Source of the DNA: Ostrea edulis
Taxonomy: Eukaryota
NCBI RefSeq assembly: GCF_947568905.1
Contig: NC_079165.1
Coordinates: 71,982,001-72,046,000, forward strand
DNA: 64,000 nucleotides
Direction: 5' to 3'
Both the position numbers and the translations under genes were made by a program. The stretch's first letter is position 1. Each line of letters begins with the position of its first letter. Below the pieces are notes generated by a model, which worked only from the letters and a program-made list of their open reading frames with translations, was not told the DNA's origin and made no database searches. Positions 1 to 64,000 of this stretch are shown one piece after another.

Positions 1-129
1 TGCACTCGTTAAAATAAATGAAAGAAAAAAATTCTCTGTCTGTCTCGCTAACAAATACTTAAAGAATAGTTAAACATATAAAACAATAACTGAGAGAACA
101 CCCCAAACTTAAGAATTTAAAATTAATTT

Positions 130-1358
130 CCAGATTGGAGCATTGAAAAGTTAAATACTTACACTAACCTGCATAAAGTAGGAAAAGAGGAACTCTGTGG
201 CCTGTTGAGACACTTCTATACTGAAGTTCAAGAAGGGTGATCAAACTGAAGAGTATCACAAAAACACACCAAAATCCATAAGATCAGCTTTCAACAGACA
301 TCTGAATGATATTGGTCGAGATTTTGACATTGTTAGAGATAGAAATTTCAAATCAGCAAATGCCATCCTTGATGGCAAATTGAAACAAAACATGAAATCT
401 GGATTATCTCGGCCTACACAGCACAAAGCCGTTGTAAACAATAATGACTTGCTGAAAATCTCCGACTACCTTTCCACTATTGATAATCCCGTCATTTTGC
501 GTTATCGGGTCTGGTATGACCTTTCGCTCCATTTTGTGTCACGGGGGCTTGAGTTTCATCAACAGCTGATGACAAACTCATTTGAGTTTTTATATGATGA
601 GAATGACAGAGTGTATATGGTGATTTCCCATGAAACCAAGCAAAAGAATTGGCAAGGTGGTCTCGACACATCTGATACTCCACAGGATATAAGCGAATAT
701 ACTCAACCGGGGATGACAATTGTCCAGTTCGCACCCTACGACAACTTCTTCATGTCACAGACCCGAATGCCACATCATTATTCAATCACTGTTCCAAAGC
801 TGCAATGGCGTCTTCAAAATCAGAGAAAGTGTGGTTCACAGCTACAGTAAGCCTGTCAAAGCGTACCAGTTTTCGAAATTCATGTCTGACATATCTAGAA
901 ATTCTGGATGCTCTCAAAATTACACCGCACACTGTTTCCGAGCGACTGCAATTCAAACCCTTAACGATGATGGTTTTGAACCCCGACATATTATGTTCAT
1001 GAGTGGGCACCAGAACGAGGCGTCCGTACTCAGTCATTACAGGGATTGCAGTGACCATCAAAAGCAATGCCTTAGTAATTCACTAGCAAAACTTACAAGA
1101 CCCTCTGCAACAATCACTCGTCCCCCTGGAAACCGTACAAACCCTCAAAAGAACCATACTTGCCTGGTCTCTGATCGCACGACACATCATGCACATGTCC
1201 CACGCTTACCGTTCGTATCGACATCGAACATTGAGGTGAATGCCAGTTCCACTATAAAAAGTTCCAGCAATTTTCTATCTACAGGATTCATCTTTAAGTC
1301 ATCCTTTCAAAGCTGCACCTTTCAGATCACAGGGAACCCGTTTGTGAGTCAAAAGTAA
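130..1358 (+). mobile_element. Crypton-type tyrosine recombinase (DUF3504-like), frameshifted/decayed DNA transposon ORF
   Basis: ORFs 380..850 and 720..1358 join across frameshifts into one YR-like protein. Catalytic-type motifs: 'LHFVSRG' (R), 'YTAHCFRATAI' (HxxR), 'FMSGHQNEASVLSHY' (H...Y). Upstream 'FNRHLNDIGRDFDIVRDRNFKSANAILDGKLK'-type helix is typical of Crypton/DUF3504 proteins. Confidence 0.8.
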
Positions 1359-1879
1359 ACAGTTCGTGGAAGCCGCCATTTCCGATTTTCAGTTGATGTT
1401 TTCATAAATTACTACGCCAATTTCGAAGCGTCATATAATGTAGTTCAAGAGTAAATCTTTAATTGAACTCAAATTATATTATGTTTTATCATTCAAACTC
1501 AATGCTTTACATATTTAAATGATAAGGAATGAATATATTATCTTTTCGGTGGATGGAGGGATTCCACGAAGAAAAGACGGAAAACTGATGCGCGCAATGA
1601 TGCAGTTTTCAGTCTTTTTTATTTTTAGGTTTTATATACGCAGCTTGTTAATGTTATTGGTCGATAATTATTAGGATCTGAGTGATCCTTTCCATGTTTT
1701 GGAAGAGGAATAATTTTAGCCTGCGACCAGAAAGATTAAAAGTTGAAATCGCCCATAAGTAAGAAAGGGACTGGAAATTGCTGTATTAAACCTGTAAGTT
1801 CCCGAGATTGTAGTTGATAGTTTTGAGGAATATAAAATGTACACGTACACAGAACAAAGTTGATTTATGTAGCATTAAA

Positions 1880-2345
1880 TATATTATCAACTGCATATGG
1901 TGTTTATATCTCTCAACTCATTCGATACGCAAGGGCTTGTTTTGCGTATGGTAAGTTTTTAAATCGAGGCAGGCTACTGACAAACAAGTTGATGGTGAAG
2001 GAGTTTCAACAGATTTGTTTAAAGTCAGCATTTCGCAAATTCTATGGTCGTTATAACGATCTAGCGGCCAAACACAGCCTATCATTGGGTCAAATACTGT
2101 CTGGCGTGTTTCATACCGATTGTTGGACCGTTCTTGGCACACTGATTTTGACTACGGATAACTTCGTTTACCTGATGAAGATATAGGGCTCACGGTGGGT
2201 GTGACCTGTCAACAAGGGATGCCTACTCCTCCTAGGCATCTGATCCTACCTCTGGTATGTCCAGGGGTCCGAGTTCGTATAACTTCTAATTTTGTATTCC
2301 TTATACGAGTTATGAGAGTGATTACTACTCGTTACCGTTACATTT
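1880..2345 (+). mobile_element. Penelope-like retroelement 3' fragment (RT thumb C-terminus plus 3' UTR)
   Basis: Encodes 'AYGVYISQLIRYARAC..Y.KFLNRGRLLTNKLM...LKSAFRKFYGRYNDL', a PLE-type RT C-terminal region. It is followed by the UTR shared with about 11 other copies in the window. Confidence 0.7.
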
Positions 2346-2639
2346 TCATCCAGGATGTTTCCACGATCTTTCTATCTACATCGGTCCATGTTATGATCAA
2401 TATCAACCACTTGTATGTCTTGCCAAACGTGACCTTCTTTGTTGAAGTGCTCTGCTATAGGTTCATTCACACGTCTGGTTTTAATGGTTGATGAATGGTT
2501 GTTATTTCTAATTCTAATATTTGTAGTTTCCCAACATATTGTTGGCCACATTGTTTACATGTGATGATATATATCTCAATTGTTGGTTTTACAGAGAGTT
2601 GACACAATATTTCATAACTTTCGCCTGTAGCAAAACTTT

Positions 2640-2803
2640 GAAACGTTTTCGAATCCTGGCTTAAATTGCCCTACTGTTTTTCCCTAAAATAGCTCTAGCA
2701 ACTTTATTGTTATTTCGGTTTTCAAACATTTCGGTTGAGCATCATTGAAGAGACATTATTTGTCGAAATGCACATCTGGTGCATCAAAATTGGTACCGTA
2801 TCA
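2640..2803 (+). mobile_element. Degenerate solo copy of the hammerhead-containing retrozyme repeat
   Basis: TTGAGCATCA-TTGAAGA-GAC ATTATTT GTC-GAAA-TGCACA-TC-TGGTGCATCAA at 2735-2787, homologous to 44034-44086. It has a core C3>T change and a broken stem III palindrome. Confidence 0.75.
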
Positions 2804-2835
2804 GTGTTATATATGAGACTTTTTGTTGTCTTTAC

Positions 2836-3035
2836 CTTTTCACCATGGAGTCTTCCATATCTGCTTCATATTTGGATATTTTATTGAACATACATGTATA
2901 TTAGACGTTAATGGCAAACTAACAAGTTAACAAACCTTTTCACCGTGGAGTCTTCCATATCTGCTTCATATTTGGATATTTTATTGAACATACATGTATA
3001 TTAGACGTTAATGGCAAACTAACAAGTTAACAAAC
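2836..3035 (+). repeat. Tandem duplication (about 97 bp) of a PLE RT fragment
   Basis: 'ttttcacc(a/g)tggagtcttccatatctgcttcatatttggatattttattgaac...gacgttaatggcaaactaacaag' occurs twice. It translates to SASYLDILL..DVNGKLT and is homologous to the minus-strand RT segment near 40250-40345. Confidence 0.7.
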
Positions 3036-3082
3036 GCAGTAACTTCAGCTTCGTAGCAATATTTAAGGAATTACTGTATGCA

Positions 3083-3260
3083 AGGTGAAGATAACGAACG
3101 GTGATCAATCTCATAACTCCTATAAAGGTGAAGATAACGAACAGTGATCAATCTCATAACTCCTATAAAGGTGAAGATAACGAACAGTGATCAATCTCAT
3201 AACTCCTATAAAGGTGAAGATAACGAACAGTGATCAATCTCATAACTCCTACACGCCATA
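3083..3260 (-). repeat. 4x43-bp tandem array of the PLE 3' terminus
   Basis: Unit aaggtgaagataacgaacagtgatcaatctcataactcctata repeated four times. Confidence 0.9.
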
Positions 3261-3365
3261 CAAAATAGATATGAGGTGATTAAGTACAATGGAAAACGTG
3301 ATACTTTGCATACAAAATGTCATTCCATGCTAATTTCCATAGTCCCACCCAATGACCTGAAAGAT

Positions 3366-3597
3366 AATATTTTACTCATATGGAGAAGTCCCCATTGCCG
3401 GTGAAGGACTGAAAAATTTAGGTCTATGCTCGGCGCTTACGGCCTTTGAGCAGTGAGGTCTCTTTATCGTGCCATACCTGCTGTGACACAGGGTCTCGGT
3501 TTTTTGGGGTTCTCATCTAAACGACCGCCCAATTTAGTCGCCTCTTACAACAATCATGAGTACTGAGGACTTATTCTAACCCGGATCCCCACGGGAC
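3366..3597 (-). mobile_element. SINE-like dispersed repeat, copy 1 (possible Meta-domain SINE)
   Basis: About 230 bp matching 33700-33966, 39205-39455, 52855-52920 and 54770-54985. Core on minus: 'gggttagaataggtcctcagtac...tgtcgtaagaggcgactaaa'. Family assignment is inference. Confidence 0.6.
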
Positions 3598-4491
3598 TTT
3601 ATAAATTTGGATGAATTAATTCTTGTTACATACATGTACACGTTGTGTCTATAAACTGCGACTACAGTCGTAGTTTTCGTTCACATTAATTACTGTTTCT
3701 TCATTAACTACACAAACTATAGGTTGCCTGCTGAAAATGGATTCGTTCGAAAAGGTCGTCATCTTTACAATAATTAATCCTGCAGATAAAGCCCTCGACG
3801 CAAAATTTCTTAAATCATAAATACTTTCGTCGTCTGTTCGTTATGACTTTTTCACTGAACATTACTTCAAGAAGTTATGGGTACAACAACTACTCGTAGA
3901 CCGAGGTAATTCAAATGTAAAGTATTATAAACAGAAGTTAGCGGCTACTCTAACTGTTTTCATTTGAGAGGATTTTTTCAATTTATAAGCACAGGTCTAG
4001 TTAATCAGGATGTTTCATTCAGACCAGACCCAAGAAAAGAAAAAAATGTAGATATTATGTTTATTACAGTAATGAACAGGTTGGACATGGAACTGAATCT
4101 CCCTTTTCATATTTTAACATATCCAATAGTTTCACCTATCTATCACTCATAGGCACCATGTACTCCTAGTACCGAATATTGGTACATGAATTCACTGGTC
4201 AAAATATTTCACTATATTGTTACTTTGTAGCCCACCCTAGATTATAACTATGTCATAATTATTTTTATCAGACTTGGAGCACTAATTCATGATATTAGGA
4301 AACAATAGTTTCTTTGTTAAAAGTTAAGTAGGTAAAGATGTCGTTTTCAAATTTCAATTAAAAAGTGTTACATATAATATACATAAGCATCGTAGCTCCA
4401 AATTTAACACCTTGCGGAATATACAGTCATGCACATTTTACTTATGATTTTCATAAAAGATTGATCCAAATTTTAAAAGTAAGCTAAATTT

Positions 4492-5555
4492 AAAGTAGCT
4501 CATTGAACTAAAATTTTACTTAATGCCTCGTTAAAACGCCTCTTATGAAGTATTATTTCACCATCGAAAGAGTGATACAAGCTCTCAATTATTTTATATG
4601 ATTTTTTTTTTTTGTGTGTGATTTTTCCCGGAATGATAAAAAAGCGTTTAGTTTGCAAATAAGGGATTCTTGAGTCCAAATTTCGCTGTGATTTCGTGCA
4701 TGATATGAATATCTAATAAAACATGCCTAAAGGATTAAGATATAAACGTTCTAATTTGTTAGATAAAATATCTATGAAATATTTCTTAATATGTTTTAAA
4801 TCTACGGATAAAATCTTCAAAACACATATCAGTTAGAAAAGAGATATATCGAAGAAATATATTTTAAAAGGAAATTGAAACAAAATGACCAAATTTTAGG
4901 TACATGTATAATTACTATATTTAAACTGGAGAAAAAAGTACCGATCCCGATCAAAATTGATAGAAATCATATTGTTGCTAATTGTATGCACTGTTGATCA
5001 TGAAATTAGTTTCCTTTATAAATCCTTTTAATTTGTAAACCATTTTACATCAAGTTTTCTGATTACAATGTTCTCTATGGCTACTTTTTTATAATTCCGA
5101 TCGGGCTTGGTTCATATTAGAAAATTCGTAATATTTCTGAATTTTGACCATTTCATTTCAAGTTTTTTAAAATATATATATATATTTCTCTGATATATCG
5201 TTTTTCTAAATGACATGGTTTTTTTAAAGATTTTATCCGTAGATTTAAAAATTATTAGCAAATAACGTTTTCAATTTTCATAAATATTTTTTATTTAAAA
5301 AGTTGAGAGTCTATCCGAGTCGTTTAGGCATGTTTTCTTAGATATTCATATTATGCTTCAAATCACAGCGAAAGTTGGACTCTAGAGTATCTTATTTGCA
5401 AACAAAGTACCATTTTTATCATTCCGGGATAAATCACACAAAAAATTATATAAAATACTTTAAAGCTTGTATAACTTTTTCGATGGTGAAATCATACTTC
5501 ATAAGAGATGTTGTAACGAGCCATTATATAAAAATTTGGTGTAATGAGCTACCTT
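4492..5555. repeat. Long imperfect inverted repeat / foldback (MITE-like) element
   Basis: Arm of about 4492-4900 is the reverse complement of about 5140-5555. Examples: cttatgaagtattatttcaccatcgaaa vs tttcgatggtgaaatcatacttcataag; ttttaaatctacggataaaatctt vs aagattttatccgtagatttaaaa. Confidence 0.85.
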
Positions 5556-5628
5556 AATTGCAAGTCTATTAAAATTCTGTCTTAAATTGGAAATAAGCAC
5601 AATATATATGTATGATAATTCAGTCATT

Positions 5629-7180
5629 TTAACCGAAATTAAAATTTCCAATTTGTTTGGGCTGTTGTTTGGACTCGGTGGACTTTGTCTCTTTCAGTGT
5701 TGATTTCCTGTCCTCAAGCTCTTCAGCGGAAACATCCAGTATTGCTGAAGGTGTTCTCCTCAAATTAGGGTCTTGGGATGAAAACCTTTTCTCCGGTGGA
5801 TTTGTCTGCTCTTGTCTTGTAGATTTTCTCTCTTGTTTGGGGGATTCGAAAGATTTTGTTTCCTTCAACAAAGATTTTTTATTTTCTAGGTCTTTTGGAG
5901 ATATACCGAATAAAACAGAGGACTGCTTCCCAGATGTTGAATCCTGGCTTGCAGATTTATCGGCATTTGCTTTGATATTTCCATGTCCGTCATTTGAACC
6001 AATCTGAATTCTAGCGACATGCTTTCCTTCAACATCATTTTCTGAGTTTGATGAAACAATATTATTATTCGGTTCGTGCTTTGCAGATAAGTCACCCTTT
6101 GAAGAAACTGCTGTTCTGTTATTTTGATCTCCCTTATTTTCATTGCAACCCTGAACGACAGCTTTGTTTAGAAGTGCACCGTTTTGACTGATATATAATG
6201 CTGGCCAGACAACGAAGTCAACATGCGTTCCTTGATCCTGATATCCTCTGTGGCTGTCTTTGTCAAAAACTTCAAAATCTGCGCGAAGGTATAATGAAGG
6301 AGTTTGGATGCAAGCGTACCAGCAACATTCTAGACATCGATCCTGGTAAATTTGCAGTGCTGCAACCTGTTCCTTTTTGGGAAATTTCTGGAAATTGAAA
6401 CTTGTAAATTACAAAGTGATGGCAAATCAAATTGCTCAGTTTTACTGATAACAAAGATAAATTATCTGTGTGAAGGCTATAGTAAAATTAGAAGTATCAT
6501 TTTTACAGCTCAATGAGACTATTAGAATCCAACAGTATTTCACTCTCTAAGTTTTGACTAATCTTTCCAAAGAATCGTTAAATATGGCACTTACACGTTG
6601 AACGTGCGTCACCAGTTCTGGAGCAACGCTTTTAATGAAATCATTGAGCTTTGTCAGAGTAAGTTGGGACAACATTTTTGATGGATCCGTCTGAAAATGA
6701 AACACCATAATATAACATTACAAGGTCTTGTTTAGCAATAAAATTCTGAATAAAAAGAGACGTACCTCCACATCATCGAAACATAATAATGACGTCATTA
6801 GTCGTTTCCTCTGTTTCTCTGATTCCTTTTTGCAAAACTCGTAACAGTCCTTAAAATGAAAGAATTAAAATCAGTTTTCAAGTAAAACAATAAGACACAA
6901 ATAACTGATCTACAAACATTACAAATCGGTTGCGGATGGCACATTTTTAAATACTTAATGACATACCATAATGATATCCAGTAATCGTTTTATAATGGCA
7001 CGATCACTTTGGTCGCCGCCAGTCTTTGCCTCCAAACTGAGACATTCAAACGCATTTGTCCACTGATTGTCGTATATTTCGCTGAACATTTCTGAAAGCT
7101 TTTGTGGTCTTCTTGGATCACTAAGATCCGTAAATACCGAATGTCCCTCCATCAGTTTAGATCTTGCTTTTTCACTCTGT
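5629..7180 (-). CDS. Mieap/SPATA18-like C-terminal domain protein, paralog A (5' end unresolved)
   Basis: GT-AG exons: 7180-6967 (DLSDPRRPQKLSEMFSEIYDNQWTNAFECL), 6849-6766 (DCYEFCKKESEKQ), 6690-6595, and 6387-5629 (CWYACIQTP...FVVWPALYISQNGALLNKAVV plus a long low-complexity tail). All join in frame. The ORF track missed the start of the last exon. Confidence 0.8.
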
Positions 7181-7544
7181 CTAAAAGAGGAGTAGAATGA
7201 TAAAGAATAACGTTTTCTCCATCGCAGACTTTTTAATTTGTGTGGGAAGTAATTTTCAGATAACGATAACCTATATCGTCATCTAGTGCAGGTAATGCTC
7301 TCTATTCTGTGCTGGTTTACAAAATTTCAACTCGGTAAGATTGACAAAATAATTTCATCAACTTGCAGAGTATAGCCACACATCATCTGTTGCGCTGAGG
7401 ATATCTATACATTCAGCAATGCTGATGTTCAACTCCAAAAAATAATTTTAATGCCCTAAAAATTGATATAATTTATTGCAAATTTCTATATTTCGTGTGA
7501 ACAACATGGTTTTAGGGATTTTTTTAATTGAACTGTTCATTTAT

Positions 7545-7650
7545 GAAAAGGTGAAGATAAAGAACATTAATCAATCTCACACATGTAACTCCCATAACGA
7601 GTACAAAATAGAGAGTTGGGGAAACACGAACTCCTGGACACACCAGAGGT
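7545..7650 (-). mobile_element. Degenerate PLE 3' end
   Basis: tgaaaaggtgaagataaagaac...gggaaacacgaactcctggacacaccagaggtg matches the family terminus. Confidence 0.65.
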
Positions 7651-7721
7651 GTCTCAAAATGATTAAGAAAATCTAAATCCGCATTTAGTAATTGGGGATA
7701 GGATATAGTAACATTACATGT

Positions 7722-7775
7722 AAAACGTATACGGTACCAATTTTGATGCTCCAGATGCACATTTCGACAAATAAT
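7722..7775 (-). mobile_element. Truncated retrozyme/hammerhead remnant
   Basis: tatacggtaccaattttgatgctccagatgcacatttcgacaaataat matches the 3' half of the hammerhead repeat. The CUGANGA half is absent. Confidence 0.65.
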
Positions 7776-10039
7776 TCGACATGTAATACCAGTAAACGAA
7801 AAATACTAATTATCATAATGAAGATTGCGAGTCGTGGAAAATCTAGGCGGCAATCAAGGAACAATATGCACTTGTAAATACAAACGTCTTCAGGAAGTAC
7901 ATGAAATAATATCACATATACACCGTCTACTCACCTCACCAGGTCGTCTGCTCACCTCACCAGGTCGTCTGCTCTGGTCTTCTAACTATCCGCTCCTGTC
8001 TGCTCCCCGAACAACTTATTCAACTCGTCCCTATAATGTATGTAACGACAACGTACACAAATGTATATTTACATTTTTAGGAGTATAAATCTTGCATGTT
8101 GTAAAATCTAAGCCGTAATATTGTATCTGACAAACACAGTGATACTTTACACCTGACGTTGAAGATCGCCGACCTGTTGATAAAGATGTGTTTTATTTAT
8201 TACTGGCATTGACAGGTAAAATGTCGCTTCAAGGCTGTAGATACATATCTAGTAACAGGAAGAATAATTTTCTCTCTTAAATGGAATAGGTTTTATACCT
8301 TGGGCCCTCACTCTTGTAATCATGTCCGGTGATCACGTGCACTGTTTACCTCTACAACGCTAGTTTAATGCTAGTGATAAAAAAGTCGTAATAACACCAC
8401 ACTTTACTTTCTATTTCACTTATACTAATGCCTGTGCCTTCCTTGAATAAATTTATTCTTTCTATGATAATTCATTTTGATATAATCATTAATATGTTCA
8501 TTTAAATATCCTTAAGTTTACCAAATTCTATTTTCGTTTTGCACGCATTGCTCTGTGCGTGCTGCATATTAATACTTTGTACTCCATGCATAATATAAAC
8601 GACCGAGCTGTAGTCTGTAATACTTACGTTTTAGACAGCTAGATGCAGATTTCTTCTCCACGAAATATTGCTCTATATTTGTCGTCACCGTCGGTTGAAC
8701 TAGCTCCTCCTATCAAAAGGACTATGACTTCCTTATCAGTTATCTCTAGTACTTGCGTTTCGGGCCATTATCTAGGTTTCTTGGGACAGTAATGCAACTT
8801 CCTGTTATATTTCATTCCCTCTGCATATACCGCTGCTTTAATATTTAAATACCTGCGGGTTTGTCTTTATCTGCAACACCTCCGCATTAAAGATAAAAAT
8901 CACACAAACTTTGGAGATGTTCACGCATTGTATGGATGTACAAAATTTTACATGACTCAATATTTCAAATAAAAGGCACATGCTTTATATAAAAAAAATT
9001 ATACGATATAAATCCACCTTTCATGCATCCTTATGTGAAATTCTCGATAGGAACTGAAACACGCAAGTCATTTTACAATATAGTAAAAAGCTCTCTTTAA
9101 AAACACAACACTTTAAATCATAAAATAAAACATATTCATAACAAATATAGGTCTTACATGTTAACCATCATTCTAAAAGTATTCGGTAACAACAACGTAT
9201 CAGCTCCAACAATTAAATACATTGTTCATGAATTTACGAATATGATATTGTTTTCAAAACCGAGTTCAATTTTATAATACTGTAATGAAAATTTGAATGA
9301 AATATAATGATAAGTCATAGACTAGATATGATTTCAATCACCATGCGGCTGGACGAGACCCTTCTTTAATAATGGTCCGCCTTCATACAGTAATAGTGAT
9401 GGCCAGACATTGAACGCTACTCTTTTTCCTTTTCGAGTATACAGCCTTAAATGTTCGGATATCCTCTGATCTTCGTGGGCCCAGAGCAAGCACATAGGCG
9501 GATCCTGAATGTTGAAGAGCCATGATAATTCGATGCACATATTTGCGTATTTTATTAAACTTTCCTGGTGTAAATCAGCGTCAATTAATCTGGACAACTG
9601 TCGCTGTGTGAACATCTACAAAGGTGGGAAAACATGTCATAGTGCCAATATAGTGCCAATATACACATTTAAAAAAACGTTCAAAGACATTGATTTCTTT
9701 AGTTCGTGTTGACTTACCTTTTGTATTGAAGGAATGCTCAACACTCCGTGGTCTTTCCTGAACTCTTTCAAACCCTTTGAAGCTTCTTTTTGTAATTTGC
9801 TGGACACGTGAAGCTATGCCAAAAAAATACAAATACATTTTTAATGCTTTTACAAAATACATTTAACAGGGACAATACTTATATAGCAGTATACATGTGT
9901 TGCCGACGTACACGTACAAGTACAGTATTATGAGGAAAATACAGGTCACGTATCCACTCCGGTACGCATAACAAGACAATTACCCTGCACTCGTTAGGCA
10001 GAATAGATCACCCACTCCGTTAGGCAAAAATGGACACAT

Positions 10040-11270
10040 ACACTCCGATAGGCAGACTATGGCATTTGCCCACTCCGGTACGCAGACTATATCATTTACT
10101 TTCTACGGTACGCAGACTATGTCATTTACTTACTACGGTACGCAGACTATGTCATTTACTTACTACGGTACGCAGACTATATCATTTACTTACTACGGTA
10201 CGCAGACTATATCATCTCCTTACTATGGTATGCAGACTATGTCATTTACTTACTACGGTACGCAGACTATATCATTTACTTACTACGGTACGCAGACCAT
10301 GTCATCTACTTACTACAGTACGCAGACTATGTCATTTACTTACTACGGTACGCAGACTATATCATTTACTTACTACGGTACGCAGACTATATCATCTCCT
10401 TACTATGGTATGCAGACTATGTCATTTACTTACTACGGTACGCAGACTATATCATTTACTTACTACGGTACGCAGACCATGTCATCTACTTACTACAGTA
10501 CGCAGACTATGTCATTTACTTACTACGGTACGCAGACTATATCATTTACTTACTACGGTACGCAGACTATATCATCTCCTTACTATGGTATGCAGACTAT
10601 GTCATTTACTTACTACGGTACGCAGACTATATCATTTACTTACTACGGTACGCAGACCATGTCATCTACTTACTACAGTACGCAGACTATGTCATTTACT
10701 TACTACGGTACGCAGACTATATCATTTACTTACTACGGTACGCAGACTATGTCATTTACTTACTACGGTATGCAGACTATGTCATTTACTTACTACATTT
10801 ACGCAGACTATATCATTTACTTACTACGGTACGCAGACTATATCATCTCCTTACTATGGTATGCAGACTATGTCATTTACTTACTACATTTACGCAGACC
10901 ATGTCATTTACTTACTACGGTACGCAGACTATATCATTTATTTACTACAGCACGAAGACTATGTCATTTACTTACTACAGTACGCAGACTATGTCATTTA
11001 CTTACTACGGTACGCAGACTATATCATTTACTTACTACGGTACGCAGACTATATCATCTCCTTACTATGGTATGCAGGCTATGTCATTTACTTACTACGG
11101 TACGCAGACTATATCATTTACTTACTACAGTACGCAGACTATGTCATTTACTTACTACGGTACTCAGAATATGTCATTTACTTACTACGGTACGCAGAAT
11201 ATATCATCTACTTACTACGGTACACATACTATATCATTTACTTAATTACTACAGTATGCCGACTATGTCA
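10040..11270. repeat. 30-bp minisatellite (about 41 units) with a 180-bp higher-order repeat, intronic in paralog B
   Basis: Unit tactacggtacgcagactat(g/a)tcatttact. Blocks 10141-10320, 10321-10500 and 10501-10680 are identical six-unit higher-order repeats. Confidence 0.95.
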
Positions 11271-14200
11271 TTTCCTTCTACGATACGCAAAAAAGGCACT
11301 TACCCACTCTGGTACGTTTTTCATTGGGAATAGTATCTTTTCCCAGATCTCCTGAAACTGATCCGATGCCAATTTCTTGCAGTACTGATATGACGCCTGT
11401 AATATACAGTGTACTTTTCTTCAAAACTGTCAAGGAATGTCAACTGTCAAATGTCAACTGTCATTTCATATTTTGTAAACATGGTATCTTTCCTCGCTCT
11501 CGGTTTCAATCCCACAAGATTTTGACAACTTTTGAGTATGAAATAGTATATAGACGTAAATTATATATAGTAGATTTGACCACGTACCAATTTCATGTCA
11601 TATCCCAATGGAACTATAAATTCTTTATCTTATTCCTCCTATTTCTATTTTGATTTGTGTTTTTATCGAGCTGCCATACTTATGTTGCGCGATCGGACAA
11701 CACAAAATAAAACTCGTTAGATTTCTATCGATAAATAATTGGGAACAATATCTAAGAAAATATAAACACTAAATATTTGACTGAGAAGGAATAAAAAGGA
11801 TGAAACAGGTGTAAATAAGGTATTTATAATTCAGAGCGTCAAGTTAACTCACTTGAAGACAACAATAGCTGGGGATGTGATTTTATCGATCAGCGATGGA
11901 GAAACCGTGGTGTTGTCCTACTTAAACTTAAAGTTGAAAACACAATACTGTACACAAATTTTGACAGGAATTCAGAGAATCTTAGAGAATTCATGGGGGA
12001 TAGATGGATCAGGTTAACGTTAAGCTCTTGGTTAGAATATTGCAAGTTTTGGAAAGGAACAACGGCATGTGAAACTCATCGTTAGGACCCGTGGTTGTAG
12101 CAGTAGCACTGACAGATTTAGATGAGTACAGGTAGGTTGCTTTTTTCCCCTCTAGGGTGTGTAAGAGGAGATAAACACGAACTGACAGAGTTTTTGCTCA
12201 CTCGAGATATTTCAATGAAGATTTGCAGTGGTGCTCTGAGTTGTCTCAGAAACAAGCCTCGCTCATGGCTGACGTTATTGCCCCGAATCAAATACACCAT
12301 AAGTAGATAGGCCTATAATTTCGCTTCCATTTAATTCGCTTCCATTGAAGAATTATTGTCTGTTTACAAAGTAAACTGAATATAAATTTTCTTATATATG
12401 GTCTTTTGGGGGGGGGATGTTTGTTTGGTTTTGATTTTTTTCCTGATACATGTATGTCATTGCGTATGCAAGAAGCCAATGAAAGTACCTAAGACAATTG
12501 AACCAAGTACTTTGGAAGCGGTGATTGTATTCATAGGCAAGACAATTCTGATCACGTGACCGACTTCATGTCATCAAAATTTTAATTATTTGTTCACTTC
12601 AATCTTGACGCTCGTTCAGACAGATATCTGTTTTATTGCCCTACATTAGACACAGTAATTCAATATGTAGACAATCTGTTTGTTCTCAGCTTTTGTGGGT
12701 TTAGTTTTAGTGCTAGTTTACATTTCATTTTATTCAGTGTAGTCTGTAGATTTCATTTCAATGTATATTTTCTGTCATTCTGAAGAAAGGACAGGTCGTC
12801 CCGAAAATTCCACAATTTTATATTGTTCGTGTCGTTAGTCATATTTCGATAATTTTATTGCTTTATAGTTCAGTAAAAACAATACGTTAAGATATAGAAG
12901 ATTAAGGTGGGTGTCAAATGTTGTCTATTTCTATTAAAACAAACCCATAACCTAAATTCCCGTCCATTAAATTTAATGTTGATACCATACTTTGTGTTGC
13001 TGTAGGCATGTGTATTTTCAATACTTACTTACATGTATATAAAAAAAAATTGAATCACCAAATATGAATGTAATTGAGGAATCAATGTCTAGCTTGTGTG
13101 ATAGAGGTATAAAAGCAGTGGAAATATGGAACGATCTCTGCAAGATCGGCCTTGCCGATTATGCAAATTTCCCAGAATTCCATTATTTTCACATCGCCAT
13201 TGATGTAATACAAACAAATTTTACATTCATGAATAACGATGTAATACTAGGGCTAGCATTCCCCAAAATCAAGTCGCATGTAACTACAATATTTTGTGTA
13301 TTTGATCAGCGTTTACTTCCCACCTCAAGAATGTCTGCTAGAAGTTTAATATTCCCTTCTCGTGATCTTCCTTGGTTTTGCGTAGATCCTCCAGGGCTTT
13401 CGTCCACTCATTGTCGTAAAGTCCGAGAATCTCTCGGCGAGGTTTGTCGGTATGTTCTTGTCACTGGGGTCAGCAACCTTTGAATTTGTATCGGTCTGCT
13501 TTTCTCCAGACAATTCATTACCCTATAAGCGTAGTAAATATCTTCAATTACATTTTGCACAAAACGTTTAATCATAGTATGCACACTGTTTATGTTAAAA
13601 TTATGCCATAAGTAACAACCATGGTGACTGCCCGATCTGGCATTTGTTCGTACTGTAAATAACGATGCGTTTTTACCGTATACATATATACATGTATTGG
13701 TATTCATTTGAAACAAAACCATATTTGTTGATATCCCTAAGTTCAAGTGTAGTGTACTTTAATGTAGGTTAGTTGCATGGAGTCGTACATCCCTATACGA
13801 AAACCTTTCATTATTTAAATCGTGCAGGGTCTTTTAGCATACAGTGACATAGAACCTTGCCTTTAAGGAACAGCCGACTTTTACTAATGCCTGGTGCCTT
13901 ATGTCGCGGCGGTCATTTCCTCCTCCTTGGAGAAATCAGTTAGATATAGCTAGCTATGCACAGGAAAATACATATGCATTTCTCCTACAAAGTTACCTAG
14001 ATTTCAGTTTCTCTATTTCTTTTTGCTGTAGTTCTATAAGATTGGCGTTATTGTCTTGACGAGCAGATTCCAGGGGTTTCTCTTCCTCGTCGATGTACTT
14101 TTCTTTACTTCTTACATCATCATTTTTCTCGTTGTGCCTCAATGACAAATGTTTTGGAAGCTCGCGACAAGCTGTCTAACTCTTTGGGACGTCTGGAGAT

Positions 14201-14832
14201 CGTGTATTCCAGTGAATTTTTACTTTCAACCGTTCTCTAACAGTTAATAGAGAAAACATTCAAAGTATGTATACTAGTGTACCTACAATACATACATGCA
14301 TGCATACTTTTCAGTATTTGAGATAATCTGTAATCGACTCCTGAATCACAAAAACTATGAGTAATCGCTTCAAATTATTTAATGTTGAAGAAATAAATGT
14401 AGTAATCAGTTCAGCTGCCACGTTAACATTTATATAAAGACATCTTTATAATAGGTAATTGCAGGGTGCATGTAAGGATTATCAATTATCTTTCAATGTT
14501 CATTTCTGCATGTGCGGTTTCATTTCTATTAAATGCAATAAGAGTTTAATTCTAAAATTGATTTTGAAGTAATTTACTGTAATATTACCAAAAACCATAT
14601 TTATAGTAAATTTTGAAGACGAAATGTACCATCGCCTGCTTTACTATCGAAAACTTACAGGAACATGCCTATATCCCTTGTTTAGAGCTTTCATAAGCGT
14701 TGTATAGTCTATCTGAGCATCCACTAATACCATTTCTAGTTTTTTTCCAGTCTTGTTCTTCAGCTGCTTTCAATGCGGCTCGCAAAGATTCCACCTTTGA
14801 AGATATTTGATAATTACGAGGACGATGATGGG

Positions 14833-14834
<2 letters not shown>

Positions 14835-14869
<35 letters not shown>
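14835..14869. repeat. (GA)n microsatellite
   Basis: Perfect GA run. Confidence 0.95.
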
Positions 14870-14871
<2 letters not shown>

Positions 14872-16158
14872 TACAATGGCTGATTTGAATGCAAGATTTT
14901 TTAATAACATTTTAATTTACAAATATAAGTTTCATGCAAGTTTTCCTCCTTGCAGTTGAAGATTACGTACATGTATGTAAACTGTAAACACGTTGCAGAA
15001 TTTAAAGGTGCTTAGTGGTGTTTATCTAACATTTACGAGTTTATGATAGATATATTGACCACCTCTGTTGACATATCTGATTGCAGTGAATACTATTAGT
15101 GAATACTATTTAAATTTAGATAAGGTTACTTGGACCCAAGAACATCAAAACGACCTGTATTACAGCTGACATTTACATGTACTTTGTGAGGGGGCACGAT
15201 TGTCTGTTTTGAGTAGAAGGTTCAAACTCACAACTGTTTGTTACATCATAAATAACGCATGTAATCACAATGTAATGGCATTTGTTTACAAAAAGTCATG
15301 CAGTAAGACTGTAAATAACTTACATTATCTGACTCCGCTCCTACAACTCCTTTCAAAAGGTAATTAAGATCGGACTTGGCATTCTGAATGTTTTCCCACG
15401 TAAGGAGGTGATATTTCTTCTGAGCCACAAGTCCAACCACGCCTTGCAACGCGCTGCCATACCCGGACATGTTTCTACGTCATCCTCAGCTTGAAGCCCA
15501 CAAAAATAAAACCAGCATGAATACATTCTACGTGGACAACATGTTCTATGATCGCTGTAGCTTTTCGACAAGTGTTAATAGCCAGTTAATATTTTCTTTT
15601 ATATCTTGGGTCTCTTAAATTCTTGTGGGGTGTTTACTTTTAAAAGTAGCAATGGTTTGTCAACAAAAAATCGTCCTCACATTGGGGCTTCTGATACGTC
15701 TCTTACCTTAGTTTATGCGAATATTCAACACGACCTGAAGTATTCAACCTTCCTATCTTATACAATCCAGAAAGATATTAAATTACTAGTCAACGGTTCC
15801 CTCTAACATTGTTTCCGATCATTGATCATATTAGCATATGCTTCTGCTTGATTGGGATTTCTTTCTTGAGAATTCTAACTGCGTTTAAATGCCCTTGATT
15901 GGATTAATCCGAAGAAGATTAAGTTTTTTAAGACAAGCACACCACTGAATGTGTATGTGTTTAGATAACACCTGGATACCTTTTGATTTATCTATTGATT
16001 TATCTGTGAAAAATAATATTTGAGACGGTGTTCCTCTTGAAAATCAATTTCAGCACGCTCCGATTTTTCTCCTGATTTGATTTTCACGTGCAATTAAATT
16101 TGTTGAATGTATTTGGAATGAATTGATTTGATATACCAATTCTAAAGAAGAGAGCGGT

Positions 16159-16167
<9 letters not shown>

Positions 16168-16215
<48 letters not shown>
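16168..16215. repeat. (AT)n microsatellite
   Basis: Perfect TA run. Confidence 0.95.
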
Positions 16216-16219
<4 letters not shown>

Positions 16220-17027
16220 CACTAATAAAAGTCTAGAAACACAGATATGTTGACGTTACTTAGCATTTGCATTTCATTTTATAACTGTCTGAAGAGGCAT
16301 TAAAGCCGAAAGCGCTAACAGTGAAATGTTATTCGAGTTTTGTGTTTCTTGACTTTTATTAGTATTTATTGTATCAAATACTGAATTCTTTTTACAAACT
16401 ATATCTATCTATATCTATCTATCTATCTATAACGGGAAACACGGTGCCTATGAGCTATGTTTATACTAAAATATTAAAGTTGCAACTGACACAGATGTTG
16501 AACATATGTACAATTGAGAGGTAGGTAAGTATATGCTCTACATTTCTTCAAGAAATAATTGCTTCAGATTCGTGGATTGTTAGCCAGATATGAGGAAATT
16601 CAGAATTTTCATTCACTTTGTGATCTTCCAGTGAATTTGAAAATACATATGTCGTATGTTAAAAGTGATACTCAATTTGAGATGGACATAATCTAGGTCC
16701 ATCATGTCTTTTCAGAATGGGAATCATATGTAAATGTATAATTTCCTCGAGATGTAGTTAACGGTTGCAAAGTTCGTTTACAATTCAAGATCGGTAATTA
16801 TAAGTGGGGTAATACTATGCACGCGCTACAAATAGACCGAAGGAATTACATGTACATGTATCTGATAATCCAAACAGACCCTAAATTACTGATTAAGATG
16901 TCTTTAACATTATATCACAAATTCCATAAATGTGATTATTAAAAAAGACCTATAGGGGAGAACAATTTTTCAGAAAAAGTCACAATTTGTTATAGGCCTA
17001 TCAACATTCATTGCCTCTTTTGTTGTA

Positions 17028-18472
17028 CAGGGTGTCCCAAAACATGCGTTACACTTTTAATCATCTATAACTTTATCAAAACAAAAGCAATTACAAAGAT
17101 ATTTTGTCAACATCTAGTGTATTAATATGAATTTTATTTGACAAAATTTCGGGAAATTCTGTTAAATAGTCAGTTAATTATGACGTCATAATGACGTCAT
17201 CCCATTTTCAAGATGGAACCTTCATGTGAACAGGTGGCAGAAATTGTCAAACTTTACTATGAGTGTAAATCTGCTACTTTAGTCATTAGAACCATGAAAA
17301 AACAACATCCTGGAATAAAAGTGCTCAACAGAATGCTAATTTACAGACTTGTGAGGAAGTTTGAATTTAAAGGCACCACAAATGACACAAGACGCAATTC
17401 TGGTATTGGGAGACCAAGGAGTGCCCGTACCAAAGAGAACATTGATGCCATTGATAGAGTTATTACTGAAACTCCACAAAAATCAGTTAGACGGGTATTG
17501 CATGAACTGAATGGCACCGTTAGCAAATCTAGTATTCATAGAATGCTCAAATTTGATTTAAAATTGATTCCATACAAGATAAGTGTGATGCAGCATTTAA
17601 AAGAGACAGACATTAGAAGTCGTTTAGAGTTTGCCCATTGGATTTTAAGTAGACCCGACTCTGAAAATTTTACAGATGCCATATGGTTTTCCGATGAGGC
17701 CCACTTCCATCTTAATAATGTTGTCAATAAACAGAATTTTAGATTCTGGGGTTCGGCGAAACCCAATTATATGTGGAAAAACCTCTTCACTGTGAGAAAG
17801 TTACTGTATGGGCTGCATTAAATTCAAGCAGAATAATTGGCCCTTTTTTCTTCGAAGACACCGAAGGCACTGCATCAGTGACGGTAAATTCTGAACGATA
17901 CTTAAAGTTAATAAAATCAAAATTTCTACCAGCTCTTAGACGAAAAGTTGTAAATTTCGATAATGTGTGGTTTCAACAGGACGGTGCTACGCCACACACT
18001 GCAGGTTGTGTTCTTCAGTGGCTTGACAACACGTTTGGTGATCAATACATTTCTTATCGTACCGCAAATGTTTGGCCACCGCACTCCCCCGATCTGAACC
18101 CCCTTGATTTCTTCTTGTGGGGTTATCTAAAAGACAGAGTGTACTCTCCTTCCCCACAAACAACAAAAGACTTAAAAACAGCAATTACACGAGAAATAAG
18201 ATCAATCTCTGTTGATACATGTAAAGCTGTGGTAAAAAACTTCAGAAATCGTGTTCAAATAATGTTAAAGACAAAGGGACGTCATTTGGAACTTATGTTG
18301 TAAAATTACATATATTATTCCGAAGAAAGTTTTTGTTGATTAACAAGGAAGCTGTGACCAATGTATGCATTGACAAAAAATTTAAATCCTTTTTGTTATA
18401 TGTTGTAAATTTCATAATTGTAACTTAAGGTATTAAAATTTTATAACAGTTTAAAAGTGTAACATATGTTTT
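17028..18472 (+). mobile_element. Tc1/mariner-superfamily DNA transposon, DD41D (rosa/Visitor) type
   Basis: TA at 17026-27, then left TIR CAGGGTGTCCCAAAACATGCGTTACACTTTTAA. Right TIR remnant ttaaaagtgtaacatatgttt at 18451-18471 lacks the terminal 12 bp. Contains the transposase. Confidence 0.88.
17213..18303 (+). pseudogene. DD41D transposase with a single 1-nt frameshift near 17770
   Basis: N-terminal HTH region, 'WFSDEAHF', 'FQQDGATPH' and 'WPPHSPDLNPLDFFLWGYLK'. I counted 41 residues between the 2nd and 3rd catalytic Asp. ORFs 17213..17821 and 17773..18303 overlap at ...PNY[fs]VEKPLH. Confidence 0.88.
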
Positions 18473-18554
18473 CTTATTAAGAAATTGTATTATATATATC
18501 TTAGCGTGCAATATATGAACCATTATTGAAGCTCCAATTTTTCGTGGTATGAAA

Positions 18555-19000
18555 AAGTGAAGATAACTAACAGTGATCAATCTCACAAAACTCATAAAGA
18601 GTAGGAAATTAAGAGTAGGGCGAACACGGACCCATGGATACACCAGAGGTGGGATCAGGTACTTAGGAGAAATAAGCATACACTGTTGACTGATCATACT
18701 CGCCATGATGTATCTCTCTTTATCAAGTTAACGGAGTAATCGGTAGTTAAAATCTGTATGGAAAACGGTCTAACAGTTGGTTTGAAACACGTCATACAGC
18801 ATTTAACCTAATGGTAGGTTGAACTTGCACATAATATCATTTTAACGTCCTTAGAATCTGAGACATTATGTGTTTAAACGAGACTGGTGAAACCATGTAC
18901 CATCAACTTATCTGTCAGTAGCTAGCCTCGATATAAAAATTGATAATACACAGAACATAATCTCGCCTATAGAATCAGTTGAGAGACATAGATATAAAAT
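18555..19000 (-). mobile_element. PLE 3' fragment (diverged)
   Basis: Matches the family 3' UTR and RT C-terminus. Confidence 0.7.
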
Positions 19001-20827
19001 ACACAGTAGTAGGTAGTATGATCTTCTCGATACGTTCCTTGCACTCGAACTGTAAACAAAGATGGCATACCAGATATCGTTTGATATTAAGCTACAAGTG
19101 TACATGTATGGTAGCTGGTTTCGGTGTCTTATCTAATTCTTACAAAATTTCAACCCTGATTTTCAGTAAGGAAACTGCAGGACAATTATATATTCATAGT
19201 TTGAAACATTTGACCTGCATTGTTCTATGCAATCGGATGTATGTTGAAAACGAGCGTACATGTAATTGTGACATTGCATGAATTAACACCGGTACCAGTA
19301 ACACTTCTGTTAGAAAACATGACGGGAAAATGAATAGATTATCATCATAAAACAATTGAAATATGTTTTAGTTATACAATGTATTATGAATTATCACAGA
19401 ACTAATATCAGTGAATGTTGACGCTCTTTCAAAGTGAAAACAAAAAGATTGCAAGCTTGCAAATTTCTACACCCAACTTGCACCAATATACCCTAATACA
19501 AGTTCAAGTTCAATCATCCTGGTAAGATACAAGATGCTATCTTGATGTTGGTTTTATCCTTTGCTTTCCATATCTCTATATATATGACAACATGCATAAC
19601 GGTTTCGTTTATCTATTGATAAATTATGACGAGGGAACATGATAGTAAGATATGATTATAAACAATAGTCTTTTTGTCAACACTGTTGGATAATACTCTT
19701 TACAGCAAATATCACGTGATCATTACGTGAAATGAGCATTCGATGGCCTCTGTATCTACCCTTTGTCACAATTATTCTAATACTGGAACGTAGAAAAACT
19801 ATTGTGTCTATATTCCGACAGAAATCATATTTTGCCTGATAAACGATCATTTTGAATGTTCATACAGTTCTCATGAAACTGATATTTTTCACTATAGTTT
19901 TGCTAGCGCCTTCGGGTCAAAGCATATACGTTAGTATTTTTGCATGCAGCTAATTATGCGCATGCTTTGGTTGCCATAATGCGGTATTCTGGGAGTTATA
20001 TAAAAATAGTAATCTCGAATTTTATTTTACATAATTAAACCTTTATACACGAGTTGTAAAAATGGTAAAACACAAGAATTTACAGGTACATGTAGCTATC
20101 TGATTTTTATTCTTTGGGCTACATATTGTCACAAAAAGCAGCCTAAAAATTACATTGTTTTACATATTGACAACATTGATAAATATTATACTTGTAATGT
20201 TTAAAATACAAGACTAGCAATAATTAATGCAGCTAGTCTTCAGATCTTAACTTTATTTGCAATACAACAGGCTATTTGTCCGATCGATCAATATACATGT
20301 ATATGTTCCCTTGAATAAAATAACTTCTCCTTTTTCGTGACTTTATGCTAGAAAATCAATGTTCTCGGCCGTTTTCGCAACGTCACGTGGTAAAAATCCT
20401 TGCTTGGCATTGACCAATGTCTCTGAGAAAACAAAGGATTTGCTTTCGGATATTTCCGTGACATTGCGCTAGAAAATTACTGTCCCCTTAAAGTCAAGGA
20501 AAAATTTCTATTGTCATGTTTTATGCTTATATATTTAGCTTTGTGTACCATTGAAAATAATTTATATAATAAACAGCATGTGGTTTCTTTACATGTGTTT
20601 TCTTCCTTTCTATAAAAGAAAAAAAATGAAAAAGTGTTCATTTAGCCTAGCACTGATTTCACAAAAAATCGGGGGGTGGAGTTGATGTTAAAATACAAGA
20701 GGGTTACTGTACCAGTCCCGAATTTCTAAAATCGTGAAGTCGTCTCTTCAGTACTCTACCAAATTTGAAGTATTTTTTCTACTAAGTGCGGAGAGGACAC
20801 TATCCGGATATATATACATGCATTTTC

Positions 20828-21110
20828 ATGAAAGGTGAAGATAACCAACAGTGACCAATCTCATAACTCCTATAAGCAATACAAAATAGATAGTTGGGCA
20901 AACACGGACCCCTGGACACACCAGAAGTGGGAACAGGTGCCTAGGAGAAGTGGGGCCTATATCACGATCAGATAAATGGAGTTATCTGTAGTCAAAATTT
21001 GTGCCAAGAATGACCTTCATGTACAATCGAATCGGTATGAAACACGTCAGGCAGCATTTGACCCAATGGTAGGTTGTATTGACGAACTAGATCGTTATAA
21101 CGACTATATC
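20828..21110 (-). mobile_element. PLE 3' fragment
   Basis: atgaaaggtgaagataaccaacagtgacc...gaactagatcgttataacgac. Confidence 0.75.
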
Positions 21111-21816
21111 AAATGATAAGGATATGGTCTTTGTCAGAAAAATTGGGGAAGTAACCCAACTCCAACCCCCAATTTAACATGCTTAATACATACATTCTTA
21201 CTTCGCAATGAAGAATATTTATAAATTTTAAACTAAAAAAACATGATGTAAACTAAATTACATTTATTCATGAACACCCTTAGAAAATAGTCACATGCAT
21301 GTATGCCGATTATTATTTATTCATAATATATATTTATTTATTGAAAATTGAATACTTTGTATTAATCATAAAGACTATCCAACCATGATTTATTTATTGA
21401 ATATCTTACCTCTCTGACTTGTAATACAAACCAGCCAATAAAATTCCTAAACGTTACTTGTAGAAAATAAAGGTCTTAAAAATAAAATAGTACTTTGAAT
21501 TGCTATAGTAGAAATTGAATTATCTTATACCCTCTACTTGCATATAGTAGACAATAGATGTGCCGTTAGCACTCTGATCTTTCTTTAAAGATGGGCTTGT
21601 TATGATGGTATAATCACGATACTTGCAAAACTATGATGTAGCTCAATATTTACATGTACAGTATAGAGTCATTAATGGATGTTGTCTGCATTACGTAGAA
21701 AGAAAAGAGAGAAAAAATACGGAAACACATGCACTATCAATGACATTGCTAGAAATCTGGATTGCCTACAGATATTTCACATGAATAGCATTTGCTAATT
21801 GCTATATTTAGTGCCT

Positions 21817-24800
21817 TCACTTTTTCGCTGCTATAACTGAACCCTTTGCTAAAACCTTTCGTCCTTCTTGTATGAGAACTGCAGGCCAGACACACATCGA
21901 CACATACTTTCCACTATCTGAATAAAAGTCGTATTTGTCCGTTTCGACTCTATCGCCCTCAGACGGCCAAATGAGAGCCATGGGTGGATCCTGGACACAC
22001 ATTAGCCATACAGTTTCTATGCACTTGTCTATGTAGTCATTAAGAACACTTGGTAGTTTTGTATGATCCCAACGAAAGTCCTTTTCAATCGTTGTTTCTT
22101 TGAATTTCTATATTTAAAAAAAGTAACGGTGAAATATATTTATTGCCATTTTCGTACAGAAAAAATATCTTCCCTTGCCTTCTCCCCAATCTAAAGTATA
22201 TCAAACTTTGGATGGGTAGATAGAGATAATCTATTTTTTTCAGTAACAATACAATATTGATAAAAGGAATTTTCAAAAGGCATGTTTTTTAGCAGAGCAG
22301 ATTCATCTCATTCGATCGTTGAAGGAAAAAAACCTTTTTTTTTAAATTTAGCTCTTCACACATTTTTTTTTGAAGTAACATGAATATGATTAAATCTGTT
22401 ACAGTAGCTATAAGAACTTTACCGTTTAATATATCAAGGAAAAATAACTCTGAATTCTCGTCCATGTTTTCAGACTAATATTCTACGATTTATCTACCTT
22501 GCAAAGCTGAGGCACCGATATCGTTGCCACTTCTTGACGCAACCCTTTGACGTATTTCATCCCCTTTGATGATAACATCAGACGCTGTTCTCGTGTTGGG
22601 GAACTTTCCTGCATGGGAAAATTTCGTTTCACCTTTTGACAAGAACTTATATTCTTTCTTCTTTTTTTAAAAATAAAAATCGCTTACTAGTATTTTATGG
22701 TAATATTATGGATGTCTGAAGCCTAGTATTGTTAGCATTGAATCAAATTCAAGGATTGATTGAATGATAATAAATCTGATATGTCTGTCTCTTAGTTTCG
22801 AGTTTTGCTTTGTAATTGTATTTTGTTTTTTTAAATTTACATCACTCGTTATGTACCTGAAGAATGTCACCAATAGTAACTCAAACATTGCACTAAACCA
22901 GACTTTATAATTCTATACAAATCACATTATAGATGTACGTAGTGTGATAGTAATTAATGTACGTAGTGTATTATGTTTTACCAGATACGGGAGTTTGATG
23001 GGTTGTAATAAGGGCACTGCTGAGGTTGTGGTCAAATCCAGTAGCTGTCCATAAGCGGCGGTTTGGCAGAACGAATACGCATACTGAAATAGAGACCAAT
23101 AAGACTTATCGTACCTCCACTGCAACAATTGTCAACCCCTAAATAGAGAGCAATAAGACTTATCGTACCTCCACTGCAACAATTGTCAACCACTAAATAG
23201 GATCAAAGGGTTTTTGCAATATTGCTCAATCCACTGTTAACTATACTGTTTGAGTAGTGTCCTGCAGCATTATTACAATTAACAAGACAACTGAATATTT
23301 CGTTTTGCAATATTGAAAGAATGTTGTCACTTCGCATTTTAAGCTGCAAATCTACAGTAATGAATTAAGAAATATATATAGACCATGCTCGGTTTTCATC
23401 GATGATTAAAATAATTTTAAATGACATAATGTTTACTTAATTTACCCGTATAATTCTCATGAGGTTGTACATAATTTCGTTGTCTTTTCCTTGGTTCCAT
23501 AAGTTCATTTCGTGATAAGCACGTTCATACTCGTTGTCCCGGATGTTTTTAAATCGTTTGGTAATTTTGAGGACTTTGCTGAGTGTTGTCTCATCATCTT
23601 CTGGTCCACCACCCAATCTAAAAATGGTGAACTCAAAACTTTCACTTACATGTACTGTATTCAGTTTTTAAATTTCGTTTGAATCCAGAACTAAAACTCA
23701 ATTTTTCTGTTCAAAACCTGAAGAATTGATAATTAAGTTCACAGTCTTGGTTTGTTCATTAGTCTTCAAATTGCAATTAAATACTAGTATAAATGATGTT
23801 TTGATTTGATATTTTAGTTCCGAATCGAAATCGACATCACTTGATACTGCATCACCAAACAGACGCTTAAATGCCACCCAGTTGACATATGACGAAGCAG
23901 TGACACATAGATATGAATACGGTTTACTGGGATGCTTTACGCTTTCGGCATTGTAATGATACCTTTTGGTGAGTTGGTCAATCTTAGACTGCTGGAATTC
24001 CACTGTCCTGAGGACGTCCTCGTAGTCACTGATTGAGGACCCTGTCAGCGACCGCCTGCTGGGTTCACTGCGAGAAGTCTTCTTACCATGCTTGTTCCGG
24101 GGAGACACCTCCATAATTGTCATTCTTTTGGGAAGGTATCGCGCAGGTAACTCCTGCAGAATGTTTAATTGATATAAGGCAGGTAACTCCTGCAGAATGT
24201 TTAATTGATATAAGGCAGGTAACTCCTGCAGAATGTTTAATTGATATAAGGTAGGTAACTCCTGCAGTATGTTTAATTGATATAAGGCAGGTAACTCCTG
24301 CAGTATGTTTAATTGATATAAGGCAGGTAACTCCTGCAGTATGTTTAATTGATATAAGGCAGGTAACTCCTGCAGTATGTTTAATTGATATAAGGTTGTG
24401 TCATTACTTCATGTGTACAAAGGTTTTATGTATACTTTGAATACATTGCATACTGAGCATACACGTGCACACTAGCCTGAATGTAAATCCTGTGTTTGTA
24501 CATGTACAAGGAAAATCAATGAATGAAGCAAACCATTACTCCTATTATAGACTTGTACTTCTACCCTGGATGTCACTTTCGTTACCATGATGTGATGAAA
24601 TTAGTCATTTGATGACAGTAGTAAAACGATGCAGGTACTAACCACTTTATTTTGCATATTTATTAGCATTTTCTCGGATCTTTTGAGTGAATTGTACTCG
24701 TACAGCGCAGTTCCGGAAGTGTATTTATTGATACTGGGTTCCCGGCATGCAGTCATCAGAACTTCTTTGAGTTTGCTTTTAGGACCAATCTCTGGGCCAT

Positions 24801-26629
24801 GACGAGGGCTTTTCTGTGTTTCCATGATTCCAGAGATTAAAACATCTTGGTACTAAAAGAATTCACAAATTTGATAAATTCAATTGAAAAGAAACACGGT
24901 ATTTTCCTCTCTTTAACATATCCATTTGCAATTATTGCTTGTAATTTAAAACTATTAAATACAATTGTCAAGAGCAGGTGTACAAGAAAATGGCTTTTAA
25001 ATTACACTCAAAATATAACTGGAACGTTTTTTATCCCAATTTATACACTTTCAAATGTCCTTCAAACTGTTTTATTAAAGTAAATGCTTTTTTGACTTTA
25101 AGAGACGGTTCACCCCACGCTTTGTAGTCATATTTCTTCTTCAATGTATGGTATTACGATTTTGTTACAAATTGAATTTAGGGTTTTAAGCTACGTTGGA
25201 GATAATTGGTCAATTTCTCAAAATACTGTTTAATCAAACTTGACCATGAAAAAAGAAACATCTTTGAATTTTTACAATAACAGTAATTTATGACCATGCA
25301 AGTAATTGTATTTTCCAGTATATAATAATTATGTTTCAGAAGGCATTTAAGACATAAAGAGAATTTCTATGGAAGAACTATGAACCTCGATGGGAGAAAA
25401 TGAAATACAGATAACACCTCTATTCAGGGTACACCTCTCGTTGAAATAATTTGAAAGTTCATTACTATGTGTTACAGAAAACATTTAAGGCATACAGAAT
25501 CACTTTTGGGAAAATCCACAAAATCCTAGATAGGTAAAGTAGAAAAATAAGAAAACTTTTTCTCTCTCCGGAGACATTTCCGGAGACCCCCAAAACGGTG
25601 TTCAAGTTCACTTCAAACAAAATTCTTGTTGACAGAAATTCATTGCTTGGTCAGCGTAAGTGTTCAGTATATTGCTTAATGCTGCGAGTGGTTTAAAATC
25701 GGTGTGGTCAACACATGTAGATAAAGCTTAATTGATTTTAGACCTTAATACATATCTTATGTAAATATTTTTGAACGGACTACAGAAAATAGTTCGTCAC
25801 AAAGCTTGTGTACATACGCCACTTAATGGACCATTAAAGCTTCAAAGCTGGTGTTCTCAACTAGTCACGAAGTGATGTAAAGAATATTCTTTTAGTGGAA
25901 GTACTTTCTCCAAGGCATATTCTGTATACATGTAGCTGATAATGTCCTTAGCGGAAAAACCTTTGTTTAGTACCACTTGACCTGACAGAAATGAATATCT
26001 GTAAATTGCGGGGGTTTCTTTCTTTCTTAAAGTTCTTGGGGGGAGGTGTTTTGCGAAAATAATCCGTTAAAAGGATTGTTCACTTTCTGTTAAATGTGTA
26101 TATATAATATATGTCCTTGTGTATTTTTGTATATTCTTCTCTGCACTGCAGCACTGTCTATACATGTACAATAAAGAAATTGTCAGACTGCTAGAGAACA
26201 ATTTTGTCACGACCTATGCACCGTGTACAAGTATGATTTAACTTTTACTGCGACCTGCATTTTAAAATTGCTTCATACATTTAGGCGCCTCGCAATATAA
26301 TTTCTTCTGTAGATTACTAGAAAAATTCGACTGTCGTCACTATAAAGGCATGGTCCGTAACTCTAAACACGTCAAGTTGATGAGAATGAATTAATATTGA
26401 TGTGTTTGAACATTGATGTACTCACCAGCTGGGGATATCGCTCTTTGAGCAACTGTTCAGCCTGCACCAGTCCAACATATTCCAATTTAGCAGCCTCTAA
26501 TTCCTCTGTTGACACATATCCTTCTATTTCTTGTATAGTTTTCTGAATGTTGCTGCGAGCATGACGCTTCAGAGACGGTAAATTCAGATCCGGTTGACGC
26601 TTTGGCGCTGTGCTAGCCGCCTTGAACAT
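21817..26629 (-). CDS. Mieap-like paralog C (about 425 aa as modelled)
   Basis: Exons: 26629-26426 (ATG preceded by an in-frame stop; donor gtgagt), 24852-about 24646 (boundaries less certain), 24153-23963, 23617-23446 (divergent ...KRFKNIRDNEYERAY), 23083-22982 (YAYSFCQ), 22608-22498, 22107-21817 (WLMCVQDPP...VWPAVLIQEGRKVLAKG). Phases are consistent and there are no stops. Confidence 0.8.
24143..24394. repeat. 7x36-bp tandem repeat spanning the 3' splice site of a paralog C exon
   Basis: Unit gcaggtaactcctgcag(a/t)atgtttaattgatataag. On minus each unit carries ...ctgcag|GAG. Confidence 0.95.
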
Positions 26630-28474
26630 CGTTCATAGATCACTGAGATCTGGGGGGAAATAATAAATGGTTATGAATTCGGTACAGGTCACTTATTGCT
26701 TCCTTGTCGTCGAGCAACATTTAACTTTAATGCCCATATACTCCCTTATGTAAGAAGATTAGATTGGACCCGAGAGTTTTAATAAGTATATAGTTGAAAA
26801 TCTTGAATCAATAGTAGAAATATTTACATTACTAAACGTTACCTTTTTATCTACAGCTAACTCAAAGAATCGCGAGAAAGTTAAGATACCGTCCTATAAC
26901 TGTGAAAATTGCACTGGAGAGTGTATGTTTTGAAATCAGCCTGATCTATTATACATATTTATAAACCACTCTTGAAGCCACAGCACAATGTTGGGCTTTA
27001 AAATTTATATGTCGAAATTTAAATTGAATTCATTGACGGATAAGTAACGCACTGAACTTCGCGAAATACCATTGTCAGAAAAAAAAGAGTGAATGTGAAA
27101 AAAAGGAAAGTGACTTACCGAATGGTTAAATGAATCGGATGAAAAATTCTGGATTCAATTGATCGGTAGATCAATGAAACATCATATCCCACGTTTTAGA
27201 TCAGATTGACAATCAATTCAGCATTGATCAAAAGGTAATGTGCCATGACTTAGATAGGTATTTTGGAACTTAATCATTTAACTGGTTACAAGTCAGAGGA
27301 TCGCCCTTACTTGGGGGTCGGCAGGTTGTGTTTTCTGATTTTCACCAGATAAACGACATGCTAGCCATTTAAACGATCCCGACTACAAGAACAGACGACG
27401 TCAAAAATTAGAAGAGTCGAGCAAAGTTGATAAGATCTCCATAAATATTAGTTCGGGTTCTTTTGTTTGCTTTAAATGAACTCATGTAAGGAATAGAAAC
27501 ACTTTGACACCTTGTATTGAATGCACCGACAATATTTTTCAAGAATGATCGCTTCTTTGTAACTATGCAATATCGAAACATCAAGGTTTAAATCAGTTAT
27601 TGATAAATCACAAGTAAATTGATTTACCTAATGGCAAGGAAAACAAATGTCCTTTACCTGAATAACTAGAGCATTAATTTCATTGGCAATGACGCCAAGG
27701 AAACACAAGATTTCATCGGAAATTACAAGTGCAGTAAATCAATCACGAAAACATATAACCGCAAATTGCTGTGTTCCTCGTCTTCGAGGTTTTCTTTTTA
27801 ATCGTTTTGTGCCTGGACACAGGATACCATCAATAAGTCCCCCCCCCCCCCCAAAGTTTCCTGAAAACGCACTGTGCGTCTGGAGGCTCCAGTCTTCTCT
27901 GATAACATGGAAGCCAGCTGTCGATGTTATATCTGATTGAGTTTCTATGTATAAAACTCGGATTTAAAATCTACATTGGTCTTTGGAATTAAATTGATTT
28001 TGAATAAAATATTCATAATTCTAAATGTGGGGTAATACGTATTGTGTGAGTAAGAGCAAAAGAAAGAAGAGATGCAAACCTACTTGTCCATATTCCAATG
28101 TAGCTTTCAAATAATATTTCATAGGCATGTAAAATGCAATATGAGCCTATACGTCTTGAAAAGTCTCTACACGTAATGGATAAATCCTTCAGTGTAAAGG
28201 ATGTTGATGAATCACTAGCACGGTTACGAAACATCAGGCCAACTGCCTTATTGAAGGCACAATTCAATTTCTGCGTCTAAGTATATAGAAATAACCCTCC
28301 TGCAATATGCATTCACATTTCCAATGTTTTCGCTTCTGATGTCTTTACAAATTGTAATGATAGCCATTTCCTCATAAAGGCGCTGCAGTTGTAAACAATG
28401 TAAATAAAATTATTTGTTAGAGGCATAATATTATAATGGCGAGAAATTAGAATTCCAAGAGAAACTAGTCGAGT

Positions 28475-28618
28475 NNNNNNNNNNNNNNNNNNNNNNNNNN
28501 NNNNNNNNNNNNNNNNNNNNNNNNNNNNNNNNNNNNNNNNNNNNNNNNNNNNNNNNNNNNNNNNNNNNNNNNNNNNNNNNNNNNNNNNNNNNNNNNNNNN
28601 NNNNNNNNNNNNNNNNNN
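28475..28618. other. Assembly gap (144 N)
   Basis: Run of N directly abutting a PLE 3' terminus. Confidence 1.
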
Positions 28619-28930
28619 ATGAAGATAACGAACAGTGATCAATCTCATAACTCCTATAAGCAATACAAAATAGATGGTTGGGCAAACACGGACCCCTGGA
28701 CACACCAGATCGAGGTGGGATCAGGTGCCTAGGAGAAGTAAGCATCCCCCTGTCGACCAGTCACACCCGCCATAAGCCCTATATCCTGATCAGGTAAACG
28801 GAGTTATCCGTAGTCAAAATCAGTTTGCCAAGAACGACCTAGCAATCGGTATGAAACACGTCAGACAGCATTTGACCCAATGATAGGTTGTATTGACGAA
28901 CTAGATCGTTATAACGACCATAGAATTTGT
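28619..28930 (-). mobile_element. PLE 3' fragment
   Basis: High similarity to the family consensus (gaagataacgaacagtgatc...ttataacgaccatagaatttg). Confidence 0.8.
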
Positions 28931-29947
28931 GTATATATATAATGGAATATTCCCTATGATCAAACAGTGCGACAAGATCCTGATCCACGATCAGTTGCCC
29001 AAGTTAAATCAAACTCACCGGTACCAAATGTTAGACATTTCTTTAAGTCATTACTGTACAGTGAAGTGATAATAGAGCTCAAAGGAGACACACCTCGGTG
29101 AGACACAAATTCACGTCAGGCACAAAATATCACAGAAGTTTTTATCAAGCTAAACATTTTATAGAAATTCATACCTGACACAAAATAGCAAAGGTGTTTA
29201 TGTCAGGCATAAGATATCATAGAGGTTCATACATGTGCCAGTCACATTGATTGTGAACATACATGTACCAGTCACATTGATTGTGAACATACATGTGTTC
29301 AGACCTTGGATAACAGTTATGGGGATAAACATGTACAAATTCAATGTCAAGTAATTATACATTTATTTCTAAAAGATCAGTACTAATCTGAAGTTTGAGA
29401 TAGGATGACAGGAATGCCCACAGCTAAGTAGGAAGGGTGGAGCTTTTCATTATATGCTTGAGTGCGACTCTATATTAAAACCTAGAACTATATGTGCGTG
29501 CAAAGCGCCACGCAGGCCACCCAAAAATACAACTATAACACATGATCAATAAAGTAAGTTATCTACAGTTCCTTTGACATAGTTCAAGAAAGGTACAAGA
29601 CAATCTACACTATCTAATAATCATATGTATTTATTATGGAAGAATAACATCGGTAAATGGTGTCCATTCCGATCTGCAATCCAAAAACAATGAAGCTCTT
29701 CATCAAGCACATTTTGTCCTAAAGTGGATCGAATGCTTTCTTCGAATTTTTCAAAAGAGCCTTCGAATTTTTCAAAAGTGATGCTTCTTTTATATGAAGA
29801 TCTTTAAAAATCTCAAAACAGTTGCCTGTTATTCCAAACGCCTTACTGTTTGAAATGCCTCAGATGAGCGTTTATGTAACAATTCCCGGTGCCACCGTTT
29901 TGTAAAACTTGCAATTGAAACAGTCCACGGTCATGACATGCCAATAG

Positions 29948-32900
29948 TCAAAATGCTTGTACAACACCTTTGGACATCATCGTACCATTCTCGTGTAAAT
30001 ACAGCGTCGGCCAGACAGTAAAGTTGACCACCTTTCCATGATCTGTATATTTATACTCTTTCAGATTATCGTTCATTTCTGAACCTTCATCGTGCCAAAA
30101 TAGTTTCATGGGCGGATCCTGAATTGAAAATAACCAACATATTCGAACACAGCTTTCTATGTATGTCATTATTTCTTTGGATTTATCCCATCCAATTTCT
30201 CTTAAACCCCCGCCATGCGTATGTTTGAAGATCTACAATTAAAATCAATTCATTGTTATTGATATATTATGTTAAATGTAATCACATGAAATGTTTCTTT
30301 TTAAAAAAACCATTCACAATCATTGTTAAACGCAAAACTAGATACATCAACAATAACTAGCAGTTAGATAGGATAATACAGGCTGCCATTGCTTTAGGGA
30401 AACACTAACATGTTTAGGAAATCTATTTACCTCTTGAATGGCGGGTAGAGCATAGACACCCGTGTCCTGTTGTATCTGACGAGCTGTAGGCTGCAGCATC
30501 TTCTCTGTACTGGGTTCTACTTCCGCCTAAATAAGGATTATAGACTTAATGATAATCAATATGAAGATGTTATCAATTTGATCAACTTTGAGCATTGATA
30601 ATGAAATATAATCTACATGATATGAAATATTGAAATGATGCGTCATTGTTAACGTAATTTAACTGATACGTGTATTTAGAAAACTCACAGCTGATTCCGC
30701 TACTCTTAATGGATGTACTAGTGCCTCTGTTATTTTCCCTCTATGTTTTCTAGCTTGTTCACGGCATAATTCATATGCTAACTGTAAGAAATATTAACGA
30801 TACGTTATACATACGTCATTTCCGTGTCCACAGAATCCTTGACAAACCCTCCACTCTTCTCATCAATTTACTATGATGATTTTAGAGAAGAAAAAGTTCG
30901 CTCCAAGCACTGATAGAAAAGCCAAAAAACTGCTTCTCTGGTACATTGTAATTTTCTTTAGCGATTCACAGTAAAATCTATTTTTAAGGCCCGAGTTTAA
31001 ACACTGAATTCCTTTTATCATAAATTTCTCTTCTGATCTGTTGATTTTCTGCAATCGTTCCTCACAGCAGCCATTTTGTGAAAGGTTTAGATGCTCTTAC
31101 TTTGAGTCATACTAAAGCAACATTGTATAGTACATGTATCAATAGTCTGTGATGTAAATAGTGCTCTCTTTCCTTTAGTAGTTAATGATAGAAATCATCT
31201 GCTAACCAAATACAACTGACAAGGGGTTAATCCAATTCATTTTGCCCTGGATTCATGGCCTTGATTTGTTGTTGCTACCCATCCTTTTTTGTGGGCAGGC
31301 AATATTTTTATGCTAGTCTTTTTACATATGTGTACGCAATAGTGGGTCATCATGTTAAACCCCTTATCGGATGTTTTTATTTTGTGTATATATGTTCTCT
31401 TTCTCGATGTTAATTTTATAGATGTAAGTAACAGGGGGTCATCTAGTCATTTGCAGCATATGATCTTAATTTTACTTGGTTTTAATGACCCCCTGTACTG
31501 TATATACTTTTCGTCATTTACCAGATAAATGACATTTTCTATTCTCAAACTTGTTCTGATTTGCCTGCTTTGAGCAAAAACAAAAACAAAACAAAAAAAC
31601 AACAACAACAAAAAAACGAGTGCAGTCCACTTGGCTAGTGCTTTTGAGCTAAGGATCATAAGATAGTTAATGATAGAAATAATCTGCTAACCAAATACAA
31701 CTGTCAATAAATATTACATTAATGAAGTTTCACTGATATCATTAAGAAAGTTAATTAGTTAAGAGCCGATACCTTGAGTATTTTTCTACAGTATCTTAGT
31801 AACATCAGAAAGTTGCACTGGCTATGAGACTGACTGTAAACCGCCACGCTCCGTGGTCTCTTCAGAGAATCGTTTGGTATTTGTTACATGTATATAATTC
31901 GACATGTTATTTTGTCATAATCTTACCATTAACATTGTGCTCAATTTCTTTATTATATCTTCTTCGTTTCTTATCTGGCCACTATTCTTTAATGCTTCGA
32001 AAGCGTCAATCCACTCTGTATTGTATAGTTCTTTGAAGTCCTCGGCCAATTTTGTTGGACTGTTTACGATACTAAGATCTATAATAGACGGACTGTTGTC
32101 TTTCGATTTTTTCTCGACCATATAACTGCTTAGACTGCAAATATGATAGAAAAACTTTTTACCTGTCTGAATACAGTATACAGCTTTAAATTCGCTCCTG
32201 GTTATTTTCATGGTTTCTTGTTTAAATCCCTTTTCACACAGCTTTAATTCACCCTTTAGGTGTCCATGTTTTACGTCATAGCTAGGTTTTAATACTGTAG
32301 CGAATAAAGGTTGTATACACTGAGCCTATGAACAGTTACGCGTCCCACAGCTCTTGATTTACGGTGAATTTTACCTTGTTTCGTCATATTCACTGGATCC
32401 CGCATGATCGGAGTTCGCTGATTCTTTAGCTGGAACCTTATTGAGATTTTTATGAAAATATGAAAAAAGTAAATAGTCATGATAACGGAAAGCATAATTC
32501 AAATGTAAAAAAAAAAACCCAACAAGAATAGCATTAGCACATTTATACTGTCATTATAATTATTATAGTATGATATCATTATAATGATTATGGTTCAAAT
32601 TGACTTGAACATAAAAGACAATATAATATACAGTCTAACCTTCTACAGTCAAGCCTAGAATATTTGAGTTACATCTTTAACCTACATGTAAGTGTGCCTA
32701 CTTTATAAATCGTTTACGTACATCGACAAGAGAGGTAGTTACAGTTGTTTGTCTTTGAAGGAAATTTTGATACTCCTTCAAAAGATTGTGATATTTCTCT
32801 TCACCGTCCGCCTTATATTTCAGGACTTCTTGGAGGTGTCTAGCCTGAGCAGCGACCAGAAGCTTTGTAATATCTCTCTACAAAATGAATTGTACTGATA

Positions 32901-34207
32901 CGAAAACGCTCCTGGTGCAGGATAAGATAGAAATATCAAAACAGAATGCCTACTGGAGATCCACGGCTGCATATATGTATGAGAGGGAGTATGAAAGGTG
33001 AAGATAACGAACAGTGATCAATCTCATAACTCCTATAAAGGTGAAGATAACGGACAGTGATCAATGTCATAACTCCTATAAAGGTGAAAATAACGAACAG
33101 TGATCAATCTCATAACTCCTATAAAGGTAAGATAACGAGCAATGATCAATCTCATAACTCCTATAAAGGTGAAGATAACGGACAGTGATCAATCTCATAA
33201 CTCCTATAAAGGTGAAGATAACGGACAGTGATCAATGTCATAACTCCTATAAAGGTGAAAATAACGAACAGTGATCAATCTCATAACTCCTATACAGGTG
33301 AAAATAACGAACAGTGATCAATCTCATAACTCCTATAAAGGTTAAGATAACGAACAGTGATCAATCTCATAACTCCTATAGAGGTGAAGATAACGAACAG
33401 TGATCAATCTCATAACTCCTACAAAGGTGAAGATAACGAACAGTGATCAATCTCATAACTCCTATAGAGGCGAAGATAACGAACAGTGATCAATCTCTTA
33501 ACTCCTATAGAGGCGAAGATAACGAACAGTGATCAATCTCATAACTCCTATAGAGGTGAAGATAACGAACAGTGATCAATCTCATAACTCCTACAAACAA
33601 TACAAAATAGAGAGTTGGGCACACACGGACCCCTGGACACACCAGAGGTGGGATAAAGTGCCAGGAGGAGTAAACATCCTCTGTCGACCGGTATAAATTG
33701 AATTGAATTGAAAAGTGTTTAACGTCCCTTTCAAGAATATTTCACTCATATGGAGACGTCACCACTGCCGGTGAATGGCTGCAAACTTTAGTCCTATTGT
33801 CGGCGCTTATGGCCACTGAGCAGGGAAGGATCTTTATTGTGCAACACCTGCTGTGACACGGGATCTCGGTTTTTGCGGTCTCATCCGAAGGACCGCCCCA
33901 TTTAGTCGCCTCTTACGACAAGCAAGGAGGTACTGAGAACCTATTCTAACCTGGATCCCCACGGGATAGGGAGTATAAAGAATTTAGAACATTACATCCT
34001 TTATCATGAATGTGTAAGAAGGACTAACAACTGGGTATCTGATCAGCTTACCTGTGTATCAATGGACAAAATAGGCAAGACCTGGCATATTGTCTTGAGT
34101 TCTTGAATGGCCGTGTCTACATCCGATGAACTGAAATCGCTCTCATAATATTTACCATGATGGAGTTTATCAAAGACTTTCTTCAAAGAAGTGTACTTTT
34201 CAGACAT
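29948..34207 (-). CDS. Mieap-like paralog D (about 350 aa)
   Basis: Exons: 34207-34052, 32877-32718, 32429-32375, 32134-31927 (DLSIVNSPTKLAEDFKELYNTEWIDAFEAL), 30781-30689 (LAYELCREQ), 30526-30431, 30232-29948 (CWLFSIQDPP...VWPTLYLHENGTMMSKGVV). All GT-AG and phase-compatible; 1053 nt open. Confidence 0.88.
32994..33690 (-). repeat. About 14x43-bp tandem array of the PLE 3' terminus, followed by a short PLE body
   Basis: Unit aaaggtgaagataacgaacagtgatcaatctcataactcctat from 32994 to about 33595, then ...caatacaaaatagagagttgggcacacacggacccc. Confidence 0.92.
33700..33966 (-). mobile_element. SINE-like repeat, copy 2
   Basis: Same family as 3366-3597, with an (aattg)n-type tail on the left. 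Confidence 0.65.
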
Positions 34208-36972
34208 CTTTAGAATAACTTTAAATGTAACATTTCCCCTGTCGAAATAAATAAAATTCATAATAAAGTAACTTACAACACTAGAATGAGTCATAATTCA
34301 GTTTTTAGAACCAATGTCAATGATACATGTATGTGGTGCACACGGTGTGCTAATATGTTAAGAAAAAGAACACTATTGAAATGGATAAATACCGTGCAAT
34401 TTTGTTCTCATAGAGTTTATTTAAAATATTTTCCACAAGAAAACACTAGATGCCAACACTTACCTATTCTATCACAAATGTCTTTAAGTTTTGAGGAGAT
34501 CGTAATAATTAACTTATGGACCCCTAGAGGTGTTCTGGGGTAAATCAACTACAAGTACGTTGATGATTTTTTTTTTCCACATACAGAACTAGAATTACAG
34601 CTTTCCTTTGTACTATGGCTGGAAAGTTAAACCTCAACACATTGGTCTATGGGTCGTAACTCTCAACAAATTTCCCTACCTTTAAAATTCTTTGTTCCCG
34701 AAGGTAAAATCACTCAAGATTTTGATAAAGTTCTCTCAAAACGAAAAATAACTTAAACCGCAACATGAAGACGTTACATTCCATCAAATATGAATACGTT
34801 GATTTCCAACCTCATTTTTTATACAGGAAAATCCTACACAAACGTTCATGGTTGCATTTTAAATGTAGTGTGGCCCCCTGCGGTGGACCCCGTTTGGATC
34901 AGTAGATTGGGTTCAAAGTCATGGACGAGACTCTGATTACAATGGAGTACTGCTGCATATCTGATCTTCACAACTATCAACACAATTATTCATGTCAATA
35001 GAAAGATGCAGAGATATAGTTTTAGATGCAAGAAAAAAAATACTCGTACATGCCTTCTTCTACTTGAATAGTCATTTGGTGGCACCAATCGATATATTAT
35101 AGCATTCATCAAACCACAAATCTACACCTACACAACACATCCGTTTAGTTATTTAACTAATTGTATAAGGTCTGTTGAGCATATATCACTATGATAATTC
35201 TTTATTTTTCTTCATTATGAAATCGCATAATGGGGTTTTATCGTTGATATATACTTGAAGACATAACATCATGCCATTCGTAAAACGCATTCTTACCTTG
35301 ATCTTTTTACCTTTCATAAATTCTCGAGCGGGATATAAAACAATACCGTTTTTGGTACAATGTAACTACAGTTATATATTTAAAATAACAAACTGTTCAG
35401 CACAACGCATATTTATGTAGAGAAATGTGGTTACAAAAGAATATCTGGTGAATACAAATTATTACCAAATAGGAATAGTTCACGCAATTATCAGAATGAA
35501 ACAGAGAGTATGAATTTTGTTTTCTCCTACTTTTAGAGGACGAATTCCTGTGGTCATTTCACAAACCTTTATATTATAGTAGAACGTTGTCTCAATTGTC
35601 TCATCATAAACATACATTCGTATCTCTGACATAACTAATGTGTTGAATATTTACTACTCTGCAAAATATGTTTTGTAATACACGCACATGTGCATGTAAC
35701 AAAGGAACTACATTGTGATAACATGACAACTTCAAAAGAAATACAATATGGTAAAAAAAACATCCTCATCAATTCGGAGTTATAAACACTGACCGAAACT
35801 TTTCAGTAACTATGTGCCCATTGTGTTTCACTATAATGACTTTCTGAACCTGGGAATAAAAACCTTTTATATCTTCATCAATTTCATATTTTTCGAAACA
35901 TTTCTCGATAAAGAAGCAGTGTATATAGATTTTATTATTATTCCGTGTCTGTTCTCTCCATCACACAAACACCTAAATTCAACTATTTTTAAAAAATTTT
36001 TTTATCAATGAACAACTCATTTATTGAACTGGAGAATTGTTAGATACACAGAGAAATATTAGTTTAATGCATCATATTCAGAATGTAAACCTGTAAGAAA
36101 CTTTCGACTTGTTAGCTCTCACAATGTATGATAAAATTTCTTCTAAAACTGTATATAGAGATCTTAATCAGTACATTCAACTCCAGATACGACAAATCCC
36201 ACACGAGTTGCTGCCCTATAACAATGATATTGAGAAATATCAAAACGCAAAAAAACAAAAAGTGAGCGTTTTTTCTGTATCTCATAGCTGAAGGTTGAAC
36301 TTCAGAATTTGAATGCTTGTAGAAACATAAATATTAGAATTGAAAGACAGAACCCTGTATGAAATCACATCATTATCCTATTCTAAACAGCAGGAATATT
36401 TATCCTGGGAGAATGTCTCCCATATATACATGAAAATACCATCACACATGTATAGACACATATAGTAGAAATCTTGCTTTAGCGTTTTTATTCCATAGGA
36501 TAATTACAATATTTTGGTTGGACCAAACTTCCAATTATTTGTTATTCTACTAGCATGTATGAGTTTAACATTGACCTGCGAGATATACATGTAGATTATA
36601 AAATATCATATGCATTTTGATATTTCTCAATATCACTACTACATGTATAAAGGGTAGAACAAAATCTGAACTTTGTCATCATGTCACAAAATAAATATCG
36701 CTTTTTCTTGCTCTGAAATATAATTCACATCGCGTACTGTTTCCTTTTGTTATGCTAACATAAATGCGATCAAGCTTAAACCAACTTAAAGAAATCAAAC
36801 TTGGATAAAGGAAATTTAGTCTTTTTCATCTCTGTTATATACATGTGTAATCATATTCTGTATTATAGACTTAATAATCCTGAATATGGTACATATCACA
36901 GTCACTGAATATATCACAGTGATAAGTTATAATCAGTCAAATGACTGGCTTTGATTGTTGTTGTAACTGTTA

Positions 36973-39900
36973 TCAAACTGGTTGAACAACACCCTTGCAC
37001 ATCAAGGGACCGTTCGCGTGAAGGTACAAAGACGGCCAAACGACAAAGCTGATTACATTTCCCCGCTTGGTAAATTCAGTCAAGTGGTCATCCACTTTAC
37101 TTTGTTCCTTTGGCCACAACAATTCCATGGGTGGGTCTTGAATAGCAAATAGCCAACAAATGCGAACACAGTTTTCTAAATAAGTCATTATTTCTTTAGA
37201 ATCATTCCATTCGTTCTTCTTGATTTCATCTTCATGTTGGTTTCTAAATATCTGCAAATTAGATTACTTGTAAATATACATGTATGTGAATTACATATGA
37301 ATTGATATTTTAAAAAGCAAATATCACATGATGCTTGTATAAACATGTATGGAAATATTTTCAATCTTATCGAATGTTTAAATCATGAATTAAAACATCG
37401 CACTATAATTCAAACGCAAATCAATTTTAATTAACCTTGTCCAATTTACATTTTTATCCAAAAAAGGTAGAAAATTATAATCAAAAGTGAAGAGAACGAA
37501 CAGCGATCGATCTAATACCTCCTATAAGCATAACAAAATACATAATTGGGCAAACACGGACCCCTGGACATATCAGAAGTGGGATCAGGTGCCTAGGAGG
37601 AATAAGCATCCCCTGATGACCGGTCATACTCGTCGTGAGCCCTATATCCTGATCAGGTAAATGGAGTTATCTGTAGTAAAAATCAGTGTACCATGAACGG
37701 CCTAATGATCGGTATGAAACACGTCAGACAGCATTTGACCTAATGATAGGTTGTATTGGCAAACTAGATCGTTATAACGACCATAATGCAAATTTCTGTC
37801 TACCTCTTGAATGGCTGGTATGGCGTAAACACCTGTTTCTCGTTGTATTTGACGGACTCTTGGGCGCAATAGTTTTTCAACATTAGGTTCCACATTGGCC
37901 TACAAAATAAGAAGTTAATGTTTTATAATTCAAAATAATAAGCCGGTACAGATGATGTTAATAAGACTTGGTGGTTACTAAAACCCCATCAGTAAACCAA
38001 TGCAGTCATTCGGATATTCAGTTTTAAAACATCTAAAATTCACAAGTGGATATGCACAATTTCAGCTAATTCGCAAATACATAGGATATGAACGTTTCAA
38101 TTGTAAATTACCATTACAAAACATTTTTGAAATTAGCACATGTAATGAATAAATTGTTATACGTTTAATGTTACATGAATGCCCACGGATGAAATTAGCA
38201 CAAGCAATGAATAAATTGTTATACGTTTAATGTTACATGAATGCCCACAGGAATAAATTGTTATACGTTTAATGTTACATGAATAAATTGTTATACGTTT
38301 AATGTTACAGGAATAAATTGTTATACGTTTAATGTTACATGAATGCCCGCAGGAATAAATTGTTATACGTTTAATGTTACATGAATGCCCACAGGAATAA
38401 ATTGTTATACGTTTAATGTTACAGGAATAAATTGTTATACGTTTAATGTTACATGAATAAATTGTTATACGTTTAATGTTACATGAATGCCCACAGGAAT
38501 AAATTGTTATACGTTTAATGTTACATGTATAAATTGTTATACGTTTAATGTTACATGAATAAATTGTTATACGTTTAATGTTACATGAATGCCCACAGGA
38601 ATAAATTGTTATACGTTTAATGTTACATGAATAAATTGTTATACGTTTAATGTTACATGAATGCCCGCAGGATGAACTAAAGTTTCCTGTATCTTATTTC
38701 TGTGAGTTCTTCCTTGGTTACGACAAAACGTGTAAGCCATCTGAAAAAGGAGTATTAAAATAAATGTAGTAAGCATTGTGAAACGTCAAATTTTCGATAA
38801 GATATAAATGTATATCCAGATATACTGCATGTAAATAAGAAAACAGTCCAGTTTAGATGTACAGTCGATATCAGTAACTTTATTACCAACTTCCGTTATT
38901 GTCTTCGCTTATCATTATACTCTTACTTTAAGATTGAAACTTTTTATTAAATCTGTCCAATGTTGTTTCCCCCACCTTTAACATTTTGCCTAATTTCTTT
39001 ATTATTTCTTCTTCGCTTTTCATTCCTGACTTGCTTTGTAGTGCTTCATAAGCACTCGTCCACTCGTTGTCGTATAATTCTTTGAAATGTTCGGCAAGTT
39101 TGGTGGGCCTGTTCATATCACTAAGATCTGCGATGGACGGATTGTTGTCTCTCAACTTCTCCCCGGCAACTTTGCTTAGTCTGAAAATGTGTGTTTATTC
39201 AGAGTGATTGATTGACATTGTTTAACGTACCTCTCGAGAATCTGACACTAATGTGGAGACGTCACCACTGCCGGTGAAGGGCTGCAAAATTTAGGCCTAT
39301 GCTCGGTGCTTAAGGCCTTTGAGCAGGGAATGATCTTTACCGTACCATGCCTGCAGTGGCACAGGACCTCGGTTCCGAAGGACCGTCCCATTTAGTCGCC
39401 TCTTACGACAAGCAATGGGTACTGAGGACCTATTCTAACCCGGATCTCCGCGGGACTGTATTTATTCAAAAAGTAATTGAAAACCTAAAATCAAACGTAT
39501 TAACAGAAGCTACGAGTAAATTTCACGAAGTTCAAACACATCACGCATTTTTAATCGGTTTTATCATATTAAAATATACCTCTGGTATATCCAGGGGTCG
39601 GTGTTTGCCTAACTCACTATTTTGTATTGCTTACAGGAGTTATGAGATTGATCACTGTTCGTTATCTTCGCCTTTCATATCAGGAAGTACTTAGACATCC
39701 TCTTAAATGACTATAGTCCAAATATACAGCATGTGCTTTTTTAATTAGATGAAAAAATGAAGATGATGATCCTATAGAGAATACAAAATTAAGAGTTGGG
39801 CAAACACGAACCCCTGGATATACCAGAGGTGGGATCAGGTGCCTAGGAGGAATAAGTATCCCCTGTTGACCGGTCACACTCGCCATAAGTCCCATGTCTT

Positions 39901-42900
39901 GATCAAGTAAACGGAGTAATTCGTAGACAAAATCAGACAGTATTTAAAGAACGGTCTGATAATTGGTATATAACACGTCAGACAACCCAATGACAGGTTG
40001 TATTTGCACATTAAATTAAAATGACGACCATAGAATTTGAAAATTACTGACTTTAAATGAAATTGTTGGAACTCCTGTAACATCAATATATTTTTCAGTA
40101 TCCAGTCTCAATTTAAAAATTTATCAAACACAGTACATGTTCTTGCGTATCTAATCAGCTGAGAGGCATAAACACCACATGCAGGTGATAGTGGAGTATT
40201 GCTCCATAAATGTGGGAAGTAGGTGATGGAGAAGCTGGAATAATCCCGTTTGTCATGAAGTTGAGTTATTAGTTTGCAGTTAACATTCATGTTCAATGAA
40301 ATATTCAATTATGAAGCAGATATGGGAGACTCTGAAGAGCCTTTCATTTCGATTTCATTTGGATATATCGAATGAAAATAGTATTGTTAATAGTTGTCGA
40401 TATAGCTAAATGTCGAGATGAACACCAAGAATCGTTTTCTTGAAAAATTGACAAATGTGCTTTTGTCTTATGTCAATATTTGTGAAAAAAAAATTAATAA
40501 ATTAAAAAATAAATAAATAAATAAAAATGGTTTTCTTATCAAGACATGTAGAAACATTTGAATAAATTCTGCCTTGCGAGAATACAAAACCAGGTCAGCT
40601 AATAATGGGAACATATCGTACCCATGGGAATTCCAATAGTCTTTTGGAAGACCTTATCATCGCAGACCATATCAATGTTCAAGATATTCAAAACAGAAAG
40701 ACGATGATTCAGAATGAATTCGATTTTACTATTTCGGGGCTACAGGAAACATACTATTTCAAAACGATAGGAAAAGCAAGGAAAAAAATCCCCAAACTTG
40801 GTGCAATCTCGATTAATTCCACTTACCTTGTTTTAAGTTCACTAATTTCCATGTTTTTTATTGTCATTTCGTTACTTTCACTCGTTTTCAAAGGCACTGA
40901 TTTCGAGGAGCCATCATATTCGTCATTTGGTCTAGTTGGTGTTGCTTTATGGGAGCCCTGCAATGATATATATATTTACATTTCCAATGTGTTTGCCTTC
41001 AATATTTTTACTCACTACAATGATAATCATTTCCTCGTGATTGCAATGATGATGTGAACAATGTGCGTATGAATCTTCCTAAAGATAGTACGCCTATTTC
41101 AACGGCTGGGAATTCCGACAGAAATGAACATGAAATATAAATATAAAAACAAGTCTCATTTTTAAAAATACATGAGGGTATGAACTTTCCACTCTTAATG
41201 TCGGTATACTTTTCATGAAGTGCTAACATGCTTTATGAAGGAGGCGTAAATAAAATTTATGTCTTAAAAATTGGTTGTGTATTGATGAATGCACAATTGT
41301 CTCATCACAGGTATTTTCATAATACGATTTATAGACGTAACTAATTTTAATTTAGCCAGACTTGAATATATTTTATTTCTGAGGATTTTTTTTTTTACAG
41401 GAATTCTACCGGGAAAATGTTAGCAAATAGAGTAGCAATGCCTAATTTCGACAGAAAGGTTTGAAAAAAGTTGAGACAATTTTTAATTCCCTCCCCACCC
41501 ATCCCAAAAGCTGTAAGAATGCACTGCGCAAAATGTTTTCATTTTTTCAGGTAAGCTGGATTCTTTGATACTGTGCTGGTTTTGGTAAATATAAAAATAA
41601 AAACACAATGTAGTGTGTTTGAAAAGAATGTATTGGCAACTTGGAGCCAGATAAGTAAAACTTTAAATACTGAGAACAAGAAGAATGCGCGCCTGGTTCC
41701 TATGAATTGAATGATTTGAATTGACAATATTGTATGTATTGAATTATTTGGTGACAATTTTGTCACATATATATTAAAAACTTTGATTGCCGCTCACCTG
41801 AATCATAGTCATGTGGTTTTTGTTGAATTGAAAATTGACATTTTAATGATTAATGTTTGGGATTTATTGCAAATCGTTTCATTGTCGTAATCAGAAATGA
41901 GAAAATCTGCAGTTGCTTGATTTTATGATATAACATTAGGCAATGGTGTAATTTGGCCTATACAATGTGGGTGTCAATATACAGAATTTTCATAGTAACA
42001 TTTTAATGTAAAACTTCAAAATTTTACTCATTGCCTAGTTGTCAAGACCAACAACAGCCACAATGAGGAGGGGTGTTGTTTTAAAAGCACTAAGTACAAT
42101 GAATAAAACTTTTATAGGTAAACATATTGTTATGTCTTTATTTCAATCCCAGGACAAGGTCAGCTTACAAGTACATGTACACTACAATTATTTTGAAGTT
42201 GTGCAAGGCTGGTCTATAATAATTACATATGCGTACATGCAAGGTGAAGATAACGAACAGTGATCAATCTCATAACTCCTACAAGCAATACAAAATAGAT
42301 AGTTGGGCAAACACGGACCCTTGGACACACCAGAGGTGGGATCAGGTGCCTAGGAGGAGTAAGCATCCCCTGTTGACCGGTCACACCCGCCGTGAGCCCC
42401 ATATCCTGATCAGGTAAACGGAGTTATCCGCAGTCAAAATCAGTGTGCCAAGAACGGCTTAACAATCGGTATGAAACACGTCAGACAGCATTTGACCCAA
42501 TGCGAGGTTGTATTGACGAACTAGATCGTTATAACGACCATAGAATTTGCGAAATGCTGACTTCAATCGAGACTGTTGAAATCCCTGTACCATCAACTTG
42601 TTTGTCAGTAGCTTACCTCGATTTAAAAACTGACTATACCCAGAACAAGCTCTTGCATATCGAATCAGTTGAGATATATAAACACCATATTATTTCAAAC
42701 AATCAAACATGAATACTTTCTAGGAGTATATGTTACGTACGTGTACATCTGATGCTGAGAGGTTCGGTTTGGTATGCTTTTCATACTCCGTGATGACTGC
42801 GTTATAACGGGAGAGGTAATCGTATTGTTGCTTGTATTTACTTATTTCTTGAATTTTTCTTGATCCTACTAAGTCTAGAAATTTGATTAAATCTCTCTAA

Positions 42901-43153
42901 AAAAAAATAAAACAAAATCAAAATATATTTAGTAGCGATTTATGCAAGAATATAAACATAAAAACCGATGTGAATAACACACCGACAATGATTGTACCTG
43001 CATATCTGAGGAAATGGCGGGCACTGCCTGACAAATAGCCGAGAGTTCTCGTTTTGCAGTTTCTACATCGGAATCGCTGAAGTTTTGCTCGTAATATTCT
43101 CTTCTATCAATGCATTCGATGACTTTCTTTAAATGACGGTATCTGTCAGCCAT
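36973..43153 (-). CDS. Mieap-like paralog E (about 320 aa as modelled; extra 5' exons possible)
   Basis: Exons: 43153-42998 (MADRYRHLKK...), 40957-40827, 39180-38976 (LRDNNPSIADLSDMNRPTKLAEHFKELYDNEW), 38740-38645 (MAYTFCRNQ), 37899-37804, 37251-36973 (CWLFAIQDPP...VWPSLYLHANGPLMCKGVV). Closest to paralog D. Confidence 0.85.
37480..37785 (-). mobile_element. PLE 3' fragment in the last intron of paralog E
   Basis: Encodes ...GRYNDLVCQYNLSLGQMLSDVFHTD and the family UTR. Confidence 0.78.
38147..38670. repeat. About 14-unit minisatellite (30/42-bp variants) seeded at an exon end and donor site of paralog E
   Basis: Unit gaataaattgttatacgtttaatgttacat[gaatgccc(a/g)cag]. On minus it reads ...GTAACATTAAAC|gtataac. 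Confidence 0.92.
39205..39455 (-). mobile_element. SINE-like repeat, copy 3
   Basis: ggagacgtcaccactgccggtgaagggctgc...ctattctaacccggatctccgcggga. Confidence 0.65.
39580..39675 (+). mobile_element. Short PLE 3' end (opposite orientation to most copies)
   Basis: cctctggtatatccaggggtc...gagattgatcactgttcgttatcttcgcctttcat. Confidence 0.75.
39750..40345 (-). mobile_element. Longer, diverged PLE 3' fragment
   Basis: On minus it encodes 'KLITQLHDKRDYSSFSITYFPHLWSNTPLSPACGVYASQLIRYARTC', then the UTR. Confidence 0.75.
42240..42700 (-). mobile_element. PLE 3' fragment (well conserved)
   Basis: Close match to the reverse complement of 1880-2345. Confidence 0.8.
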
Positions 43154-44033
43154 ACTTCAACAAGAACCTGTTTCTCTTGACAAATCAAAAACATAGTGGA
43201 ATTGCCTAATGCCAATTATGTGTACAGTAATAGCAATTTGAATTTTAAAGAATAATGGAGATAATAGAAGTATTTTCATAAATATTTCGTTCAAAATTAT
43301 AAATGTAAAATCAATTACATGTAATGTTATGCCATAATTGTAACTTTGTATTGATGAAATGTTCTGAGCACGATCGACTATAGATGTAAACACTTACCTG
43401 CACTTGTCACGATCTACTTCCTGTTTTGGTTTCACGGGATTGTCATAGCAACAGCGATACAACAGACCGAGAGGCTCTTTAAAGGGAATATATATACTTG
43501 TTTATTTCTATTAGAGTTATTTCCATATCATGCACTATATCAATCCTCTCGTCGATTTTTTTAAAAGACCGAATTACAACGTTTTCAATTACGATCTTTC
43601 ATTGCTGGTATGTAATACTGGTGCACATTGTTGGTTGTTGTAACTGCAGTATGTATCTGTTTCACAAATCTAGTGTTAACATATACTACACTGCAGATAT
43701 ATGCGTGTAAAATGAAAAGGAAATGATGTACGACATGTGTATTGAATATTTAATCAGTGAGAATCATGCTGTGACATTCCTCTACTTTACCCCCCAGTCG
43801 ACCTTCCTCTACTGTCAACTTTCCGTAGGGGAAATTCTACTAAATAGTAATTTTCCGGGTGAAATACTGCTGGAGTTAATTATCGGGAAAAGATTATGGA
43901 GAGAAAAATCCGACTTTATACGCTCCTGTTTGGAAAACGTCATTTCTTTCTACATAATATTGGAGAGTCTCACTCGTACCTTGTGCATGTCAAACCTTAG
44001 ACATTAGAATGTAAACCTTATACGGTACCAATT

Positions 44034-44086
44034 TTGATGCACCAGATGCGCATTTCGACAAATAATGTCTCTTCAGTGATGCTCAA
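44034..44086 (-). ncRNA. Type I hammerhead ribozyme (downstream copy)
   Basis: 5'-TTGAGCATCA CTGAAGA GAC-ATTATTT-GTC GAAA TGCGCA TC^ TGGTGC A TCAA-3'. Intact CUGANGA and GAAA core, AUC triplet, stem I GCATCA/TGGTGC plus TTGA/TCAA, stem II GAC/GTC, palindromic short stem III ATGCGCAT. Cleavage predicted between 44045 and 44044. Confidence 0.88.
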
Positions 44087-44382
44087 CCGAAATGTTTGAA
44101 ATCCGAAATAACAATGAAGTTTTAGAGCTATTATAGGGGAAAACAGTGTGCCAAAAAGTGGAGTCAAATTCGTACAAGGATAAGAGCTATGCGTGAGGGA
44201 GATAATCATTAATTTTTAAATGAATTTCTAAATTTTATAACAGCAATTAAATATACATCCGTATTTTCAAGCTAGTAACGAAGTACTTAGCTACTGGGCT
44301 GTAGAGACCTTCGGGGACTAACAGTCCACCAGCAGAGGCCTCGACCCAGGGGTCATAATGTAAAACTTATACGGTACCAATT

Positions 44383-44435
44383 TTGATGCACCAGATGCGC
44401 ATTTCGACAAATAATATCTCTTCAGTGATGCTCAA
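44383..44435 (-). ncRNA. Type I hammerhead ribozyme (upstream copy)
   Basis: Identical to the other copy except stem II GAT/GTC (C>T gives a U-G wobble). Cleavage predicted between 44394 and 44393. Confidence 0.85.
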
Positions 44436-45064
44436 CCAGGTAGTGGATTCTCCAAATGTTCTGTAATTAGACTGAGAGTCGCGGGTCTTTAGGATGTGAC
44501 CTTAACAAACGGAGATCCGGTGTCACGGCAGGCGGGCCCTCACTACTACGCCGTGAGAGTCAAACATGTGTGCAGTGTATGCAGATGGTGACTTCTCAGT
44601 TTGAGTGAAGAATATCAAGGGACCTACAACAACTGAAAAATAACGACTCCATTACATCATAACAACACTTAGCTAATCACTTTATGACAAGGTTTCCCTT
44701 ATCGTGGAGTTTAATTGTTCAATATTGCATTTGCAAAGGAACGAAAGTGCATGTAGCCTACACCTGAATTAACCGTTATCAGCGTGAAAGTGTTTCCAGT
44801 CCTGTTTGCTATTCTTTGTGTCTACTTCAAGGCATTAGACAGGGACACGCATATCTAATTACACCTTTATATTTACATTTCCAAGGTTTTTACCTTTGGT
44901 ATCTTTAAAAATTATAATGAAACCTATTTCCTCATGAATGCGCTGCAGTTGTGAACTATGCGCGTATGAATCTTGACAGATATAGTACATCTGTATTTTA
45001 ACAGCTGGGAATTCCAACAGAAATGAAAATAGAATGTAAATACAAAAAATTAATTTCAGTCTTG

Positions 45065-45182
45065 AAAATACATGAGGGTATGAAATGCAACGCATCACAC
45101 CGGCATGCTTTCAATGAAACGCTAACGAGATTTCTAAAGTACGCCGGCGTGAAGCGGTGCACTTCATACCCTCGTGTATTTT
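45065..45182. mobile_element. Small MITE-like element with about 25-bp TIRs
   Basis: aaaatacatgagggtatgaaatgca ... tgcacttcataccctcgtgtatttt. Confidence 0.65.
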
Positions 45183-46496
45183 AAAATAAAAAAAAAATAT
45201 TTTGAATGCAAGTTTTCATGCAATGTGTAAATACTAAATCTTTATTGAGCTTGGGAAACTTGGATTGTAATTAAAAGTATAAAAACAAAAATCATTTTCA
45301 AAAATTTATTCAGGAGTTCAATTCAATGATTAAAATCAAGTTTATATGGAGCACGAAAATAGTAATAAACTTTCAGAATATCGTTAAAAAGGGCATGATA
45401 TAAGAGGCAAGATGCAAGTGGCATATACATATGTATATGTAACTGTACGAACGAGTAACATCAGAAGTCAATGATCACTAATGTTCCTCTAATCCGACAG
45501 ATTGTTCTGACAACAAGTTTTAGGATGAAATTGAAGGCTCCAGCAGACACATGCAATTTTATTTGTGAAATGGGTGAGGTTGACCAAAAAGAGTCACCCA
45601 AATAGGACGGCATTAGATATAAAGTGTTAACTCAAGTAAATATATTATACATGTATAACAAAACAATTGATAGATTAATACCATGTACAGTACTGTCATT
45701 ACAGTCCCTTGTCTAGTGGAATATCACCATTTCACACCGACAGTATTTCCCTATTATGCAACATTCAAAGGTCTAGATTTGTATTATACTGGGGTGGGTT
45801 TTTTGGAATGTGTTACTGATAGTGCTACACCTCTTGTACATATCAATAATAAGATATCACATGACATAATGACCGGACGTATAACATTTTATAAACAACA
45901 TAGTCACTTTTGGAAGTACCTGTAGAATTTTGGCATCTAGCACATCTTTGGTCTCAAACACTAAAACAATAGAAACACATCAAATACCCTGTGTTTTTTG
46001 ACAAGTGCGAGTGCACAATCTTGCGTGCAACAAATCATATCGATGATTCACTACAATATGTATATAATTCTATGTTTCTACATCTAAACGAGAACAGGTG
46101 TCGGCTCTTTTATAGAATTTATAAAGCGTGTTCAGCATTTCTTACACTGGGTTTATTTGCGGAAGGAGGCATGGAAACTTGGTAAGTTTTGATTTTACGT
46201 GAAAACTTATTGAACTACATCATGACCCATGCTATATGAATTAAAACAGCATATCCAAGTGTTGTAAGTTCATGTATTAACAATATTTCAAAACTGAGAT
46301 CACCGGTTATGTATATTGATATATTCACAGTCACTCCGTTTACCCTTAACATTATTACTGAAACTGAAGGTTAATATTTCACAAATTTTCAACTTTTGAA
46401 TTAAAATACACTAATTACTTCTTAAGAATACACTTGACCTACTCTACCTCGCGTATAAAGTGCAATCAAAATGTAAATTCAAGAAATGCTTTTCAA

Positions 46497-46766
46497 TTTT
46501 TGAAAGAATATGAAATGATATATATGTGCCTCGAGCCTCTTCAGATCGACATACATATATTTCATGGAGCGCTAACACGCCCCATTCAATATGCCGGTGT
46601 GCTAACATGCCCCATTCAATATGTCGGTATGCTAACACGCCCCATTCAATATGCCGGTGTGCTAACACGCCCCATTCAAATGCCGATATGCTAACACGCC
46701 CCGGTCAATATGCTGCTATGAAGAGACTCGAGGTACATGTATATCATTTCATGTAAATTTCAAAAA
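46497..46766. mobile_element. MITE-like element with about 45-bp imperfect TIRs enclosing 5x30-bp tandem repeats
   Basis: Left: ttttgaaagaatatgaaatgatatatatgtgcctcgagcctcttca. Right: tgaagagactcgaggtacatgtatatcatttcatgtaaatttcaaaaa. Internal unit gctaacacgccccattcaatatgccggtgt at 46571-46719. Confidence 0.75.
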
Positions 46767-47002
46767 CTGAAGAAGAAGAAATTCTTACAAATATCTTATA
46801 CACATCTTAGCCGTTTTCAATAAAATCTCACAAGCCATATCTATGATCCTTAACTTGGTGTCATTATAAAAGTACCGCAATGAAAACACAGAACTTTAGT
46901 CAATTATTCATGGTAGAGAGTGAAATTCGTCCATTTTATCTAGGCACTATGTAACCCTACTTTACTTGAGGTTTTTTTTGTTTCTCGTAAAATGACGAAG
47001 CG

Positions 47003-50000
47003 TTAAATTTTACGTTCGTGTGGGAAAACGTATCCCTTGCTTACAATCGGCCCCCTACTATGCAAGAACAACACAGGCCAGACTGATATTTTCACAATGC
47101 TCCCCTTGGTTTTGTATAATTTGTAATAGTCTCTATTTATTGTCTCCCCTTCTGTCGCCCACGTGATGACCATAGGCGGATCTTGAATGCACATCAACCA
47201 CGTCAGCTCTATACAAACGTCACCATAAGCAAGGATTGGTTTAGGAAGTTGGCGGGGCTCCAGTTGAAGTTTTTGTCTCAACACTTGTTCCCTGAAGACC
47301 TACACCACAGAAAGTTATTCATAATCAATGACTATGTACAATGTACATGCTTTTCAAACAATGTCTCCAATGATTCTTATATTTAACAAGGTACTAATTT
47401 CAACGGTTTCAGTTTTGTTGTCCTTTGGTCTTCGATAACACTGGTTTTAGAATAATTACTTTTTTATTATCTATTTACCCAGTACATTTTTGTTGGTTTG
47501 CGGGTATGGGTGTTTTTTCTTCTTTACTGAGTCTAATGTATCAATATTAACGTTGATATATACATGTACAAATAATCAAAATAACTGTCTATTTCAATGA
47601 ATTTAAAATTGGGTAAAATGAAGATTTAATATTAAAGAAAACATTTTGATTCTTTAAATGTCCTCTACAATGTTTAACTAGCACTTCCTGTTATTCTGGA
47701 ACAGACTTCAACCCTGTCGCCTCTTTCAATCCTTCCTTTCTATTCCTCAGTATTGAAAACAGCTTTACTTTCGCTCTTGTTTAGTTTGCTGTTTATTATT
47801 GAAACATATTTACAGTGTGAAATTAACATGTTGGGTAATTTTATTTCAATCGTTACTACAATTAACATTTTGTAAATCAGCAACAGATTTTCTACTTTAT
47901 TACTTTCTAAATTCTTTAATCATTTTGTGTATAGCTTCAATTGTAATTTAGGTGAAAATGTCGAGGCTGTTATTGTTTTAAATCCTTCGTACTGCAAACA
48001 AACTAGAAATTTTTGTCAATACAGTTCTGGAAATGTTCAGTCTTCTGAAATACCCCCCCCCCCCCAACCACTCTGCTTGGAACAGAAAAAGATAGATAAC
48101 ACGTGCAGATATAAAATCTAGTTTGCCAAAAGATGTTGCTTTTTTAAAAAATTTGTTGTTGTTTTTGTTGTTGCTTTGTTGTTGTTTTTTTGTTTTGTTT
48201 TTTTTTGCAAACAATACTACAGTGTATTTTGTGATTTGATGTTTTGTTCTTTACATGAATAAACAAGTCGATATGTGGAATTGAAATTAAGATGAGTACG
48301 TTTATCAAGAAATAAAATACCTGATACATTGAAACAATATAGATACATGTATATGTTGGATTTTTTTTTCAAATTACAAGACATTAATAAATATAAATAT
48401 TTCTCAAATAGATTTCAGTCCTGATAATGAATTTGGATTATAACCACAATAAACATTTCGGTCTAATAAATCAGGAACATTTTTGAATTATTTTTTTTTA
48501 AACCCTTTTTGCAAAGTACAGTATCTCTTATAGTTTAGGACTTACACCTCTACTGTCTTTTTAAATTATTTTTATTATCACAATTTGTTATTTTAATTTT
48601 TCATTGAATTTGTTTATATTCATAATTCACTGTAATTGATTTGCCATAAATTCTTTCTAAAATCTTTACCCACAATTTACCTCTTGTAACTCAGGAACGG
48701 TTTTGATCCCTGCCGCCTTTCTGAATTCTTTGGCATGCCTGCTGCACACTGATCTCAATGTTTTCCCTAGGCTTTCATCCAGTCGTAAATCAACTGAACC
48801 GATAGACAACTTCAGATTTGTCTGAAAATATTCACATATTAAATTTCTAATAAAATTACAATAAATACGTCTCACTACTGTAAAACATACAGTGGTGTTT
48901 TTTTTTCCATAAGTTAAAGATTGTTTGCCTACCGAGCTTGTCATTGAAGTGCCGAGGGATGGAGACAGGTTAAGAATATGTCTCTCCATTGATTGCGCTA
49001 AATCCGAAAGCTGAGCTTCTGATTTCTTTTTGCAGAAGTCGTAGGCATACTATTTTAAGGTAGAGAAATATGATGCATCTACATGTACTGAACAAAGCTC
49101 AATATGATATTTTAATATGGAAAACTTTAGTTGAAAGATGATTTATCAGAATTCTAATCATCAATGGAAAATATGGCTTTATTGCTTTCATACTTGTCAG
49201 TTTCTCGTTTTATTCATTTAAAGAATTATACCCTAAGTATTCTGAGAAGAACCCGCAGACATTCGTCCTCTGTGTATTTGAGCTGTGTATGGAAGGCGTC
49301 GTATGCATCAGACCATTCCTCGTCGTACAAACATCCAAACTTTTCTCCAATTTTTGTCGGTCTGTTCTTGTCGCTTAAGTCAGCCATGTTAGGGTTCCCA
49401 GCTAGTAATTGCTTGCTGGCGAAACTACTTAATCTGTAAATAGTCGAAACAAAGAACTAAATGATGGAAACGTCATTCTTCTCTTTAATGAACATGACAT
49501 CAATTTGTCCTTTTCATTATGACAACTGAAAAACTACAATTGTATATTCATCTTTATCTTATATATATATTTCTATTCTTCAAAGAGCTTCACGAGTTTC
49601 ACGAACCTCGTCGTCAGCTCATCTATTTGCATTTCCTGTTGTTTGACTTTTCTGTGCAGACGGTCGTACTCCTCTTTCGATATGAAGATGGATCCAGATC
49701 GGTATTGACTTTTGTATGCTTGTGATGATGGAGGTCTTGAGTACCTGTCATTGCCGGTTCCTTTGATAAAGCTAGTACTGAAGTCTTGTTTATTTGCGGC
49801 AGCAGTCCTCTCCTTGTTCAGTGCTATAGTAACTTCGTGTCCAGTATGAATGACTTTCATCGGACCTCCTTTCGGTAAACCGTGATGGTGAGGTGTAGGA
49901 GTTGATGGTCTGCGTTTTACGAGAACGGATCCACTTAGAGTTTGTTTCAATTTTGCTTCCCTTGGAGAGCCAGGCTAAAATTTTACATCAAATAATAATC

Positions 50001-52046
50001 TTGGTTAACGTTCAAGAACATACAATCCATACTCGGTTTCATTGTGACACTGTATAGTAAAGTAGAAAATGCATTTCAATATGCAAGAATTTTTTCAACA
50101 TATCTTAAACTTACGGGCAACTGGAGTTTTTCTGTATATGCTTTTGCTGATCGTTGTAAAGCGTTCAGTTCCTTCAAGGCGTCATCAGATAGATTCTTTA
50201 CTACAGTTTCCTTCGATTTCTGTATGATATGAAACAACTTGGGTCCCCATACTTGATCTACATGACTAGATGCAATGGGCCGTTTTTCGGACGTTTTCTG
50301 GAACTGCAAAGATTCGTTCGACTTATTTGAAATACAACTGTTAAGCACCAGTGGCTTTTTTACCAATAGCTTAAACTCTTATGGCTGAAATACATGATGT
50401 TTTGTGTCTAGCTTCCCCCTCCGTAATACCCCATTCTGTCACATGCTTACCTCCTTCAGGCTAAATCAGGAGAGCTTTTCTGATGCAAGTCCGTCCGCTC
50501 TCTATCGACGTCAGTTTACTTTTCATATTTTCGATTTCTAATTTATTCAAACTTGCCACGGAGTATTTTTGTCTTTATATGAAAGGACTGGTGAAAAAGT
50601 GCAAAAAATGATTGTTTACCATTATCTATAACGGCAATTATAGGTGACCTGGCAAAATCTGATGAAATTTATTTTTCTCTCATCTTAAGCATGGGAAGAC
50701 AACTCATATAAAATGATTTGCATTGACTTGTAGCAAATCATCTCTAAGCACTTGCCCTGTGAAGTTACTATATCATCTATCTAACTTTTGAAGAAGAAAA
50801 AACAAACTATATTTTACTATTCTGTATGGAACCTAATCTATATAAGAACCTTCTTTATTGCATGTATAGCGTTGATTCAAGTTCGTTTGAAACGTTCAAA
50901 CCATGACCCATGGACCATCATCAGGAATTTCGGTTTTGCATAGAAGTATCTGAATATCGAAAATGATAATAGCTTGTCAAATTATCTTGCACGCATTCTG
51001 AGACATGTAGTTGTCCAGTTGTAGATCTGTATGTATAGTTCGGCTGATGTCAGTTTCCAGTCTAGGTCCAGGTAACCGTTGATCTCACGTGTTCCGTGTG
51101 AATCCATTATAAGACATCCAGATCACAATATATGACAGTTCCATAGGCACACGTTGCAAACAGAGCTATTAAAATCAATAAGCTATTTGTGTGAATAAAA
51201 ACTCCTCTTCGATGTGCATTCTGATCGAGTTATCAATCTGGAGGGAAAATCCTATCCGATGAGGGATTTGATTCTGGAGAGAACCAAAGAAGATTTCCAA
51301 TCTAGAGTAGTATTCCGGGGATGGGGGGGGGGGGGTCTGAGTGTATGTGAGAAACCCTACTCTAGAATAGTATTCCGTAGGGGGGGGGGGGGTCTGACTA
51401 AAATGTATGGGGAAAATCCTACTCTATAATACCAATATGTATTGTGCATAAAAACGGTTTGTTTATGATTATTAAGTAGAGTACATGTGAGTAAGCAAAT
51501 AAATCAATGTTCTATATGCGTCAACATCATCACCATCTTCTTTATCAATTGTTTTCAATAAAAACACCCACCGTTTTTGGATCTGACTGCTTGAGTTTCT
51601 TCTCCAGTTCCATTAGTTCTTTGTATTCCATTTTAGCCATTATAATCATACTCTGTTCAACATGTGCTCCCATTTTACCGAGCAGCTTCTCTAGGTTAGT
51701 CCTATAATGTTCCTCTAATCCGGGTGGCTTGATGTCCACTGTGCCTTGTCCCAATGCTCGTCCAGAGGACGAATGCTTTGGCGTTTTGATAGTGCGGCCA
51801 AATGAAGACCTTAGAACTACTGTAACACAAGAAAATATATGAAAACTATAGTTATTTAACAGAAAACGTCGTTTATTCTAACAGAATGTCATATTGTTCA
51901 TTGAACTGGTGTCAAAAATTTTAAAGACGTATTGTGTTTCTTAGTGGGAAGTACTAAAGTTGAGAGCGTGCAATGGTGTACAGGTACATCAAATACATTT
52001 GTTTACGTTGGTGATCCTACTTTCGATTTCACTTACCTTCAGCCAT
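47003..52046 (-). CDS. Mieap-like paralog F (about 545 aa)
   Basis: Exons: 52046-52037 (ATG GCT GAA G|gtaagt), 51819-51572, about 50369-50115, 49974-49607, 49433-49232 (NPNMADLSDKNRPTKIGEKFGCLYDEEW), 49049-48933 (YAYDFCKK), 48821-48681, 47299-47003 (WLMCIQDPP...VWPVLFLHSRGPIVSKGYV). Phase-compatible with no stops. Confidence 0.85.
47685..47788 (-). pseudogene. Decayed duplicate of the penultimate exon inside the last intron of paralog F
   Basis: Reads ...KEGLKEATGLKSVPE*QE|gt versus the real exon ...KEFRKAAGIKTVPELQE|gt. It has a stop and a length of 104 nt, not a multiple of 3. Confidence 0.55.
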
Positions 52047-52854
52047 CTTGATTATATGGAACGAAATTGTTGAATTGCTCCCTTTACAATATTAAATTAA
52101 AGATCCCTATTCCTATTCATAGTAAGCATATTCGTATGATATCTAGGTCTTCACGTAAAATCTATTAAATGCCCAATAGCGATGGTAAACAATACAAAAT
52201 CAATACACCGAGGCACTAAGCGGGGTGACTTAGAAATCGGCTTAGTGTAAAATGCTGACAGTGGAATAATGGAGAGGCGTATAGTCGCTGTCAAATGTCA
52301 ATCGCAGACACTGTTAAATCTACAAAGTTATGCAAGTGTGGAGTTTATGTCAAATATCAATCATAGTCCATACTGCATAGTCAAATCTTGTAACCTATAT
52401 AAACAGTATGTTATCAATCCTCTAAAAAAAACTGTCAGGTTATCATACATATACATGTACCTTCGAAATCAAACAGTAAATCGGATATCTTTTGATAGCA
52501 CTATATTCAGATTACATAAACGACCGAAACAGTCATTTTATACGGCCGACGAATTATAGGGCGTGATATGATACGACAATGTTCTAATGTCCGTCCGTCC
52601 TTTCGGGGTTTTCTGATTCTATTTTCACTCACTTGATGTGTACATCCTTTGTGAGTCACACTGGAGCAATTTTCACTCATTTCGATCTCTCTTGCAAGAG
52701 TTTTCCCCCTTTAATTAAATTTAACATGGAAGATACATGATTAGTCCGTCTAACTTCTTCCATAGTTTTCCGTTAAAAACGGAGGTCTCGTTTCGTGGCA
52801 TGCAATGTCACGATAATCATAGAACCCTCACTGCTACGACCCTGAGTGCTAAGC

Positions 52855-52920
52855 ATTTCGTCGCCTCCTATGACACGCAAGGAGTACTGAGGATCTATTC
52901 TAACCCGGATCCCTACGGGA
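52855..52920 (-). mobile_element. SINE-like repeat, partial copy
   Basis: gtcgcctcctatgacacgcaaggagtactgaggatctattctaacccggatccctacggga. Confidence 0.6.
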
Positions 52921-54769
52921 TGTTTTGGTGGAAGATGAGCGCTAAGATTTTCCGGAGGAAGACCATGCACCATCTTGTGGAAGTAGATAAATTTATTATT
53001 TTAGTCTCCTGATGATTGGGGTGTCCCATCTGACTTCTTTTAGAGGCTTTCCATTGGATGCTAGTTTTATTGCACCTGAGACAATTCTAGCCGCTTCTGC
53101 ATTCAGATTTTCTAGTTTATTAGCTAGATAGGACGATATGTTCTCCATATGATATCTGCATATTCAAGAATTGGTCGAATATTACAGAAATATAGCAATA
53201 TAGCATTTATGAAGTTATGAAGCCAAGACTTCAAGATGTGCATATATTGCAGGGATTTTCATTCCCAACTATTTAATATTTTCTTTGATGTTTAAAAAAA
53301 ATGTCAAAACATGCATGTAAATAAGATCTGCATTCCCTGTGGGTTTTGTTTTATTCAGCCTGTTAAAAATCCCGGTGGAGGAAATAATCAAATCGACAGA
53401 CGAAAGAAAACAGTTGATTAGCAGCGCTCCAAACCTCGACATCATTGAAAGTCCCGTACAGGTGTGTGCCAGAAATGGTTTAGATCGTTACAAAAGATAT
53501 TTTTTAAAAATCCCTGGAGCTAAAAGAGAACTATTCAAATCGTACCCATCACTATTCATACATGAATCGTAATTTAAAAATTCACTTAATTTGGTTGTGT
53601 ATTTATCTCGTGAGTTTTGGTGTTTGTGTGAATCGAATAAATCAGGCATTGTTACAAAAGTTTTGAAAACCTTATGTAAGCATATACAGTTTTATAGTGT
53701 GGAATAAACTTCATGGGAGAGAGATTACTATGACTTGTTTACGAATTAACTGGGACGTCATTATCTGTATGGCGCAATCTGATTGGCTGATGGTTCTCAT
53801 TACTCCAAACGAAAGGTCATGCGGTCGTGACCCTCTATTGGGTTACTTCATATCCTTGTGTAGCGATCTACGTAAGCGGATCAAAGAATTTGATTTTAAT
53901 TAGACTGGTCCAAAGACGCATTTGCAACAGATGTGTAAAAACATGATTTTTTCTTGACAGTTCCCTTCGTGTGCATAGATTAAGAGGAGGAATAGGGCTG
54001 TTATTTAGTTTTCATTGAAACTCCACCGGGTCCTTTTCTCTGAAGTCCACGGTCAGTATTTTACACTAAGCCTTTCCAATCTTGTGCATTAAAAGAGGTT
54101 ATCTTTCACCAATGAAAAACATCCTCTAAGTGAAATATTACATTGTATGGAGAAGATTTCCTCCTTGCTAATTTTATACTACTGTACCTGACTTTTTAAA
54201 ACTGGAATTGAATGGTTATAAAGTTAACACCCGGGTTCAATCGTCGGCGCCGTGCATCTAGTAGTAAATCACCTAACCAATCAGACTGTCGCCTAACAAG
54301 CGATTTTTTCCTTCTTACTATTACCTAGCTGGTGAGAGGCCTGTAAGGGGATAAAAGTTCACGGACTTCACAAACTCCCTTTGACACCCTCTTACCTTTT
54401 TATAATCAAAACAAAATTAATGTGAAGTCCAGATAAATTCACGAATTCTTCGTCCATATATTTCAATTTCCATCTTATTTTACTTTTAAGTTACAGTTTT
54501 ACTAGATTGAATGATTAAAAAAAAAAAAAATTATGTAAACAACCAGAGTCCTCTCTGTGTCTGGGTTGTGTTTAAAGGGAGCGAAGACCTTTAAGATTCC
54601 GCCAAGTCAACTTCTTAAATTTCTGTGAAACGAATTCCTCATAATATATTTATTAGTCATTTTACAAGAAATAGAACACTTTCATAGATGTACATGTATA
54701 TGTTAATAGGGGGGAAAATTTGAAACCTTTATATAAACATTTTTCTCTCATTTTTAATTATTGTTTAAC

Positions 54770-54985
54770 GACTCGCTCGAGAGTTTTTCACTTATATGGA
54801 GGCGTCACTATTGCCGGTGAAGGGCTGCAAAATTTACTAACGGCCTTTTTAGCAGGGAGGGGTCTTTATCGTGACACGAGGCCTCCGGTTTTGTTGTCTC
54901 ACACGAAGGACCACCCCATGCAATTGGTCGCTTCTTACGAGAAGCAAGGGGTACTGAGGACCTATTCTAATCCGGGTCTCCACAG
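54770..54985 (-). mobile_element. SINE-like repeat, copy 5
   Basis: cgctcgagagtttttcacttatatggaggcgtcac...gaggacctattctaatccgggtctccacagga. Confidence 0.65.
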
Positions 54986-55719
54986 GACCATCAACACAGA
55001 ACATGCAAGAAAACCATATTTTTATATGCCAACAATTTGAAAGTAGTTATTTTCTACTTTCATTTTCTGTTATCTATAACTGTTCTATTTCCTGGTGTGT
55101 GCATGCGCACGCGTGCGTGCTATCCATAAAGACAAACCTGTTCATTGTGTGGACCCTAAGGTCCACAGAGAGTTAAACTGGATGTTATGGGGAAAGTCAG
55201 CTTGCGCATGTATGTTTTTCACCGGAGCCAACCGGAACATCGCTCGACCTTTTCCGTCAAGTCGAGATAATAAACATGGGTGCCTCTACTTGACGAAAAA
55301 GACTCAGCAATGTTCTGATTGCACCGAAGTTCACAATCATAGCTACTCGGACATATATCGCTCGAGTAAATAGCCGAGTAGTCCCGATTGTGGAGTTTTA
55401 TTGATAGATTGGAACGTTACAGGGTACCACATGACCATACACACCTATGTTCACGCTTTACGTCTCGTGTGATCTTATGATCCACGCCTGTCAACTCGAC
55501 GTGATCCGACACTTCAGATCAAATTACTGTAGTAATAATATATATTCATATTCACAAATGTTTCCCAAAAAATATAAGAAAAACAATTCTGGTAATTTGC
55601 AGCTTGTTTTTGCTGTACATTACAAATGAAAAGATAAGAAAGAATACCATTGTGTGAATTTGTCATTTATTGATTTAACACATGACTACCAACTAGAATT
55701 GCATATTACATAATCATGG

Positions 55720-56045
55720 AAGATGAAGATGATAACGAGCAGTGATCAATCTCATAAATCCCATAAGCAATACAAAATAGATAGTTGGGCAAACACAAAC
55801 CCCGGACACACAAAAGGCGGGATCAGGTGCTCAGGAGGAGCAAGCATCCCTTGCCGACCGGTCACAACCGCCGTGAGCCTTATATCTTGATCAGGTAAAC
55901 GGAGTTATCCGTAGTCAACATCAGTGTACCACGAATGGTCTAACAATCGATAGGAAACGCGTCAGACAGTATTTGAGCCATTGATAGGTTGTAATGGCAA
56001 ACTAGATCGTTAAGACACCATAGAAATTGCGAAATGTTGACTACA
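55720..56045 (-). mobile_element. PLE 3' fragment (diverged)
   Basis: gatgaagatgataacgagcagtgatcaatctc...ccatagaaattgcgaaatgttga. Confidence 0.75.
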
Positions 56046-56099
56046 TAACAATGAATTGCTTGGGCTTAAATCAGAGAATTGACTAATAACTACAAAATG

Positions 56100-56275
56100 A
56101 CTAGATTGATTGATTGATTGATGTTTTCCGCCACACTCAACAATTTTTCAGTTATCTGGTGGCGCCCAGTTTTTATCGGTGGAAGAGAGAACCCAGATAC
56201 AATGTATCTGGGAAGAGACCACCGACCTTCCGAAAGTAAACTAGGAAACTTTCTAACTTACCGGCGCGAACGGAA
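56100..56275 (-). repeat. Possible second SINE-like 3' end with a (gatt)n tail
   Basis: gattgattgattgattgatgttttccgccacactcaacaatttttcagttat... resembles a short-repeat retroposon tail. Only one copy in the window. Confidence 0.4.
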
Positions 56276-58204
56276 TGACTAGATAGTTTTAAAACAAGTT
56301 GATAGTCACATGACACAAGTAACCAAACCAATAAAACATGTACAAATGCTAAAAAACAATAACTGTAGCAAAAAGGTGGTGCACTGGGTGGCGTAGCAAC
56401 TCAAATGCTATATACACCCTCACATGCTTTATAATCTTTGGTAGAGGTACAACAAAACACATACACTTTCATGGGCGCCGCCGTTACTGTTGACGCTTAG
56501 AATCCAAAAGATTACAGTAGTCAAACCTGTATTAAGAGACCGTCCAACGGAGAATGGAAAAAAGGTCACATATGACAGGTGGTCTCTTATTACAGGTTGC
56601 CTATTTTCCGCTGTTAATGGATAAAATTTCGGAAATAATGTGTACAATGGAGAAAATTACTACATGTATTTGGAATTTATCATTAAGAATATCAAGTACG
56701 GTTTTAATAGTTGTAAAATAAAATTAATAATACACTGTAGTTAAAAATCTAGAATACAATGTGTTGTATCATATTTTTTTTTATTCATCAAAATTTACAT
56801 TTAATCTATTAAAGAATGATAAACTTTGCATGTATTTCATATTACACATTTACATGCATGAGATTTAAAAATTATTTATGAACTGCATGTAAATTTTCTA
56901 AAACTTATAAACATTTAGTTGTAAAGGGTATTTATGTATAGTCTACTTTTACCGTGTAACTAAAAAATGCAATGCTTGTGGTAAGAAAGCAAATAGTGAA
57001 GTGTTGCGTCTCCTTTTGTACAATCAGTGCACCCAAAGTCAATAAAAGCGTGCAATTGAGGGTTTCAAAATCATAGTTTATCGACCATTCAAAATATATA
57101 TGGTAACATGCGTTCATTAATGGTAAATATCTGTTGAACACTCACCTCAAATTGTTTCAAGTTAAGTATGACAGATTTTTTTTTACAGTCGGTCAAAGTA
57201 TGGTATATTTTTCGAGATTTTTCTCACATGTAACCTTCGTTACTGAGTCCTTGACATGATAATATGTAAGATAAACATTAATTTTCCATGTATTATTCCA
57301 TAACTTGTATTGGAATTGACTGAGCATATATTTTTCTAATTTGCGAAAGACAATAAATACAGGTTTTCAAAGAAAATATTTAATCAACACAACAAGAAAT
57401 TATCTGCTGTAAAAGTCAGCAATAAGATTTTAAGAGCGCAAAATAAACGACTAGATATCACTTTCAATATCTTTGAAATGGCAAAAAATAAAATTGATTA
57501 ACAAATATTCTCGAACAGTTCAATATGTATGAAACATGAAAACAAAAGACTAGTAATAGATATAGAACGATAGCTTTTTTGTATGTAAATGAAGTAGCGC
57601 TATAATTATGTAACGTATGTTTCAACACTTACATAACAGTACATCCATGAAAATATTATGCCAAAACGATGTCACCATCAGTTATTCTTTACGATTGATG
57701 TTGCAAAATCATAACGACATCACTTCATTCAATGGAAATACCAATTTTAATAGAAATATAACGTAGACAAGCAAAAATTTTTACCAAATGTGTCTTTTCT
57801 TCTGAATTTATTAATTTGCAATAAATGTGCGATTAAAACAAAAGTGATAGATTGATGTTTCGCTATATAAATGCCAATGATTCTTATAGAAATAACAGAC
57901 ACATATTTTGAAACCTGGATTGCTCTTTGTTATAATAAACAATGAAAGTAACGTATGTTTCTTATTTTTCCTTTCATTACTATAAACACATCATTTCTAT
58001 TCAAAAAATGGAAAGAATCATATGTACCCATTTCTAACAATCTGTTTACAATAATAATATAAAGAAAATGTTTAATTTCCCAACATTTTGATTAAATGTA
58101 TACCGAATCTTATGTTTTTGTTGATTATTTTGGAATACTTTTCCATAGAAACTGTCAGTATAATCCACCACGCGGCGTTATGAATGAATATTTAACGTGA
58201 ACCT

Positions 58205-58380
58205 TAAGACATAGATGTCCCCTATTAATTTTGAGGTCAAAAGGACAACGGTTAAACTACTCTGGACATACGCTATTGTCCGTTGAGAAATCTTTCCTTG
58301 ATAGACATCAAACTTGAAACACTGGTGCCCCTTATGAATAGATGACCCCCATTGGATTCCAAGTCACAAGGTCAAAGGTC
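58205..58380. repeat. Single diverged monomer resembling the about 166-bp oyster satellite (Cg170/BIV160-like)
   Basis: gatgtcccctattaattttgaggtcaaaagg ... gatgacccccattggattccaagtcacaaggtcaaaggtca, with period about 135-170 bp. Similarity is recalled from memory, not searched. Confidence 0.45.
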
Positions 58381-60152
58381 ATACAAAATTACTCAAATGA
58401 CCAGTTGCTTATAAGTATTTTGAGAGACAAAACTTCCATGTATCATTATGGTAGCCTTTGACCGGTAGTTAAACCTTTATTTTCACCGTCTATACAGACA
58501 TTCTACCTTTTCAGTATTGCCACAAGGGGAGGATATAATATTATTTCTAAAACATTTTTTTCATGGTTCTTATGTTTTAATACATTTTTTTCATGGTAGT
58601 TATTCTGTACTTCTACTCTCGCAAGCGCCATTTCTGAAAAAGATAAATAAAAAATTAAAAACAAGTAGAATAATATTACGTAACGGAATTTCTGGTAACA
58701 TATGTTACACTCAGATAAAATATTTTTGAATGATTTCTCTATAAGATTGCATAGAACAATCATCAGAGATTAGTCCCTTCATTTCTAAGATATATTATGA
58801 AAAGATGCTGAATTCTAGCAAATTGATAAATGTAGAGTTGCATAGTTACATGTATCATAAATAGGACAGTAGCAGAGGAAAACATGGCCTGTATTTCTTG
58901 CAGAGGATATCTGTATATGCTAGTGAATACGGGAACAATAACACATTTGTTTCTTCATAACATAGTTGATATTCAACAAACATATCATTAATGATTATAT
59001 TTTGTCAATATGTAGTTCAATATTTGATGTCTAATCAAGCATTTCATTAAGTAGCATACGTTACTTTGAGTAACGTATGTTACCAGCATTCTACTCAATG
59101 TAATTCTTACACCAGAAGAATTTCGAGAAATTTGGAATACGATATACATTCTTTGATATCAGAAGAACAAATTCAGACCAAAACATTCCATCTGCTTAAT
59201 CAATATTGTATATCAAACATTGCAGTTGTTGTAACAGTACTTACCGTAAGAGAAAATTAATCCTAATTCTCAAAGTTTAACACGTATTGACTTTCAAACT
59301 CAAATGTTCATAGTAGACGTTCATGTCGTATACAACACCATGCAGAGAGAGAGCAAAAATACGCCGGAAATTGTTCTATCATTCCCTTTAATTAATTTCT
59401 CGGTAACGAATGTTACATCACGAATGTTACATCTTGACACGTTTGTCAAATTTCAGACCAACCAATGACTTCTGCAAAAGAAATGTTTATATTTTCATTC
59501 TCTGTACACTACGAGATTTTCATAAAAGGGGTAACATTTGCTCTGCAAATACGTTTTCTTAAAAAGTTTATTGTATCGTATGTTACATTTCTAAAATCAG
59601 AATGCAAAATTTTGAGAATATGATGACTTCTTCTCAATGCCACATCCAAATATCGCTTGATGAATATTTTGCCACAGTTTTTGAATATTTTAGCGCCAAA
59701 ATAGATCAAAAACATAAAGATAATGCGAAATCTTTGTCCATACATTGGGTGTTTAATTGACCCTATGATCACAAAATATAATCTGGCGACATGGAGTAAT
59801 ATATACACCACTGCTTAAAATCATACGCAAAAGTTGTTTAACTTTTATTGAATGAAAATTTAGGAAATACAAATGATATTAACGCAAAGAAAATTTAAAA
59901 ACACGCTCTCAGATTTTTATATTTGCTTGTTCAATTTTAAAAATTGAGTCGGCGACAGTCACGTACGTTACAAAATTAGGGTATCTACGCTTCCTACCAA
60001 GTTTATAAGTAAAGGGGAAATAAAAAGTATACCATGCCTAGGGAGGCTATGGGTCCATGAATGTATAGCACACAAAATATATGATTTGGTATAGCTTATT
60101 TTCTAATAAAGTGCCGGCGACATCGATTGCACGCTTTTATTGACTTTGAGTG

Positions 60153-60331
60153 AGTGGCGTAGCTTCCATTGAGGCAACCGAGGCAGCTGCCTCGGTAAAA
60201 AAAAAAACACCAAAAAACCCACCTTTTACGTTGTTAAAATGTCGATAGCTTCTGGGGGGCGCCCCCACCCCCACCCCCCCCCCCCCCCACCCCCCCAGCC
60301 TCGGTAATATTCGAACCCAAGCTACGCCTAT
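60153..60331. mobile_element. MITE with short TIRs (agtggcgtagctt ... aagctacgcctat)
   Basis: Inverted termini with an internal A-run and C-runs. Confidence 0.6.
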
Positions 60332-60866
60332 GACAATACATGCTGGAAATATGTTATTCAATTTGAGGAACAATAAATAAATCACAATATCCATTGTACA
60401 TGCACAGCAAATCTTTTAAGCTTAGAACTAACGCAGGCAATTTTTTTGAACTCGGACGTTTCAAATACTCGGGACATGTCGAAGTGAGCCGCTAGTTCCG
60501 GTCATTATTCTGGAAACCTTTAGTATCTCATGCAGGAAAAACTGCGAATACTCCGTTTAAAATTTCAGTCCTAAGCACAATATTTACCTGATTTATATCG
60601 CAATCGGGCAAATTTTTTACTCTGTTGAACATAATGGTATAACAAGTGATAGATTTTCATTTCCGATCTAGCCTACCCGACACTCCTTAAAGTTTGTCGA
60701 AATACACACCTTCAAATACACCGTCTTTGATTTCCTGATTCTGTTAAATAAACAACAACTCGGGTTTTATTAATTAACCACACACGACACTGCATGTTGA
60801 CAGCTTGGGTATAATAATTTATTCATAGGGCCGACTAAACAAGATCATCATCAAACTGTGCGTATC

Positions 60867-61000
60867 AAAACGAAAGTGTTAGGGGCGATAATTCCCAGAA
60901 TAGTCGTGCGTTTGAAAACGAAAGTGGTAGGGGCGATAATTCCCAGAATAGTCGTGCGTTTGAAAACGAAAGTGTTAGGGGCGATAATTCCTAGAATAGT
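60867..61000. repeat. About 3x48-bp tandem repeat
   Basis: Unit aaaacgaaagtgttaggggcgataattcccagaatagtcgtgcgtttg. Confidence 0.9.
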
Positions 61001-61155
61001 CGGCTCAACCGAAATCGAAAGTAGTAATCATGTTGTAATCGAAAAATGTACAGTCGTTAAATAGAGGTAAAATTTCGTGAAAATACACGAAAAGGTTGTA
61101 AAAATCATAGGCGTTGGTCGCGTTAGACAAACTTTTAAAAAAAAAAAAGAAGACT

Positions 61156-61535
61156 TTTTACTAATAGATGTATTCCCATTTAAGACTTTGACACCCTATT
61201 GTGGTCCCACTTTATCCCCGGGGCTCTTGAATTGGGCTTGTTTGAATTTCCACTCATTAAGGAAGCTTTCATATAAGTCTTCTGGTTCAGTGGTTTTTGA
61301 GAAGATCTTTAAAAGATGCCCCCAAATTTTAACCATTTTTTAATAATCCCTGTTTGAAAGGGTGTGTCCTTCGTTTGAATAAGTACCGAATGATGCTTTG
61401 CGGTAAGTTTCGTTGAAATTGGTCTAGTGGTTCTGGAGAAGAAGTCGTAAATGTGTAAAGTTTACAGACAAAAGGACGGACAAACAGACAACAGGTGATC
61501 AGAAAAGCTCCCTTAATAGCTCGGGTGAACTAAAA
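61156..61535 (+). mobile_element. Non-autonomous Helitron/Helentron-like (HINE-type) oyster repeat
   Basis: Ends ...tttacagacaaaaggacggacaaacagacaacaggtgatcagaaaagctc...gggtgaactaaaa: a microsatellite-like tract, a subterminal hairpin and a T/A-rich junction. Assignment is from recalled family structure. Confidence 0.5.
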
Positions 61536-64000
61536 CTGTATGAGCATATCGAAAGTAGAGGGTTGAGTATCACTTACATGTACATGTATTTGAGAAATCA
61601 TCAGCTGATATGATTAATTCGATCAAAGCGAATCAGGTGAAACTTAATGGAATAGAATCATATTTCTAGTCCTTTACCAAACTATAACTTGTGTATACAT
61701 GAATATAGATAAGTACAATTACGTTACGGTTTTTGGTGAAGATGTTAGGTCTTCAGAGACAAGTTAATGTCAACTTCAGACCCTAATGTACTTATCAAAT
61801 TGTGTAGTTTTATATCTAAAATATATGACCAATTCTGTCCTCCTTAACTCATTTTATGTATATAAAACAACTCCCTGCTTTTTTCACGTGTACCTTGCAT
61901 ATAATATATTCTATTTGTAAATATTGTATATATTGTACCTCATGTACCATAATATGGTGTGAGTGAATAAAGTAAACTAAACTGACATGTGACTGTACCA
62001 ACAAAACAGAAACTTCTACCAATGTCAAAATCAAAACTTAAACTCCATCTGCAGACCCTATGTTGTTTTCTTACCACCACTCCATCCTTCACCTGCAGGG
62101 CGACAGGAGTGAGGTGTACATTTACGTATATTATATAAATATATTCTGAAACATTTTATCATTGCATAGATTGGATTATTTTAATACAGTTTTATGGGGA
62201 TTCAAGTGCGATTAAGCAAAAACAGCTAATCAAGAGCGAGAAAGTGATAATTTAAAATCTCTCTCACACTCGCTCCCTCATATGCACACCCTCCGTTGTT
62301 TTGTCAACCTTGAGCCCCCCCCCCCCCCCTCCCCCTTAATGCCTTAGCTGCACTGCCGTGCAAATCACTTTAGTTGAGAAAGGAGCGAGTAGCCCTTATA
62401 GAAAACCATAAGATCCCACTCAAAATTTTAATCTTACTTTGTATCAATTTAGGCCTAGTTCTACCGATAAATTTCGTGGTAAATACATTTCTAATTGTCA
62501 ACAGCACAGTAACTGCAGATGACACCCTATGATTTTCCATGTTGCTCTTTGATTTCCATGTTGCTCTTTGATATACCGAGTTCAAACGTTGTCATTTTTT
62601 CTCAAATGGCTAGAGATGGGGTTGCCTTACTTGTATACATTGTAAACATACATCTATAATAGCAATACATTCAAAACCAATATAATAACACTTAGTTGGA
62701 TAATTAAGGCAAACATCATTAATGGATGTATAATTTCAGCCCGACCCTTTTTTCTAATTTCAAAATTACCTCCAAAATACGATTAACTATGTATAACGAA
62801 TTATATATTGTATTGCCCAAGTTGCGTGGTTTAAGCAAATTAACCTTTTTTCATACAATGTACATGTATATATATACACATTTACGAATTACCCCCGCGT
62901 TATTAAACTTTTTAAAAGAATTAAGTAGTAACAGATATGATTTTGATAAGCCAGTCATTGTTACACTAGGTGTCAAAAGTAATAGAATAAGTATGTTCGT
63001 GCCGTACGGCTATTTTTCGTATCAAATGTCTCGGCGTTGGCTAATTGCAGCAGTCGTAAAAAAAATCAGAACATCAAAACAGACCGAAAAGATAAGATAG
63101 TCATCAGTGTAAAATACCACTTATTTTCTAAATTAGAATTTGGCCGTCTCTTTCATAGGGTTCTTTTTCTTCTTCTTAAATATATCAATTTTTATTTTGA
63201 ATGAAGGATGAAACTTATGGATAATTTTGAACATAGTAGGTAAAGACTATCGTCGGTCTTTATGTACTAAATTGAGGTTTCGGTTATTTAATTTCTTCTT
63301 TTAAGAAATTTGCAGAAAAGCCGATGAAAATGATCAGTGAAGGTTAAAAAATATATCATCGGCCTTTTTGTATTAAAATTGAAGTTTCGGCTAATTAATT
63401 TCTTTCTTTAAGAAATTTGCAGTGAAGTCGATGAAATGATCCCCGAATTAATTATTATCTAGGACCCCCTGGATATTTTTTATCATTTCATATGTAAAGT
63501 ATGGATAACTTCTTTACATCTTAAAAGCTATACCAACTGTAATATTGAATTACTTAAATGTCATCAATCTATAAATCAATCTCTCACATGTATGTATTAT
63601 TTTCTCAATGATTTGCGAATTTTCATAATTTCATCCCCTTTCAAAAACAAAATACACCCCACCAAAACAAAACAAAACAAAAGCAAAACCAAACCAAAAA
63701 ACCGCTTAAAATGTACGCCAAAGGAAAGACAATACTCTAAACGGTTTACTCATAGTACACATGAATGAATCAAATGCCAATTAATAAAACAGAATACATT
63801 CTATACTTTAACTAAATCATAACTACAGTGCTCATAAGTATGTGTGTATGTTCAATGTATACATGTGTATTCAGCTCGATTTTTACTAGCATTTTAATTT
63901 CCACACAATAAATGTGTTCACTATGCTATATTTAATGTATTCCTGGTGTAGCTGCATGAGCATTCAACAAACAGCATTTCTGTAAATACTCATATAATAA

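What the first reader, a model, noticed from the sequence alone, without database searches (positions are those of the whole stretch)
44034..44435. Tandem hammerhead ribozymes define a 349-nt retrozyme predicted to make a circular RNA
Seen in the sequence: two nearly identical type I hammerheads on the minus strand. Each has a full CUGAAGA/GAAA core, an AUC cleavage triplet, a 10-bp bulged stem I and a 3-bp stem II. Stem III is very short and palindromic (ATGCGCAT). Predicted cuts at 44394/44393 and 44045/44044 release a 349-nt monomer. Established: minimal hammerheads with palindromic stem III (newt satellite-2 type, PLE-associated) cleave as dimers, and tandem-hammerhead non-LTR retrozymes of a few hundred nt give abundant circRNAs in some invertebrates, including mussel. 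Inference: this is a viroid-like, non-coding, self-cleaving mobile RNA. The two ribozymes could pair through the palindrome, and it may be mobilised by the Penelope-like RT whose fragments surround it. It lies just upstream of paralog E on the same strand, so read-through or 5'-extended transcripts would be cut.
Basis: partly seen in the sequence, partly recalled or inferred. Interest (0 to 1): 0.92.

Follow-up and report, generated by a model that had tools for sequence, protein, structure and literature searches.

The report
Oyster hammerhead retrozyme copy
This is one ordinary copy of a very abundant, non-coding mobile repeat of a bivalve genome. The repeat carries a self-cutting hammerhead RNA motif and inserts like a Penelope-like retrotransposon, a kind of element already described in mussels and other animals.

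Summary
Two type I hammerhead motifs lie 349 nt apart on the minus strand, with predicted cuts at 44394/44393 and 44045/44044. Rfam Hammerhead_1 aligns end to end with both but scores below its cut-off (31.2 and 28.7 bits against 34). It appears only when about 70 nt are searched.

The locus is one 430-nt insertion, not a true tandem array. It consists of the last 44 nt of a unit, one full 349-nt unit, and the first 37 nt again.

The family is very large. The ribozyme 41-mer matches 14,157 places in the 895-Mb genome, which I estimate as about 11,600 insertions. Every copy examined ends 32-41 nt after the predicted cut and starts at a different unit position, with unrelated flanks. This is the insertion pattern of Penelope-like elements (PLEs). 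Autonomous PLEs of this genome carry the same kind of hammerhead, 45-49 nt from their own 3' ends.

I read it as a non-LTR retrozyme, that is, a non-autonomous PLE. That class is known (Cervera and de la Peña 2020), so this is a new member.

A circular RNA is not shown. One RNA library gives a closed 380-nt contig, but DNA carry-over from so many copies could explain it. No PLE reverse-transcriptase fragments surround the site. This scan has flagged the same family many times on other windows.

The parts
44008..44437 (-). Whole insertion, 430 nt: unit positions 306-349, then 1-349, then 1-37
   Evidence: BLAST of the 349-nt unit against the locus. The flanks differ from those of all other copies. 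Public-run contigs cover only this stretch, and the flanks have zero depth.
44394..44437 (-). 5'-truncated partial unit (unit 306-349). It supplies the 5' strand of stem I, the core, stem II and helix III of the upstream hammerhead.
44381..44437 (-). Upstream hammerhead. Predicted cut after C at 44394. Stem II has a U.G wobble (GAU/GUC).
   Evidence: Sequence. RF00163 28.7 bits, model 1-45/45. My descriptor hit.
44045..44393 (-). 349-nt unit between the two predicted cuts (GC 38%, non-coding)
44032..44088 (-). Downstream hammerhead. Predicted cut after C at 44045.
   Evidence: Sequence. RF00163 31.2 bits, E 1e-6. Fold and dimer co-fold.
44008..44044 (-). 3'-terminal 37 nt after the cut. This is the fixed 3' boundary of the family (...GTATAAGTTTTACAT).
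   Evidence: The 27 independent insertions among the 30 sampled loci end at unit position 32-41, mostly 36-37.
2673..2816 (+). Second, older copy of the same family: unit 247-349 plus 1-41, 90-92% identical, one decayed hammerhead. It lies head to head, 12 nt from a PLE GIY-YIG fragment at 2347-2661 (-).
7718..7775 (-). Third copy, truncated to 58 nt: unit 328-349 plus 1-36

Best explanation
The stretch is one insertion of a young family of a 349-nt, non-coding retroelement. The family is a non-LTR retrozyme, which amounts to a non-autonomous Penelope-like element (PLE). The ribozyme 41-mer matches 14,157 places in the genome, which I estimate as about 11,600 insertions.

Shown here:
- Each unit carries a metazoan type I hammerhead whose helix III is too short to fold alone (2 bp plus a GCGC loop) and is an 8-nt palindrome. 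Two copies can form the double-hammerhead.
- Insertions have a fixed 3' boundary about 36 nt after the predicted cut.
- Their 5' ends are variable, they hold 0.2 to 3.7 units in register, and they have no poly-A tail and no clear target duplication.
- Autonomous PLEs of the same genome carry hammerheads of the same design, 45-49 nt from their own 3' boundaries.

Inferred life cycle:
- Copies with two or more ribozymes are transcribed.
- The two hammerheads pair through the palindrome and cut.
- The 349-nt piece is ligated to a circle, or stays as processed linear RNA.
- A PLE reverse transcriptase/GIY-YIG endonuclease starts cDNA synthesis at the site 36 nt 3' of the cut junction.
- It runs a variable distance, around the circle or by jumping between RNAs, and this gives the 5'-truncated partial tandems.

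This copy lies between two MIEAP-domain genes. It is a 1.23-unit product of that process and has no visible promoter of its own. It would release the 349-nt RNA only if transcribed from upstream.
For: Motif.

Family size (pattern counts, reversed-pattern controls all 0):
- ribozyme 41-mer, 14,157
- unit 1-30, 17,051
- unit 271-300, 9,389
- unit 41-70, 5,405
The counts rise toward the 3' end. Subtracting 5,405 from 17,051 gives about 11,600 3' ends. Probes were calibrated.

Insertion anatomy: 27 independent loci with 3' ends at unit 32-41, 5' ends from unit 4 to 307, and unrelated flanks. The three copies in the window follow the same rule.

Not a piece of a bigger element: no PLE protein similarity within 1.5 kb of any of the 30 loci, and no similarity of the unit to 22 PLE loci apart from two independent copies.

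PLE parallel:
- The GIY-YIG search gives 1102 candidates with open frames up to 973 aa.
- PLE families A, B and C have hammerheads with palindromic helix III, and their insertions end 49, 45 and about 45 nt past the cut.
- With palindromy not required in the descriptor, 3 of 3 hammerhead families found were palindromic.

Literature:
- The retrozyme class and mussel circRNAs (PMC7229834).
- Palindromic helix III and the dimer (PMC4209133).
- PLE 5' truncation, partial tandems and terminal extension (PMC8557442).
- Retrozymes as PLE derivatives (bioRxiv 10.64898/2026.07.22.740005).

RNA: contigs in libraries of two studies on record as RNA (X1 and X3 of one, X7 of another) lie only on the element. 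One is 380 nt = 349+31, a closed cycle.
Against: - Both Rfam scores are below the gathering cut-off, and the motifs were missed in normal-size searches.
- No cleavage, circle, RNA end or strand is shown. The run data are contigs only, and about 14,000 genomic copies make DNA carry-over a sufficient explanation.
- The circular fold is no more stable than shuffles (z = -0.55, 56% paired), unlike the 'highly self-paired' retrozyme circles described.
- No autonomous partner with a matching 3' end was found among the 22 PLE loci sampled.
- The sampled PLE families insert into (TA)n or (CA)n microsatellites; this family does not.
- In 4 of 27 insertions the 5' partial unit belongs to a different variant set than the next unit. 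Rolling-circle copying of one circle cannot give that.
- The hammerhead is no better conserved among copies than unit positions 37-150 (1.2-1.3% against 1.4%).
Confidence: 0.78

Rival explanations
1. Same element, but the hammerhead is a passenger. The repeat is a PLE-dependent, SINE-like sequence copied from ordinary linear transcripts. Partial tandems arise from the PLE integration mechanism (template jumps, heterogeneous tandem source genes). No circular RNA takes part.
For: - Chimeric in-register tandems in 4 of 27 insertions.
- No 5' ends at the cut site in the sample.
- The hammerhead is not more conserved than neighbouring sequence.
- The circular fold is unremarkable.
- Craig et al. 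note that Naiad PLEs thrive without canonical hammerheads (PMC8557442).
- PLE-type hammerheads cleave poorly in vitro (PMC4209133).
Against: - Intact core, stems and palindrome occur in three unrelated hammerhead families of this genome and in thousands of young copies.
- Mussel retrozymes of the same size do form abundant circles (PMC7229834).
Confidence: 0.15
2. A satellite or tandem repeat, or a SINE moved by a LINE, that merely contains a hammerhead-like string.
For: - Short AT-rich unit (GC 38%).
- Some arrays reach 3-4 units.
- No target-site duplication beyond chance.
Against: - Thousands of dispersed single insertions with unrelated flanks, a fixed 3' end and graded 5' truncation.
- No poly-A or simple-repeat tail.
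- No tRNA-like head.
- No Rfam tRNA, 5S or 7SL match.
- The descriptor is expected 0 times by chance in 64 kb.
Confidence: 0.04
3. The two motifs are the pseudo-LTRs, or an internal piece, of a larger protein-coding Penelope-like element at this site.
For: PLEs with hammerheads in their terminal repeats are common in this genome.
Against: - No PLE protein similarity within the window nearer than 41 kb.
- The flanking ORFs have no RT or GIY-YIG domain.
- Homology to other copies stops sharply at 44008 and 44437.
- 0 of 30 family loci have PLE coding sequence within 1.5 kb.
Confidence: 0.02

Closest known systems
Non-LTR retrozymes of metazoans (Cervera and de la Peña, NAR 2020, PMC7229834), especially the Mytilus galloprovincialis repeats of 350-390 bp
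   Same: - Type I hammerhead in each unit.
- Non-coding unit of a few hundred nt with low GC.
- Thousands of copies, dispersed and in short tandems.
- Autonomous hammerhead-bearing PLEs in the same genome.
   Different: - No circular RNA or cleavage is shown here.
- The predicted circle is not unusually self-paired.
- Most copies are single 5'-truncated insertions with one ribozyme, not arrays.
- Sequence homology to the mussel family could not be tested. The held supplement contains none of four short strings from this ribozyme.
Penelope-like elements and their non-autonomous derivatives (Craig et al. 2021, PMC8557442; Li, Clavereau and Pollet 2026, bioRxiv 10.64898/2026.07.22.740005)
   Same: - Strong 5' truncation.
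- Partial head-to-tail tandems that form a pseudo-LTR.
- A hammerhead a few tens of nt from the 3' boundary.
- No poly-A.
   Different: - No ORF.
- No detectable sequence similarity to the 22 PLE loci sampled.
- No microsatellite target preference, unlike PLE families A, B and C here.
Hammerhead ribozyme type I, Rfam RF00163 (newt satellite 2 / Schistosoma Sm-alpha design)
   Same: - Full CUGANGA...GAAA core, with C17.
- Open stem I and G10.1-C11.1.
- Helix III modelled as a loop-less palindrome, as in the Rfam consensus.
- End-to-end model alignment.
   Different: - Scores of 31.2 and 28.7 bits are below the 34-bit gathering score.
- Stem I is longer (10 bp with a bulge).
- Loop 2 is AU-rich and lacks the usual loop 1/loop 2 contact nucleotides, as also reported for mussel (PMC7229834).

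Membership tests
Hammerhead ribozyme type I (RF00163) | Conserved core C3-U-G-A-N-G-A9 and G12-A-A14, with a cleavage nucleotide that is not G | tested here: met
   CTGAAGA ... GAAA ... C17 in both copies. All core columns match in the CM alignment.
Hammerhead ribozyme type I (RF00163) | Three helices around the core, with stem I open | tested here: met
   Stem I has 10 bp with a bulge and stem II has 3-4 bp in the MFE fold. Helix III is 8 bp only in the dimer.
Hammerhead ribozyme type I (RF00163) | Score at or above Rfam's gathering cut-off (34 bits) | tested here: not met
   31.2 and 28.7 bits. No hit in whole-window or 1.1-kb searches.
Hammerhead ribozyme type I (RF00163) | Self-cleavage at the predicted site | not testable with these tools
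   Needs in vitro transcription of monomer and dimer constructs. The run data are contigs without RNA ends.
Non-LTR retrozyme | Short (about 170-400 nt) non-coding unit with one type I hammerhead and low GC | tested here: met
   349 nt, GC 38%. The longest ATG ORF is 63 aa and is intact in 1 of 30 units.
Non-LTR retrozyme | Multiple genomic copies, including head-to-tail repeats | tested here: met
   14,157 ribozyme matches. Arrays of up to 3.7 units. This locus has 1.23 units.
Non-LTR retrozyme | Expressed as a monomeric circular RNA | tested here: inconclusive
There are no raw reads, and DNA carry-over is not excluded.
Non-LTR retrozyme | Highly self-paired circle | tested here: not met
   Circular MFE -67.8 kcal/mol against shuffles -65.1 +/- 4.9 (z = -0.55), 56% paired.
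Non-autonomous Penelope-like element | Fixed 3' end, variable 5' truncation and partial tandems | tested here: met
   The PLE hallmark is as described in PMC8557442.
Non-autonomous Penelope-like element | Hammerhead near the 3' end, as in autonomous PLEs of the same genome | tested here: met
   The boundary lies 36 nt past the cut here and 49, 45 and about 45 nt in PLE families A, B and C.
Non-autonomous Penelope-like element | Sequence similarity to an autonomous family at the 3' end | tested here: inconclusive
   None to the 22 PLE loci sampled. These are a small part of 1102 candidates, and no more genome sequence could be fetched.

The most novel reading that the evidence does not exclude
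The hammerhead cut ends may be the points where the Penelope-type reverse transcriptase jumps from one RNA to the next. Two observations suggest this. The 3' boundary sits at a fixed 36-49 nt past the cut in this retrozyme and in three autonomous PLE families. Some tandems are exactly in register yet made of two different variant lineages that switch around the cut. If so, ribozyme processing would explain how PLE pseudo-LTRs and retrozyme multimers form, with or without a circle. This family of about 11,600 young insertions would be a natural data set to test what hammerheads do for PLEs.
Probability: 0.2. Interest if true: 0.65.

Novelty: new member of a known kind. Interest (0 to 1): 0.36.

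Why it matters
The class is known, so this locus alone adds little. The family has some value for three reasons.
- It is a very large, young hammerhead retroelement family in a chromosome-level bivalve genome (my rough estimate is 0.3-0.4% of the assembly).
- Its insertions show in clean form the PLE signature of fixed 3' end, graded 5' truncation and in-register partial tandems. This supports, on anatomy rather than co-occurrence, the current proposal that animal retrozymes are non-autonomous PLEs.
- For annotation, Rfam at normal settings misses all of these ribozymes.

For the neighbouring MIEAP-domain gene the practical consequence is small. A same-strand self-cutting motif 855 nt upstream of the ATG could trim read-through transcripts, but nothing shows that it does.

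Tried and rejected
- **Rfam on the whole window and on 1.1 kb.** Blank. The speed filters lose the motif. The 71-nt searches recovered sub-threshold RF00163 matches.
- **tRNA or SINE head.** None.
- **PLE RT fragments around the site.** Not found.
- **Search for the autonomous partner.** The unit was compared with 22 PLE loci and no similarity was found.
- **Target-site duplications.** The mean shared word is 2.4 nt, against 2.5 nt in mismatched flank pairs. None beyond chance.
- **PLE coding sequence next to retrozyme copies.** 0 of 30 loci. Two retrozyme copies inside 140 kb of PLE loci is what chance predicts.
- **Coding potential, including rolling translation on a circle.** Rejected.
- **Extra conservation of the ribozyme among copies.** Not seen. 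This is uninformative for dead copies of a young family.
- **Literature.** No paper on an oyster hammerhead retrozyme and no paper holding this ribozyme sequence. The held mussel supplement contains none of four short strings from this ribozyme.
- **Reads.** Only Logan contigs were on offer, so RNA ends, strand and level could not be read.

Full report
**1. What is in the sequence**

On the minus strand the stretch reads GGTTGAGCATCA-CTGAAGA-GATATTATTTGTC-GAAA-TGCGCAT-C|TGGTGCATCAAAA from 44437 downwards. It reads the same again, with GAC for GAT, from 44088 downwards.

Counting bases puts the cleavage cytosines at 44394 and 44045. The repeat finder gives an 81-nt direct repeat (44008-44088 and 44357-44437) at 98% identity and spacing 349.

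ViennaRNA folds the minimal motif into a 10-bp bulged stem I and a 3-4-bp stem II. Helix III cannot form alone, because it is 2 bp plus a GCGC loop. As an 8-nt palindrome it pairs between two copies: the co-fold is -35.3 kcal/mol against 2 x -11.8 for monomers.

**2. Is it more than chance, and is it a hammerhead?**

Rfam found nothing on the whole window at gathering scores or on 1.1 kb at E<=10. When only 71 nt were given, so that the filters are laxer, RF00163 (Hammerhead_1) aligned over its whole length, model positions 1-45 of 45:
- 31.2 bits, E 1e-6, at 44039-44082;
- 28.7 bits, E 7e-6, at 44388-44431.

Both are below the 34-bit gathering score. The Rfam consensus itself models helix III as a loop-less palindrome, which is the same design.

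A descriptor of my own (core, stem II >=3 bp, palindromic helix III, H17, stem I >=5 bp) found three sites in the window. These are the two motifs here and a different one at 16289-16317. It found none in 200 simulated 64-kb sequences with the same dinucleotide content.

With palindromy removed from the descriptor, every hit in about 200 kb (PLE loci plus the window) still had a palindromic helix III. There were three unrelated sequence families: AATT, AGCGCT and ATGCGCAT. This matches the metazoan type I design of Cervera and de la Peña 2014, which is thought to act as a dimer (PMC4209133).

**3. The locus is one insertion of a huge family**

The window is G000:C2:71982001-72046000 of an 895-Mb, 52-contig genome. 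A DNA search with the 430 nt gave 3030 first-look candidates, and the top 43 scored matches cover essentially the whole query at 96-97% identity.

Whole-genome pattern counts, at <=2 mismatches and with reversed-pattern controls all 0, were:

| Probe | Matches |
|---|---|
| Ribozyme 41-mer | 14,157 |
| Unit 1-30 | 17,051 |
| Unit 271-300 | 9,389 |
| Unit 41-70 | 5,405 |

The probes were calibrated on my sample of loci. The difference between unit 1-30 and unit 41-70 gives about 11,600 3' ends, that is, insertions. The counts rise toward the 3' end, which is what 5' truncation predicts. Probe sensitivities differ, so these are estimates.

I mapped the unit onto 30 fetched loci, 27 of them independent. 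Every insertion ends at unit position 32-41, mostly at ...GTATAAGTTTTACAT at position 36-37. Each starts at a different unit position, from 4 to 307, and holds 1.1 to 3.7 units in register. The flanks are unrelated.

This sample was biased toward copies longer than one unit. The three copies in the window itself are an unbiased mini-sample. They are 430, 144 and 58 nt long, and all end at unit position 36-41.

So the locus is [unit 306-349][unit 1-349][unit 1-37]. The 'tandem hammerheads' exist because truncation happened to fall at the first base of stem I. There is no poly-A tail, no target duplication beyond chance, no tRNA-like head and no conserved ORF.

**4. Link to Penelope-like elements**

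The GIY-YIG profile finds 1102 candidates in the genome, with open frames up to 973 aa. In 22 fetched PLE loci I found hammerheads of the same design but different sequence.

| PLE family | Description | Hammerhead | 3' boundary past the cut |
|---|---|---|---|
| A | 787-aa ORF, 3717-nt tandem unit | ...CTGAGGATTATAAAATGAAAGCGCTT\| | 49 nt |
| B | Long stem II with an extra A before it | Helix III AATT | 45 nt |
| C | Also present in the window at 16289 | Helix III AGCGCT | about 45 nt |

All three run into (TA)n or (CA)n microsatellite. The retrozyme boundary is 36 nt past the cut and is not in microsatellite.

Strong 5' truncation, partial tandems forming a pseudo-LTR, and hammerheads near the 3' end are the published hallmarks of PLE insertions (PMC8557442). 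Retrozymes have been proposed to be PLE-mobilised (PMC7229834) and, in Xenopus, shown to be related to PLE pseudo-LTRs (bioRxiv 10.64898/2026.07.22.740005).

The unit has no sequence similarity to the sampled PLE loci, so the partner is unidentified. More genome sequence could not be fetched.

**5.

No PLE reverse-transcriptase fragments surround the site. tblastn of 19 PLE ORFs against the window hits only 2347-2661, a GIY-YIG fragment. The flanking ORFs have no RT or GIY-YIG domain. None of 30 family loci has PLE coding sequence within 1.5 kb.

The gene context is right. The window holds tandem genes with MIEAP (mitochondria-eating protein, Pfam PF16026) domains on the minus strand. The last-exon matches are at 47006-47284, 36991-37197 and four more places. 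A first exon starts with the ATG at 43153. The element therefore lies between two paralogs, on their strand, 855 nt upstream of that ATG.

**6. RNA**

Twenty-four public runs hold the stretch. Five are on record as RNA. I laid four runs on 43700-44750.
- Contigs cover only 44008-44437, and the flanks have zero depth.
- The RNA libraries X1 and X3 (one study) and X7 (a marine metatranscriptome) hold the element.
- X1 has a 380-nt contig on 44038-44415. That length is 349+31, the signature of a closed cycle in a k=31 graph, which means a circular or tandemly repeated template.
- Many other contigs run from the element's 3' boundary into unrelated sequence, which are genomic junctions.

All data were contigs, so ends, strand and level cannot be read. 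With about 14,000 genomic copies, a small DNA carry-over or read-through transcription would give the same picture. The circular RNA is therefore plausible by analogy with mussel, where circles reach up to 1% of RNA (PMC7229834), but it is not shown. The predicted circle is not unusually structured (z = -0.55).

**7. Mechanism and an unexplained point**

A fixed start 36 nt downstream of the cut is awkward for a cleaved linear monomer, which would end at position 349. It fits a template in which the cut junction is intact. That could be a ligated circle or an uncleaved multimer, with the reverse transcriptase starting at a defined internal site and falling off at variable distance.

Repeated parts within one insertion differ by 3.2%, against 4.6% between insertions. 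In L006, L010, L020 and L030 the 5' partial unit carries a different, recurrent variant set than the adjacent unit and is 6-13% apart from it. The two full units of L006 differ by only 2 of 349. In the two loci examined for it (L006 and L020) the switch maps between unit 325 and unit 84 of the next unit, that is, around the cut.

One circle copied by rolling-circle synthesis cannot produce that. Possible explanations are template jumps between ribozyme-processed RNAs, heterogeneous source arrays, or in-register insertion beside an older copy. I could not separate these.

**8. Verdict**

- **Observation:** confirmed.
- **Interpretation:** right in kind (hammerhead retrozyme, PLE-linked), wrong on the surrounding RT fragments, and unproven on the circle.
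- **Novelty:** the class is established (PMC7229834, PMC4209133, PMC8557442 and the 2026 preprint). I found no paper on this family or on oyster retrozymes, so I file it as a new member of a known kind.
- **Prior flags:** the scan's own notes show the same family flagged many times on other windows of this genome. There are 145 notes with the word 'retrozyme', and an earlier follow-up also concluded that only the 3' end is fixed.
- **Organism:** the runs are labelled as mollusc, and the scan's earlier notes call it an oyster. I did not verify the species.

Noticed in passing
window 16289-16317 (+), also L041: A different minimal hammerhead (CTGAAGAGGCATTAAAGCCGAAAGCGCTA|ACAGTG, helix III AGCGCT). 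It sits beside a (TA)n tract and its 3' boundary is about 45 nt past the cut. In L041 two such motifs face each other on opposite strands. Rfam does not see it even on 86 nt. Its core and loop 2 are the most similar to the retrozyme ribozyme among the PLE types seen.
   Followed up: partly
window 2347-2816: A 5'-truncated PLE GIY-YIG fragment (minus strand, 2347-2661) lies head to head, 12 nt away, with an older 5'-truncated copy of the retrozyme (plus strand, 2673-2816). This could be a joint inverted insertion or chance nesting. Such adjacency was absent from 30 other family loci.
   Followed up: partly
L006, L010, L020, L030 (5' partial unit against the next unit): In-register tandems built from two different variant lineages of the 349-nt unit. 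The switch lies around the predicted cut site. This is not compatible with copying one circle.
   Followed up: partly
L043, L045-L047, L051 (PLE family A); L033-L052 (family B): Apparently intact autonomous PLEs with 787-973-aa open frames, in 3717-nt tandem units or inverted pairs. They are inserted in (TA)n. Family A has two alternative ends, 49 and 97 nt past its hammerhead cut, which may be the published terminal 'tail' extension.
   Followed up: partly
window 6154-47284 (-): Six matches to the C-terminal MIEAP-domain exon (6154-6348, 9343-9564, 21820-22089, 29960-30181, 36991-37197, 47006-47284) and two first-exon matches (34049-34207, 42932-43153). This is a tandem array of MIEAP-domain paralogs on the minus strand.
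   Followed up: partly
window 720-1358 (+), 17213-18303 (+): ORFs with Phage_integrase (tyrosine recombinase, perhaps a DIRS or Crypton-type element) and with HTH plus DDE_3 domains (a Tc1/mariner-type transposase).
   Followed up: no
window 10030-11355 (+): Two overlapping long ORFs (441 aa, and 424 aa at 10059-11333); the 441-aa one has no Pfam match.
   Followed up: no
unit positions 151-305 (window 44089-44243, minus strand): This part of the unit is 2-3 times more variable among copies (3.8% from the majority base) than positions 1-150 and the ribozyme (0.9-1.6%). It carries the recurrent variants that define subfamilies.
   Followed up: no
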